Below, one piece after another: positions 1 to 64,000 of a stretch of DNA of 64,000 bases. Position 1 is the first letter of the stretch, and every line of letters starts with the position of its first letter. The translations under genes and the position numbers were made by a program. Origin of the DNA: Octopus bimaculoides (taxonomy: Eukaryota); NCBI RefSeq assembly GCF_001194135.2, contig NC_068997.1:43374341-43438340 (forward strand), written 5' to 3'. The notes beneath the pieces were generated by a model that was given only the letters and a program-made list of their open reading frames with translations, had not been told where the DNA came from and did not search any database.

Positions 1-514
1 GCATATATATATATGCATATATATGTATGTATATGTATTTGTGTGTTTTTGTGTTTATCTCTCCACCATTGCTTGACAATCGATGTTAGTGTGTTTATGT
101 CCCCGTATCTTAGTGGTTCGACAAAAGAGACTGATAGAATAAGTACTAGGCTTATAAAGAATAAGTTCTGGGGTTGATTTGTTCGACTAAAGGCAGTGCT
201 CCAGCATGGCCGTAGTCAAATGACTGAAACAAGTAAATGAATTAAAGAATAAAAATTATATATATATATATATATGTTTTCTTTAATGTCCAGTTATATA
301 TAAATAATTTGACATCGAACTGAAGGAGTGCTCTGTACGTTTTTAGTAGAGTACTTATTAATTGTTACAAGCAAAAGGTTGACAGTAACTTTGGAGTTTT
401 GGTTTGCTCCCCATCATCTGACAGTCTGATATAGTTAGATAGAGGTAGATACATATCATAATGTGCATCAGTATGACTGCAGAAGGCTGAAGCCTGTCCA
501 AGAATACAATGTAT

Positions 515-725
515 ATTTTGTTGTTGAGCCCAATGTCAACCTTGATTGATCAAACCTATGATAAGAGAGGCATTCTGGCCATGACCATCTTGTCTTATAT
601 TTTCAGAGAAAATTTATCCAGGACTACATTATCCAATGTCTTTACTTTCATAAGATGGCACAGCGGGATTTGAGGACACTTTTGCTGCTATTTCTAGTAG
701 GTTAAACGACCACATTAAGGCTCCT
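515..725 (+). repeat. Old dispersed repeat, family G. Fragments also near 1590-1700, 4085-4250, 27130-27240, 37190-37270, 38940-39110, 46770-46830, 52330-52420
   Basis: Recurrent GACTACATTATCCAATGT...GATTTGAGGGAGATTT.GCTGCTATTTCTAG motifs. Confidence 0.55.
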
Positions 726-1949
726 ATTGTGTGTCTGTGTACGTGTGTAGTGTTTTGTTGTTGTTTTTCTTCTTAGTGCATATAAAAATATTAGATGTGA
801 AAGTTTATTCTAGTCATTTACACACTATAGACACCTCTATAAGCATTCTACTTTTTATTTATTTTGCTTTTCTCACTATTGGTTCTTGTTTTCACTCAAG
901 TGACCAAGTATTTTTAAAGCACTTCAGGAGTTCTTCACCAAAATCCAATCTTTACTGGTGACACATTATGTAGCACCCTCAACATTATCTCTTACACATC
1001 TCTTAGACTCTCAAGTGTGTTTTGGTCAACGACTTGCCTGTAATTCTCTTCTACGCAAATTTCTTCTTATCCTTATGTTTGTATATTTATCAAGGGTGCT
1101 TATTTAACACACTGTCATTCACTCTTTTTATTTTTTTTTCATTTATTTCATTGCATTTTCTCAGGCCATTTCTGGGGTCACAGGTTTTCCCATGAACTTC
1201 TTTACATATAAGCTTAATCTATATTGAAGTCTCTAACAAAGTTTGTGCTGTTGCAAGCAGGAGTCCAGTTTCAGGATTACAAAATATTTTGACAGCTTGC
1301 TTTCATCTATGCCTTGCAGAGTGTTGCAGTTTGCCAAAAGGTATAATTTACAACTGGCATTTAAACTGGCCATATCCAGCCCAAATGTTTTACCTTTTTA
1401 TGTTCAGACTAGCCAGATCTGGTTTCTCATTCCTTACCCTAAAGGGTTAATAAGGAAGAAAAACAGAAAAACATCAGTCTTCTGTAGAATTCTTCCTCCT
1501 TTACACCAACATTTGTGAGCATTGGTCCAACTTGGATTTCACTCATTGTGTCCTGCTAACACACCACTAGGAAAACCTCTATACTAGCTTGTGAGACAGA
1601 CTCAATATGAACCAGCAATAGGGTGGTTACATGTTTAATCAGTCTACTAGAAGTAACAGCAAAATCCCCCTCAAATTAAAACCTTCCTATCTTAAAGATA
1701 CTTCATGTATAATGTAATCCCTAGGTGTCACTAAAATTATATGATGTTCATGGATGGAATGCCTTTTGATTGTAGACTTGCTCAAATCAAAGTTGACCTC
1801 AAGCTAAGCAATAATTCAAGCTGCCAATCTTATTCCCCTGTGAAGCCCAAATCAGTCTTCCTCTATTTCTATCAACCTATACCCAAGCAACACTTTATTG
1901 TTCAACTTCACTTGAAAAAGGTTTCTATGCATATATGTATATAAACTAC

Positions 1950-2470
1950 TCTCTCTACACCATTTACTTTTCCATTCTCATATCATCGACAAAGACTCCC
2001 ATCTACTCTGACTCAAATCTCTCTTCCCCTCTTCACCTACTGACTCTACCACTTTGTGAACACTTCTCAAGTTGTTAGGCTATCTCTCTCATTTTTGATC
2101 AAGGACAGCTGTTTTACTTCACGTAACCTTTGAAGTCATCATCTTTAGCGACTGTTTGATCCATGAGAATGTTTGACTTCTGCAGAATCAAGACAATTCA
2201 CATCTTCCTACCACACACAGAGATCATTAAGTACTTCATGTCTGTTATTGATTCTGTTTCCTACCAGTATTTATGCCAATTATCCTTGACACTGAAAGTG
2301 TTTCAGCTTTAATCCATCCTAAGACAGCCAAGCGGGTGACCAGAACAATTCTGGACATATACCTTCACATTCCTCACACAACCAAATGCTATAACCCTGA
2401 AACCATCAGGTTGTGTTGCAGTAATACAAACAAACACTGCTTACAGCCCCTTCTCACTAAAATATTTGCA
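1950..2470 (+). mobile_element. Possible very old LINE endonuclease relic
   Basis: C-rich, coding-like composition. RVTRTILDIYLHIP weakly resembles the PT..LDL..T motif of APE endonucleases. Confidence 0.3.
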
Positions 2471-3733
2471 AGATAATCTGAAAAGCAAAAAAAAAAAAAA
2501 ACGTGTATTACACAACCTGCAAGTTCTCCCAATTCTCAAATTGTTATAAAAATCTTCTGTTCCTTTTTGCCAACATTCTAGGCTCCTGGGTGCTTTCATA
2601 CAGCTTCCATCTGTCATTTCTCTTCACAAGGCATTGATTGGCTTGAGACAATAGTAAAAGACCCTTGCTTAAAATGCTACACAGTGGGACTGAAACTAAG
2701 AGTTTCTTAACCACCCAGCCATACCTGTGACTTGAGCCATGTCTGCACTTTTGTAATTCATCTCTGAAGATGAGGTTAATAGTCTAAAATTATTCATATT
2801 GACTCATCTCAGATATTAGATAATGGCTTCATATTTTGGCACCAGGCTGGCAGTTCTACTGGGATGGGGTTAGTTAATTACATCAACCCAGTACTAGGCT
2901 GGTTAGTTTATTGATTCCAAAAGAATGAAAGCCAAAGTTGGCCTTACTGGGATTTAAACTGGAAGCTGGAAGAAATGATCTGGCATGTTAACATTTCTGC
3001 TAGCTCACCATCTTAATAATAATGGCTTCAGATTTTGGCATAAGGCCAGCAATTTTAAGTGAGTAAGTCAATTACATCACCCCCAGTACATGACTACTAC
3101 TTATTTTATCAATCCCAGGAGTATGAAAGGCAAAAATCAACCTCAGCAGAATTTGAACTTAGAACATAAAGATAGATGAAATGCTGCTAAGTATTTTCTC
3201 CAGCATGCTAACAATTCTGCCAGCTAAAATAGGCTTATTTAGTCAAAACCATAAGGTTGAACATCACAGATGGATTTCAACATCTTCCAAGTTGTGTTTC
3301 AGTTTGTGCACTATAAACAAAATTTGAGTAGAAATTAACTTTAAAATTATTTACTTTTCTCTACACGGTGACTTTGAGAGATTAAGGCATTGGACTACTG
3401 TTCAAATGTAGTGTGTTCATTCAAATTTTACTATGACATCCATTGCATTCATCTCCCTGGAGGAAACAATATGTAACACAGTTTATCTTATTGTGACTGA
3501 CATGTGTTACTCCTCCTACATGGTTTGATGATTAGCTGTAAAACTGGAAGAACTTCTAATTATTGGGAAAAAAAAAAAATTTTTTCCAAAATATAAAATT
3601 TCCCACATGAGTTAAACAGTAAAATAAAAAAGAGAAAAATTCTATATTTCATAAATTGGAAATAGAAAAGTTATAGCTATTTATCAGGGAACTTAAATAA
3701 CTAGGATGTCTGTCACAGAATTTTAATAACATA

Positions 3734-4066
3734 GGTGCAGGCATGGCTGTGTGTTTAAGAATCTTGCTTTACGACCATGTAGTTTTAGGTTCAGTCCTTC
3801 TGCACAGTACTTTGGGCAAGTGCTTTCTTATAGCTTTAGGTTAACCAGTGTGTAGAAGCCTATTATGTGTGTGTGTGTGTGTGTGTGTGTTCTCCCCAGT
3901 ATAGCTTGACAACCAGTGTTGATTTGCTTATGTCCCTGTAGACTGATAGAATAAATGTCAGACTTAAAAAAAAATTACTGGGGTCAATTTTTTTCAACAA
4001 AAAACTTCTCAAGGTGCTGCTCCACCATAGCTGCAGTCCAGTGACTGAAACAGACAAAAGATAAGA
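3734..4066 (+). mobile_element. SINE family A. Further copies at ~50-250(+), 2590-2728(-), 4587-4958(+), 7638-8290(+), 8310-8525(+), 17871-18030(+), 19497-19910(-), 25295-25600(-), 28490-28630(-), 29095-29435(+), 60785-61220(-), 61635-61795(-)
   Basis: Recurrent head and 3'-half motifs recognised by eye. Confidence 0.75.
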
Positions 4067-6802
4067 TATAATTTTTCTCTCAATCTTATTTAGCCCCAGG
4101 TCAGCCCTGATCAAATATGATCTATGATCAAAAAAATTCTAGCCATGACCATAGAACTACATTATCCAATGTGGATTTTTTGTTTTTGGGTTGTTTTTTT
4201 TTTACATGATAGGGTGTAGTTTGAATAAGATTTGGTTGTTATTTCTGGCAGATCAAGCCACTACAAGGTCCTTGTCTTCTGCAGTCACTATGAACACATA
4301 TAAGGAAATGCTTGTAAGATAAAACTGAAAGGTGGGGTAAACACTGCAATGTGATGTTCTTGACTGTGTAGCAGTGAAAACGTATTCATTTAAGTATAAC
4401 AGTTGAGATGAAACAAGAACCTTGTAGCTACAATGCAGCTGTAAAAAAAACAGCTGCTGCAGGATGTTATGAAAGTCAAAAAGAATCCAGCAAAGAATAA
4501 GCAAGCTATTGTTACAGCAGTCTTGCATTCGAAGAACTTTTGCAAGAACCATGTATTTTATTGATAGCTATTTGATTCACTATTTGATGTGGCTGTGTGG
4601 TTAAGAAGCTCACTTTGCAACCAGATGGTTTCCAGTTCAGTCCCACTGCATAGCATCTCAGGCAAGTGTCTTCTACTATAGCCCTGGGCTGACCAATGCC
4701 TTATAAAGGAATTCGGTTGATGGAAACTGTGTGGAAGCCCATTGTGTGTGTACAGATGTATATGTGTGTGTGGGTCCACCACTTGATAACTGGTGTTTGT
4801 TTGTTTGTGTCCCTGTATCTAGCAGTTTCATAAATGAGACATAGATTAATACCAGACTTAAAAATACATACTGAGGTTAATTTGTTCAACTAAACTCTTC
4901 AAAGTGGTGCTCCAGCATGGCTGCAGTCCAATGACTGGAACAAGTGAAAGATAAAGGACAGTTATTTCTTTACACTGTTACTGGTTTTAGTCCCTGGACA
5001 GTGGCCATGCTGGAACACCACTTTTATAGTCCTCTATTTATTTTATGGATTGGTACTTATTCTGTTGGCTTTGGGAGGAAGAAAATCAACATAGACCTGT
5101 GTGTGTTCTGAACTCATAGCATAATGGGATGGAACTTGATATCTCAAGGTATTTTTATTGAATGCTATAATTTGTTAAAGTAATGTTTGTTTGCAGCTGT
5201 TTTTGAACCCATTTTTTTTTTTAAATTCTAAAATATCTTTGAATTGCATCATCCAGAATCAGAGGGTTTATCTAATTCTCTGATTGAATATAGCTTAATT
5301 TTATTTTTTTTTAAGTTCAGTTATCTTGCTTTATCATCACCATCAAAACCCTTACTACCATTGTCACAACCATCTCCATCACCAACATTTCTATCATCAT
5401 CAACACCGTCATCATTTGTGTACTAAATAAGGTTGTCAAGCTTCCTCTTTTTTTTTTNNNNNNNNNNNNNNNNNNNNNNNNNNNNNNNNNNNNNNNNNNA
5501 AAAAAAAAAAAAAAAAAAAGTAAACAAATGATAAAATCGATACCAGATTTTCTTTATTCTTTTAAGGTTTTTATAATTTCTTTAAATCATAATCATCAAA
5601 ATAAAATGGTAAAGGAAAAACACTTCAGAAATATTTTCTTTCAGTCTGCAACAAACAAACAAAAAAGAAGAATCATTTTTTCTAAATGCGTTATTATTAT
5701 TTGCATAATATTTTGTTTCAATTTAAAAAAAAAAAGAACATGTTGGTTATATTCTAAATTCAATAGGATTGAATTGAAAACTGGCAATGAATAATACTTA
5801 GAAAGGAGTCTTTGAGTACTTGAGTTCAAGCAAGAAGACACCAAAAGATTCTTTTCCTTTCCTTTAACTTTCTTTCTCTCCTCTCTCTTTCTCTCATTTC
5901 TTCTTTCTCTTTCTCACTTCTAACCAATATATTTCTATTAGTTTTTTCTGCCATTATATTGACATTTATTTCTTTCCCCTACATAACAGTGAAGAAGTCA
6001 GGAAGTGGTAGCTGTAGTAGTAGTAGGTGGTGGTGAAGGTGGTGTCAGCGGTGCTATTTATTTGTTAATAGCAATTTTTTTTTCCCCATTTCTCTTGTAT
6101 GAAGTATTCATACTGAATGATGTCATTCTACAAATGACAGCAGAAGAACACGTCCAACACAGCATACTGCTAGTGTAGGACCATTTGTGGAAACCCCACC
6201 TAGTTATTCATGCCTCCTCTCTCTCTCTCTCACTCTCTCTCTAATTACTGGCAATGCTCTTTGGTGAGCTATTTTAGTTAGGAAAGTATAACTGTTAGTA
6301 CTTAACACTTTAATTAATTAATTACTTACACCATCCATCACTCTATTCCTCGTTCGTTTGTTCTGTTAAATACTCCTGCACATTTTTGCATTCCTAGTTA
6401 AATTAACTGATGGAGAAAAAATAATCAGATGAGATGGTCACAACTGGAATATTTTTGATAATAGTCTACTGGTTCAAGGCTGATCTAGTGAGATTAAGCA
6501 GCAATTAAGTATCCCTCAAATAATACTTTACTGTTTTAAAAAAGGGACGTTACAGTAGATAATGTGGCCCTTGGATTTTTTCCTTTTTCATTACTTAATG
6601 AGAAGAGTTAAAAGCATGTCACCTGGTAGTTGGAGTGTTACTCTCATGATCCCAAGGAAAATGATAAAACAAACAAATGGTAAAATAGACAATGCCATGA
6701 TATGATTAACAATACCCTTCTCTTTTCTGGCATTGACTCTATTTTACAAATCAGTATGTAATGTCACTAAAATGTTTTGTTTTTTTCTCTTTTATTTTTC
6801 AG

Positions 6803-6970
6803 TTGGTAGCATTCATTTTGATTGGTGTAGCAGCTTATGGAAGAGCATCTGCTGTGGTTACCAGCTTGACGTTGGTTGGTAGTATCATAGCATGTGGTGT
6901 TTTCCTGTTTCTCATTGCAATCATTGGTTTTATCGGAGCTTTACGGCATCACCAAGTCCTGCTTTTTTTT
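6803..6970 (+). CDS. TSPAN13/31: Tetraspanin TSPAN13/31-like, coding exon 2 (end of TM1, EC1, TM2, inner loop)
   Basis: Acceptor tttatttttcAG at 6801-6802. 168 nt / 56 codons: LVAFILIGVAAYGRASAVVTSLTLVGSIIACGVFLFLIAIIGFIGALRHHQVLLFF. HHQVLLFF is the TSPAN13/31 signature as I recall it. Ends at donor GTATCCTTT. Confidence 0.95.
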
Positions 6971-6979
6971 GTATCCTTT
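6971..6979 (+). promoter_or_regulatory. U12-type 5' splice site
   Basis: GTATCCTTT immediately after exon 2; matches the U11-binding consensus RTATCCTTT. Confidence 0.9.
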
Positions 6980-7045
6980 CACTTAGCATGTCACACATGC
7001 ACAAACATACAAAGCATGTTTTTTTTTTCTTTTTAAATACTTTAA

Positions 7046-7218
7046 CCCTTTAGCATTTAAACCAGCCAGATCAGGCCCCTCACACCTTTCCTACAATATC
7101 AGTCAAAAAATAACCAATCACATTATTGTAATATTCAAGCTGCAAAATAATATATGATTAATTAAAAATATGAATGAATAAACATTACAACTGACTGAGT
7201 AATTTGAATGCTAACGGG
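7046..7218. mobile_element. piggyBac-like MITE (family E). Other copies at ~1350-1446, 27290-27460, 48695-48914, 60221-60365
   Basis: TTAA|CCCTTTAGCATT ... AATGCTAACGGG|TTGA; same internal sequence. Confidence 0.75.
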
Positions 7219-8041
7219 TTGAAATTTCTTTTTCAGAAGTTAAAAATGGGAATTCATGGTTCCGAATCTATTTTGGCTGTACCCTAAATGACCTGAATGA
7301 TATTGAAACTTACTTTATCCATCTAGTTATTCCAATTATTAGATATATTTTAGAACTTTTCCACAATACTAGCATGATAGGAACAGTTTTGACAAATTTT
7401 CTTTTTTGTATATTTTGGATCAAATAATTTTGCAGCCAGACTAATTTCTTACAGTTAACAGTAAAATATGAGTGATACTGGATGCTCAACTAGATAGACT
7501 GAGGCATGTTAAGTTATCTATTTCACACTCAAAAGCACAGTATGGTGCCTTTACTAAAGATCTGAACTTATTTGGTTAGTAATCCTGCACATTCAGAGCA
7601 ATTGCACTTTTTATTTTCCATATCAGTATCTGTTATTAAGGTGCAGGCATGGTTGTGTGGTAAGAAGCTTGCTTCCCAACCACATGGTTCTGAGTTCAGT
7701 CCCACTGCGTGGCACCCTGGGAAAGTGTCTTCTACTATATTCCCGGGTTAGCCAAAGCCTTATGAGTGGATTTAGCAAACAGNNNNNNNNNNNNNNNNNN
7801 NNNNNNNNNNNNNNNNNNNNNNNNNNNNNNNNNNNNNNNNNNNNNNNNNNNNNNNNNNNNNNNNNNNNNNNNNNNNNNNNNNNNNNNNNNNNNNNNNNNN
7901 NNNNNNNNNNNNNNNNNNNNNNNNNNNNNNNNNNNNNNNNNNNNNNNNNNNNNNNNNNNNNNNNNNNNNNNNNNNNNCTTCTACTATAGCCTCAGACCTT
8001 GTGAATGGATTTGGTAGACAGAAACTAAAAGAAGCTTGTCG

Positions 8042-8080
<39 letters not shown>

Positions 8081-8647
8081 GTTTGTGTGTCTGTGTTTGT
8101 CCCCCCAACATCACTTGACAGCTGATGTTGGTGTGTTTACGTCCCCGTAACTTAGCAGCTTGGCAAAAGAAACTAATAGAATAAGTACTACGCTTACAAA
8201 GAATAAGTCCTGGAGTTGATTTATTTGACTAAAAGTGGTGCTCCAGCATGGCTGCAGTCAAATGACTGAAACAAGTAAAAAGAATTAAAAAAAAAGAATA
8301 TATATCTTTGTGTGTGTGTTTGTGTCTGAGCCCCACTACTGCTTGACAACTAGTGTTAGTGTGTTTACAAACTCATTACTTAGCAGTTCAGCATGAGGGT
8401 CCAATAGAATAAGTACCAGGCTTAACAAAATCAAGTACTGAGGTCAATTCATTTGACTAAAAATTCTTCAAGGTGGTGCTCTAGCATGGCCGCAGTCTAA
8501 TGACTGAAACAAGTAAAAGATAAAAAATAAATGGTAATCATTTAATGAGTGGTGATAGTGGAGTGTCAGATACAGTAAAATATCAGACTAATATATTGTA
8601 GTATTTAGATCAGTAATAGTGTGTGTATCGAAGAGTTAGTATTAGAA

Positions 8648-9020
8648 TCATCATCATCATTATTTAACATCCATTTTCCATACTGGCATAGGTTGAATGG
8701 TTTGACAGGAGCTGGTCAGCTGGAGAGCCGCCTGGGCTCCATATCAGTGTTGATATGGTTTCTACAGGTGGATGCCCTTCCAAACACCAACCACTTTACA
8801 GAGTGTACTTGGTGTTTTTATGCAGCACTGGCATGGGTGCTTTCACGTGTCATCAGCATGGGTACTTTTTATGTGGCACCAGCACCCATAAGCCTGCAAG
8901 ATTAGGAACACTCAGCTGAAGAGGAATGCAGGGGACATGCTGTATGCGAGGACAACCATTCTTTTACTTAGCTTGACGTGTTTTCTCAAGCACAGCAAAC
9001 CACCATAGGTCTCGGTCCCC
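8648..9020 (-). mobile_element. RTE LINE 3' fragment (family B1)
   Basis: Reverse complement encodes DRDLWWFAVLEKTRQAK* plus the shared 3' UTR (GGATGCCCTTCC..ACCAACCAC on +) and a (CAT)n end. Confidence 0.75.
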
Positions 9021-9164
9021 TACAGTGTTTAGCATGATGATGTACTGCTGCTGTTACTATTAGCATCAAAAATAGTTGAATATCAGACTACAGTATTTAA
9101 AATACTGTTATGGTCAACTTAACCGTTTTCCTTACAGAGTCAATAAAACAGATACAAGTGCATA

Positions 9165-9418
9165 TGTGTGTGTATCCTTGCTTTGATATTATGTGATAGT
9201 TGTAAAATGATTGTAACTCTCAAACAAACAGTGTCATTTATTTCCAATATCCTGCAAGAACATGTCAGGCTATGGGGGAATATTACCTTGTGAGGTAACA
9301 CCAGATGAGGGCTGGTGACAGGTAGGACATACAGCCGTAGAAAATCTGCCTCAATAAACTCCGTCCAGCCTGTGCAAGCATGGAAAAGTGGACATTAAAA
9401 GGATGATGATGATCATCA
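9165..9418 (+). mobile_element. Second (GAT)n-tailed repeat family (B2). Copies also at ~18478-18725(+), 28000-28245(-), 41330-41545(-), 61330-61600(-)
   Basis: Shared ttccaat.ttct...aacatgtc..gc.atgggg.aatattacctt...gcaagcatggaaaagtggac.ttaaa.gatgatgat. Confidence 0.65.
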
Positions 9419-9849
9419 TTATATATTCATGTGTGTGCATGCATGTGTAGAAACATAGCAAAAATAACACAAAAGTAAATTCCAAATAAGTTTATTTGAA
9501 AATAAAATCATTTTATTAGTGTGTGAGGAAGATTTATTAAGATTTAATGTCTTACTGAATGTGTTTAATGTTTCTTTCCTTGTACCCCTACCTTCACCCA
9601 TTTGTTGGTCTAAGGAGAATAGGAAGTAGTTACGACCTTCTGAGAACCTTTTTCCTAATCTGAAGGACCAGGATATTTGTGTGGCGGTAAGGTTAATGTT
9701 TCACTGATGTTACTACAAGTTTATAAATAATAGGGAAGAGATGTAGTTTCAGAGAGATGTACTTGGGGGATGAACAGTAATATAAAGCAAAGTATTTAAT
9801 ATAGAGAATGAATTATATAGGATTTATAGTAGAGATAAAGTATGTAAGG

Positions 9850-10060
9850 TGTTATAGAATTAATTTAGAGTGCAATATATATTTAATACAGGGTATTCTA
9901 TATAGATTTAGTATAGTCTGCATGTTATAGAATTAATTTAGAATGCATAACATATTTGGTATAGAGTATTTCATATAGATTTAGTACAGGGTGCATGTTG
10001 TAGAATTATTATAGAATACATAACATATATTTAGTATAGTATGTGTATAGTATAGATTAA
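9850..10060 (+). repeat. Degenerate ~72-bp tandem repeat, about 3 units
   Basis: TGTT.TAGAATTA.T.TAGA.T.CA...ATATTT..TA.AG.GTATT..ATATAGATTTAGTA.AG..TGCA recurs. Confidence 0.7.
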
Positions 10061-10149
10061 ATATAAGGTTTCTCATCATCATTGAGTCATGTTTGGATTC
10101 ACAGGCACCTGATCCTTTTCTCATCTCTGTCTTGCATGACATGTGACAG

Positions 10150-10181
<32 letters not shown>

Positions 10182-13100
10182 GAGATATCCAATGTCACCT
10201 GTTAACCAATCATTTTATGTTTTCAGAGTGACCGTTGAGATTTCAAAATATAGAATTTATTGTAATTATTTAATTATAGGATGTGTGGTATGGATTATAT
10301 ATAATGTACAGTGTAGATGAAGTATAGGTTAGATGTTATATGATTTAGTGCAAGTTGAGAAACTGGAGGTGTAATGAAGGGAAGGAAGTAATAAACGGCA
10401 GATTTTTGACTCAGTGATTAGTACAGGGTGTGGAATAGAAAGGAATTAAGTTTAGTAAAAGTGTATTGTGTGGATTTAGTTCAGAATGGTGTAAGTGTAT
10501 TGACAGTAATGTAAGAGGCTGTGAGTGAAAGAGAGCAACATGTGGTTATGCAGTGGCCTGGTAGAGGTTTGACATTATTGTTGAGCTAGTAGTTATAGAG
10601 TTATAATTTAACAGTAGAAACCTTATTGCCATTTATTGCTCTCTGTTTTAGTATAAATATCTCAGCTGTCTTAACAGGAGACTGTTATATGATATTCTCA
10701 AGGAAAGGCTTTCATCTATAACCATCTTAGATTTCCTGGGCCATTAAAAGAAGTAATGTAATCAGCTAAATCAGTAATGTGCCAAGGTCAGACAAGATTG
10801 ATTTTGCAAAATAAATTCACTTCTTAGACAATGCCATTTGTGTATGTATATAATGCCATCTAAAACAGTCTCTGTGCTTTATGTGTGAACGGTTTGAACA
10901 ATTAGGTTTCAGTTTCTTGAATTTGTTTCAAAAGAAAACAAGCAAGAGTTAATATAATTTTAGGTCTGTGAAACAACAGAGGGTAAATTTTTGCTTACTC
11001 AAACCCACTATCTGATTTCAGTTTATAGTTGAAACCTCTTCACTTGCACTTGTCTCTCTGGGAAAAGTTTCAACATTACAACACCCCCATTCATTCCTCT
11101 CTATTTAAAAAAAAAATTCTGAATAGTGGCACTCCCAAGTTAGAAGCAATCCTTGAATTCTATGTTCTTATCTCGAAGCAGCAAAGCCCAATCATGGGTC
11201 ACCTAGCTATACATCTAGCTGCCCAGTTATGTCTTACAAGAACAATCAGAGGAATTATATATAGTTGTTCGTCCTGTTCAAAGCAGCATGATATCTCTCA
11301 AACTTTCAGCTATATATATTTCTTTTCTTTTTTTCACAATCCTAACTCTTAGCACAACCCATCCACTTTAAAGACAGAAATAACTAAAGATGCCAATTGA
11401 AAGTTAAGATCAGCTACTACAAGCCACAGATCTGCTCAAACAAAGCTGGCAAGGGCTTTGGTAATCAATAGAATTATGGTAAATTGATATTATGTTACCA
11501 TTAATAGAAATAGCAAATTGATTAGCAATGTATTGCAATCCAACTACAATACATGAAAAATCAAAACAAATAATGCTTTAGAATTTATTATATATAATGC
11601 TCTTCATTCTTCCAGAGTCAATATAATAAAGTGCCAGTCAGGTAGCGGGGTTGGTATAACTGACCATTTCCGATTTCAGATCTTGTGTCTATGTCAAAAA
11701 CAGTTATAATAGTCTTTTACTGATTTCAGTTATTGGACTATGAGCAAACTGAATCATCACCTTCAAAATTTTCTTGTCTCTTCTATTGATCCCAGTACTT
11801 GCTTTGGTCTACTACTTATTTTATCACCTTCTGTTTAACAAATCGTTAAGTTACGTATTGATATAAAAAGATGCAACACGATTTGATACTTTTTTTTATA
11901 CTGATGACTATAAACATGTGTGTGTGTCTGTGTGTGTGCAACTTCGGCTGTAAACCTCTTTTGTTTTTAACTGTGACATGCTGCAGTTAACCCACTATGT
12001 ATTGCTAATGAAAGTGGCAATTTTATTAGCAAAAAAAGTTTGTGGTACTTATTCTTCAGGTGAGTCTTTAATTAATTGCATTTTCTATATATGAATGAAT
12101 CTTTTAATTAATAAATTAATTTCTCATGGCAATACTAAAGTCTACTTAAGATATAAAAAGAGCTTTAAAACTGTACGGATGTATTTCATATGTTTTTGTT
12201 TCAGTAAAAATAGGATGGTGAATTTTTTTTCCTCTTGTACATTTGAATCTTTGCATATTACTTAGAGCAGTTCTTATTGATTTTTCTTACTTTCTATTTT
12301 TTTTCTTTCTTTCTTTTTTTTTTCTGGTAGCTATATTTCATTTTATTGTTAGCTACTCTTCTTCAAAATAAGACTGGAAACTTGTCTGTCAGGTAGATTG
12401 AGGCAATAAACTTCTTTATGTTCCTCATCAAAGAATATAGCCAAATGGATTGATAAAATTTGAGCACCATAACCATGCAGTTCAGTCATCTGGCAACAGA
12501 TTCCCAGTCATTCTGTGTTCAATTTATACTGTAACAATTTCTTATCGTTGAAAGTATAAATAAAAAAATGTATTTTTCTGCCACCATCACTTATTGTTTG
12601 TGTGATATAAGGGAAATTTACCATCAACATTTCTAGTAAATACACACCCAAAGAAGACTGCATTTTTTGCCTCAGCCAACAAGGGTGCTTTTATATGTCT
12701 GCTCAAGCTGCTCCAAATCTATATACAACTAAAACTCTCTGCTTGCTCGCTTGTCTGCCATTTAAAACAGCTAAACTGGCACATAATGAGAAAATATTAT
12801 GAATTAAGGTACCCCTGAAATGTGAATACAAACAGAATAAAACGAGTTTTGCTTAAATCGAATCAGGGATTCCTGAGATATGGCAGGGTTTTGGGGTATT
12901 CATAAATACCCAAAATGATGCACAATGGGAAAATACTCTGAAAATAACATAATCCTGAAAAGGAAACCTTTCGATTAGAGACATGATCAATGTCTTCTCC
13001 ATTTTGAAGACAAACTTCACAACCTGGGCAAAAGTCTTAGTGACATTAACTTGCCAACAAAAAAATATGAGTTGTTTTTACAGAAAATGTTTCTATTTTT

Positions 13101-14058
13101 GCTTTTGTTAAACACAATATTTTAATCATTTAGAAATATTTTGAAGTAAAAGTGATTTCAAAAATACAAGTTATTTGTACAGTATGTACTTATACTTTAG
13201 CTTTCTTTAAACAGACAATATTTAAATTTTTTTAAAAATTATTTTCAAGGGTAAATATTTCATAAAGAACCCATTAGTACCTTGGTGTGAAATATTTTTT
13301 TCCCAGTGCATTCAACGTATCTGACCTCCAAACCCACCATAAGCCACTTTTTTCCAGAAAAGAAAGGGGTGGAGGGATGGTGTGGACCTCAGTTTCCTNN
13401 NNNNNNNNNNNNNNNNNNNNNNNNNNNNNNNNNNNNNNNNNNNNNNNNNNNNNNNNNNNNNNNNNNNNNNNNNNNNNNNNNNNNNNNNNNNNNNNNNNNN
13501 NNNNNNNNNNNNNNNNNNNNNNNNNNNNNNNNNNNNNNNNNNNNNNNNNNNNNNNNNNNNNNNNNNNNNNNNNNNNNNNNNNNNNNNNNNNNNNNNNNNN
13601 NNNNNNNNNNNNNNNNNNNNNNNNNNNNNNNNNNNNNNNNNNNNNNNNNNNNNNNNNNNNNNNNNNNNNNNNNNNNNNNNNNNNNNNNNNNNNNNNNNNN
13701 NNNNNNNNNNNNNNNNNNNNNNNNNNNNNNNNNNNNNNNNNNNNNNNNNNNNNNNNNNNNNNNNNNNNNNNNNNNNNNNNNNNNNNNNNNNNNNNNNNNN
13801 NNNNNNNNNNAAACCCAGCAAAACAAAACTCTGTTGGTGGGAAACTCTTAAGGTCACCACCATCCTCCTCCCCATTTCTTTTTCAGAAAAAATGTGTCTT
13901 GCGGTGGGTTTGGAGATGAGATATGTTGAAATGCACTTGAAAAAACCAGTGGAAAAATTTATTTCACAGCGAAGTATGAACAGGTCCTTTACAAAATAAT
14001 CACCCAAGATCAGAACAGACATGCAAATAGAAGGATCAATGAGACCAATAAAGCCAGG

Positions 14059-14193
14059 GCTGAGTGTCTGGTAGAACAGAGGGAAAGAGGCAGAAACAGG
14101 AGAGATTAGGAATTGGATGCTCAGAGAGCTGAGTGTCTGGTGAAACAGAGGGAAAGGGACAAAAGCAGGAGACATTCATGAATTGGATGCTCA
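14059..14193 (+). repeat. 2 x 69-bp tandem repeat
   Basis: GCTGAGTGTCTGGT..AACAGAGGGAAAG...GAATTGGATGCTCA starts at 14059 and 14128. Confidence 0.8.
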
Positions 14194-14963
14194 TGTAAAT
14201 ACAAATGGACTTAAACAAGTTTTGCGTAAATTGAACTACGGGTTACCGAGGTACTCAGTTTTTTCAGGTACCTTTATAAATACTTTGAAAGTAAGGTACC
14301 ATTAAAATGTGAACACAAACGGAATAACACCAGTTTCGTGTAAATCAGACCATGGATTCTTGAGATACACGATTTTTGGGGGTACCTTGAACTTTTGCTG
14401 ACCCAATGGGTCACGGGTAGTCTAGTTTCCTTTAAATTTCATCCTGCCACCTAAAATAATGAAGACATACTAGATAATGTGGTTCTAGACATCCCCTAAA
14501 AATCTAAAAAAGACAGGATGGTCTTTTATCATAGGTCTGCTGAATCAAGTTTGACCTTGGGCTAAATGATAATCACATTCTTCTCATTTACCTTCATCTA
14601 TATCACCTGAAAATATAGAAGTTGCATGACAATTTCAATGGTGAAAAGATGACCAAATATATAAACTTATCCAGAACACTGGATTATTTTAAAAGGACTT
14701 TCAGAAACAATAAGCTCAGTCTGTAGCTAGGCATCAATCAGTTGGTTGTACTTCCAGTCATGGTCTTTTTGTCTTTTTATTTTTCCTTCTCTTTTTTTTT
14801 TTTTTTTACCTCTCTCATAGTTCACTTTTTATCAGTTTATGGCAATAGGCATTTCTTCCTATTGCCATTCAGAGCCCAAACCTCCAGCAAATAAACTCTC
14901 TCTCCTAGATGTAGGTAAATGGATCGATAAGTGGATACATACATACATCTCATTTATAAATAT

Positions 14964-15004
<41 letters not shown>

Positions 15005-15835
15005 AACTCTCCCATCAAAGATGATGAGTGTTCATGCACAAATGACTGGGTTATAGTGATCAACTGTATGTGCTGTACATTAGCTCACTCCCTCCATTAG
15101 ATCACCATTGCCTGAACATGCGCATAGTGTACCATATGTCAGGTGTTGAAGTGATAATGTTAGATGAAGTATTTTGCTCAAGAATACAACACACCACTTG
15201 GTCTAGGAATTGAAGCTACGATCTCATGATTGCGAGTACAACACCCTAACCACTAGGCTATGCATCCTCACTATATATATATATATATATACATACATAC
15301 ATGCACAAAGAGAGAGGTGGGGTGAATTTACCTAGTAGTTTGATTATATGGACATACAGCCCACTTCCTTCTGTATACTAATGACCTATTTGTTGTTACT
15401 ACTAACAATGACACACTCCATTCCAACATCAATAATACCTTCCATGATTCCCCATTAATCCTCTGCAAACAGGTGTCAGTCATATGCTATTTTGACAACT
15501 CACACCTGGAAAATACTGTTTTCGATGAATACAGACCTAGAAAACCTCTTGCTATGACAACATAGCAGTCTTAGTTACGCTTACACTGTACATTTAACAC
15601 TATCACTACACACATCAAGAAGACTGTCTTGTACCACAATCTCACTAAACATTGCCAATAGACAATTTAACCCGTTTGTTACCATATTTCTATAGACATA
15701 CACTGTTTTTGTTTCAAATAGTTTTTAAATTAATGAAGGACTTGGGGAAAATATTATTAATCCTCTCGGGTCATGGCCTCTCTGTCTAACATTTCCTTCC
15801 AGCTGGGCGAAAAAATAAATAGTTGCATACACAGC

Positions 15836-16425
15836 TCAAGACCTGGGATGAGATGGTGAAGCACAATTTTCAAACGTCAGGCCTCATAGAGGCAATGACA
15901 AGTAACCAAGACCTTTGGAGATATGCTGTGCTTGAGAAGAGCCAGCAAGCCAAGTGAGATCATAGTGCCACATAACTGGCCCATTTAAGAGTACCCTTCA
16001 ATCGTCGGGCAATATGCTGTGCTTGAGAAGATCTGTCAAGTCAAGTAAAATTGTTGCCATGGTCGATGCCAGTACCACCTGACTGGCACCCGTGCTGGTG
16101 GCATGTAAAAAGTACCATACGAGTGTGGTCGATGCCATTGCTGCCTGACTGGCCCCCGTGCTGGTGACACATAAAAAGTACCCACTACACTCTTGGAGTA
16201 GTTGGTGTTAGGAAGGGTATCCAGCTATAGAAACCTTGCCGGATCAGATTGGAGNNNNNNNNNNACTCTTGGAGTAGTTGGTGTTAGGAAGGGTATCCAG
16301 CTATAGAAACCTTGCCGGATCAGATTGGAGCCTGGTGCCGCCTCCTGGCTTGTCAGTCCTCGGTCAAACCGTCCAACTCCTGCCAGCATGGAAAGCAGAT
16401 GTTAAACGATGATGATGATGATGAT
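15836..16425 (+). mobile_element. RTE LINE 3' fragment (family B1)
   Basis: KTWDEMVKH...DLWRYAVLEKSQQAK* followed by the same 3' UTR as 31040 and a (GAT)n tail. Confidence 0.8.
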
Positions 16426-18047
16426 ATACACACATATAGGCAAAATCATTAGAACATTAGACAAAACACTTTGTAGTATTTGTTTTATCTCTTTACATGC
16501 TGAGTTCAGTTCCTCTTGCAATCAACTTAATCTTTCTGAGAGTGATAAAATACTTGTCAAGTGCTGGGGTACAACCATCTCCTTTTCCAGTTGTTGCGTT
16601 TTAGTTTTTTCCAATAGGTCGAGGGTGGGAGTGTCGAGCAGGTGTGTGTACATGAACACTTGAAAAGCATTGAGCAAAAAAGTATAATACATGCTGATGT
16701 CAGATTATATTCAATTACGCATGGCAGCCACATTATGTGTGTGTGTGTGTGTGTGTGATAAGTTGACGTTTTTATAAAGTATTTAAATTCACATAGAGTA
16801 TATGTTAGTCTGTTTATCTCCTATAGAAACATGATAATTTGACTCAGTGGTTTATATGATTCACTCATCCATTATAGCACATAGATATATATGCAAATGT
16901 GATAAGTGATTTTTTTCACTTTCCATGTTTAGACAATCCACTGAGAGAACTACCATATGGCTGCATGACCTGTTAGAAATATCAGCTAAATGTGTCTCAA
17001 ACCATAGTCAGCCATTTTAAAAAAAATAAAAATGACTGTTTGAAATAAAAAGAAATACTGGATGACCCACAATATGAACATATTTGATAACAGAACTGTT
17101 CATTCAACACTGGCTTGAGGTTAAACTACCATAATGATAGATTTTGGAGGTTGTGACACACGATGATGTCCCAATGATCATTAGAGTGTGCTTGAAACAG
17201 CTTCAATACACACACACACACACACACTCATTCTGTCTTCCAGGTTTCAAATAAATTTCAACAGTTCTATTGTTAGAACAGTTTTCATTAAGAACCAGCC
17301 TAAAATTTTACAGTTCACACATATTCAGAGATTAGATGGTGCCAACAGCTGCTGGGTTTATGTATAATTTATACAAGAAATACGGTGCTAATGGTTATGG
17401 TGACATTCATGATGATGGTGGTAGTAGTAGCAGCAGCAGTAGTAGTAGTAGTGGTGGTGGTGGTGGTGAGGGTGATTGAAACAGTAAATTTAAAGCTAAA
17501 TTACAACAAACACGTTAACATTGAGGGAATAATAATATTGATTTCTTTGATCTTGGCATAAAGCCATTTTATTTTTATTCATTTATATTTATCGAATTGA
17601 ACTCCGTCTCCTGTGGCACATTGCTAGCTGTTAACTTATCGATTGGGGATGAGAGATGAAAGCCAGATTCTACCCTGGCAGTTTTTGAACTCGGAACGTT
17701 CCGAAGAATAAAACTAAACATTAATCTCGTTTTGTCTACTACTTCAAGCCAATTCCACTGCTCTGTCTCAAGTATTACATACATTTGTAGTGGCACAGTA
17801 GTAGGACAGACGCCAATATTTATAGGAAAAAGTAGTACAGACAGCTGTATTGACTGGCTCTCCATAGATAGGTGCAGGTGTGGCTGTGTGGTTAGAAGCT
17901 TGATTCCCAACCAGATGTGTCAGGTTCAGTCCCACTACATGACACCTTGGGCAGGTGTTTTCTATAGTTCTGAGCCATCCAAAGCCTTGTGAGTAGGCTT
18001 GGTAGATGGAAACTGAAGGAAGCTCATCATGTGGTCATGATATATAT

Positions 18048-18452
18048 ACTCTTTTACTTGTTTCAGTTATTTGACTGCGGCCATGCTGGAGCACCGCCTT
18101 TGGTCGAGCAAATTGACCCCAGGACTTATTCTTTGGAAGCCTAGTACTTATTCTATCGGTCTCTTTTGCTGAACCGCTAAGTCACGGGGACGTAAACACA
18201 CCAGCATCGGTTATCAAGCGATGCTGGGGGGACAAACACAGACACACAAACACAGACACACAAACACATACACGCACATACATATATACATATATACGAC
18301 GGGCTTCTTTCAGTTTCCGTCTACCAAATCCACTCACAAGGCTTTGGTCAGCCCGAGGCTATAGTAGAAGACACTTGCCCATGGTGCCACGCAGTGGGAA
18401 TGAACCCGGAACCATGTGGTTGGTAAGCAAGCTACTTACCACACAGCCACTC
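18048..18452 (-). mobile_element. SINE family A, complete copy
   Basis: Reverse complement of the 62630 consensus with high identity. Confidence 0.85.
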
Positions 18453-18728
18453 ATATATATATATATATATATGTGTGTGTGTTTATTACTGTTTCCTTAT
18501 CTTGGCATGACATGATAGTTGTTAACGAGTGTCTCCATCATTCAAACAGTGTGATTCATTTCCAATCTTCTGTGAAAACATGTCTGATCTTAGGAAAATA
18601 CTACCTTACCTGGAAACAAGTGGGTGGGGTTAGAGGAGGGACATCTGGCTGCAGGAAACCCACCTCAAGTTCAACCTGACACATGCAAGCATGGAAAAGT
18701 GGATGTTAAAGGGATGATGATAATGATA

Positions 18729-18773
<45 letters not shown>

Positions 18774-18879
18774 ACAGAACCTTTACATGGTTGCTCAACC
18801 AGCTTGAGATATTAGCCAAATGGTCATGTTTAAGATACTTTGATCTTAAGCTAACCTTGGGATTAAACAATTTGCCATT

Positions 18880-19290
18880 TTTTATCATCGTTTAACGTCC
18901 GCTTTCCATGCTAGCATGGGTTGGACGATTTGACTGAGGACTGGTGAAACCTGATGGCTGCACCAGGCTTCAATCTGATTTGGCAGAGTTTCTACTGCTA
19001 GATGCCTTCCTGACGCCAACCACTCCGAGAGTGTTGTGGGTGCTTTTATGTGTCACCGGCACGAAGGCCAGTCAGGCGGTACTAGCAGCGGCCACGCTCA
19101 AAATGGTGTATTTTACGTGCCACCCGCACAAGAGCCAGTCCAGGGGCACTGGCAATGATCTCGCTCGAAAGTCCTTACACATGCTGCGGCCACAAGTGCT
19201 AGAAAGGCGACGCTGGGCACAGGTGCCATCACGATTTCGCTTGCCCAACAGGTCTTCGCAAGCTGAGTTTCGTGTCCACGGGGATGAGTG
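18880..19290 (-). mobile_element. RTE 3' UTR copy (B1). Other short copies at ~27757-28000(+), 28750-28920(-), 29630-29960(-), 40642-40830(-), 46352-46562(-), 47975-48135(+), 51935-52130(-)
   Basis: Shared catcatttaac.tcc..ttccatgct.gcatgggttgga...ggatgcccttcctaa..ccaaccac consensus. Confidence 0.75.
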
Positions 19291-19690
19291 AACAGAAGCT
19301 GGGAGAGCTGGTCCCTAACTAGTCTGAAAGTACAGGATTGAATCAGCCTCTAAAGGATCTGAAGCTGGAGCTTATACAAATGAAAATCTATATACTGTAA
19401 GACTGTACCTGGTTTGTTTTATATCACAGACTACCACCACTGCTAATAACTGTTCTCTGCCATAGGACTAGAGTTGGCAGGGTAAAGTGGTCTATCTTTT
19501 TGCTGTACATGTTTCAGTCATTGAACTGCAGCCTTGCTAGGGCACCACCTTAAAGGGTTTAGTCGAGCAAATCAGTTTTTAAGTTTGGTACCTATTCTAT
19601 CAATGTCTTTTGCGAAACTGCTAAATTATAGGGGCGGGGCACAAACAAACCAACAATGCTTATCAAGTGGTGGAAGAAGATAAACAGAGA

Positions 19691-19766
<76 letters not shown>

Positions 19767-21393
19767 GGATTTCCACATATGTCCATATATCAAATTTCAC
19801 TCAGAAGACACTAGTCAGCCCAGGGCTTTAGAAGATGCTTGCCCTATAGTGGGACTGAACTCAAAACCACATTGCTGCAGAGCAAGCCTCTTAACCATAC
19901 AACCATGCCTTATCATTGAAAACCAGGTTTATTACTAGGAAGATTGCCATCTATGTAATTTTTAACATCAGCTCTTTAGTAACACTGGCCCAGCAGTAAT
20001 CCTATGACAGCCACAACAGCTACAGAATATGTTTTGGAATATGTTATTTTACAGATTTCGATCTTAGATGACAACCCTCCTCCCTTCTCCCACTCTTAGA
20101 ATATGACAATTTCCAGTTGACATTTTTTTGTCATATCATTGTATGTTTACACATAAACATGTATTTTAAAACTAAATTCTTTAAAATTTTAAATTACATG
20201 TATGTGTAATTGGTATTTGTTGTTTTAGCTCTGAGTTTGCTCTGAATGAGAGGACTTGTGGTTTCAAAAGAGTTCCATTTGTGACCATCCTCCTTTTTTT
20301 TAAATATCTAGGCCAAGACTACATTATTCATTGTTACCATATCTCTTTTTAAAAAACAGTTGTGTGTGAATTGAGGGAGATTTAGTTGCTACTTCTACCA
20401 GAACTCACAACCACATTGCCTCAGTTGTGTGTGTGTGTGTAATAAGTAGAATTACAAAGTCATACAGAAAGGTTGTGTACAGCTAGTCACTACTGAAACG
20501 ATTCTATCTGATTGTACTTTTACCAATCACAGATGAGTGCAGTCAGCTTGGTATCTATGTCCATAGATGTGTTGTAAACAGGCATTGTGTGTGTGTGCAG
20601 AAATTAATACACACACACACATTGTCAGTGAGTAGCTGTAGACTAGTTAGTGTAATTACTGATGAAAGTGGTAGTGGGAAGTTGGAGGATGTCTTTTACA
20701 TATGACACTTGTAATACTTGTCTCGTCATTAGCTTCCTTAGCTTGGCTGTACTGCACTATGTGTATGTCTGTGTCTTTGAACATGTTTGCATGTGTGTGT
20801 GTGTGTGTGTGTCAGTAGAGGTGAAATAAGGTATAAAATAATGCGGAAAAAGTAGAAAATGTCTAGCTGACTGAAAAATATGTGCATTATACATCTGTTA
20901 TTATTAAACAGCAGCAGAATATAGCAGTTACTGGTTGTGGTTATTTTCACCAATATGGTGGTGGTGGTGGTGGTGGTGGTGATGGTGGGTCACCAATGAA
21001 AATTTGACTGATTCCAGTCGTATTTGTGTGTGTGTTTATGTGAAGTTGTTGGTTAGTTGGGTGGACGTTGTGGAAAAAGTGTGAACAGTTGAAAAATGTA
21101 GAAAAGGTTTTAGTGGTGGGGAGGTCATGAAGATGTTCACAGAGTAATTCTTAATAGAATTGAACCTTGTGTTAAGACTGAATCCTTTCTAGGCACAAGG
21201 CCTGAAATTTTGGAGGAGGTGGGGTTAAGTCGATTACATCAACCCCAGTACTCAACTGGTACTTAATTTATTGACCTCAAAATGATGAAAGGCAAAGTCA
21301 ACCTTGGCAGAATTTGAACTCAGAATGCAAAGATGGACAAAATGCCTGAAAGCATTTTGCCTGGTGTGCTAAAGATTCTACCAGTTCACTGTC

Positions 21394-21394
<1 letters not shown>

Positions 21395-21430
<36 letters not shown>

Positions 21431-21592
21431 TAATCATCATCATCATCATCATCATCATCACCATCACCATCACCACCACCATCATCACCATCATCACCAC
21501 CATCTCCATCACCACCATCTCCATCACCACCATCTCCATCAACATCATCATCATCATCACCATCATCACCACCACCACCACCATCATCGTCA
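21395..21592 (+). repeat. Compound microsatellite (AAT)n(CAT/CAC)n
   Basis: Visible directly; source of the spurious poly-N/poly-H ORF. Confidence 0.95.
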
Positions 21593-22867
21593 TGTTCTCA
21601 CTGCACTGATGCTGTACCAGGCACAGACTCTCATGACTTCTGATCTTAACTGATTGGAAGTGTTATCATGTACATTGTTTTCTCTTGGTATAAAAGATGG
21701 GCTACAGCAAATATTCTGCTCAATACCATAGATTTGTTTGTCAGTTGCTTGATCTTAACCAGTTGAGCATGTCCCTTGGTGGCTGATGATATGTGCATCC
21801 CTGATCATGGGCAGAAGTAGTGGGGGAACATCATAGCCATGCGTTGTGAGGAATTCTTTGGGGTTTGAATAATTCACCTCTGGAAACATGGGTGTTTCAT
21901 TCATCATCCTTAAAACAAACCTTATTCAGGGACCTTTTGAGCAGAACGGGCTACTCGACTTGAAGAAAATTCTAACTGAGCCCCACCTGCAAGGTCATGT
22001 GCTGTTTATCTTGGTATGAGATCACCATGTCATGCACATATGGTTGTGGTTCATGTGCCTGGTGTACCCTTGTCAGAAGAGTAGTCATGATGGGTATATT
22101 GCGCTTCGTATATTTGTATCCCTGTGTCACTTTGATGGCATGCATTGCTCTCACTCACACAATAGTAATAATAGTAATAATTTTTTCAGCTCTAGGCACA
22201 AGGCCAATAGTTTTGAAGTGAAAGGATGTCAATTATATCAACCCCAGTACTTGACTGGTACATATTTTATTGACCCTAAAAGCGTGAAAGGCAAAGTTGA
22301 CCTTGGCAGGATTTGAACTCAGAGCATAAAGAGCCTGAAGAAATTCCACTTAACATTTTGTCCAACATGTTAGCAGTTGTGGTAGCTCACTGCCTCAATA
22401 GTAATAATTTCAAAAATAGACACAGGGTTTCCAGTTTAAATGAGAGAATGCAGTGAATTAACTTAACCTCCAGTACACAGTTATGTTATTTGTTAAAACC
22501 TCTTTATCTTCTCTCTGGAAAGGTGAAAGTTAAATTTGGTCTTAATAAAATTTGAACTGGGATGTAGGGACACAAGTAAAAAACTATAAAGGATTTTGTC
22601 TGATGTTGTACCAATTCTGCCACCACCACCACCACAACAACAGCAATAATAATACTTTCAAATTCTGGCTCAAGGCCAGCGAGTTCAGGGGAAGTAGGTA
22701 AGTTGATCATATCAACCCTCAGTACTCAACTAGTATTTATTTTATCGACCCTGAAAGGATGAAAGGCAAAGTCAACCTTGACGGAATTTGAACTTGGAAT
22801 GTAAAGACAGACAAAATAACTCTAAACATTTTTCCCAACATGCTAACAATTCTGCCAGCCTGCCACC

Positions 22868-22949
<82 letters not shown>

Positions 22950-22960
22950 TAATAATAAAT
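22868..22960 (+). repeat. (AAT)n microsatellite
   Basis: Visible directly. Many other (CA)n, (TA)n, (CT)n, (ATT)n and (CAT)n tracts occur across the window, plus (ACTC)n at ~28377-28432. Confidence 0.95.
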
Positions 22961-25090
22961 AATGTAAGAGGAAAAAATCTAAATAATACTTTACTGTTAT
23001 TAAATGGCCTAGATATTTGAAAGAATAACACTATTGTGCTGGTGATGGAACAGGGTGTATGATATAATAATTATACAGACTGCACCTATAGTGAGATGAA
23101 AAGTTTATAACTGAAGTGGTATAGTAAGTTGGGATGTCATTAATGAGGAGTGGAGGCCACAAGACCGTTGGATCTGCAATACTAAACTTCCCCCTCTCCT
23201 AATATGAAAAACACATCCAAAACGTTTGAAAAATATAAGCATAATCTGTCTTAGGTGGGCACTGCTATATAATCTGTCCTTGGCAGGCACTGTGATAGAT
23301 ATAATCTGTCCCACATGGTCATTGTTATAGATATAGTCTGTCCTAGTGAATATTTTATATAGTAAGACAATTTTACAAAAGCACCCTATGTATCTGTCTC
23401 CCTCACAATTATTTAATCACCTTAATTGTGTTTTTGCCCATCAATGATGGTCTGTCTGATGTTAACGTTGTTATATGCAGTTTGTATTATGTGGAGACTT
23501 ACATCTTTATAGGCACTGTTGTATTGTCTATCCTATGTGGACATAATTTCTCCTTTAGTCAGATACTGTTGTTTACAGTCTGTCTTACACAGATACATTT
23601 ATAAAATGTCCCATGCACTTCTCTCCCTCTCAAATATTTAATCACCTTCCTCCTATTTTCGTTTGTCAATGACGAATCATTGATATGTAAAAACATCTGG
23701 CTTTTTTTTTTTTTTTGCTCCTTTTGCCCTTGTCATCATCTCTCTTTTTCTTTGTCATCATTTACCTACTTCTTCACCATTATTTATCTTCTTAGCTGCC
23801 ATTCATTTTCATTATCGTCTGTTTTCCTCTTTTGTCACCTAAAATAATGTAGTCTCTGAAAATACAAAAATACAGGTTAGTCAATACTAGTACACCTTTG
23901 ATTACATGTCTGCTCAATCAGTGTCATCTTTGGACTAGACTGCAACAACATTTATATTTAGAGATCTGACTTACTATTTTTTACTTCTCTTTTGTATTAC
24001 TCACCCTTATTTCAAGAAACCGTTTGCCTGTCAGGTCTTACTCCAGTTCCATTACCACTTTACTTATTACCATTTTCCCAAATAATTCACAAAAATCAAT
24101 AAAATAAATAAGAAAAAAAATAACATTTAGTTCTGGAATGCCATTTCAAGAGTTATTTACAAAAATAAACAACTATTCAGTAGTTATGGAATGTGGGATT
24201 ATTATTATCGTCATTATTATTATTAATAATAATAATAACATAGCACTGGTTCTGGTTCTGGTATAATTCCCTATGGGTTAATTATTACTGAAACACTACT
24301 GCTTCTATAATTTCTTCAAATTATATTGAAAATACAAACAAAATCTCTCTCTCTCTCTCTCTCATTAACACAGGAATTTTTGCTAAGTTTTGTAACTTCT
24401 GATGCTTGTTTATGATGATGATGATGATGGGGTAGTGGTGGCGGCAAAATTGAAGTGATTGTAGATACAGCAATCTCTTGTGTTGTAGAAAGGTTGTATT
24501 CCTAAAAGCTTTGCTGTAATGAGGGAATTCTATAAAGCAACATCTATTTCCCTATTGATTTCCATGCAATAAATCGTGATGCATTCCTGTGTAAATTCTT
24601 GGAATAAATAAACAAAAAAACAAAAAACAAAAACCAATGCCAGTACTTGTATAACCATAACTAAAATATCTGAAACACGAGGAATCCTTGTGTATTGAGG
24701 ATGATGACGATGATGATGATGGCAATAGTGATGGTAGTGATGATGATGACAATAATGGTTAATGACAGTGATTCTACTTCCTCAACTGTTGTATCTATAA
24801 TGTTATTCTTTTGTAAGTTTTTATCATTTAGTTGGCAGAGAAGGGCTCTACCCATCACTTTTTGCAGAACATTTGTGCTGCACTTGGGAGCAGTTTGTTT
24901 TGCATCCCCTTTTTTTTTTTTCCATGCTAGCATCGGTTGAACAAATACATATTATCGAGACATTATTTTATAGTCAAATGCCTCCTCCACCTNNNNNNNN
25001 NNNNNNNNNNNNNNNNNNNNNNNNNNNNNNNNNNNNNNNNNNNNNNNNAATTGAAATCTACAGAAAAACAAAAGATGAAAACAGGTGTAT

Positions 25091-25137
<47 letters not shown>

Positions 25138-26780
25138 CACTAGTTTCATAAATGGCAATGCACAAAACTCTTGGCTTTTGAGTCACACTGTTGCTTCTGC
25201 TAAATATTAATAAAAATATATATGTATATATATACATATATACACATATATTGAGTTCTATTTTTCCCGTTTGCATCACCATACCTATACATATACTCTT
25301 TTACTTGTTTCAGTCATTTGACTGCGGCCATGCTGGAGCATCGCCTTTAGTCGAGAGAATCGACCCCAGGACTTATTCTTTGTAAGCCTAGTACTTATTC
25401 TATCGGTCTCTTTTTGCCAAACCGCTAAGTTACAGGGACGTAAACACACCAGCATTGGTTGTTAAGCAATGGTAGGGGGACAAACACAGACACACACACA
25501 CACATATATATATATACATATACACGACGGGCTTCTTTCAGTTTCCGTCTACCAAAGCCTTGTGAGTGGATTTGGTAGACGGAAACTGAAAGAAGCCCGT
25601 NNNNNNNNNNNNNNNNNNNNNNNNNNNNNNNNNNNNNNNNNNNNNNNNNNNNNNNNNNNNNNNNNNNNNNNNNNNNNNNNNNNNNNNNNNNNNNNNNNNN
25701 NNNNNNNNNNNNNNNNNNNNNNNNNNNNNNNNNNNNNNNNNNNNNNNNNNNNNNNNNNNNNNNNNNNNNNNNNNNNNNNNNNNNNNNNNNNNNNNNNNNN
25801 NNNNNNNNNNNNNNNNNNNNNNNNNNNNNNNNNNNNNNNNNNNNNNNNNNNNNNNNNNNNNNNNNNNNNNNNNNNNNNNNNNNNNNNNNNNNNNNNNNNN
25901 NNNNNNNNNNNNNNNNNNNNNNNNNNNNNNNNNNNNNNNNNNNNNNNNNNNNNNNNNNNNNNNNNNNNNNNNNNNNNNNNNNNNNNNNNNNNNNNNNNNN
26001 NNNNNNNNNNNNNNNNNNNNNNNNNNNNNNNNNNNNNNNNNNNNNNNNNNNNNNNNNNNNNNNNNNNNNNNNNNNNNNNNNNNNNNNNNNNNNNNNNNNN
26101 NNNNNNNNNNNNNNNNNNNNNNNNNNNNNNNNNNNNNNNNNNNNNNNNNNNNNNNNNNNNNNNNNNNNNNNNNNNNNNNNNNNNNNNNNNNNNNNNNNNN
26201 NNNNNNNNNNNNNNNNNNNNNNNNNNNNNNNNNNNNNNNNNNNNNNNNNNNNNNNNNNNNNNNNNNNNNNNNNNNNNNNNNNNNNNNNNNNNNNNNNNNN
26301 NNNNNNNNNNNNNNNNNNNNNNNNNNNNNNNNNNNNNNNNNNNNNNNNNNNNNNNNNNNNNNNNNNNNNNNNNNNNNNNNNNNNNNNNNNNNNNNNNNNN
26401 NNNNNNNNNNNNNNNNNNNNNNNNNNNNNNNNNNNNNNNNNNNNNNNNNNNNNNNNNNNNNNNNNNNNNNNNNNNNNNNNNNNNNNNNNNNNNNNNNNNN
26501 NNNNNNNNNNNNNNNNNNNNNNNNNNNNNNNNNNNNNNNNNNNNNNNNNNNNNNNNNNNNNNNNNNNTTCTCACAGTTTATATTTATATTTCAAGGTTTT
26601 TAACTTTTAAATTTGTATATTTAAAATAGATAGAAACTTCAAACTCGATATATCCAAGATCGATTTATTTACCACTCTATGTCAACATTTCTGTGCCCAA
26701 ACTTATCCAGTGACTGGTCCATTGGATTTCGACATTTGGCACTTCTTCTATATATATATAGCTTTATATATCTTTATATT

Positions 26781-26802
26781 TTCCTTAACTTTTTTATTAC
26801 AG
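26781..26802 (+). promoter_or_regulatory. U12-type branch site and 3' splice site
   Basis: TTCCTTAAC at 26781-26789, ending 13 nt before the intron end at 26802; matches the U12 branch consensus and its usual spacing. Confidence 0.9.
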
Positions 26803-27021
26803 TACATGATCATTTTGTTTCTTCTGTTCCTCATCCAGTTTTCTCTAGCTTGTGCATGTCTCGCTATGAATGATGCTCAGAAAGACTCTCTTGCAATTAG
26901 GGGATGGAAACTTGCTGGTAACAAGACTCGCTACGATGTGCAGTATGTGTTTAACTGTTGTGGACTCCAGGTAGTAAATGCACCAGTCTTATTGAACACA
27001 GGACACCCAGTGTGTAGTGGA
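26803..27021 (+). CDS. TSPAN13/31: Tetraspanin TSPAN13/31-like, coding exon 3 (TM3 and first part of EC2 with CCG motif)
   Basis: Acceptor ttattacAG at 26801-26802. 219 nt / 73 codons: YMIILFLLFLIQFSLACACLAMNDAQK...VFNCCGLQ...HPVCSG. Donor GTGAGT at 27022. Phase 0 at both ends. Confidence 0.95.
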
Positions 27022-28245
27022 GTGAGTATCATTTGTCTTTCACTTGTTTCTGTATCTCTACTTTTTCCTTTTTAAAACTTTATATTCTTGTCAATGGCTG
27101 AGTACCATGTGTTCCAAAGAAAGAACCCTTATGCGCTTGCTTGACCTGCTGGAAACAGCAGCCAAATTTCCCTCAGATCACAAGCCCAACCACTTAAAAA
27201 AGAAGGTAGGTTGTATAATATAGTCCTAGATACAATGTCTGAAAAGAGTGGGAATGGTCAAGTAAAAGAGAGGAAAGAATATTTAATCCGACCATATCCA
27301 GCCCAGATATCCTAGCTGTTTTATGTTAAATGTGACAGATCCATCCTCTCACACATACCCTACATTGCCATTCAATACCAAAATATATACAAACATACCA
27401 TTGAAATCTTGAAGCAACAGTGTGAATAAATTTGATGAAATAAATCTAAATGCTAAAAAGTTCAACAAAACTGGATCAAACTAAATTACTTAGTCTAGGA
27501 TTTTACTATGTTTGCTTAATATAGTTCTTTACTATATTTAGTAACTAAATTGCAGTTTTTCATCATTATCATTGAATTTTAATTGTGGAGGGATAGACCC
27601 AGGAAGGTGTGGAACGAAGTGGATCTTCAAGCACTGGACTTCACTGAGAAAGTGACAAGGGACCAGGAGTTGTGGCGGCGATTTGCTGTACTTGAGAAGA
27701 CACATCAAACTAACTAAAATCGCATACATCCATACGTACAGGCTTGTCTTTTACAGATACTGGTGCTATGTAAAATGCACTCATGTCAGTGCTACATAAA
27801 CACACCCATGCCAGTGACACATAGAAAGCCCCCAGCACACTCTATAAAGTGGTTGGCATTAGGAAGGGCATCTAACTATAGAAACCATGTTACAACTGGC
27901 AATTGGAGTCTGGTCAGCTCTCCAACTGACCAGCTCCTGTCAAACTGTCCAACCTATGCCTGCATGGAAAACAGATATTAAACAATGACGATCATCATCA
28001 CCTTATCTTTATATCTGTTTTTCTTATGCATCATGAGTTAGATGAGATTTATTGAGGCAGCCTTCTCTGTTCTAGATGCTTTACCAGTTTGATTCCAAAT
28101 AAGGTATTTATTCCTTTGGTTTTTATGACAAGCCATAAAATGACCTGACATGCTTTTAAAGCAGGTATAAACAATGGTACCATCTGACCAGTGTTATTGA
28201 TTCATGTGTTAATTGCATCAACAATATCAGGACACAGGTGTGAAG

Positions 28246-28280
<35 letters not shown>

Positions 28281-31039
28281 NNNNNNNNNNNNNNNNNNNN
28301 NNNNNNNNNNNNNNNNNNNNNNNNNNNNNNNNNNNNNNNNNNNNNNNNNNNNNNNNNNNNNNNNNNNNNNNNNNNNTCACTCACTCACTCACTCACTCAC
28401 TCACTCACTCACTCACTCACTCACTCACTCACTTATTTATGCTCACTCACCTGCACATATACATGCAATGGGAATGAGCCCAAAAACCAGTTTTCACTTT
28501 CCATCTACCAACTTAATTCACAAATCATTGATCAGTCTGGCGCTATCGAAGACACTTGCCCATTGTGCTATGCAACAGGAACAAGCACAAAACCATGTAG
28601 TTTAGAAGCCAACTTCTTTACCACATAGCCAGTCACTAATGTTGTCTCACACAGGCACAAGGCCACAACAATTTTAATGGCAAGTTATAATAGTTGTTTA
28701 GATCAACTCCAGTACTGGAATTGTATGTTATCTTTTTTGATGTTGGAAATCATCATCATCATCGTTTAACGTCCGCTTTCCATGCTAGCATGGGTTGGAC
28801 GATTTGACTGAGGACTGGTGAGCCAGATGGCTACACCAGGCTCCAATCTGATTTGGCAGGGTTTCTATGGCTGGATACCCTTCGTAATGTCAACCACTCC
28901 GAGAGTGTAGTGGGTACTTTGAATATGAAAGGCGAAATTGATCTCATTAAGATTTAAACTCAACATTAAGAGCCCTACCAGCTGTTTTTGTTCTGAATTC
29001 TGTAAAGCAGAGATCAACTGTACTGCAATACTGTAAGATAGGATATATCTGTATTATATGTGAAAATTTTCTTGATTATCCTCCCTTTTCCATCACAGGC
29101 AATGTTTATGTAAGCAAGAGCTAAACAAGAGCACCTTGGGCAATTGTCTTCCACTATAGACCTGGACCAACCAATGACTTACAAGTGAATTTAGTAGATG
29201 GAAACTGTATGGCAGTCCATTCTGTGCATGTGTGTGTTTGTGTTTATCCTTCACTGGTTGACAACTTGGTGTTGATTTGTTTGCATCACCATAACTTAGC
29301 AGTTCAGCAAAAGGTATCAATAGAATAAATAACAGGCTTAAAATAATAAGTCCTGGAGTCAATGTGTTTGACTAAACCCTTCAAAGCAGTAACCCAGCAT
29401 GGCTGCAGTCTAACAACTGAAACAAGTAAAAGATAAAAATCTTGACACCAAAAAAGAAAAGGAAAATGAAAGCACTCTAAATGTCATCTACTGCTCAATG
29501 GCCCACAATTACATTAAATTTGAAAACTTTTTAGAAAAGGTCTGAAATCCAAGAGAAAGCCACTTCAGTGGCTTCCTTTTCAGGATGCTGCCGACCTCTG
29601 TCGTAAGGTTTTTATCTAATCTTCTATCATTCATCATCATCATGCATCTGTTTTCCATACTGGATATGGGCTACATGGTTTGACAGCTGGTAAGGCCAGA
29701 AGCTGCACCAGACTCCATTGTCTGTTCTGGCATGGTTTCTATGGCTGGATGCCCTGCCTAATGCTAACCACTTTACAAAGTGCACTGGGTGCTTTTAATG
29801 TGGCACCAGTACCAGTGCTTTTAAAGTGACACCGGTACCAGTGTTTTTTATGTGGCACCAGCACTGGTGTGCTTTACATGGCACAATGCTTTTAATGTGG
29901 CATTATCACCAGTGTTTTTATGTGGTACCAGCACCAGTGCTTTTTACGTGGCACTGTTAGTGTAAGGTAAGAATTTTCATATGAATTGATCTTTGTATAT
30001 GACAGGCAGTTATTTCATCAATCTCAGAGGGTACAAGTGCCAAAGTCAACCTTGGCAAAGTATTTGAACTGAAAATCTCTTTGGAATGACATTAAATACA
30101 CTACAGAACTTAACCTGGCATTCAAGCATCGCTTCCAACTCACCGTCTAATGATTCTAGTCATTAGTTACAAAATATTACAACTGAGTAACAGGTGTGAC
30201 TGATTTTGCAGCTGTTACATCGGTTTAATACTCATACTTTTCTACATTGATAGATGATTAATATACAAAAGGCTTTTTCTCATACATTTTCGTATCAGCT
30301 TTGTGTGTGTGTATGTATGTGTGTGTGGATATATTTCTTGTGTGAATGTTAGATTTTAGTGTTACACATCAATGAACAAACATAAGTATGTCAATGTGCA
30401 TGTGTTACATACAGATAGATATCCACAGCTAAACACTTAAGTATATATATATTTTCCCTGTTTGTGTTTTTGTGGTTATGTTACACACACATATACAGAC
30501 AGACAGGTAAGTAGATAGAGAGAAAGTGAGAGAGAAAAACACACATACATACAGGCATAAATATATATGTAGACACATTGACATAGAGTAGTAACAACAG
30601 TAAAATCTATCATGTATTGAAGTGGGGGGTGGTTTTACTACACACTTTCCTAACATATCACTGTATTACCACTTGCAGAGTGATTGAGTATAATTTTTGA
30701 AATTAATACATATAGATGTTTTCCTGAACCAATGAGGCTTTTCTAAGTTTTTTGCCGTTTAGCCTCAGACCATCCCCTGTTCATACAGACAGCATTCAAG
30801 CTGTGACCATCTTGTTTTTTCTCTTTCATACAGGGAGAATCAGAACCACTTTATCCAATGAGTTCATTTTTTTAACATGGTAGAATTTAGTTTTAATGAT
30901 ATTCGGCTTCTATTTTCAGCAGGTAACTATGTAAAATGAGGTGGCAGCAGTTAATGTGCTCTCAGCTACTACCACCACTACCCACAATCCACCACCCCCA
31001 CTAATAATTTTAAATTACTTCCAACCAATTATCGACCTT

Positions 31040-32285
31040 CATCATCATCATTTAATGTCTGCCTTCCATGCTGGCATAGGTTGGATGGCTTGACAGGAGT
31101 CGGCCAGGTAGAAGACTACCTCAGGCTACTATGTCTGTTTTGGCAGGGCTTTTACAGCTGATTTTTACCTTTCTAACACCAACTACTCTGTAGAGTCAAC
31201 TGAGTGCTTTTTACGTGGGACCAGTACAGACAAGGTCAGTTTTGGCATGGGTTTTACAGCTGGATGCCCTTCCAAATGCCAAGCACTTTACTGTGTGGAC
31301 TGGATACTTTTTATGTGTCACTGGCAGGGTCACCAAATAACTTGCAAGACAAGGAATTTTGAGAGGGAAGAAAGCATTGTCATTGCCTCTGTGAGGCCTA
31401 ACATTCAAAGGTGATGCTTCACCACCTCGTCCCATGTCTCCCTGGGTCTCCCTCTACCCTGGATTCCTTCAACTGTTTGGGAGTGGCACTTCTTCACACA
31501 GCTTTCCTCATCCATCCATTGTACATGACCATACCAATGCAAACGTCTCTCTTGCATGCCACATCCAATGCTTCTTATGTCCAACATTTCTCTCGGGGCA
31601 CTTACACTCTGTCATGTGTGCACACTGACATTACACATCCAGCGGATCATGCTAGCTTCATTTTTTTTGAGCCTACGCATGTCTTCAGCAGTTATGGCCC
31701 ATGCTTCACTGCCGTGAGGCATGGCAATTTACACACATGCATCGTACAATCTACCTTTCACTCTGAGCGAGAGGCCCTTTGTCACCAGTAGGGGTAGAAG
31801 CTTTCTGAACTTTTCCCAGGCTATTCTTATTCTAGTGGTAACACTCTCTGAGCATNNNNNNNNNNGAGCGAGAGGCCCTTTGTCACCAGTAGGGGTAGAA
31901 GCTTTCTGAACTTTTCCCAGGCTATTCTTATTCTAGTGGTAACACTCTCTGAGCATCCACCCCCCCACTACAGACTTAGTCACCTAGGTAGCGGAAGCTA
32001 TCAACTACTTCTAGTTTCTCCCCTTGGCATGTGATGGAATCTGTTTCTGAGCATCTTTGGTGTTTATTGCCCCAGTGCATCTACCGCACACAAAAGCTAT
32101 CTTCCCGGTTAATCTTCCTTTGATGTTGCTGCACCTCTTATGTGTCCATAGCTTACACTGGGTACATCTTAATGGAGTTTCCACCTACACTTTTTCTACA
32201 GATCAAGCAGGGCCACCTACATGAAAGGGTGTGTGATATGTTCGCCTTCCTACTTACTAGAACTTTGGTCTTTGCATACCATGGA
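31040..32285 (-). mobile_element. 5'-truncated RTE-clade LINE relic (RT C-terminal half and 3' UTR with (GAT)n tail)
   Basis: Minus-strand translation: AKTKVL..., EKLEVVDSFRYLGD, RIRIAWEKFRKLLPLL..LSLRVKGRLYDACV*, RRLHWYGHVQWM...GRGRPRETW. Contains in-frame stops and frameshifts. Confidence 0.9.
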
Positions 32286-32369
32286 CTCCTGTCATTAGGT
32301 TCAGCAATTTCTCGCCAAACACATGATTTGTTTATAGTGATCAAATGTTTGTGTACACATAAGCTGACT

Positions 32370-32554
32370 CTCTCCATCAAATCTACATTACCTGTACAGG
32401 TGCACTATGTACCACATGTCAGATGATGAAATGATCACAGAACAACATGGAATGAAGTGCTTTGCTCAAGAACACAACGCAATGCCCAGTCTGAGAATCA
32501 AACCCATAACATTGCAATTGTAAGTGCAATGCTCTAACCACTAAGCCATGTGCC

Positions 32555-32560
<6 letters not shown>
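32370..32560 (-). mobile_element. tRNA-derived SINE, family H. Also ~15050-15270(-), 52640-52870(-), 57265-57430(-)
   Basis: Reverse complement GTGAAGGCACATGGCTTAGTGGTTAGAGC...GTGTTCTTGAGCAAAGCACTT. Confidence 0.7.
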
Positions 32561-32595
<35 letters not shown>

Positions 32596-33991
32596 GGCAG
32601 AAAATTAGCAATCATTAGAGTATTGAATGTCTCATAGTATTTTTCTGAGTCTCTGTGCTCTTTGTTCAAATTCTGCCCAGGTCAACTTTGTCTTTCATTC
32701 TTTCAAGATCAATAAAAGAAGTTCTCATTCTTCACCCTGAATTGCTACTGTTTTTTATTGACCAATTCAGGGCAGTGGACTGACAAAATTGTTAGGACAT
32801 TGGACAGGATGTTTTGTCATACTATTTCTGGCTCTTTTTCATTGTGACAGCAATGCCTACCATGACACTGGTACCAAACTGTTCTGGACTTGCCTTTCCC
32901 TCAGACATCTGTAACATAAAGGGGAGAGACTAGCATGCAAGGGCAACTGCTAATTTTCTATGGAAAAGCTTTCCCAGGTCTGCACATAGAGGTGCAGAGA
33001 CATGATCAACCTTCACTGATGGAGGCATTAGATATACAATCCTGTGGTTAAGAAGTTTGCTTTACATTCCAGGGTTCCTGGTTCAATCATACTGAATGGC
33101 GCTTTAGGCCAGTGCCTTCTACATTAGGCATCAATTGACCGAAACCTTATTAGAACTTGATAGTCAGAAACTATGTGGATGTCCATTGGAGGAGCTGTTC
33201 CCCTTTCCTAATTGGACACCATCATCTGGCCTTTGAGTTCACTTTGTTGCAAGCATTAAGAACCAACTCTCCAATTTGAAGATACTTGACCATTTTTCCC
33301 CCTATAGAACATAGACCTTTCATGACCTAACTGTATTGTTCTCTGGGTCTCTTTTCTGCCCCTTTCCCAGGTCCTGTTGGTTTTGAATTGTTCTCAATGC
33401 TTCTGTAACTTCCTTTTTTCTAGGTAGGGGTGTTGGCCCTACAAAATCCCATTTTTACCTCTGGAGTTTAGAGGTAACTTCCTCCATTACTCTGGCCTTG
33501 GTGGTCCTGCAAAAAGATCATGAGTACTACCCTTTCTCTTCTAACTAAGCTATTAAAGAGAAAATCATAAAACAATGAAGCAATTTGAGCAGCCACATAG
33601 AAGCTTCCTCGTCAGCACAAATGGGCAATCTAGATGGTGATTATGGCTTGCCATTTTATGTCGTATAAAGACACGTGTAGAAGCCACAAGGAAGTCTTAT
33701 TGATGTTTCTAGATTATCTCTGTAAGATAGTAAACATTTGTCAGTAGTCAATAGAGTTAGTATTAAGTCTCCTGTAATAACTGACTAATCCTTTAATCCT
33801 TCTGCAGTTCAGCTTTAGCATATTTGATTACAACGTAATAACTAGGTTTGTGTGTGTGTATCTATGCATGTTTGAGTGTTGTTAATCTGAGGAAGGAAGG
33901 GATGAATCACATTTATGTTTATTCTAGTCAAGAGACTGTGATGATTGGAAGATAGCAAGGTTTAATTTGAATTGTTATTGATGTCTGAAAT

Positions 33992-34030
<39 letters not shown>

Positions 34031-34675
34031 GTGTTTATAATATATGTGTGTGTGTGCTTTATATTACATAATATAGTGTATTAAAAATGTTTGAGTTTAA
34101 TCTTTTTTGACCTTCCTACCAAAATTGGTGTATCAGCATGGCTACACATGGTTGTGCAGATGACCTCAAACAGTACAGCACTGGGCAAAATACATTTAAT
34201 CTTACTTGTGAGGTTCAAATCCTGCATATGGTGACCTTACTGTTCAGCCTTTTGGAGTAAAAAAATTTTTTAAATAAGTAAAAGAGAGACAGCAATATAT
34301 TGGTGATTATTCAATGGACTTTGATCTTCTGCTACAATCATTGATCTTGTGTGTGATCATAAGAAATCAATGTTTAATTTGCTTTTCAAATGGTAGACGT
34401 GTTAATGGTTAGAAGGAAAACATAGAGGAGTGATTGCACGACAGTGTAGATCATAGGGAATGGAGGATTAATGAACTCCTTTGTCTTCAGTGTTTCAAAG
34501 CTGTTACTGCTACTGTCATCATTAGCTAAATATATGTTTACTTTAATCTCCTTTGATTTGTGCCTAGGATCAGAAAGAGTCTGTGGTAAATAATCTACAT
34601 CATTACAAAAATACATACATACACGCACGCACACACACACACACACACACNNNNNNNNNNCACACACACACACAA

Positions 34676-34720
<45 letters not shown>

Positions 34721-36864
34721 AACCATTCCGTTGGTTGAAGAATCTTTTTTTTCTCTCTCATTACTAAGTTTCACTTTGTCATACATCCCCTCACAATTAA
34801 TAAAAGAATATACCAGTCAAGTACCAAGATGGATATAATTGGCTGTAACATTTGCCAATCCCTGCAAATTTTCACTTTGTACCAAATTTAGAATCATAAT
34901 CATCATCATCATCATTAAGGCTGTGAGTTGGCAGAATTATTAGCATGCCGGGTGAAATGCTTAGCAGCATGTCACCCATCTTTAGATTCTGAGTTCAAAT
35001 TCTGCTGAGGTTAACTTTGCCATTCATCCTTTCGAGGGCAATAAAATAAGTACCAGTTGAACACTGGGGCCAATGTAATCAGTTGATTACAGAATTTTAC
35101 AGACGGTCCACAAATTACTGTTTTGCATTACATAATCAGAGATGCACATGCTATCAGCCACTAAAGGACATGCTCAACTGGTTACGGTCAACAAATGACA
35201 AGCAAATCTGAGGTATTGAGCAGAATATTTGCTGTAGCCCATCATTTATATCAAGACAAAACATGTACATGATAACACTTCCAATCAGTTAAGATCAGAA
35301 GCCATGAGAGCCTGTGCCTGGTATTGCATCAGAGCATTTTATTATTATTACCCCTTCTCTCAAAAATTGCTGACATTGTGCCAACATTTGAAACCGTTCT
35401 TCTTCTTGCCATTAAAATGGCCCTGGGGTACAAATATACGAAGCCCAATATGACCATCATGACTATATCATGACTTATTTGTCTGATAAGGGTACACCAG
35501 GCACATATGTGCATGACATGTTGATTTCATATCAAGATAAACAGTGCATGACCTTGCAGGTGGGGCTCAGTTAGAACTTTTTTCAGGTTGAGTAGCTCAT
35601 CTTGCTCAAAAGATCCATGAATAAGGGTTGTTTAATGAAATAAAGATGTTGAATGCAACACCCATGTTTCCAGAGGTGAATTATTCAAACCCCAGAGAGT
35701 TCCTCACAACACATGGCTATGATGCTCCCCCTCTACTTCTGCTCATGGTCAGAGATGCACATATCATCAGCCACCAAGGGACATGCTCAACTGGTTATGG
35801 TCAAACAACTGACAAGCAAATCTGTGGTATTAAGCAGAATATTTGCTGTAGCCCATCTTTTATACCAGGACAAAATATGTACATGATAACACTTCCAATC
35901 AGTTAAGATCAGAAGCTATGAGAGCCAGTGTCTGATATTGCATCAGAGCATTTTATTATCATTATTATTATTATCATTATCAACGGTAATAATAATTCAG
36001 AGTATTTGGGTAATTTATAAATTAACAGTGTAATGTGGTAAATCGGTAATTAAGTAGTCTTATTCTTTCAGTAGTGGTAAAAAGATTGACTCAGGGGTGG
36101 GAGCTACAGTAGAACCAATTCTTTCTTGATCTCTCCACATACCTGATCCTAAGAAACAGGAGTGGGGCAGGGGATCACACCCCCACTCCCCAGTACTTGA
36201 TTGGTACTGTACTTATCAACTCTAAAAGGATGAGAGACCAAGTTAGCCTGAGTGAGATTTATACAGAAAAGTAATGTAGACGGTCAGAATAAAATACCAC
36301 AAATATCATTAAAAAGTTTAACTCTGAAGTGAAGTGTGTTTTTTTTTTTTAACACAATTCATTTGTAAAGGGATTTTTTCCCCAGATGAAAACTACAGCT
36401 TCTGGCTTTTCAGTGATACATGTACATTAACTATCATTTAGATAGAGATTTTATTCTAGAGCTACTTTGATTGTATAATTCGAATTTTATTCAGTCTTAG
36501 TGGTGTCATTGCAAACCACTGTGTTGTTTATCCACTGTTTCTGTATACTTCAGACTGGCCAATTTGGCCTTGTTTTAGAAGTGGTATGAGTATGTGACAT
36601 TGGTAAACTAGAAAAATTGCATAATGTGCATCTGTTGTTCTCCCAGTCACTTTCAGGAAGATTTCATTTCATCAAGCTCTGATGTATAGATGTGTCATAA
36701 AAATTTTATTCTAGAACTGCTTCTAATGCATAATTCACACACACATACACACACACACGTGTGTGTATTGACCACATGCAAACATCCGGGCACCAGTAAC
36801 AACACACTTCCTAAATCAATTTATCTCGTTTTCTTGACCTAATTAAATCTAAAACACACATGCC

Positions 36865-36907
<43 letters not shown>

Positions 36908-37544
36908 GTTTTGAATCAATCCTAAGGAATCAACAATGATATGCGTCAAGTCTATTTGATCTCTCGTTGTTCCAGATAGACTATAGATTATACTATAATG
37001 TAGGTACAACAACCAAACTAACTGATACTTCATTCCACATTGTATAATTATGTAAGCAACAGAGTAACTGTCTAAATTTAAGCTGGACACACCTCACCTG
37101 CCTACCTGTCTACTGTAGGTAGTGATGTCCTAATTTATCCATCACTACTGACATCCTGCTGCACATGCCTGTGAGTGAGCCTCTACATGACCAGTTGATC
37201 TGCTAGAAATAACAGTTTCATCTCCCTTTAAAAAAATACAGAATACATTAGATAATATGATCCAAGATACACAATTTCAAAAATGAAAGAAAGGCTAGTC
37301 AGAGTTAACCTTGTTTTAAGCAACATCCTGACATATGCAATGTATTTGGGTTCATATGTCTTCATCATTTAATTAGTCTCAGGTTAGCCCTCACTGAACT
37401 GGCCTATGATCAAATGTATCCTAACCAAAACCATCCAACCTCTTTCTCTGGCACACTGCACTCAGCACCAAATTATTTAATGTGTCCTTTCCATTGTTTT
37501 ATTTCACATTCATTTTCATTGTACCCACTGTTTACTATCGGTGG

Positions 37545-37912
37545 AGGTGCAATGGCTCAGTGGTTAGGGCAGTGGAATTGCGGTTTCGATTCCCAGACCG
37601 GGCGTTGTGAGTGTTTATTGAGCGAAAACACCTAAAAGCTCCACGAGGCTCTGGCAGGGGATGGTGGCGAACCCTGCTGTACTCTTCCTCCACAACTTTC
37701 TCTATCTCTTACTTCCTGTTTCTGTTGTGCCTGTAATTCAAAGGGTCAGCCTTGTCACACTGTGTCACGCTGATTATCCCCGAGAACTACGTTAAGGATA
37801 CACATGTCTGTGGAGTGCTCAGCCATTTGCATCTTAATTTCACGAGCAGGCTGTTCCGTTGATAGGATCAACTGGAACCCTCGACGCCGTAAGCGATGGA
37901 GTGCCAACAGTT
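37545..37912 (+). mobile_element. tRNA-derived SINE, family F. Related 3' parts at ~43140-43295(+) and 53140-53290(-)
   Basis: GGTGCAATGGCTCAGTGGTTAGGGC...GGTTTCGATTCCC head; GC-rich, well-preserved body. Confidence 0.7.
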
Positions 37913-39694
37913 TGTTATTGTACCATTTTGTTTTTTTTGTTTTGTTTTTCTTTTATGTTTTGTTTGTCCAACTTTATATATTGTTTATCAGTCTCCTTCT
38001 TACTTTATTTATCTTTAGTCATTTTACTTGTGTGTTTTTTATCTTCTACATACACATACACACAAGAGGAAACGGTTGTCATAGCTGATATGTCTTTATT
38101 TATATGTTTGTTCAGTCAAGGCTAATTTGAACCTAAGTAACAATAACAACTCAGAGCATGGATGGTTGACTGGATTGTGTAGATAGGTTCCATCCAAACT
38201 GCCAACTAAGAGATTGACAGTTCACATTCTGTTACCACTTAGCCAAGACAGTTAATTCCCACATCATCTGACTATGCATGATTTGTTTCTGAGACAGGCA
38301 CCAGGCCTCATATTTGGAAGATTTAAATACAAAAAAAAAAAACAGGGAAGAAGAGAGAGGTAAGAAAATAAAAAAAGTTGGGTGAGGATAAAGCAGCAGA
38401 TGATGAAGTGGAAGTGGGCAGTGGACCACATATCCCAGAACAAATAGGGTGCTCAGCTGCGCCCCACAGTAATGACCGTGAGGACATTGCTGCAGAGAAT
38501 GGCCAGTGACACTTGCTGCAACAGCCACTCCACTCTGCAGGCTCGTTTCTCTGAAGAGCCGTTGTTATCCCTGTTTTGCTGAGGAAATCGGTAGTACAGA
38601 GTCCTAGAACACCTGACATCTCGATGGTGACCATTACAAACTGATAGCAGCTGGCCAGTCCCTTGTATTTATTGATTTTTCTCTCCTCCATATTATTGTG
38701 GTGACACCCAGATTTGCAGTAGATGCTTCTAGACATTTAACTCAACTCTTTGGTAATTATGTCATCAGCTGCAGAAAGATGAAAGGCAAAGTTTACTTAA
38801 ATGGGATTTGAACTCTGAACATATTATAAGTAGATACTGAAGGATAGCAATAACCAGCTCTTTACTACAAACAGCAATAACATTGCAAAATTAAAGGGTG
38901 TTTTATTAACTTATAATACTGAGTTTAACTTCTTTTGGTGCTGCTGTCAGACTCACATCAACCCTAATCAAACTGACCGGTGATCAAAGGGCTCGACCTT
39001 TTCTTTCAAGTAGTCCAGTGTGTCCTTGTTTTAAAGACTGAATGTTGGATTGAAGGGAGATGTAACTGCTACTTCTAGCAGTTGGATCACCATTTAGAAA
39101 CTCCTTCATTCACTCATATTTCCTCTGTTGGAATAGCTTGGAGAGAGACAGGTTCTGCTGAACTTATTTAAGTTTCCTTGAACACTAGTATTGCATTTTG
39201 GTCTTAAAGACTGTTATTCCAAAGTCTCCTCACCACCACATGTTATTGTATACCCAGACACCATAATCTAGAGTTTTCATCACTGTCCCTATAACACTGG
39301 CTTTAGAGATCCCCTCACTCTGTTATTTATATATCAAAAAATAAGACAGGATGGTCATGGCTAGAAAGCCTCTGGTCTAGATATGCACCATCAGGGATGA
39401 CCTTGGGCTTCTCAGAATAATGAAAAGCAATGTTGGATTTGAACTCATAATCTAGAGAGCTGAAACTCATCCCGGTCAACATCCTCCAGATATCAACTTC
39501 AAATGTCTGAACTAGAATATTCTCTCTCATTCACCTAATTTCTGCCATCAACAAATGACTAAATGTTAGGAATAGAACAATAATAGTTTATCATTGTATT
39601 GGTTTATGCATTCTTTCAACTCCTTTCCCAGCTACCAATTAAAATGACCTTTCACCTTATATTTAATTACTACCACCTTGTCTCAATGTAACCC

Positions 39695-39753
<59 letters not shown>

Positions 39754-40309
39754 TACACACACACACATACATACACACATACATACACACACACACACAT
39801 ACACACCTTTTATAATTTTTTTAGCAGCAAAATCAGTTGGGAAAATATGTTATAAACAAATAACATTGTTAGATAAAATTATTGTTGTTGTTGTTGTTGT
39901 TAGTATTTTTATCATTGAGAAAAACAGATGTTAGGAAATCAATTTAGGTTAGTCAATGAATGGAAATTATAAAGTACAACAATGGAGNNNNNNNNNNATA
40001 TATGTGTGTGTGTGTGTGTGTGTGTATAAATATACACATACATATATATGTACACTCACACACTGATTAGCCTCTCTTCTCTCTGTTCACTGTGGCACTG
40101 GAAATGCTATTTGAAGTTTCTGTATTCAATCTTTACACTACCCGCCCCTGTTATCATTCTACCTTTCTTCCATTTTCATCCCTTCAATTACTCTATCTTG
40201 CTTCTATTATTATGCCTGTGTAAGAAGGTTAGACATCAAATATACCAAAATTCAGTATCCTCTACCATCACACACACTCTCTCTCTCTTTCTCTCTCTCT
40301 CTCTCTTTA

Positions 40310-40343
<34 letters not shown>

Positions 40344-40924
40344 ATATTGTTACTGATCTCTGCACTCTGTCACCATTACACATTTTTAATGTTATTCCAT
40401 CGCAATGCTTATGCAGTTATATTTTCATTCAGTCTCCTCAACAACTATCATGTAACTATCACTGTCTCTCTTCTTTTACTTCTTCCTTTACTGTCTTTTC
40501 ACTTTTTTTCACTGTTTCTACAAGCAAACTCATACCTGCACACCCTTCATTCATCTATTATTATTATTCTCTCTTCTATTCACTCTTAAATCTTTCAAAG
40601 AAGAAGGTAACCCTTCTAGTGCAGGTCAGTCAGTTTAATCTATCATCATCATCGTTATTTAACATCCATCTTCCATGCTGGCATGGGTTGTACACTTTGA
40701 CAGGAGCTTGCAAGCCAGAGAGCTGCACTTGCTCCATTGTCTGCATTGGCATGGTTTCTATGGTTGGATGCCCTTCCTAACACCAACCACTTTACAGAAT
40801 GTACTGGGTGCTTTTTATGTGGTACCAACACTAGTATTTTCTATATTTGTATACCAAAAAAGAACAGCTTTTCTATCAACTGTTATATAAAAATATTAAT
40901 TTCAACCTTAATCTCTCTCTCTCC

Positions 40925-40968
<44 letters not shown>

Positions 40969-41926
40969 GGTTACGAAGGGATACATTGAATTTTCCCTGA
41001 AACAGCTGTAAGACTTTATACATAAAATATAATTTTACTTACGAGTTAATTCGAAGAAGTTATATCCTCATTAGGGATTATATAATCCAAGGTAATCCAC
41101 TGTCCCACTGGTTAATCCGTATCATATAATGCAAAAGTCACTGCTGTATGTTAGTGATTATTGAAATTATATATTATCAATATTGAGGGGGGAAAAAAAG
41201 AAAATGAAGAAATAATGGATGTATGAATAGTTTATTTGTATGCTATAAAATGATGAAAATTTCTTTTAAAAAGCATACTCATAAGTGGGCCGGTTACACC
41301 CCACGTGTTTGTGTATATCATCATCATCATCATACACACATTGCCTTGCTTGCATAAAATCAAGTGAAAAATCAGTGAGGCAAATTTTTCTATGGCCAGA
41401 TGTTACCTTTCTTCATGTGTTTCCTAGCAAGGTAATTTTTTTCCCATAGCTGGATATGTTTTCAGAGAATATTGGAAACAACACTTTTTGTCTGACAATG
41501 TGCATTTACAGTTATCTCATTATGTCAAGGCAAAGAGTGCATCCTTCAAAGAAAAATGTTAACCTTAGTTATATAAGCTCATAATAACCCTGAAGAGGTT
41601 CTGTCCCATATAGTTAAAAGATGATACCTTTCTTACCATATAACAAAATACTTAGAGTTGCATATCAGCTAGGGGCTAGAACTAAAACTTATATGTAGGT
41701 TTTTTTTCACATTTTTTGTGCTTCACAACATATAATTTATTTGTATTGTTATGTTTTTAAAAAATTTCAACATCTTTATATCATACAAATAAATTTTTCA
41801 TACATCCGTTTTTCTTCATTTTCTTTCAACACACACGCTCGTACACACACACACACACACACACAATTAACCCTATAAGTATTGTTGGATTATTAATTTA
41901 TCATAACCTATTTCTCATTCTTACAG

Positions 41927-42079
41927 ATTCCCTGTTGTGAAAATAACAGTGAATGCTGCACTGGTAAATCATCAAACATAACATGTCCATGCCAGCCATG
42001 TCTACCCAAACTAAAAGACCGTATACATCAAGCCTTCACCGTCACCGGTGCAATAGGATTGTTCTTTAGCTTTACTGAG
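41927..42079 (+). CDS. TSPAN13/31: Tetraspanin TSPAN13/31-like, coding exon 4 (Cys-rich EC2 and start of TM4)
   Basis: Not in the ORF track; translated by hand. Acceptor ttcttacAG at 41925-41926. 153 nt: IPCCENNSECCTGKSSNITCPCQPCLPKLKDRIHQAFTVTGAIGLFFSFTE. Donor GTAAGT at 42080. GLFFSFTE matches the family motif. Confidence 0.95.
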
Positions 42080-43781
42080 GTAAGTTACAGTTTTCATAAT
42101 TCAGACACAGACTATTTTTTGCCTACCAGGCCATGTTGTCTACTTTGCTGTGTACTGAACAGACAGTGCTGGAAGGGGAGAGTTGCAGTAGTCCTTTTTT
42201 CTTTTTTCATTCTTTATCTCTAGATTATTATTTCATTACTGTAACCTCCCTAATTAAGATATATTGTTATTCTTCAGTGCCAGGTCAGTCCTGATCTAGA
42301 AGACCAATAGTCAAAGATGTTCCAACTGCATTTATCCCTCTCATTTTTTTTTACTTCCCCAGACATCATGATATATTTAGGAAAACATGATTCAAAGTAG
42401 GCTGTAATTTGTGGAAAATTTGGGTGTTATATGTAGTATGTTGAACAATCACATAGCAGTTTCTTTATTGGTGCAAGTGACTTTCTAATTAGCTATCATT
42501 GATAAAAATGAGATAACTAGGTAAAATCAGGTGTTGTACTATTAGCTTATGTTTCACTAGTTCTTTTTTGTCACACAGCTAGTGTTTCATTGTAAGGTAT
42601 TTCATTTTGTGTTGATTCAGCTTAACTGAATGGGGATTGAATATAAAACATGCTTCTTTTTAGTAGAACTGGCATTCCATTAAATAAATACAACCCCCAC
42701 TTTCCACCAGTGTTTTATATATATATATATATTTAGATGAAAAGGGTACTATTAATTGAATTGATCTCAGTATATAATACTAAAACTTATTTTTATTGAC
42801 CTTGATGACATCAATAACTAAATCAACCTAAGTAAGATTTGAACCTAGAACAGTAAACCTCTAAATTAAAATTAAAATTTGGATACAAATATAAATTTAT
42901 TATTCAACTTATTATTGTCTTGGCAATTACCTTTATTCTCTACCTTTAAAACCAGGACGGATAAGTGTTTAGATGTAGATTAAAATCAGATTAATGTACA
43001 GTGGATGCTGCATGGATGAATAATTGTTAAGAAGTTAGCTTTGCAGTCATGAAGCCCTGGGTTCAATCCCTGACTGTATGACATCTTAGGCAAGTTTCTT
43101 TTGCAGTAACCTTGGGCATACTCAAACTTTGTGAGTGGAAACCCTTCATATGGGTTGCACCTGTAATTCAAAGGTCTGTCCTTGTCACTTGCTGTGCCAT
43201 GCTGATTCTGATTGAGGATTACACTAAGAGCACAAGCATCCATGGAATATTCAGTCACTTACATGCAAATACAACAAGCAGGTTGTTCAGTTGATTGTGT
43301 CAAAATGAATAGAAGTCTATTTATTTATTTATTTTGCCTTTATTTTACTGGTGCAGCAATTTTTAAGGAATATGTTTGGAGGTGAATTAATACCAGTGTG
43401 TTACTGGTATGAAAATCTTTAGGAAAGGTGAGTGTTGAACTCACAACATTGAGCTATTGTACTACCGAGTACAATAAAGCATTCTTTGTAAAGTCAGCTC
43501 CAGCACTGAGAAATCTGTAAATATTTATAGTAATTTCTTGTAGCAATTGCTAGATGATTAAATCTTAAGTTTTATCACATTTATTCTTGATAGAGTTTCA
43601 CAAGAAACAGTTCTCCGTCATTTCTAAATTATTACACTCTAATTATACATTTATACCAGCAGTAAGCACATGACACTCCTTGAGTAAGTAACATTATGAG
43701 AAACTACAGTATTTCTCAAATGAATTCATCCCTTCAGTATTAAAGTCTGATTTAAAACATAATAGTGTAAACATTTTTAAC

Positions 43782-44883
43782 ATGCCAAACAAGACATACA
43801 AGAAAGTATCTCAGCAGGATAAAAATAGAATATTGTCTGCTTCCAGAAACAATGAAAATTTGAAATTGTTGCCCCACTCCCTTGATATTAACTACAGCAC
43901 AGTCAAGATAGTTGCACAAAAAGATTATTCTCTGAAGAAAAATTGTGGGCACTGACAGCAAAAAAATCAAGGAAAATCAACAATTTTTACAAGAATCGAA
44001 TAACGAGGACCCAACTTTAACTTTGAAAAAGAATGAGAGAACTTTTACAAGAGAAATTCAATTTGACTGTTTTATTATCGACTATTGATCGCTATCTTGA
44101 TGGCTTTGGATACACTTTGAAAAAACTAATAATTCACCCTCAAGAACAAAATAACGAAAACACAAAAAAGGGGCAATGTAATTTATTATGCAAAATGGCT
44201 TCAAGATAATGGATTGGCCATTCATCATGTATATATTGATGAAACAAATTACATTTGAATTTCAAAGTAAATTATTATTATATTTGCTAAATACTTATAT
44301 AAAATTTTTGTTTATGAAATATTTTTACGATCTATTTGTTTGAAGGTCGATGGGTAGAGCTTACCCTCAAGTTCAGGCAATTACCGATTGTCCTTCTACT
44401 AAAGGGGAAAATTTAAACATTATTGCTGCTAGAGATATGTCGGGGCTTGTCCAATTCAAAACATTTAAGATCACAACTTCTGAATTTGACAGCTTTTTAC
44501 ATCAATGTTCGCTAAAGATCACTACGACTACATCAGATCCTGTCGTATTTATTATGGACAATGCACGCATCCATAAACGTGTCGATGAAATTGATCTCGC
44601 ACCACAAAATATGGTTGAATATCTACCTCCTTATTCTCCAATGTTTAATCCCATTGAGGAAATGTTCAACAAATTGAAATCTTTTGTGAAGCAGTATCTA
44701 CAGAATCATAAAAATGATCTCTACAACAGACCAGAAAATTTGCCCATGACGAATCATAGAATGAATATTTTAAAAACAGCAATGTATCTTGCAATGAATT
44801 CAATATTTGCTGTAAATTGTGCAAGATATGATCAACATCAAACATTTTTCATTCCACGAGTATTGCATATGAAGGATTTGTGA
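43782..44883 (+). pseudogene. DDE (Tc1/IS630-type) transposase, disrupted, with a 79-nt GT-AG intron at 44267-44345
   Basis: HTH-like N-terminus MPNKTYKKVSQQDKNRIL..., then YIDETNY, FIMDNARIHK and YLPPYSPMFNPIEE. Stops and frameshifts lie in the 5' half. The 3' ORF 44350-44883 is open. Confidence 0.85.
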
Positions 44884-45063
44884 AATAGTTGTGATTATAA
44901 GCATTTTAAAATAAGTTTATAAATCGTTTTAAGTTTAGTTTTTTTTGTTTATTTTCACTATTCTTGTGCTAAGATACTATTTTGTATGTTTGTTTAAACT
45001 TATAGGTTTAAATGTTTAAGATCTAAATATTTAAATATTTAAGATCTAAATTGGCTTTGATAT

Positions 45064-45231
45064 GAAAGGGATGAATTCATTTAAGAAAGGGACGAATTCA
45101 TTCGAGAAAGGGATAAATTCATCTGAGAAAGAGACAAATTCATTTGAGAAAAGTACAAACTCATCCAAGAAAAGGACGAATTCATTTGAGAAAATGATGA
45201 ATTCATTTGAGAAAGGGACAAATTCAGTCGG
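45064..45231 (+). repeat. 8 x 21-bp subterminal tandem array (GAAAGGGAYGAATTCATTTGA)
   Basis: Eight contiguous 21-nt units counted directly; this explains the 7-aa periodic ORF 45062-45256. Confidence 0.9.
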
Positions 45232-45498
45232 GAAATACTGTAGTAAAATATTGTAATATATGACAAAGGTTGACAGAGGAAAATTTAAAAGCAAACAGCT
45301 AGGAGTTAAAATATAAAATAGTTTTGATATGCTCTACTTGTGTGCGTGAATTTAATATATATGCCTAGCAGATTAGCATGTGTGGAAGAAGTAAATTAGT
45401 GTTGCTTAGTCTGACATGAAAATTTTAAGTATAATATAACCATATATAACAATCATCATCAGTTCAAGCTTGCTCAGACTAAATATATGACAGTAGTT

Positions 45499-45864
45499 GC
45501 AGGAGTGGCTGTGTGGTAAGTAGCTTACTTACCAACCACATAGTCCCGGGTTCAGTGCCACTGTGTGGCACCTTGGGAAAGTGTTTTCTGCTATAGTCTC
45601 AGGCCGATCAAAGCCTTGTGAGTGGATTTGGTAGATGGAAACTGAAAGAAGCCCGTCGTATATATGTGTGTCTGTGTTTGTCCCCCCACCATCGCCTGAC
45701 AACTGATGCTGGTGTGTTTATGTCCCTGTAACTTAGCGGTTTGGCAAAAGAGACTGATAGAATAAGTACTAGGCTTACAGTTAATAAGTCCTGGGGTCGA
45801 TTTGTTCGTCTAAAGGTGGTGCTCCAGCATGGCCGCAGCCAAATGACTAAAAGGAATGAAAGAA
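45499..45864 (+). mobile_element. SINE family A, complete copy
   Basis: Same two-part structure as 62630-63016. Confidence 0.85.
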
Positions 45865-45866
45865 TA

Positions 45867-45897
<31 letters not shown>

Positions 45898-46319
45898 GGA
45901 TGGATATATACACACAAACACACAAAAAATAAAAATAATGATTTTAATACATGCGTGCAAACACCTACATGCACACATAATAAACATGTCTGTATATTCT
46001 GAGTATTCTAAACATATCCTAATGTAATCTTTATTGTCTTTTGTACATCCTGATGATTTTCCATAAGAGATATTTAAAATGCAAAATTATATAGTTATAT
46101 ATGTTTTGTAATTTCAATAATTTTGTTTGTGAAATGAAACAATATACAGACACTTATGACATATTATTTCATATCAACAATTCAAATTTCAAATTTAAAA
46201 GGACATCTAGCAACTGAAGAAGGGACAAAATCTTACAGCTGTTTCGGCCTAGCGTTGGCATGCCCCGGATAGATATTATCCCTTAGTGGGTTGGATTCTC
46301 AACCCCTAACTTTCTTGGA

Positions 46320-46353
<34 letters not shown>

Positions 46354-46914
46354 TATCATCATCATCATTTAACATCTGTTTTCCATGCTGGCATGAGTTG
46401 GATGATTTTGATGGCAAGCTGGAGAGCTGCACCAGGCTTTGGTTGTCTGTTTTGGCAGGGTTTCTATGGCTTGGTGCCCTTCCTAATACCAACCACTTTA
46501 CAGAGTGTACTAGGTACTTTTTACATGGCATCAGCACCAGTGCTTTTCACATGGCACTGGCTTATATAAACTTTATATATAAACTACATTATGTTTGTTA
46601 TATAATAACTACAGCCAAATCTGAAATAGTTTTTTTACTGTGTAGTTCTAATTGATGAATTAATACCCGACTTCATTGTACCATTGTTGTTTAACCCTTG
46701 GTTGACTTCAATTAACCAAACTTATCATGCTGATCAGTGTGTTCTTCATTGCTTAAAATGGTGTGATTTTGATTTGAGGGAGATTTGACTATTATTTCTA
46801 GCAGGTCATGTGACCACATAGAGACTTCCTTCTTAGCCCAAGTTTTGCCAGTGTAACGGGTTGGTTTTTTCATGTGTACAATATCGCACACATATATCTA
46901 GTTTTTATTGTATA

Positions 46915-47845
46915 CATGGTCTGATCAGTAGGTATCCAGACTGTTGCCATAGTAACGAAGCTAAAGCATGCAGAGTGAAGCCACGTGGCACAGATTCACC
47001 TTGAACTCTGCTGTACATGTGCACTAAGTGTTAATGTTCTAGCTCTCTTCTGTTCTTTACAGCAGTGCTTAAAAGGAAGGTGTGTAGCGTGTGATCATCA
47101 CATTGACCATAACAGAGAGTTGAGCAAAGAGTCTGCTTCAAGTTTTGCCAAAAGCTTGGTGATACCTGCTCAGAGGCCTATGCAAAAGTTTTCAAAAAGT
47201 TTTAATCCTTCTCAATACAATCAAGCAGATCTTGTGCAACTGAAACCCTAGTGTCTTTTTGGTCAGCTGAAAGCAGTTTTGGCACAAACTTGGCAGACAT
47301 GTGTCTCATACCCAAATCTTCAGTGATAATGGACTGAACTGAACCATAACTACTCTGCACATACTTTAATAATTCACAAATGGTGATTTGATGATTTCCC
47401 CTCACAGCTGCACACACATCTGCAATGTTTTACTCAGTTTTGCTGGTTGCAGGTCTCCCAGAACGTTCATCAATATCGACATTTTTTTCAGCCATCTTGG
47501 AAACGTCTGAACCACTCATACANNNNNNNNNNNNNNNNNNNNNNNNNNNNNNNNNNNNNNNNNNNNNNNNNNNNNNNNNNNNNNNNNNNNNNNNNNNNNN
47601 NNNNNNNNNNNNNNNNNNNNNNNNNNNNNNNNNNNNNNNNNNNNNNNNNNNNNNNNNNNNNNNNNNNNNNNNNNNNNNNNNNNNNNNNNNNNNNNNNNNN
47701 NNNNNNNNNNNNNNNNNNNNNNNNNNNNNNNNNNNNNNNNNNNNNNNNNNNNNNNNNNNNNNNNNNNNNNNNNNNNNNNNNNNNNNNNNNNNNNNNNNNN
47801 NNNNNNNNNNNNNNNNNNNNNNNNNNNNNNNNNNNNNNNACCTCG
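46915..47845. mobile_element. Decayed mariner element, internally rearranged and gap-containing
   Basis: TA-CATGGTCTGATCAG left end and ...ACCTCG-TA right end. N-terminus VEQRVCFKFCQKLGDTCSEAY on + (~47118-47190). YEWFRRFQDG / DERSGRP / SAKFVPKLL on - (47522 down to 47202). Confidence 0.8.
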
Positions 47846-49709
47846 TATATAAACAGCTTGTTTTACCCCCAGTTTTATATTTAAGATTCAGCCAATAAGC
47901 AACAAAAGGGAGACATTCAAATGCATGCTCATACATATACTATTGTTGGAAATGATTATTAGATGTGATACACACTACTGTGTTTGGCATTAGGAAGGAC
48001 ATCCAGTTGTAGAAACCATGCCAAAGCTGACATTGAAGCTCAATGTAGTCCTGCAGCTCACCAATTCCTATCAAGCCACCTAACCCATGCTAGCATGGAA
48101 GATGGACATTAAATGATAATGATGGCAGTGATGGTGATGTGTGTGTGTGTGAGAATTAGCAGCATACCAAATTAAATACTTTGAAGTACTTAGCTTCATC
48201 AATCTATATTTTGTTATCAAAATTCCATTGGAATCCTTCTTTATTCTATCAGACATTTACTGCTGAGGTCAATTTAATGAACTGTATTTCCATATTATAC
48301 ATTCTAGATAATATAACGATTCTTTACATTTATACCACTGAAAGGGATTATTATATATTCTTTATTAATTTCATATAAGAATATATTTCAATTTGTGCTC
48401 TCTAATACAATTTAGAGATTGAAACTCTCAGAAGAAAAAAACATGTATTTAAGAAACAAATTATCATTATTCAGTCTCTTGGATTTCACTCTGAGATTCA
48501 TCAAATATGTGATCTGAGAGAGGTTTGTTTGATTGTTGTTTCTTGCATGTCGAGCGAACATGTTGAGGCTCTTTCGCTGGCTCATCATTCTTCCATTTAG
48601 TTCAGTATGTAACAGTATATTTACATTTTGAAAACTTACTTAGAGCAAATATTGGTGCTATACTTTGCCCTAAGTGGTTAGTAGCTCTTCTTAACTCTTT
48701 AGCATTCAAACCAACTATGTCCAGCCTAAATATTTAACCTGTTTTATATTGAAACTGACCACAACTGGTCTCTTGCCTCATCCCTAAAATGCCATCCTAA
48801 AACTAAGCAATCACGTCATCGACATCTCTAAACTACAAGATAATGCAGGATTAATTTAAAACAATCTGAGTAAACAAACATTACATTTGACAGAATGATC
48901 TGAATACTAAAGATTTAAGGATAAAAAACAAAAAAATGACCAGGTTTGAGTTTTACTGCTATCTTCAGGTTGCAGTGCAGCTTAGCTTATGAGCTTATCT
49001 TATCATGTCACACCTTGACAGTTGTCTTGTCATTGGTAGCATAAACAAATTGTAAAGGACAAAAATACTAGTGTGGTGAATCCTGACAGAAGGGGTCATG
49101 ATAAATTGTCAGCAAATTCTAAACATTTACACTTCAGCATAATGTGTACACGCACACATACACACGCACACACAACATACAAACATATAGGTTTCAGGTC
49201 ATAGTGGCTTGAGCTATGACTAACTCAGTAGCACCACTTGATTGTTCAAAGAATATATTTTTATGTAGATTGTGTGTGAAAAGACAAACACAAACAGGAA
49301 ATACAGAGAAGTGGAAGGGAGGGGCAGAGTAGGGTAGATGAGAAAAGGAAAGCAAGTATTTATTATAAAAAGACTTAAAAACAAAACATTTAACAGTTTT
49401 TTATGTCAATGTGTTAATAGTATTACAATTTTCTTTTTAAACAAACACTGCCAGAACAAAAGACAATAATACTGATTTAATCAGGCTGGATTAGGCTACT
49501 ATAACTGGAAACAAAAAGAAATGGTAATATTTTTGCATTTTGTTAAGGATAGTGGATGAACAGAATTTAATGGTGTTGAACAAAATAGCTTGTATTTATC
49601 TATTGGCCTCATATGGTCCAAGTTCAAAATCTGCAAAGATCAACTTTGCATTTCATCCTTAATGGTGTTAGTAAAGTAAAATAATAGTTAAGTATTGGAC
49701 TTGATTTAA

Positions 49710-49926
49710 CCCTTTAGCAATCAGATTACTCTGTCAAATGTGTTGTTCATTTATTCATATTGTTTTAAATTAGTCATGCATTATCTTGTAGCTTTGAGAT
49801 TTTGTTGATGTGATTGTTTATTTTTAGAATGACAGTGTAGGGTAGGTGTGAGAGGGACAGTGTAGGGTAGATCATAAAACAGGTAGAATACTTGGTCCTG
49901 ATGTGGCCAGATTAAATGCTAAAGGG
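49710..49926. mobile_element. piggyBac-like MITE (family E)
   Basis: TTAA|CCCTTTAGCA ... TGCTAAAGGG|TTAA: terminal inverted repeats with a TTAA duplication. Confidence 0.85.
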
Positions 49927-50708
49927 TTAACTGATGATTGCTCTCCTTAAAAATGTGTCTTTGTCTCAGTGGTGGAGATAGATAATTTTGTAATTTTAAA
50001 GGAATAGACTTGTGACAACTATAAATATAACATATAAAGCATTTCAGAGCATTTAGCTAGCAAAATGAGCTCCTATAAAAACAAGCAAAAGCAATTCCAT
50101 TGACAGGGAATATTTCTGGGGTTGCTGTATTGTATTCTGGCATCAGAGGGCTCTGTGAGGATTCTTTCTTAATTCGTCCTACCTAACAGATGGTCGCAGT
50201 ATTGAAGAGAAGAGTATGAGCCAGCAGACTAATATTCTAGAATTATCTAATTTCTAAACAGTTCTAATTTCCAATGCTAACCAATGTGAAGACTTGTACA
50301 TACACCTGTTGATTATCTCATTTTTACTTAAGCAAACACAATGATCATTATTCTTTGCTGATGAGGTTAGAATACAACCAAAATATGCCCAGAATTGTCT
50401 CCACCCTTTACCAAAAATAATTGTTTCTAACTATTGATTACCATTGCTTTTTATCTCACTGCATAATTATTTTTAGTTAACCATATTAACTCTTCTAACG
50501 CTAACACAACTGATTCTACAATTTAACATAATTCCCTGCAGTTCCTTTATGGGGTAAAATGCAGTAATTATTTAACATCCTCTTTGAAATACCATTTGTA
50601 ATCAGCACTTGTCTGTCTCGTTATCAGCTATGAAATCAAATTGAATGATTTGTTTGTATTTTCTTGCTAGCTACATTACTAACCAATCTAGTCGTTTCTT
50701 TTTTCTAG

Positions 50709-50783
50709 ATACTGGGTGTTTGGATTACGGTGCGATACCGTAACCAGAAAGACCCTAGAGCAAACCCCAATGCGTTTCTTTAA
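50709..50783 (+). CDS. TSPAN13/31: Tetraspanin terminal coding exon, proximal copy (5a)
   Basis: Acceptor ctttttttctAG at 50707-50708. [24 protein letters not shown] (TAA). Phase 0, in frame with exon 4. Confidence 0.9.
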   Translation: MLGVWITVRYRNQKDPRANPNAFL

Positions 50784-50969
50784 TGGTTACCACTTGTGTT
50801 ATCATTAGGTACAGTAAAGCCCCCTGAATTTTATCTGCCTCAGCTCTATGTATCTCTCTCTCTCTCTCTCTCTTCCCCTCTGCCTCATCTATATCCTTTC
50901 TTTATTTTCCTATTGCTATTGTGTTACGAAGTCAACCATTTCTTTTTTCTGACCCATTTCTGCTTATTC

Positions 50970-51135
50970 ACATATTTTTTATACTTTGCATATTTTATTT
51001 ATTTTGCTTATTTTATACAAACATTCCATACTTTATTACTTTGCATATTTCATAAACCCTTCATATTTTAAATACTTCCCATATTTCATGTAATTGCCAT
51101 ATTTTATATACTTCCTTGTATTTTATATAAACCCT
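50970..51135 (+). repeat. Degenerate ~18-nt tandem array (CATATTTTATATACTTYS) downstream of exon 5a
   Basis: About 9 units read by eye, ~190 nt after the 5a stop codon. Confidence 0.6.
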
Positions 51136-53496
51136 CTTTTATTGCAACTAAAAAGATTTAATTTTAAGCAGACATTTTATACATTTAAATATTTATATTT
51201 TAATTTTTTTTTTGGACATTTTTTGGGAAGAAAGGTATTGTGTGTACCTTGAAACTTTTTTTGACCTTTTGGAGGGCTTTTTGATGGAAACAGGGAACTC
51301 AATTTTGGGGGTAAAAAAAAAATTTAATGAAAGGTTTATTACAAAGTCTAGGAGATAGGAATAATATAGTACCATGAATCTGTTGACGGACTAATGTTAA
51401 CAGACTAATGTTTATCCTAATTTAGCAGTTGAAGTGGCCTAGTGGATAAGGTGTTTCTTTTTTTTTGTTGTTGGTGGTTTTTTTTGCTGAAAAGTTGAAG
51501 CTCATACTCTATGTCCAGAGTAAAAGCCACAAACTTCTTCACTTCCTCATTCCACTAGCAACACAATGGTATATGTTGGTAGGAAACTGTAGAGTTATGA
51601 TAACCTCATTGATATAGTGATAGTTGTAGTGATTTAGTGATGTAAGGATCTCTACTGCCATTAGCAGTACCCCTTTTAAGAAAAACACCGAACTGTTGTT
51701 AATTAGTTTGATATCAATCAGGACTGGATTGAGCAGGTCTATAATTAAAAGTGTTTCCGATTAGGACCCTCTAGTTTTATTTTGTTTTTTCAACAAGTAT
51801 TTGGGAATAAGTGTATTGTAGGTTACTTGGAATATTGTGATACAGAAGTAAAATAACAAAAAAAAAGACGAGCTTCTAACACTGAAAAAAGGAAAGTTGA
51901 ATAATTTTTATATACTTCAAGCCTATCATTAGAGGTATCATCATCCTTTAATGTCCATTTTCTATGTTGACATGATTTGAACAGTTTGACCAGAGCTGGT
52001 CAGCTGGAGAGCTGCACCAGCTTCCAGTCTGATTTGGCTTGGTTTCTACAGCTGCATGTCCTTCCTAATGCCAGCCACTTTACAGTGTATGCTAGGTGCT
52101 TTTTATGTGGCACCGGCACAGGGCTCTTGCAAACCAACCCTCTTCATTGGAGAATGGTATGAATACTTCTGCAGTAGAGGACAGGTTTTCTTGAATACTG
52201 CAAGGTGGTAGGTTCAACATAAACACACATTTCTAAACCATATACTTCCGATGATGGACCTTTGTGCTTGAAATATATAAAAATTATTCAACTTTCCTCT
52301 CCACATTCTTAGCAGCTCTCCATTTTTATTATTTCATTTAAGAATACATTATCCAATGTGTCCTTCACTTTTTGAAGATGGTAAGTGTGATTTCAAGGAG
52401 ATTTGGTTGTTATCTCTAGTTACCCTGTAGAACCTTGCTCAAGCTATTCCATGTATAGTTGAGAAGGAAAAGATCATTCAATGGAGTAAAATAACAAACT
52501 AGTTGGAGACAAGAGTGCAGTTGGGTTTAACTACTGTAGATTATTGCGAACTTAGTTTTTGGCTTAAAATCTAAGTATGAATAAATGAACTACACTGATT
52601 AAACTATCCCATCTTTATCTTATATATACATATCTTAGGATTTAGGTCTGTCACAAGCCTACAGGCTCATTAGGCTGGAGTTTCTCCCAGCTTCCATGGC
52701 ATACAAGAGACCAAGCATATATAGTGCTCCTATCCTTGGATGGTACATCAGCTCCTAACAGGGTTAGACTGGAGCAATGGGAAATGGAGTGTTCTGATTA
52801 AGAACACCTGTTCTGAGAATCAAAACCACAATTTTAGCATTGTAAATGCAACACCCTACCAACAAGGCCACATAAAGTATACACACACACATATAGTTTT
52901 TTTCACACATTATAAGCACCAGTTTGTTTGAGGTTGTAAAAGAAAACATTGTTTAATTGTTTCACTGATGGGGGCTTAAATCGTGTTATCTCTTATGTTA
53001 CTGATAACGCTACAGTCTGAAATTGGTGCTTATAATATCTAATGCCATTTATACTAATCTCTCAGTCATTAATTTCTAATTATGATATGTTATTAATAGA
53101 TATCAGATGGACTGTTTTGTTGAATCTGACAAATTAGCATCTCAGTTGTTCAGTCAATAGGACTATCTATTCATTGAATTATGTAATAAATGACTGAGTG
53201 AGTATTCTACAGACAATTGTACTCTTAATTTAATTAATGGTCATACAGAATCAGTGTATGACAAGGTTGTACTCTTTGAGTCACAAGTACAGTACATCTG
53301 ACAGGCTTTTTCCTAGTTTCTCTCTAATGATCTCACTAACAAGGCTTAATATTGACCCAAGGCTATGGTAGAATTTTTTTTTTTAATCCTTCAGAGGGAT
53401 TAGTAATTATATTATTAAGTTAGAAACTGGGATTGATTAAATTGGCAATTCTCTTCCATCAAATTTGTGGCATATGCTAATGTTGAAATTGATTGC

Positions 53497-53562
<66 letters not shown>

Positions 53563-53569
53563 CATTATT

Positions 53570-54281
53570 ATGGCTTTGAGTGTGAGCTGGCAAATTTATT
53601 AGCACACTAGGCAAAATACTTAGCAGCATTTTGCCTCTCACTATGTTCTGAGTTCAAACTCTGCCAAGGTCAACCTTGTCTTTCGTCCTTTCGGGGGTGA
53701 TAGAATAAGTACCAATGAAACACTGGGGTTGATGTAATCAACTCATTCCCACCTCCCCCAAGCTGCCCTTGTGGCAGAAGTTTGAAATAATAATAATAAT
53801 AATGATAATAATAATAATTATTATTATTAAGGCGGTGAGCTGGCAGAGTCATTAGCACACTGGGCAAAATGCTTAGTGGCATTTTGTCTGCCTTTATGTT
53901 TTGAGTTCAAATTCCAGTGAAGTCAGCTTAGAGTTTCATCCTTTCGGGGTTGATGAAATAAGTACCAGTTGAGCTCTGGGGTTGATGTAATCGACTAGCA
54001 CCCCTTCTCACAAAGTTTCAGGTCTTTTACCTATAGTAGAAATGACTATTATTATTATTAAGGTGAAGCTAGCAAGCTACTGGAATCACTACTGCGCTGG
54101 GCAAAAAAATGCTTAGCAGCATTTCATCCAGCTTTATGTTCTGAGTTCAAGTTCTGCTGAAGTTGACTTTGCCTTTCACCCTGTCAGGGTTGATAAAATA
54201 AGTATCAGTTGAGCACTGGGGTCGATGTAATTGACTAGCCCCCTTTCCCAAACTTGCAGGCCTTGTGCCAAAATTTGAAAC

Positions 54282-54317
<36 letters not shown>

Positions 54318-55125
54318 GGTGAAAGCAGCAAGCTGGCAAAATTGTGAACACGCCAGGCAAAAAGCTTTGTGGTACTTCATCCGTCTTTATGTTTTAAGTT
54401 CAAATTCCACCAAGATCAACTTTGTCTTTCATCCTTTCGGGGTCAATAAAATAATTATCAGTTGAGTACTNNNNNNNNNNNNNNNNNNNNNNNNNNNNNN
54501 NNNNNNNNNNNNNNNNNNNNNNNNNNNNNNNNNNNNNNNNNNNNNNNNNNNNNNNNNNNNNNNNNNNNNNNNCAACTTAACCCCTCCCCTCGAAATTTTC
54601 TTGCCTTGTTCCAAAATATGAAACCATTGTTATTATAATTAAGTTGGCACACTGGCAGAATCGTTTGCGCATCAGAAAATGTGTTAAGTAGCGTGTCTTC
54701 CAGCATTACGTTGTGAGATCAAATTCCACCAAAGTCAACTTTACCTTTCAGCCTTTCAAGGTCGATTAAATAAGTACCAGTGAAGCACTGGAGTCAATGT
54801 AATCAGCTTGTCCTCTTGCCCAAAATTTCAGACTTTGTACCTACTACTACTACTACTATTATTATTATTATTATTATTATTATGGTGATGGTGATGATGA
54901 TGATGTGCTTGCTGAATTGTTAAAGCATTGGGTGAAATGCTTAATGGCATTTCATCTGGATTTATCTTCTGAGTTCAAATGTTAGCAGCGGTCAACTTTG
55001 ACTTGATCCTTTTAAAGTTAAAATAAGTACCATCAGATGTAATCAACTATTCCTCTCCCCCATATTTCAGGCTTTATGCCTATAGTAGAAAGGATTATTA
55101 TTATTATTATTATTATTATTATTTT
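53570..55125 (+). repeat. Head-to-tail array of six family C SINEs joined by (ATT)n
   Basis: Copies start at ~53571, 53828, 54060, 54316, 54640 and 54905, each separated by a trinucleotide tract. Confidence 0.85.
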
Positions 55126-55230
55126 TTAGAAAGTTAAAGAAGTGATATTTTAAATTCTCAATCGCAGAATAATGCTAATAATATAGCCTGAACAGGATAA
55201 ACTATCCCTATTTTGCAGAGAAAAGTGTAG

Positions 55231-55309
55231 GTGACTAGCTGTGGACTCGAACTCACATCCCCGTCATTACATGTGACGATACTTTTGCCGATTAAGCTAA
55301 ACTACTCAC
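55231..55309 (-). pseudogene. tRNA-Thr(TGT)-like sequence (pseudo-tRNA or SINE head)
   Basis: Minus strand: A-box TAGCTTAATCGG, anticodon stem CGTCA/TGACG with loop CATGTAA, B-box GTTCGAGTC, and paired ends. Non-canonical A33 and imperfect T stem. Confidence 0.35.
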
Positions 55310-55628
55310 TACAAATTCCTCTGCAAATTAAGATATATAAATCTCGCTTTATGAGACGCTCTCATATGTTAAATTCAAATTACGACAAACGTAAATAAAC
55401 AAGCAAAGCTTGCTTTTAGAAGCGTTGAGATGTCTTTTTTAGNNNNNNNNNNNNNNNNNNNNNNNNNNNNNNNNNNNNNNNNNNNNNNNNNNNNNNNNNN
55501 NNNNNNNNNNNNNNNNNNNNNNNNNNNNNNNNNNNNNNNNNNNNNNNNNNNNNNNNNNNNNNNNNNNNNNNNNNNNNNNNNNNNNNNNNNNNNACGTTTG
55601 TCGTAATTTGAATTTATTATTATTATTA

Positions 55629-56165
55629 TGTGAGAGCAGTGCATGCGATCAAAATGACACTGGGGTAAAATATATGAAGCCCAGTATACCCATCATGACT
55701 ACCCGTCTGATAAGGGTACACCAGGCACATGCATCACAACCGTATGTGCACGACATGGTGATCCCATATCAAGATAAACAGCACATGACCTTGCAGGTGG
55801 GGCCCAGTTAGAATCTTCTTCAGGTTGAGTAACCCATCCCACTCAAAAGGTCCTTGAATAGGGGTTAAAAATGTTGAACGAGACCCCTATTTCCAGAGGT
55901 AAATTATTCAAACTCCAAAGAATTCCTCTCAATACATGGCTGTGATGCTCCCCAACTATTCCTGCTTGTGATATCAGAGATGCACTAAGGGACATGCTCA
56001 ACTGGTTATGGTAAAAAAAACTGACTAGCAAATCTGTGGTATTGAGCAGAATATTTGCTGTAGCCCATTTTTTATACCAAGACAAAACAATGCACATGAT
56101 AACGGTTCCAATCAGTTAAGATCAGAAGCCATGAGAGCCAGTGCCTGATACTGCATCAGGGCAGA
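55629..56165 (+). mobile_element. ~540-bp dispersed element, family D. Copies also at 21595-22160(-), 35405-35950(+) and a 3' part at 35130-35340(+)
   Basis: Shared start (GAGAGCA.TGCATGC.ATCAAA.TGACAC) and end (GTGCCTG.TACTGCATCAG.GCA then (ATT)n). No ORF or tRNA head recognised. Confidence 0.8.
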
Positions 56166-56809
56166 TGATATTATTATTATTATTAGAACATCAGACAAAA
56201 TGCCTTAGTGCATTTATTCTAGCTCACTACAATCTTGCTGAGATCAACTTTGCCTTTCAACCCTCTGAGGTCAATAAAATAAAGTACCAGTCAAGTACTG
56301 GAGTCAATGGTCAACCAATCCTTCATTCCTCAAAATTGTTAGCATTGTTCATAAATCAGAAATCTTTACAATTATTATAACAATGCTTGTAGCATATCTA
56401 GCACATTTCCATTAATCCTACACTTCAATTGGATTTGATTTCTGATCATCATTGGATGTCTTATTCCTGGATATTAACTGCTTCTCAAATGAGATTTAAG
56501 CTAAGAAGTTTTGTATCTAAACTAAGGGTAGTATAAGCAGTAGTAACTTATAAGATAAATATAGAGTTTTATGTCTAAACTAAGGATAACACAGACAGCA
56601 GTAACTTATAAGATAAAGCTATTACTAGCTTTAGAATTAATATTGGTATTTGAATTTAGTCTTGGGCTCATTGTAAGTCTCCTGGACGTTGCTGTCTTAG
56701 ATTCAAGGACTCATAGAACTGGTTACTCAGTTTGACGAATACCACAGCTAGACAAATACCCACCATACTCTGAAAATTTTGTTTCCCTGGACTTAGGCAC
56801 ATTAAAGCT

Positions 56810-57240
56810 TCAGCATCTGATAAGTGACTGGGCAGACACCCACAAGATTATCCACCATCTTTCTAACAACAACCTGTGGCACCTTTTCAAATTCCATATG
56901 TCTAACACTTGTGGACATGCTTACAAAATCAAAAAAACAATACAGCACCCATGACTTTTGGAAACAATTTTACACACTCAGAATTGCTGAAGCATGGAAT
57001 AAACTATCTGCATCAGTTGTTAGCTATCAGGACACTACATCCTTCAAAACTTCCATGCTTCCTGAAATTCATCAACAATACACCTGATGTCCCCTTTTTT
57101 TTTTCTTTTAAACTTTTGAAACAACTCATTCACTGTCCACCTCCTGTGCATTCTATGTACAGTTCTTGCACTTTTGTTTACTTTTTCTGATGAATTGTAG
57201 TGCACCTGAGTACTGTTTACAATAAGTTCATTATTATATA
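56810..57240 (+). mobile_element. CR1-type LINE 3' end relic
   Basis: NTCGHAYKIKK.YSTHDFWKQFYTLRIAEAWNKLSASVVSYQDTTSFKTSM resembles the CR1 ORF2 C-terminus (TRGH..K...R..FF..RV...WN.LP..VV...FK). Confidence 0.7.
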
Positions 57241-58703
57241 TATACGTGACAGAGATCAAAACATTGCCCTTGAACAGGACACCAGTTTGTCACAAGGTTA
57301 TTTATGGCTGAATAAACTGGAGTGACATGAAATGATATGTTTTGTTCAAGATCACAACATACCACCCAATATGGAAATCAAAACCGCAATCTTTTGTTTG
57401 TGAATGCAACACCCTAACCACCGGGCCATACACATTTACATTATGTACACATTCAAGAATAAAACACCTTATGACAATAATAAGAGATCATAACATAGTG
57501 TAGATAATAAATATATTTTAATGATGAGGTTGATAAATTAATCTCATCTTAGTAATAACAACTCATTATCTCAGATATCTAAACTGTTAATCTTAACTTA
57601 TTATTGTGGTGGAGGTCACATGTGTGCGTGATTGTTACCTTTCTTGAACTTAATTGCATCTTGAAATGTTTGCAGCACATTTTTCTTTATCTGTTTACGC
57701 TTGATTGTCGCTTTTATATTTATTTGCCATATTTTTTTATTTTTTAGTTTGTTTTTCTTTCTTTTTGTTTATTTTTGCTTTATGTACTTCATATGTCCAA
57801 TAGAAATAAAAATTGCTTGTTAATATTCCATTCTCTTTTTCGTTTTTCTGGATACCCCCACATTTCTCTATTTCATCAATTTGGTTTTGTAAACCTCCAC
57901 TTTACAATTTCTGTCAGTTCTTCAACTCTAATGCTGCTGCTCCTTTTCCATTGCATGGCCTCCAAGCTTTTTCTTATTTCTCTCTGCACCAGAAAAGACA
58001 TTGTGTGCCAAGTAAAAACGAAGAATTTTGGCTTCTTCAGAGTCATGAATTCCTTAGCCACTGCAAGTGTTGGACAAGATACTTGACTTTACTTGCCTAA
58101 AATTTTGTGCTTAATTAAGAAATAATTTTATTGCTGTTGTCATACTTATTATCAATATTGTACATTGTTGTAGTTGAAAAGTACAATAACTAAACTACTG
58201 AAATATTTGACTTGTCTTCAGGATCTTTAGTTCATATTCAGCTATAGATATTGTGATATTGCACTCTACATGGTTTAATTGAACACATACAAACACACAC
58301 ACACACACTTTATATATATATATATTAGAGACAAGAAAGTAAATTTTGAATGTAGCAAAGAAATATTGGGCATTTATCCTTATAAGACAGAAAAAAAGTT
58401 GCCAGCAGGTGACTCTGTGAATCGAAGCCTGTACTCCTCAGACACCAATTGTCTGCATTTGTTTATATTTGTTAATAAAACACTTTTGTATTTGAAAAGC
58501 TATTATTTAGCATTAAAATTGAAGGTAATTGTTGTCAGGGGTCATTTAGCTTAATGGTAGAGCGCATAGTCACCTGCTGGTAACTTTATTCCATCTTATA
58601 TGAGTAAATACCCAATCTTTCTGCTGTTTTCACTGCTTTACTGTATTCAAAATTTACTTTCTTGTCTGTAAATACCAACCCATTTGACACTTCCAAAATT
58701 CGT

Positions 58704-58736
<33 letters not shown>

Positions 58737-59849
58737 CTTTTTTCTAATTATTAGAGCTGCAAGATCACAAAAAAACTGCTACTCAGAGTTTCATGTTCCC
58801 ATTCGTTAGGCAGTTGTGATCAATATTTTCTTGATCACAACTGCTCAATGAACAGAAATGTGAAACTCTGAGTAGCAGTTTTTTGTTATGTTCTTGTAGC
58901 TTTAATAATAAAAAAGAGGACATTACTCCACCTCTGGTATTCAAGTACTATTTTTCTCCACCTTGTTTTGCATTTATATGCTTACTCATGTGTGTATATA
59001 TTTATATCCAAAATTATGGAATGGAGTAGATTCACATACATAGCAACCCCAATTGCTGACTGAACTATAGAATAACATTTTTTCATCTCATCAAACTTCA
59101 ATAAGGGAAAAATGTACATCCTTCTACAACAATAAACCATTATTGTTCCTGAAAGTTGTTTTTTATGCTTTCTACAAACTGCTTGAAACATACTAACTTC
59201 CTACACCTTGATCCTTGGATCTTACCTTTACACACACATATACATATTAAGATATTGAAAGTTCTTGCAATATCTTTCCTTTTGTCTGTATCATTACTAA
59301 TCTTTCTCTCTAAGATGATAAAGGGAAAAGCTTATTACAACAATGAATTTTCCTTTATTACATCCATTAAGCATGCATGCACACATACACACATGCTTAC
59401 ATACTCATTCATCCATGCATACATACATACATGTAGTGTATTCATCTACAAAGATTCTAATGGAGTGTTAACGGCATCAATTTCTCCCACTTATTCCTCG
59501 ATCTGTAAGGGCAATGTTCCATTTTCTGTTCAATATAAGAAATGTTTAAATGTTATCATTAGATGTTTAGAAATACATTGAACATAGACAGGTTGTGTGC
59601 GTGCATGCATGCATGCAATGATTTGTTTATGAAATAAAATAAAAAAACTGTCATTGGATTGTCGAGAAAAGGTCAAGTTGTTTTCTATTGAAATGTTTTT
59701 CCTAACATGATTTCTCATTCGGATTCAGTTTTCCAGCTAACATAGAACATTATTATTGTTATCATTGTTGTTGTTGTTGCTACTGTTATATTTGGATTTG
59801 GTCTTTGGATTTATATGTGCTACAATCCTAGCAGTAATTTTTGTGAATC

Positions 59850-60070
59850 TCTAAGGCTGAAAAGCTGGCAGAATTGTTACCATGCTGGGCAAAATGCTTA
59901 GCGGCATTTCGTCTGTCTTTACATTCTGAGTTTGAATGCCAGTAGAGGTTGACTTTCCCTTTCGTCCTTTCAGAGTCGATAAAATAAGTACCAGTTGTGC
60001 TCTGGGGTCGATTTCATTGACTAACCCTGCCCCTGAAACTGCTGGCCTTGTGCCAAAATTTGAAGCCAAT
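59850..60070 (+). mobile_element. tRNA-derived SINE, family C. Other copies at ~2820-3010(-), 3015-3235(-), 21185-21400(-), 22180-22400(-), 22645-22870(-), 34915-35090(+), 56170-56380(+)
   Basis: AAGG..GAGCTGGCAGAAT..TTAGCA...TTCTGAGTTCAAAT...CCTTTCGGGGTCGATAAAATAAGTACC...GGCCTTGTGCCAAAATTTGAA. Most copies end in an (ATT)n tail. Confidence 0.8.
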
Positions 60071-60387
60071 ATTTGTTCATCTCGCGTATAAGTCTTTCAG
60101 TAACTGTAGGATGAAAACAGTTTGGAATGAGGGGTTCATGACAGAATATAAAGAAAGTAACATGAGTGAGAAATATTAACTGTCCCACTCAACCAACAAT
60201 AATATCAAGTGTTGTTTTAACCCTTTAGCGTTCAGATTATTCTGTCAGATGAAATATTTATTTATCCACATTGTTTTGATTTCTATGATATGATTGTTTA
60301 TTTTTAAAGTGACAATGTAGAGTAGGTGTGAGGGGCCGGATATGGCTGGTTTGAATACTAAGAGGTTAATAGTTGGTTAACAATGTA

Positions 60388-60596
60388 CGAAGTATTGCTG
60401 AAAAGTTCCAAGCTTTAGATAAAAGAAAATACAGGAAAATACAGGATTTTATTCAACATTTTCCCCTCTCAGATTCACACACTTATTGCAACAGTCCTTC
60501 AGTTTCCTAAGCCCTGTAAAAGAATTCAGAAGGTTAGGCTTCCAACCAGGCCTTTTACAATGCCCCTAAAGTCAGGGACTTTTCAGCACCCCCTTG
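60388..60596. mobile_element. mariner-type MITE
   Basis: TA|CGAAGTATTGCTGAAAAGTTCCAAGCTTTAG ... CTAAAGTCAGGGACTTTTCAGCACCCCCTTG|TA: imperfect TIRs with TA flanks. Confidence 0.7.
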
Positions 60597-61004
60597 TATC
60601 TTACAAGAGTTCCTTTATTAGTTAATGTGTTGTTGGTAGAAGCTAGAAGTACATTAAGAGGATTTGGGAATATGTTTATAGAGTAACTCACTGCATGTTT
60701 GGCCTCACAAATGAGTTAAAGCAACATGGGAAAAGGGGAATTATAGTGATGAGGTTAATGGTGACAGATTTATTATTCTTTCATTTATCTTTTATCATTT
60801 ACATGTTTCATGCCATTAGACTAGCCATGCTGGAACACCGCCCTGAAGAATTTTAGCCAAACGAATTGACCCCAGTACTATCTTGTTTTAAAGCCTGGTA
60901 CTTACTCTATCAATCTCTTTTTGCCAAGCCACTAAGTTATGGGGATGTAAACACACCAACAATAGTTTTCAAGTGGTGGTGGGTGGCAAGCTAACACACA
61001 CACA

Positions 61005-61072
<68 letters not shown>

Positions 61073-62629
61073 GTGGACATCTTTAAGATTCTGTCTACCA
61101 AACTCACTCACAAGGCTTTGGTCAGCCCAAGACCATAGAAGACACTTGCCCAAGTTGCCACGCAGTAGGACTGAAAGCAGGACCATGTAGTTTGGAAGCA
61201 AACTTCTTACTACACAGCTATTTATTTTTCCTAAATTCATACACACATGACTATAGTCGTATGCTCATGTATTATATCTTTCCAACAATTAATTGTATAT
61301 GTTATGAAAGCTCTGGCTGAGGAGGGTCTCCACATTGGCCAGTAGGCATGGACCTTCAATTTTGAGGGAATTATGTCGTTGGTCAGAGGTAATGGGAGAA
61401 TTCTTTGCTATTCTCAATGCTTGCATGGGTCAGATGGAATTTGTTGAGACAGATTTTTCACCAGTTGGACGTCCGTCTTGTTAGCAACCCTTCAAGTAAG
61501 GTAAGATTCCTTGTGGCCAAACATATTTTTCGCAGAAGACTGGAAATAAAGAAAATGTTTGCTTTCAACCATCATGTGATGTAAAGATAAGAATACACAC
61601 CAAAGACACACATGCATTAGTTTGTGTGTGTGTGATAGGCTTCTTTCAGTTTTCATCTACCAAATCCACTAACGAAGCTCTGGCTGACCTGAGATTATAG
61701 TAGAAGAGATTTGCAAAATGTGCTGTTCACTGGGACTGAACCCAAGACCAAATGGCTGGGAAGTAAGCTCTTTAATCATACAGCCATGTCTGTGGCTGGA
61801 TAGATAGATACCATCATCATCATCATCATCATCAGAAGAAGAAGAATAGAAACACACACAGCCTTAATCTAATAATGTATTCAGGACTGATTACTGAAAT
61901 GTGAGGGACTACACTTCACATTTGGTCAAGGCCTTATTGCCAGCTTTGCACAATATATATCCTAGCTGCATATAATTCTGTATCACATCTGCAATAATCC
62001 AGCATTTTTATGACTACCAATGTGTTCATACTTTTCTTATTAAATACGTAATTCTAATTTTGGCATTTCAGAGTTGTCTCCCCTGTCTGATATATATGTT
62101 TTTCTTGCTGCAATCTTAATTAATTTTGATTAATTAAACATGTCTTGTTACTACGTTATGTCGGCACTGACTTAATTGTTTATTTTACGTGCATATGGTG
62201 ACTGCATGTCCAGATTGTCATTATGACTGTCAAAAGTAGATTTAATTAATTTTAGCCCTCAGGTTAATGTTGCAGGAGGAATGTTGATTGATGAAAAATT
62301 GTTTTTGCTAATCATGTTAGCAATTTTTGCATATTATGTTAGCAATGAATAAACTATTTGTTTTCCATGCTGATGGTATCCATCGGTGATTTCTGTCAGG
62401 TCATTGTTCTGGGATTTACTTTCAGTGTCGTTGACAAGTAAAAACAAAGTTGCAAGTTGACATAAAATGTCATAAAAACATTAAATATAGAGAGTGTGTG
62501 GGTGTGGGTGGGTTCATTTATTCAAAACTGAAGTTTCACTCTGCTGTGACCCCGAGCTACTATTACTTTCTTCATAAAAATGAAAATCCCAATGACTCCT
62601 TAAGACCTCCTTCACGAATATATTTCCTT

Positions 62630-63016
62630 AAGGAGTGGCTGTGTGGTAAGTAGCTTGCTTACAAACCATATGGTTCCGGGTTCAATCCCACTAGGTGGCA
62701 CCTTGGGCAAGTGTCTTCTACTATAGCCTCGGGCCGACCAAAGCCTTGTGAGTGGATTTGGTAGACGGAAACTGAAAGAAGCCCGTCATATATATATATG
62801 TATGTGTGTGTATATGTTTGTGTGTCTGTGTTTGTCCCCTCCCCCAACATCGCTTGACAACCGATGCTGGTGTGTTTACGTGCCCGTAACTTAGCGGTTC
62901 GGCAAAAGAGACCGATAGAATAAGTACTAGGCTTCCAAGTCCTGGGGTCGATTTGCTCGACTAAAAGGCGGTGCTCCAGCATGGCCACAGTCAAATGACT
63001 GAAACAAGTAAAAGAG
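62630..63016 (+). mobile_element. tRNA-derived SINE, family A, complete well-preserved copy
   Basis: A/B-box head (GTGGCTGTGTGGTAAG...GGTTCAATCCC), CORE-like CACCTTGGGCAAGT, internal (TA)n/(TG)n, and 3' half ending GACTGAAACAAGTAAAAGA. Confidence 0.85.
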
Positions 63017-63042
63017 TTATGTTGAAAACTATTACTCTATAC

Positions 63043-63191
63043 CAGTCATGGGCAAACTGCGACCAGCAGGACTTTCTGAATGACTCACCCAATGAAAAAT
63101 TACCCTGAAATTTTTTTAGTAGCGTGTTCTGTCTGATGATGAGCCATGTCTCATGTGGCCTGCTTCTCAAACAAATGGTTGCCCATGCCTG
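63043..63191. mobile_element. hAT (Charlie-like) MITE
   Basis: TIRs CAGTCATGGGCAAAC / GGTTGCCCATGCCTG. 8-bp flanks CTCTATAC and CTCTTTAT match at 6/8. Confidence 0.7.
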
Positions 63192-63399
63192 CTCTTTATA
63201 AACGACGGTTATGGTGAGTAATGGGAAACTCAAAGTGGCAATGAAGACCAAACCACACACACACATACGGCTTTGTATTTACTGTTTATATCACATTTTA
63301 TTTATATACATTGCTTATATTGAGTACTTTTTCCTTCTTGTTTGGACATTCAAACACACACATAGATTATAATTTAATTATTTCTTTATTCTCTTACAG

Positions 63400-63474
63400 A
63401 TTATTGGTGTTTGGTTGGCACTGCGATATCGGAACCAGAAAGATCCGAGAGCAAATCCAAGTGCATTCCTATAG
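63400..63474 (+). CDS. TSPAN13/31: Tetraspanin terminal coding exon, distal copy (5b)
   Basis: Acceptor ctcttacAG at 63398-63399. [24 protein letters not shown] (TAG). Phase 0, in frame with exon 4. Candidate AATAAA at 63937-63942. Confidence 0.9.
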
Positions 63475-64000
63475 CCATGGAATGTTAAATGTTACTTTGA
63501 ACATTACTCTGTCTCCCTTTCTTCCTCCTCTCAGTTTTTTTCTCTCTTTGTTTTATATTTCTTTCTCATTTTTTTAAACATTTCCTCTTCAATTTCTTCT
63601 TTCTCCCAGCAATATTCTCTACATTTTCCTGGTGTGGAGACTATTAACAACAACAATAATAACAACATAAAATCAATGAGGATATAACATCACACTTACT
63701 GTATACACACAGTTTTAATACTGTATTTGGGTTACTCTCTTTCTCTTTCTCTCTCTCTCTCGGTCTCTTTCTCTCTCTCTCTCTCTCTCTGGATATTTCA
63801 ACTGAAAGAAAATGAAGTCTACGAGTCTACATTAAATGTCTCCTATATAGTTTGGTTGTATCTATATGACAGAGGCAGTTTTGACAGGTGCTTCAAATTG
63901 TTTTCGCAAAACATTTTCCACCTGTTATTTGTTGATAATAAACATGTTGATAGAGAATACAAACAGCTCCTATATGAATCCCCCTCCCTGTTACCATGTG

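Follow-up and report, generated by a model that had tools for sequence, protein, structure and literature searches.

The window (the whole 64-kb stretch of DNA analysed, the sequence of which matches Octopus bimaculoides) contains the 3′ part of a single gene, a member of the TSPAN13/TSPAN31/Tsp97E tetraspanin subfamily. This part includes two homologous last coding exons, which go back to an ancient tandem exon duplication of a well-known kind; the duplication is real and both copies are under selection. The two are very probably alternative terminal exons, the proximal one (exon 5a) with a putative poly(A) site nearby and the distal one (exon 5b) with a putative site of its own.

Two homologous terminal exons

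50709..50783, + strand: exon 5a, proximal alternative terminal coding exon, "T-type", giving isoform X1; 72/75 nt identical to Argonauta; exon type recurs in mollusc and Lineus isoform models
63400..63474, + strand: exon 5b, distal alternative terminal coding exon, "A-type", giving isoform X2; 72/75 nt identical to Argonauta, with 3/3 changes synonymous

The initial annotation had described two 75-nt phase-0 exons 12.7 kb apart. Their coordinates and sequence are confirmed: both exons are in phase with exon 4, their starts are separated by 12,691 nt, and each comprises 24 codons plus a stop (TAA in exon 5a, TAG in exon 5b). Exon 5a is preceded by ...tttcttttttctag and exon 5b by ...ttattctcttacag. 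The exons are identical at 56 of 75 nt and 19 of 24 residues, with no other exon between them; a recount yields the same differences as first reported (19/75 nt and 5/24 residues), and 10 codons, as well as the stop, differ in a purely synonymous way. The resemblance is beyond chance (tblastn E values of 1e-12 to 1e-14; family-HMM E values of 5e-12 and 4e-10), and within ±1.5 kb around each exon the two regions share, apart from the exon, nothing but (CT)n low-complexity runs, so that the flanks are unrelated, in line with the earlier description of them as lacking obvious similarity. Specifically, the isoforms differ at five positions (L/I203, I/L207, T/A208, V/L209, and N/S222), and the two exon types are recognizable by the signatures WITV/WLTV (T-type) and WLAL/WLAM (A-type).

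Exons 2–4 joined to exon 5a reproduce exactly residues 22–225 of RefSeq tetraspanin-13 isoform X1 (P0193, XP_014787634.1), and the same exons joined to exon 5b reproduce exactly residues 22–225 of isoform X2 (P0196, XP_014787636.1). Both isoforms are thus already annotated in RefSeq for O. bimaculoides, as computational (Gnomon) models. Because both joins correspond to RefSeq isoforms and the upstream exons are single-copy, the proposal of one gene with two alternative terminal exons stands.

One set of upstream exons

6803..6970, + strand: coding exon 2 (LVAFILIG...HHQVLLFF; end of TM1, small loop, TM2); exact match to residues 22–77 of P0193/P0196; family-HMM E value 8e-27
6971..26802, + strand: intron 2, U12-type (minor spliceosome), as read from sequence; donor GTATCCTTT at 6971, branch site TTCCTTAAC at 26781–26789
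26803..27021, + strand: coding exon 3 (YMIILF...HPVCSG; TM3, start of the large extracellular loop, CCG motif); exact match to residues 78–150; family-HMM E value 5e-24
41927..42079, + strand: coding exon 4 (IPCCENN...GLFFSFTE; remainder of the large loop, outer TM4); family-HMM E value 2e-15; donor GTAAGT at 42080

Exon 4 ends on a complete codon (GAG, at 42079) and is therefore phase 0. The branch site of intron 2 lies 13 nt upstream of the acceptor, and the U12 donor and branch motif are common to all 8 of the 8 genomes compared. Intron 2 of Tsp97E/TSPAN13 has been catalogued as U12-type in fly and human (PMC2831892). Exon 1 (MVCGGFACSKNALAALNILYI) was looked for within the 64-kb window and not found there, and so must lie upstream of it.

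A search of the six-frame translation of the window with the family HMM gave only five matches, corresponding to exons 2, 3, 4, 5b, and 5a; the next-best match had an E value of at least 0.9. No second copy of exons 2–4 was found anywhere in the 64-kb window on either strand (tblastn, family HMM). The initial statement that no second copy of exons 1–4 lies between the tails accordingly holds for exons 2–4, each with one HMM match; exon 1 is outside the window.

The protein is assigned to the family by several features. In particular, the Pfam tetraspanin domain (PF00335) covers residues 10–211 with E values of 2.8e-21 (X1) and 1e-21 (X2), at scores of 77–78 bits against a cut-off of 32.1, in a match that spans the four transmembrane segments; the translation contains the large-loop cysteines (NCCGLQ in exon 3; PCC...CC...C.C..C in exon 4); the homology matches are all named tetraspanin-13, -31, or 97E, with E values down to 1e-112; and the conserved 16-residue tail motif of the subfamily is found in both exon 5a and exon 5b.

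Predicted 3′ ends of the two transcripts

50678..50859, + strand: block around exon 5a (−31 to +76) conserved with Argonauta; 88.6% identity across 185 nt, not conserved beyond
63874..63950, + strand: conserved block at the putative 3′-UTR end, containing AATAAA (63937–63942); 77% identity to Argonauta

A match to the branch-site sequence TACTAAC (50677–50683) begins one base 5′ of the conserved exon 5a block. Within the block, 30 nt past the exon 5a stop, a conserved AGTAAA (50813–50818) is the sole hexamer resembling a poly(A) signal within ~260 nt of the stop; this one non-canonical hexamer is the candidate proximal poly(A) signal. For the distal exon, an AATAAA at +463 (63937–63942) occupies the same alignment columns as an Argonauta ATTAAA and is a candidate distal poly(A) signal.

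These elements suggest a mechanism of isoform choice. After exon 4 (...GLFFSFTE, phase 0), the pre-mRNA would be spliced to exon 5a or to exon 5b, either of which would supply the last 8 residues of TM4, a 16-residue cytoplasmic tail, and the stop codon, so that both products would be complete 225-aa four-pass proteins. Use of the T-type exon (50709) would probably be followed by termination of the transcript at the nearby poly(A) site (candidate AGTAAA); bypass of the proximal 3′ splice site and poly(A) site would allow transcription to proceed 12.6 kb onward to the A-type exon (63400), which has its own conserved AATAAA ~460 nt downstream. Isoform choice would then amount to splicing and cleavage at the proximal exon competing with elongation to the distal one, and its effect would be to alter the face of TM4 in the inner leaflet and, probably, the 3′ UTR as well. 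It is on the conserved hexamers resembling poly(A) signals after each exon that the exchange of the entire 3′ UTR proposed in the initial annotation depends. The 5a/5b choice may be regulated, and the isoforms may differ in TM4 packing or partner choice, and in mRNA fate through the UTR.

An arrangement like that of KRAS, where cassette exon 4A uses 4B as its 3′ UTR, would yield the same two proteins with no UTR swap: exon 5a would be internal, would carry the stop, and would be spliced on to exon 5b, with a shared distal 3′ UTR and poly(A) site. A conserved AG/GTACAG lies 25 nt past the exon 5a stop (50808/50809), within the block conserved in Argonauta; a stop so near a downstream junction would evade nonsense-mediated decay; and the T exon of Apis is followed by a donor-like ATG/GTGGGT. 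However, GTACAG is weak as a donor, no site matching the donor consensus at 7 or more of 9 positions is present within 200 nt past the T stop in Octopus, Argonauta, Haliotis, or Lineus, and the AGTAAA in the same block, together with the end of conservation at +76, fits a compact poly(A) region. We therefore consider the cassette arrangement unlikely and separate 3′ ends the better reading.

Recurrence of the exon pair in other animals

The pair is present beyond O. bimaculoides, and tBLASTn located it at the Argonauta locus. O. sinensis carries a matching pair of T and A isoforms (P0072 and P0195), and T/A isoform models are present in at least seven further molluscs and in the nemertean Lineus, with Argonauta having the pair genomically; annotated pairs occur in Pomacea, Gigantopelta, Haliotis, Ostrea, Magallana, Mizuhopecten, Aplysia, Biomphalaria, Liolophura, and Lineus. 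The exon order, T proximal and A distal, is the same in all four genomes checked (the octopus window and the three below).

Argonauta hians (L005, gap-free): T 30060–30134, A 38658–38732 (tblastn)
Haliotis (L002): T ~17272–17349, A ~23696–23782
Lineus (L001): T ~13357–13440, A ~14083–14166

The tails cluster by type, not by species, with mean differences of 1.9 (A–A), 4.1 (T–T), and 5.9 (T–A), and the A-type tail is nearly invariant across Spiralia. In oysters, short intron-less Logan contigs encode full-length proteins with the A tail (P0248) and with the T tail (P0245–P0247, P0249, P0250), which is RNA-level evidence on the assumption that short contigs with an intron-less ORF are assembled RNA.

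In insects a T-type exon is proximal and the distal exon is diverged; examples are Apis L004 (at 12302–12373) and the RefSeq isoforms P0222, P0224, P0230, P0234, and P0235. The exon-to-exon gap in small genomes is 232 nt (Apis) or 651 nt (Lineus); such close spacing may reflect a single terminal transcription unit with alternative 3′ splice sites, not separate-ended exons. In amphioxus, and likewise in Saccoglossus and Ptychodera, one A-like tail exon was found and no second.

Age of the duplication and selection on both copies

For exon 5a versus exon 5b, dS is 1.57 (near saturation), dN is 0.13, and ω is 0.08. This ω, together with the conservation of both exon types across molluscs and the nemertean, bears out the earlier proposal of an old duplication with both copies under purifying selection. 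If all 18 coding differences were neutral, the probability of five or fewer amino-acid changes, without a stop, would be 4e-5; a cruder neutral model, with half of the differences on one unconstrained copy, is not rejected by the pairwise comparison alone (P = 0.20), and it is because of the cross-species data that a dead copy is rejected. Between Octopus and Argonauta, 2/3 changes in the T exon and 0/3 in the A exon are non-synonymous, so that constraint may be weaker on the T exon, three changes per exon being too few to tell. The duplication of the 24-codon terminal exon predates the mollusc–nemertean split and probably also the split from insects.

The idea that octopus does not use exon 5a, or that this copy is decaying there, with X1 an annotation artefact of protein-homology modelling, is very improbable. 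It draws on the presence of the A-type tail in all single-isoform annotations (O. vulgaris P0192, Argonauta P0194, UniProt P0197) and in the one cephalopod-like RNA contig (P0073), and on an N12S substitution in the Argonauta T exon inside the otherwise invariant RYRNQ motif. Against this, both O. bimaculoides and Argonauta have an intact T exon, complete with acceptor, branch site, and stop; the T tail also appears in the O. sinensis isoform model; the octopus T exon differs from that of Haliotis at 1/24 residues, despite near-saturated synonymous sites between T and A; conservation of the flanking intron sequence is higher around it than around exon 5b; and oysters have T-type mRNAs.

Assembly gaps between the exons

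53534..55130, strand not assigned: tandem array of ~250-nt units with (ATT)n stretches, holding the first gap (54471–54572); five to nine copies at a spacing of 240–253 nt
55443..55593, strand not assigned: second assembly gap, 151 N, non-coding; no adjacent tetraspanin-like ORF

Least credible of all is the derivation of exon 5b from a second gene, with paralogous exons hidden in the N gaps or elsewhere, or from a mis-join or haplotig. Two gaps of only estimated length do lie between the copies, but exons 2–4 have no second copy in the 64 kb, the first gap is inside the non-coding array (no coding signal was detected in the array, and array copies flank the gap on both sides, since the spacing across it is 319 nt), and an independent, gap-free assembly of Argonauta and the assemblies of Haliotis and Lineus have the same two exons behind one upstream set. 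Haplotigs are excluded by the 25% nucleotide divergence and the unrelated flanks. Both gaps are at least 3.7 kb from either terminal exon. The initial annotation had judged the gaps (102 and 151 N) nominally too small to hide a paralogue; both fall in non-coding DNA, and in the gap-free Argonauta hians locus nothing lies between the two tails, in agreement with that judgement.

DISCUSSION

The substitution of tandemly duplicated exons, or mutually exclusive homologous exons, was reportedly described by Kondrashov and Koonin in 2001 and by Letunic et al. in 2002 (see also Abascal et al. 2015, PMC4465641; Martinez-Gomez et al. 2022, PMC9741552). The octopus exons resemble this class in being adjacent, homologous, and equal in length and phase, in being predicted, from the RefSeq models and from the oyster contigs with one or the other tail, to be used one per mRNA, with isoforms differing in the homologous segment only, and in their ancient origin with both copies under purifying selection. 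They depart from its usual form in that the duplicate is a terminal coding exon with a stop, and the choice is therefore probably coupled to poly(A)-site choice, not to internal-exon skipping. The T/A pair is a protostome feature that human TSPAN13 and TSPAN31 lack, which is why human-centred catalogues omit it; human TSPAN13 has a single RefSeq isoform (PMC6773723), and "TSPAN" is absent from the text of PMC4494069.

The pair also resembles KRAS exons 4A and 4B, tandem homologous last coding exons that give two C-terminal, membrane-proximal segments and have been conserved for >450 My (PMC9882654). The KRAS exons, however, encode a lipidated targeting tail, whereas the octopus exons encode part of a TM helix, and the octopus gene more likely has separate 3′ ends. 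As in alternative last exons generally (splicing-coupled alternative polyadenylation), one terminal exon is proximal and the other distal, and neither shares its 3′ splice site, its stop, or, apparently, its poly(A) signal with the other. Most alternative last exons are unrelated in sequence, but the octopus pair is homologous, so that the protein is full-length in both forms.

The octopus gene and vertebrate TSPAN13/TSPAN31 have in common an MxCGGFxCSKN N-terminus, the conserved 16-residue tail, and a U12-type intron 2, and TSPAN13 and TSPAN31 diverge at the same TM4 position: WLTY (Thr) versus WLAM/WLAV (Ala). The vertebrate contrast stated in the initial annotation was correct (TSPAN13 WLTYRYRN, TSPAN31 WLAMRFRN). 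For several molluscs, NCBI labels two isoforms of one gene "tetraspanin-13-like" (T tail) and "tetraspanin-31-like" (A tail). Vertebrates have two genes differing throughout, whereas octopus has one gene switching 24 residues, and the TSPAN13 tail is no closer to T, with 3.8 differences from spiralian T tails and 3.7 from A tails.

One reading of this likeness would place the T/A pair in the bilaterian ancestor, with TSPAN13 (T) and TSPAN31 (A) as splice forms partitioned after genome duplication (splice-isoform separation) and the T exon lost independently in amphioxus and hemichordates. Since amphioxus and the two hemichordates have a single, A-like exon, the split in vertebrates probably arose in parallel and not by partition of such a pair, as the earlier suggestion of parallel exon and gene duplication had it, and we regard the bilaterian-ancestor partition as improbable. 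We lean instead, as the likelier account, towards a pair dating to the protostome ancestor, >500 My ago, in which the Thr/Ala difference in inner TM4 would be a functional toggle reinvented by vertebrate gene duplication. Neither reading was found described in the searchable literature.

The annotation is unaffected, RefSeq already having both isoforms for O. bimaculoides, and the wider T/A pattern neatly illustrates a known theme. Neither the exon order nor the Thr/Ala signature of the inner TM4 half has changed since the duplication; this conserved signature, together with the contrast between the vertebrate paralogues, suggests that the inner-leaflet end of TM4 is a functionally important, tunable site. 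The TSPAN13/31 subfamily is poorly understood, and two isoforms with just five residues between them are suited to swap experiments.

Two terminal exons share one splice donor

The coding exons of the tetraspanin-13/31 gene that lie in the window are listed below. Exons 2–4 were placed by tblastn with proteins of relatives and of octopus and have canonical boundaries.

Coding exons in the window
6803–6970, + strand: coding exon 2
26803–27021, + strand: coding exon 3
41927–42079, + strand: coding exon 4
50709–50783, + strand: exon 5a (T-type, proximal); acceptor a pyrimidine tract then TAG; stop TAA; 24 aa
63400–63474, + strand: exon 5b (A-type, distal); acceptor a pyrimidine tract then CAG; stop TAG; 24 aa

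Exon 1 (MVCGGFACSKNALAALNILYI) gave no match in a regular-expression search or in tblastn of the window and is located upstream of window position 1; the "exons 1–4" of the initial annotation are therefore to be read as exons 2–4. The two 75-nt terminal exons, in contrast, have exactly the positions, acceptors, and stops reported there, and recomputation returned the same counts: 5a and 5b differ at 19/75 nt and 5/24 aa, with purely synonymous change in ten codons and with different stop codons. Their starts are 12,691 nt apart, and over 1.5 kb on each side the likeness is limited to the core of the exons and to runs of (CT)n, in keeping with the flanks having been described as without obvious similarity. 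The final codon of exon 4 is complete at 42079 and is directly followed by GTAAGT, so that the joins to 5a and to 5b are both phase 0. A single donor (42079|42080) faces two acceptors, and the reading frame is complete through either terminal exon; 5a and 5b each encode the inner 8 residues of TM4 and a 16-residue tail.

Exons 2–4 plus 5a correspond to residues 22–225 of tetraspanin-13 isoform X1 (P0193, XP_014787634.1), and exons 2–4 plus 5b correspond to residues 22–225 of isoform X2 (P0196, XP_014787636.1), with 0 mismatches in both cases. X1 and X2 both match Pfam Tetraspanin (E about 1e-21). The same pair is present in O. sinensis (P0072, P0195), in which the gene spans 112 kb in full; the Argonauta gene has an intron 1 of about 14.7 kb. 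Both octopus isoforms already have a public RefSeq model, and the exon pair is known at annotation level. The observation is confirmed, and its interpretation as one gene with alternative last exons is supported, both joins being RefSeq isoforms of O. bimaculoides.

Intron 2 (6971–26802, + strand; about 19.8 kb) is of U12-type (minor spliceosome), with donor GTATCCTTT at 6971 and TTCCTTAAC at 26781–26789. The homologous intron of Argonauta, Haliotis, Lineus, Apis, amphioxus, Saccoglossus, and Ptychodera carries the same donor and branch motifs, and that of fly Tsp97E and human TSPAN13 has already been catalogued as U12-type (PMC2831892). Intron 4 holds a decayed DNA-transposon remnant (window ~43690–44880, + strand), in which one ORF matches the DDE_3 endonuclease domain (E 1e-15) and a neighbouring ORF, in a different frame and hence indicating a frameshift, matches the HTH_33 winged helix (E 9e-6).

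The interval between the exons

Gaps and repeats between exons 5a and 5b (no strand)
53534–55130: array of ~250-nt tandem units that each include (ATT)n; contains gap 1
54471–54572: assembly gap 1, 3.7 kb after 5a, within the array
55443–55593: assembly gap 2, 7.8 kb before 5b

Both exons are clear of both gaps. Array copies flank gap 1 on both sides, with a spacing of 319 nt across the gap versus the usual 240–253 nt; similar units also occur at about 56240 and about 59850–60090, and the array probably represents a repeat common in the octopus genome, SINE-like or satellite in nature. A profile HMM made from 208 family members, run against all six-frame ORFs of at least 12 aa in the window, matched exons 2, 3, 4, 5b, and 5a only, the next match having E of at least 0.9. 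The ORFs examined between 5a and 5b are low-complexity or repeat-derived, and therefore no gene is nested there. In the gap-free, independent locus of Argonauta hians (L005), the layout is the same: exon 4 (29232–29384), T exon (30060–30134), and A exon (38658–38732), with nothing between the T and A exons. Taken together, and to the extent that sequence allows, the gap, HMM, ORF, and Argonauta results exclude a hidden paralogue, a haplotig, and a mis-join. These results agree with the earlier judgement that the gaps, nominally too small, hide no paralogue; the accompanying statement that no second copy of the upstream exons lies between the tails holds for exons 2–4 by HMM.

Both copies are conserved

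The initial annotation proposed an old duplication with both copies under purifying selection, and dN/dS as a check. For the 5a/5b pair, the Nei-Gojobori method gives dS of 1.57 (near saturation), dN of 0.13, and omega of 0.08. Under neutrality of all 18 coding differences, at most 5 replacements and no stop codon would arise with a probability of 4e-5. A neutral simulation in which one copy is free of constraint and takes half of the differences gives a P of 0.20 for the 5a/5b pair alone; this model is not rejected by the pairwise test, and it is therefore cross-species conservation that decides. The T exon encodes the same protein in O. bimaculoides and O. sinensis, is alike at 72/75 nt between Octopus and Argonauta, and differs at 1/24 residues between octopus and abalone; the A exon has just 3 changes between Octopus and Argonauta, all synonymous. 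Omega, dS, and the conservation of both exons across species uphold the proposal.

Age and spread of the exon pair

Homologues were sought with a 187-aa model, an earlier 75-aa query (exon 4 + 5a) having returned short fragments only and no cephalopod. Isoform models with T and A tails from one gene are found in ten further genera, the T tail having the signature W-I/L-T-V/I and the A tail W-L-A-L/M.

Genera with the T/A pair
Gastropods: Pomacea, Gigantopelta, Haliotis, Aplysia, Biomphalaria
Bivalves: Ostrea, Magallana, Mizuhopecten
Chiton: Liolophura
Nemertean: Lineus

In 4/4 genomes read (Octopus, Argonauta, Haliotis, and Lineus), the T exon takes the proximal position and the A exon the distal one. 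Tails cluster by type, not by species, with mean differences of 1.9 (A-A), 4.1 (T-T), and 5.9 (T-A); the duplication therefore predates the mollusc/nemertean split, without later homogenisation of the copies. In oysters, short intron-less Logan contigs code for the complete protein, some with the T and some with the A tail, and we read this as both mRNAs being made in a mollusc. Gigantopelta aegis isoform X5 (P0204) has a third annotated tail, IIGVWLTLRYRKQTKHHVP, besides T and A; the family HMM found no third tail exon in the octopus window.

In insects, the proximal exon is T-type and the distal exon has diverged, suggesting that the two-exon arrangement dates to the protostome ancestor. The Apis cerana distal tail is VIAAFLAKHYRNQLNPSLKTIFP, encoded 232 nt downstream of the T exon (locus L004, 12302–12373), and the insect distal tail is often longer (proteins P0222, P0230, P0234, P0235, and P0288), with a tyrosine ending NYLY, NFIY, or DYLY in ants, beetles, and moths. 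This motif resembles a YxxO sorting signal; the T-type tail lacks it.

Branchiostoma belcheri, Saccoglossus, and Ptychodera each have one A-like tail exon (WLAV), and no second tail exon was found in the last intron or 7–10 kb downstream. Annotated X1/X2 isoforms of the hemichordate Glandiceps talaboti (X2, P0257) and the crinoid Antedon mediterranea (X2, P0290) are relevant to the question of a second tail exon anywhere among deuterostomes.

Relation to vertebrate TSPAN13 and TSPAN31

In vertebrates, the tail sequence is WLTYRYRN in TSPAN13 and WLAMRFRN or WLAVRYRN in TSPAN31, a contrast given correctly in the initial annotation, which also suggested that the exon duplication may parallel the vertebrate gene duplication. 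Human TSPAN13 has one RefSeq isoform (PMC6773723). In Mizuhopecten, Liolophura, and Biomphalaria, automatic naming at NCBI splits the isoforms of a single gene into "tetraspanin-13-like" for the T tail and "tetraspanin-31-like" for the A tail, and Eufriesea shows a similar pattern; the 24 residues of the tail are evidently enough to switch the best match in vertebrates. A partition of an ancestral exon pair into two vertebrate genes is improbable, and a parallel more likely, because the sole consistent T/A discriminator is a single Thr/Ala position, one transition apart, because the TSPAN13 tail is no nearer to the T than to the A tails of Spiralia, and because the sampled invertebrate deuterostomes have one tail exon.

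3′ ends and choice of exon

A block around the T exon (−31 to +76) has 88.6% identity between Octopus and Argonauta, with conservation stopping soon beyond. Within it are a match to the TACTAAC branch site and, 30 nt past the stop, the hexamer AGTAAA. Past the A exon, conservation returns only at 63874–63950, where octopus AATAAA (63937) aligns to Argonauta ATTAAA. These hexamer-bearing blocks fit two poly(A) regions, in which case 5a and 5b would have separate 3′ ends and be alternative last exons in the strict sense. A close C-terminal analogue is KRAS 4A/4B (PMC9882654), and 5a could in principle be a KRAS-4A-like cassette, spliced onward through AG|GTACAG at 50808|50809. That site is conserved though weak, but a donor-site scan after the T exon yielded no strong site, and we regard such a cassette as unlikely. 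With 5a and 5b as alternative last exons, splicing and cleavage at the proximal exon would compete with read-through, selecting 5a or 5b.

Discussion

Tandem exon duplication giving rise to mutually exclusive homologous exons, mostly ancient, is well described (PMC4465641, PMC4494069, PMC9741552). A literature search of incomplete coverage (tetraspanin with alternative last exon, exon duplication, Tsp97E) found no paper on the exon pair in TSPAN13/31/Tsp97E genes. A PDB search found no solved structure for the subfamily, the best match being UPK1B (E 0.05). The retention of the exon pair across protostomes adds modestly to the annotation and has perhaps gone undescribed, and the difference between the isoforms might lie in TM4 packing or partner choice and in UTR-dependent mRNA fate.
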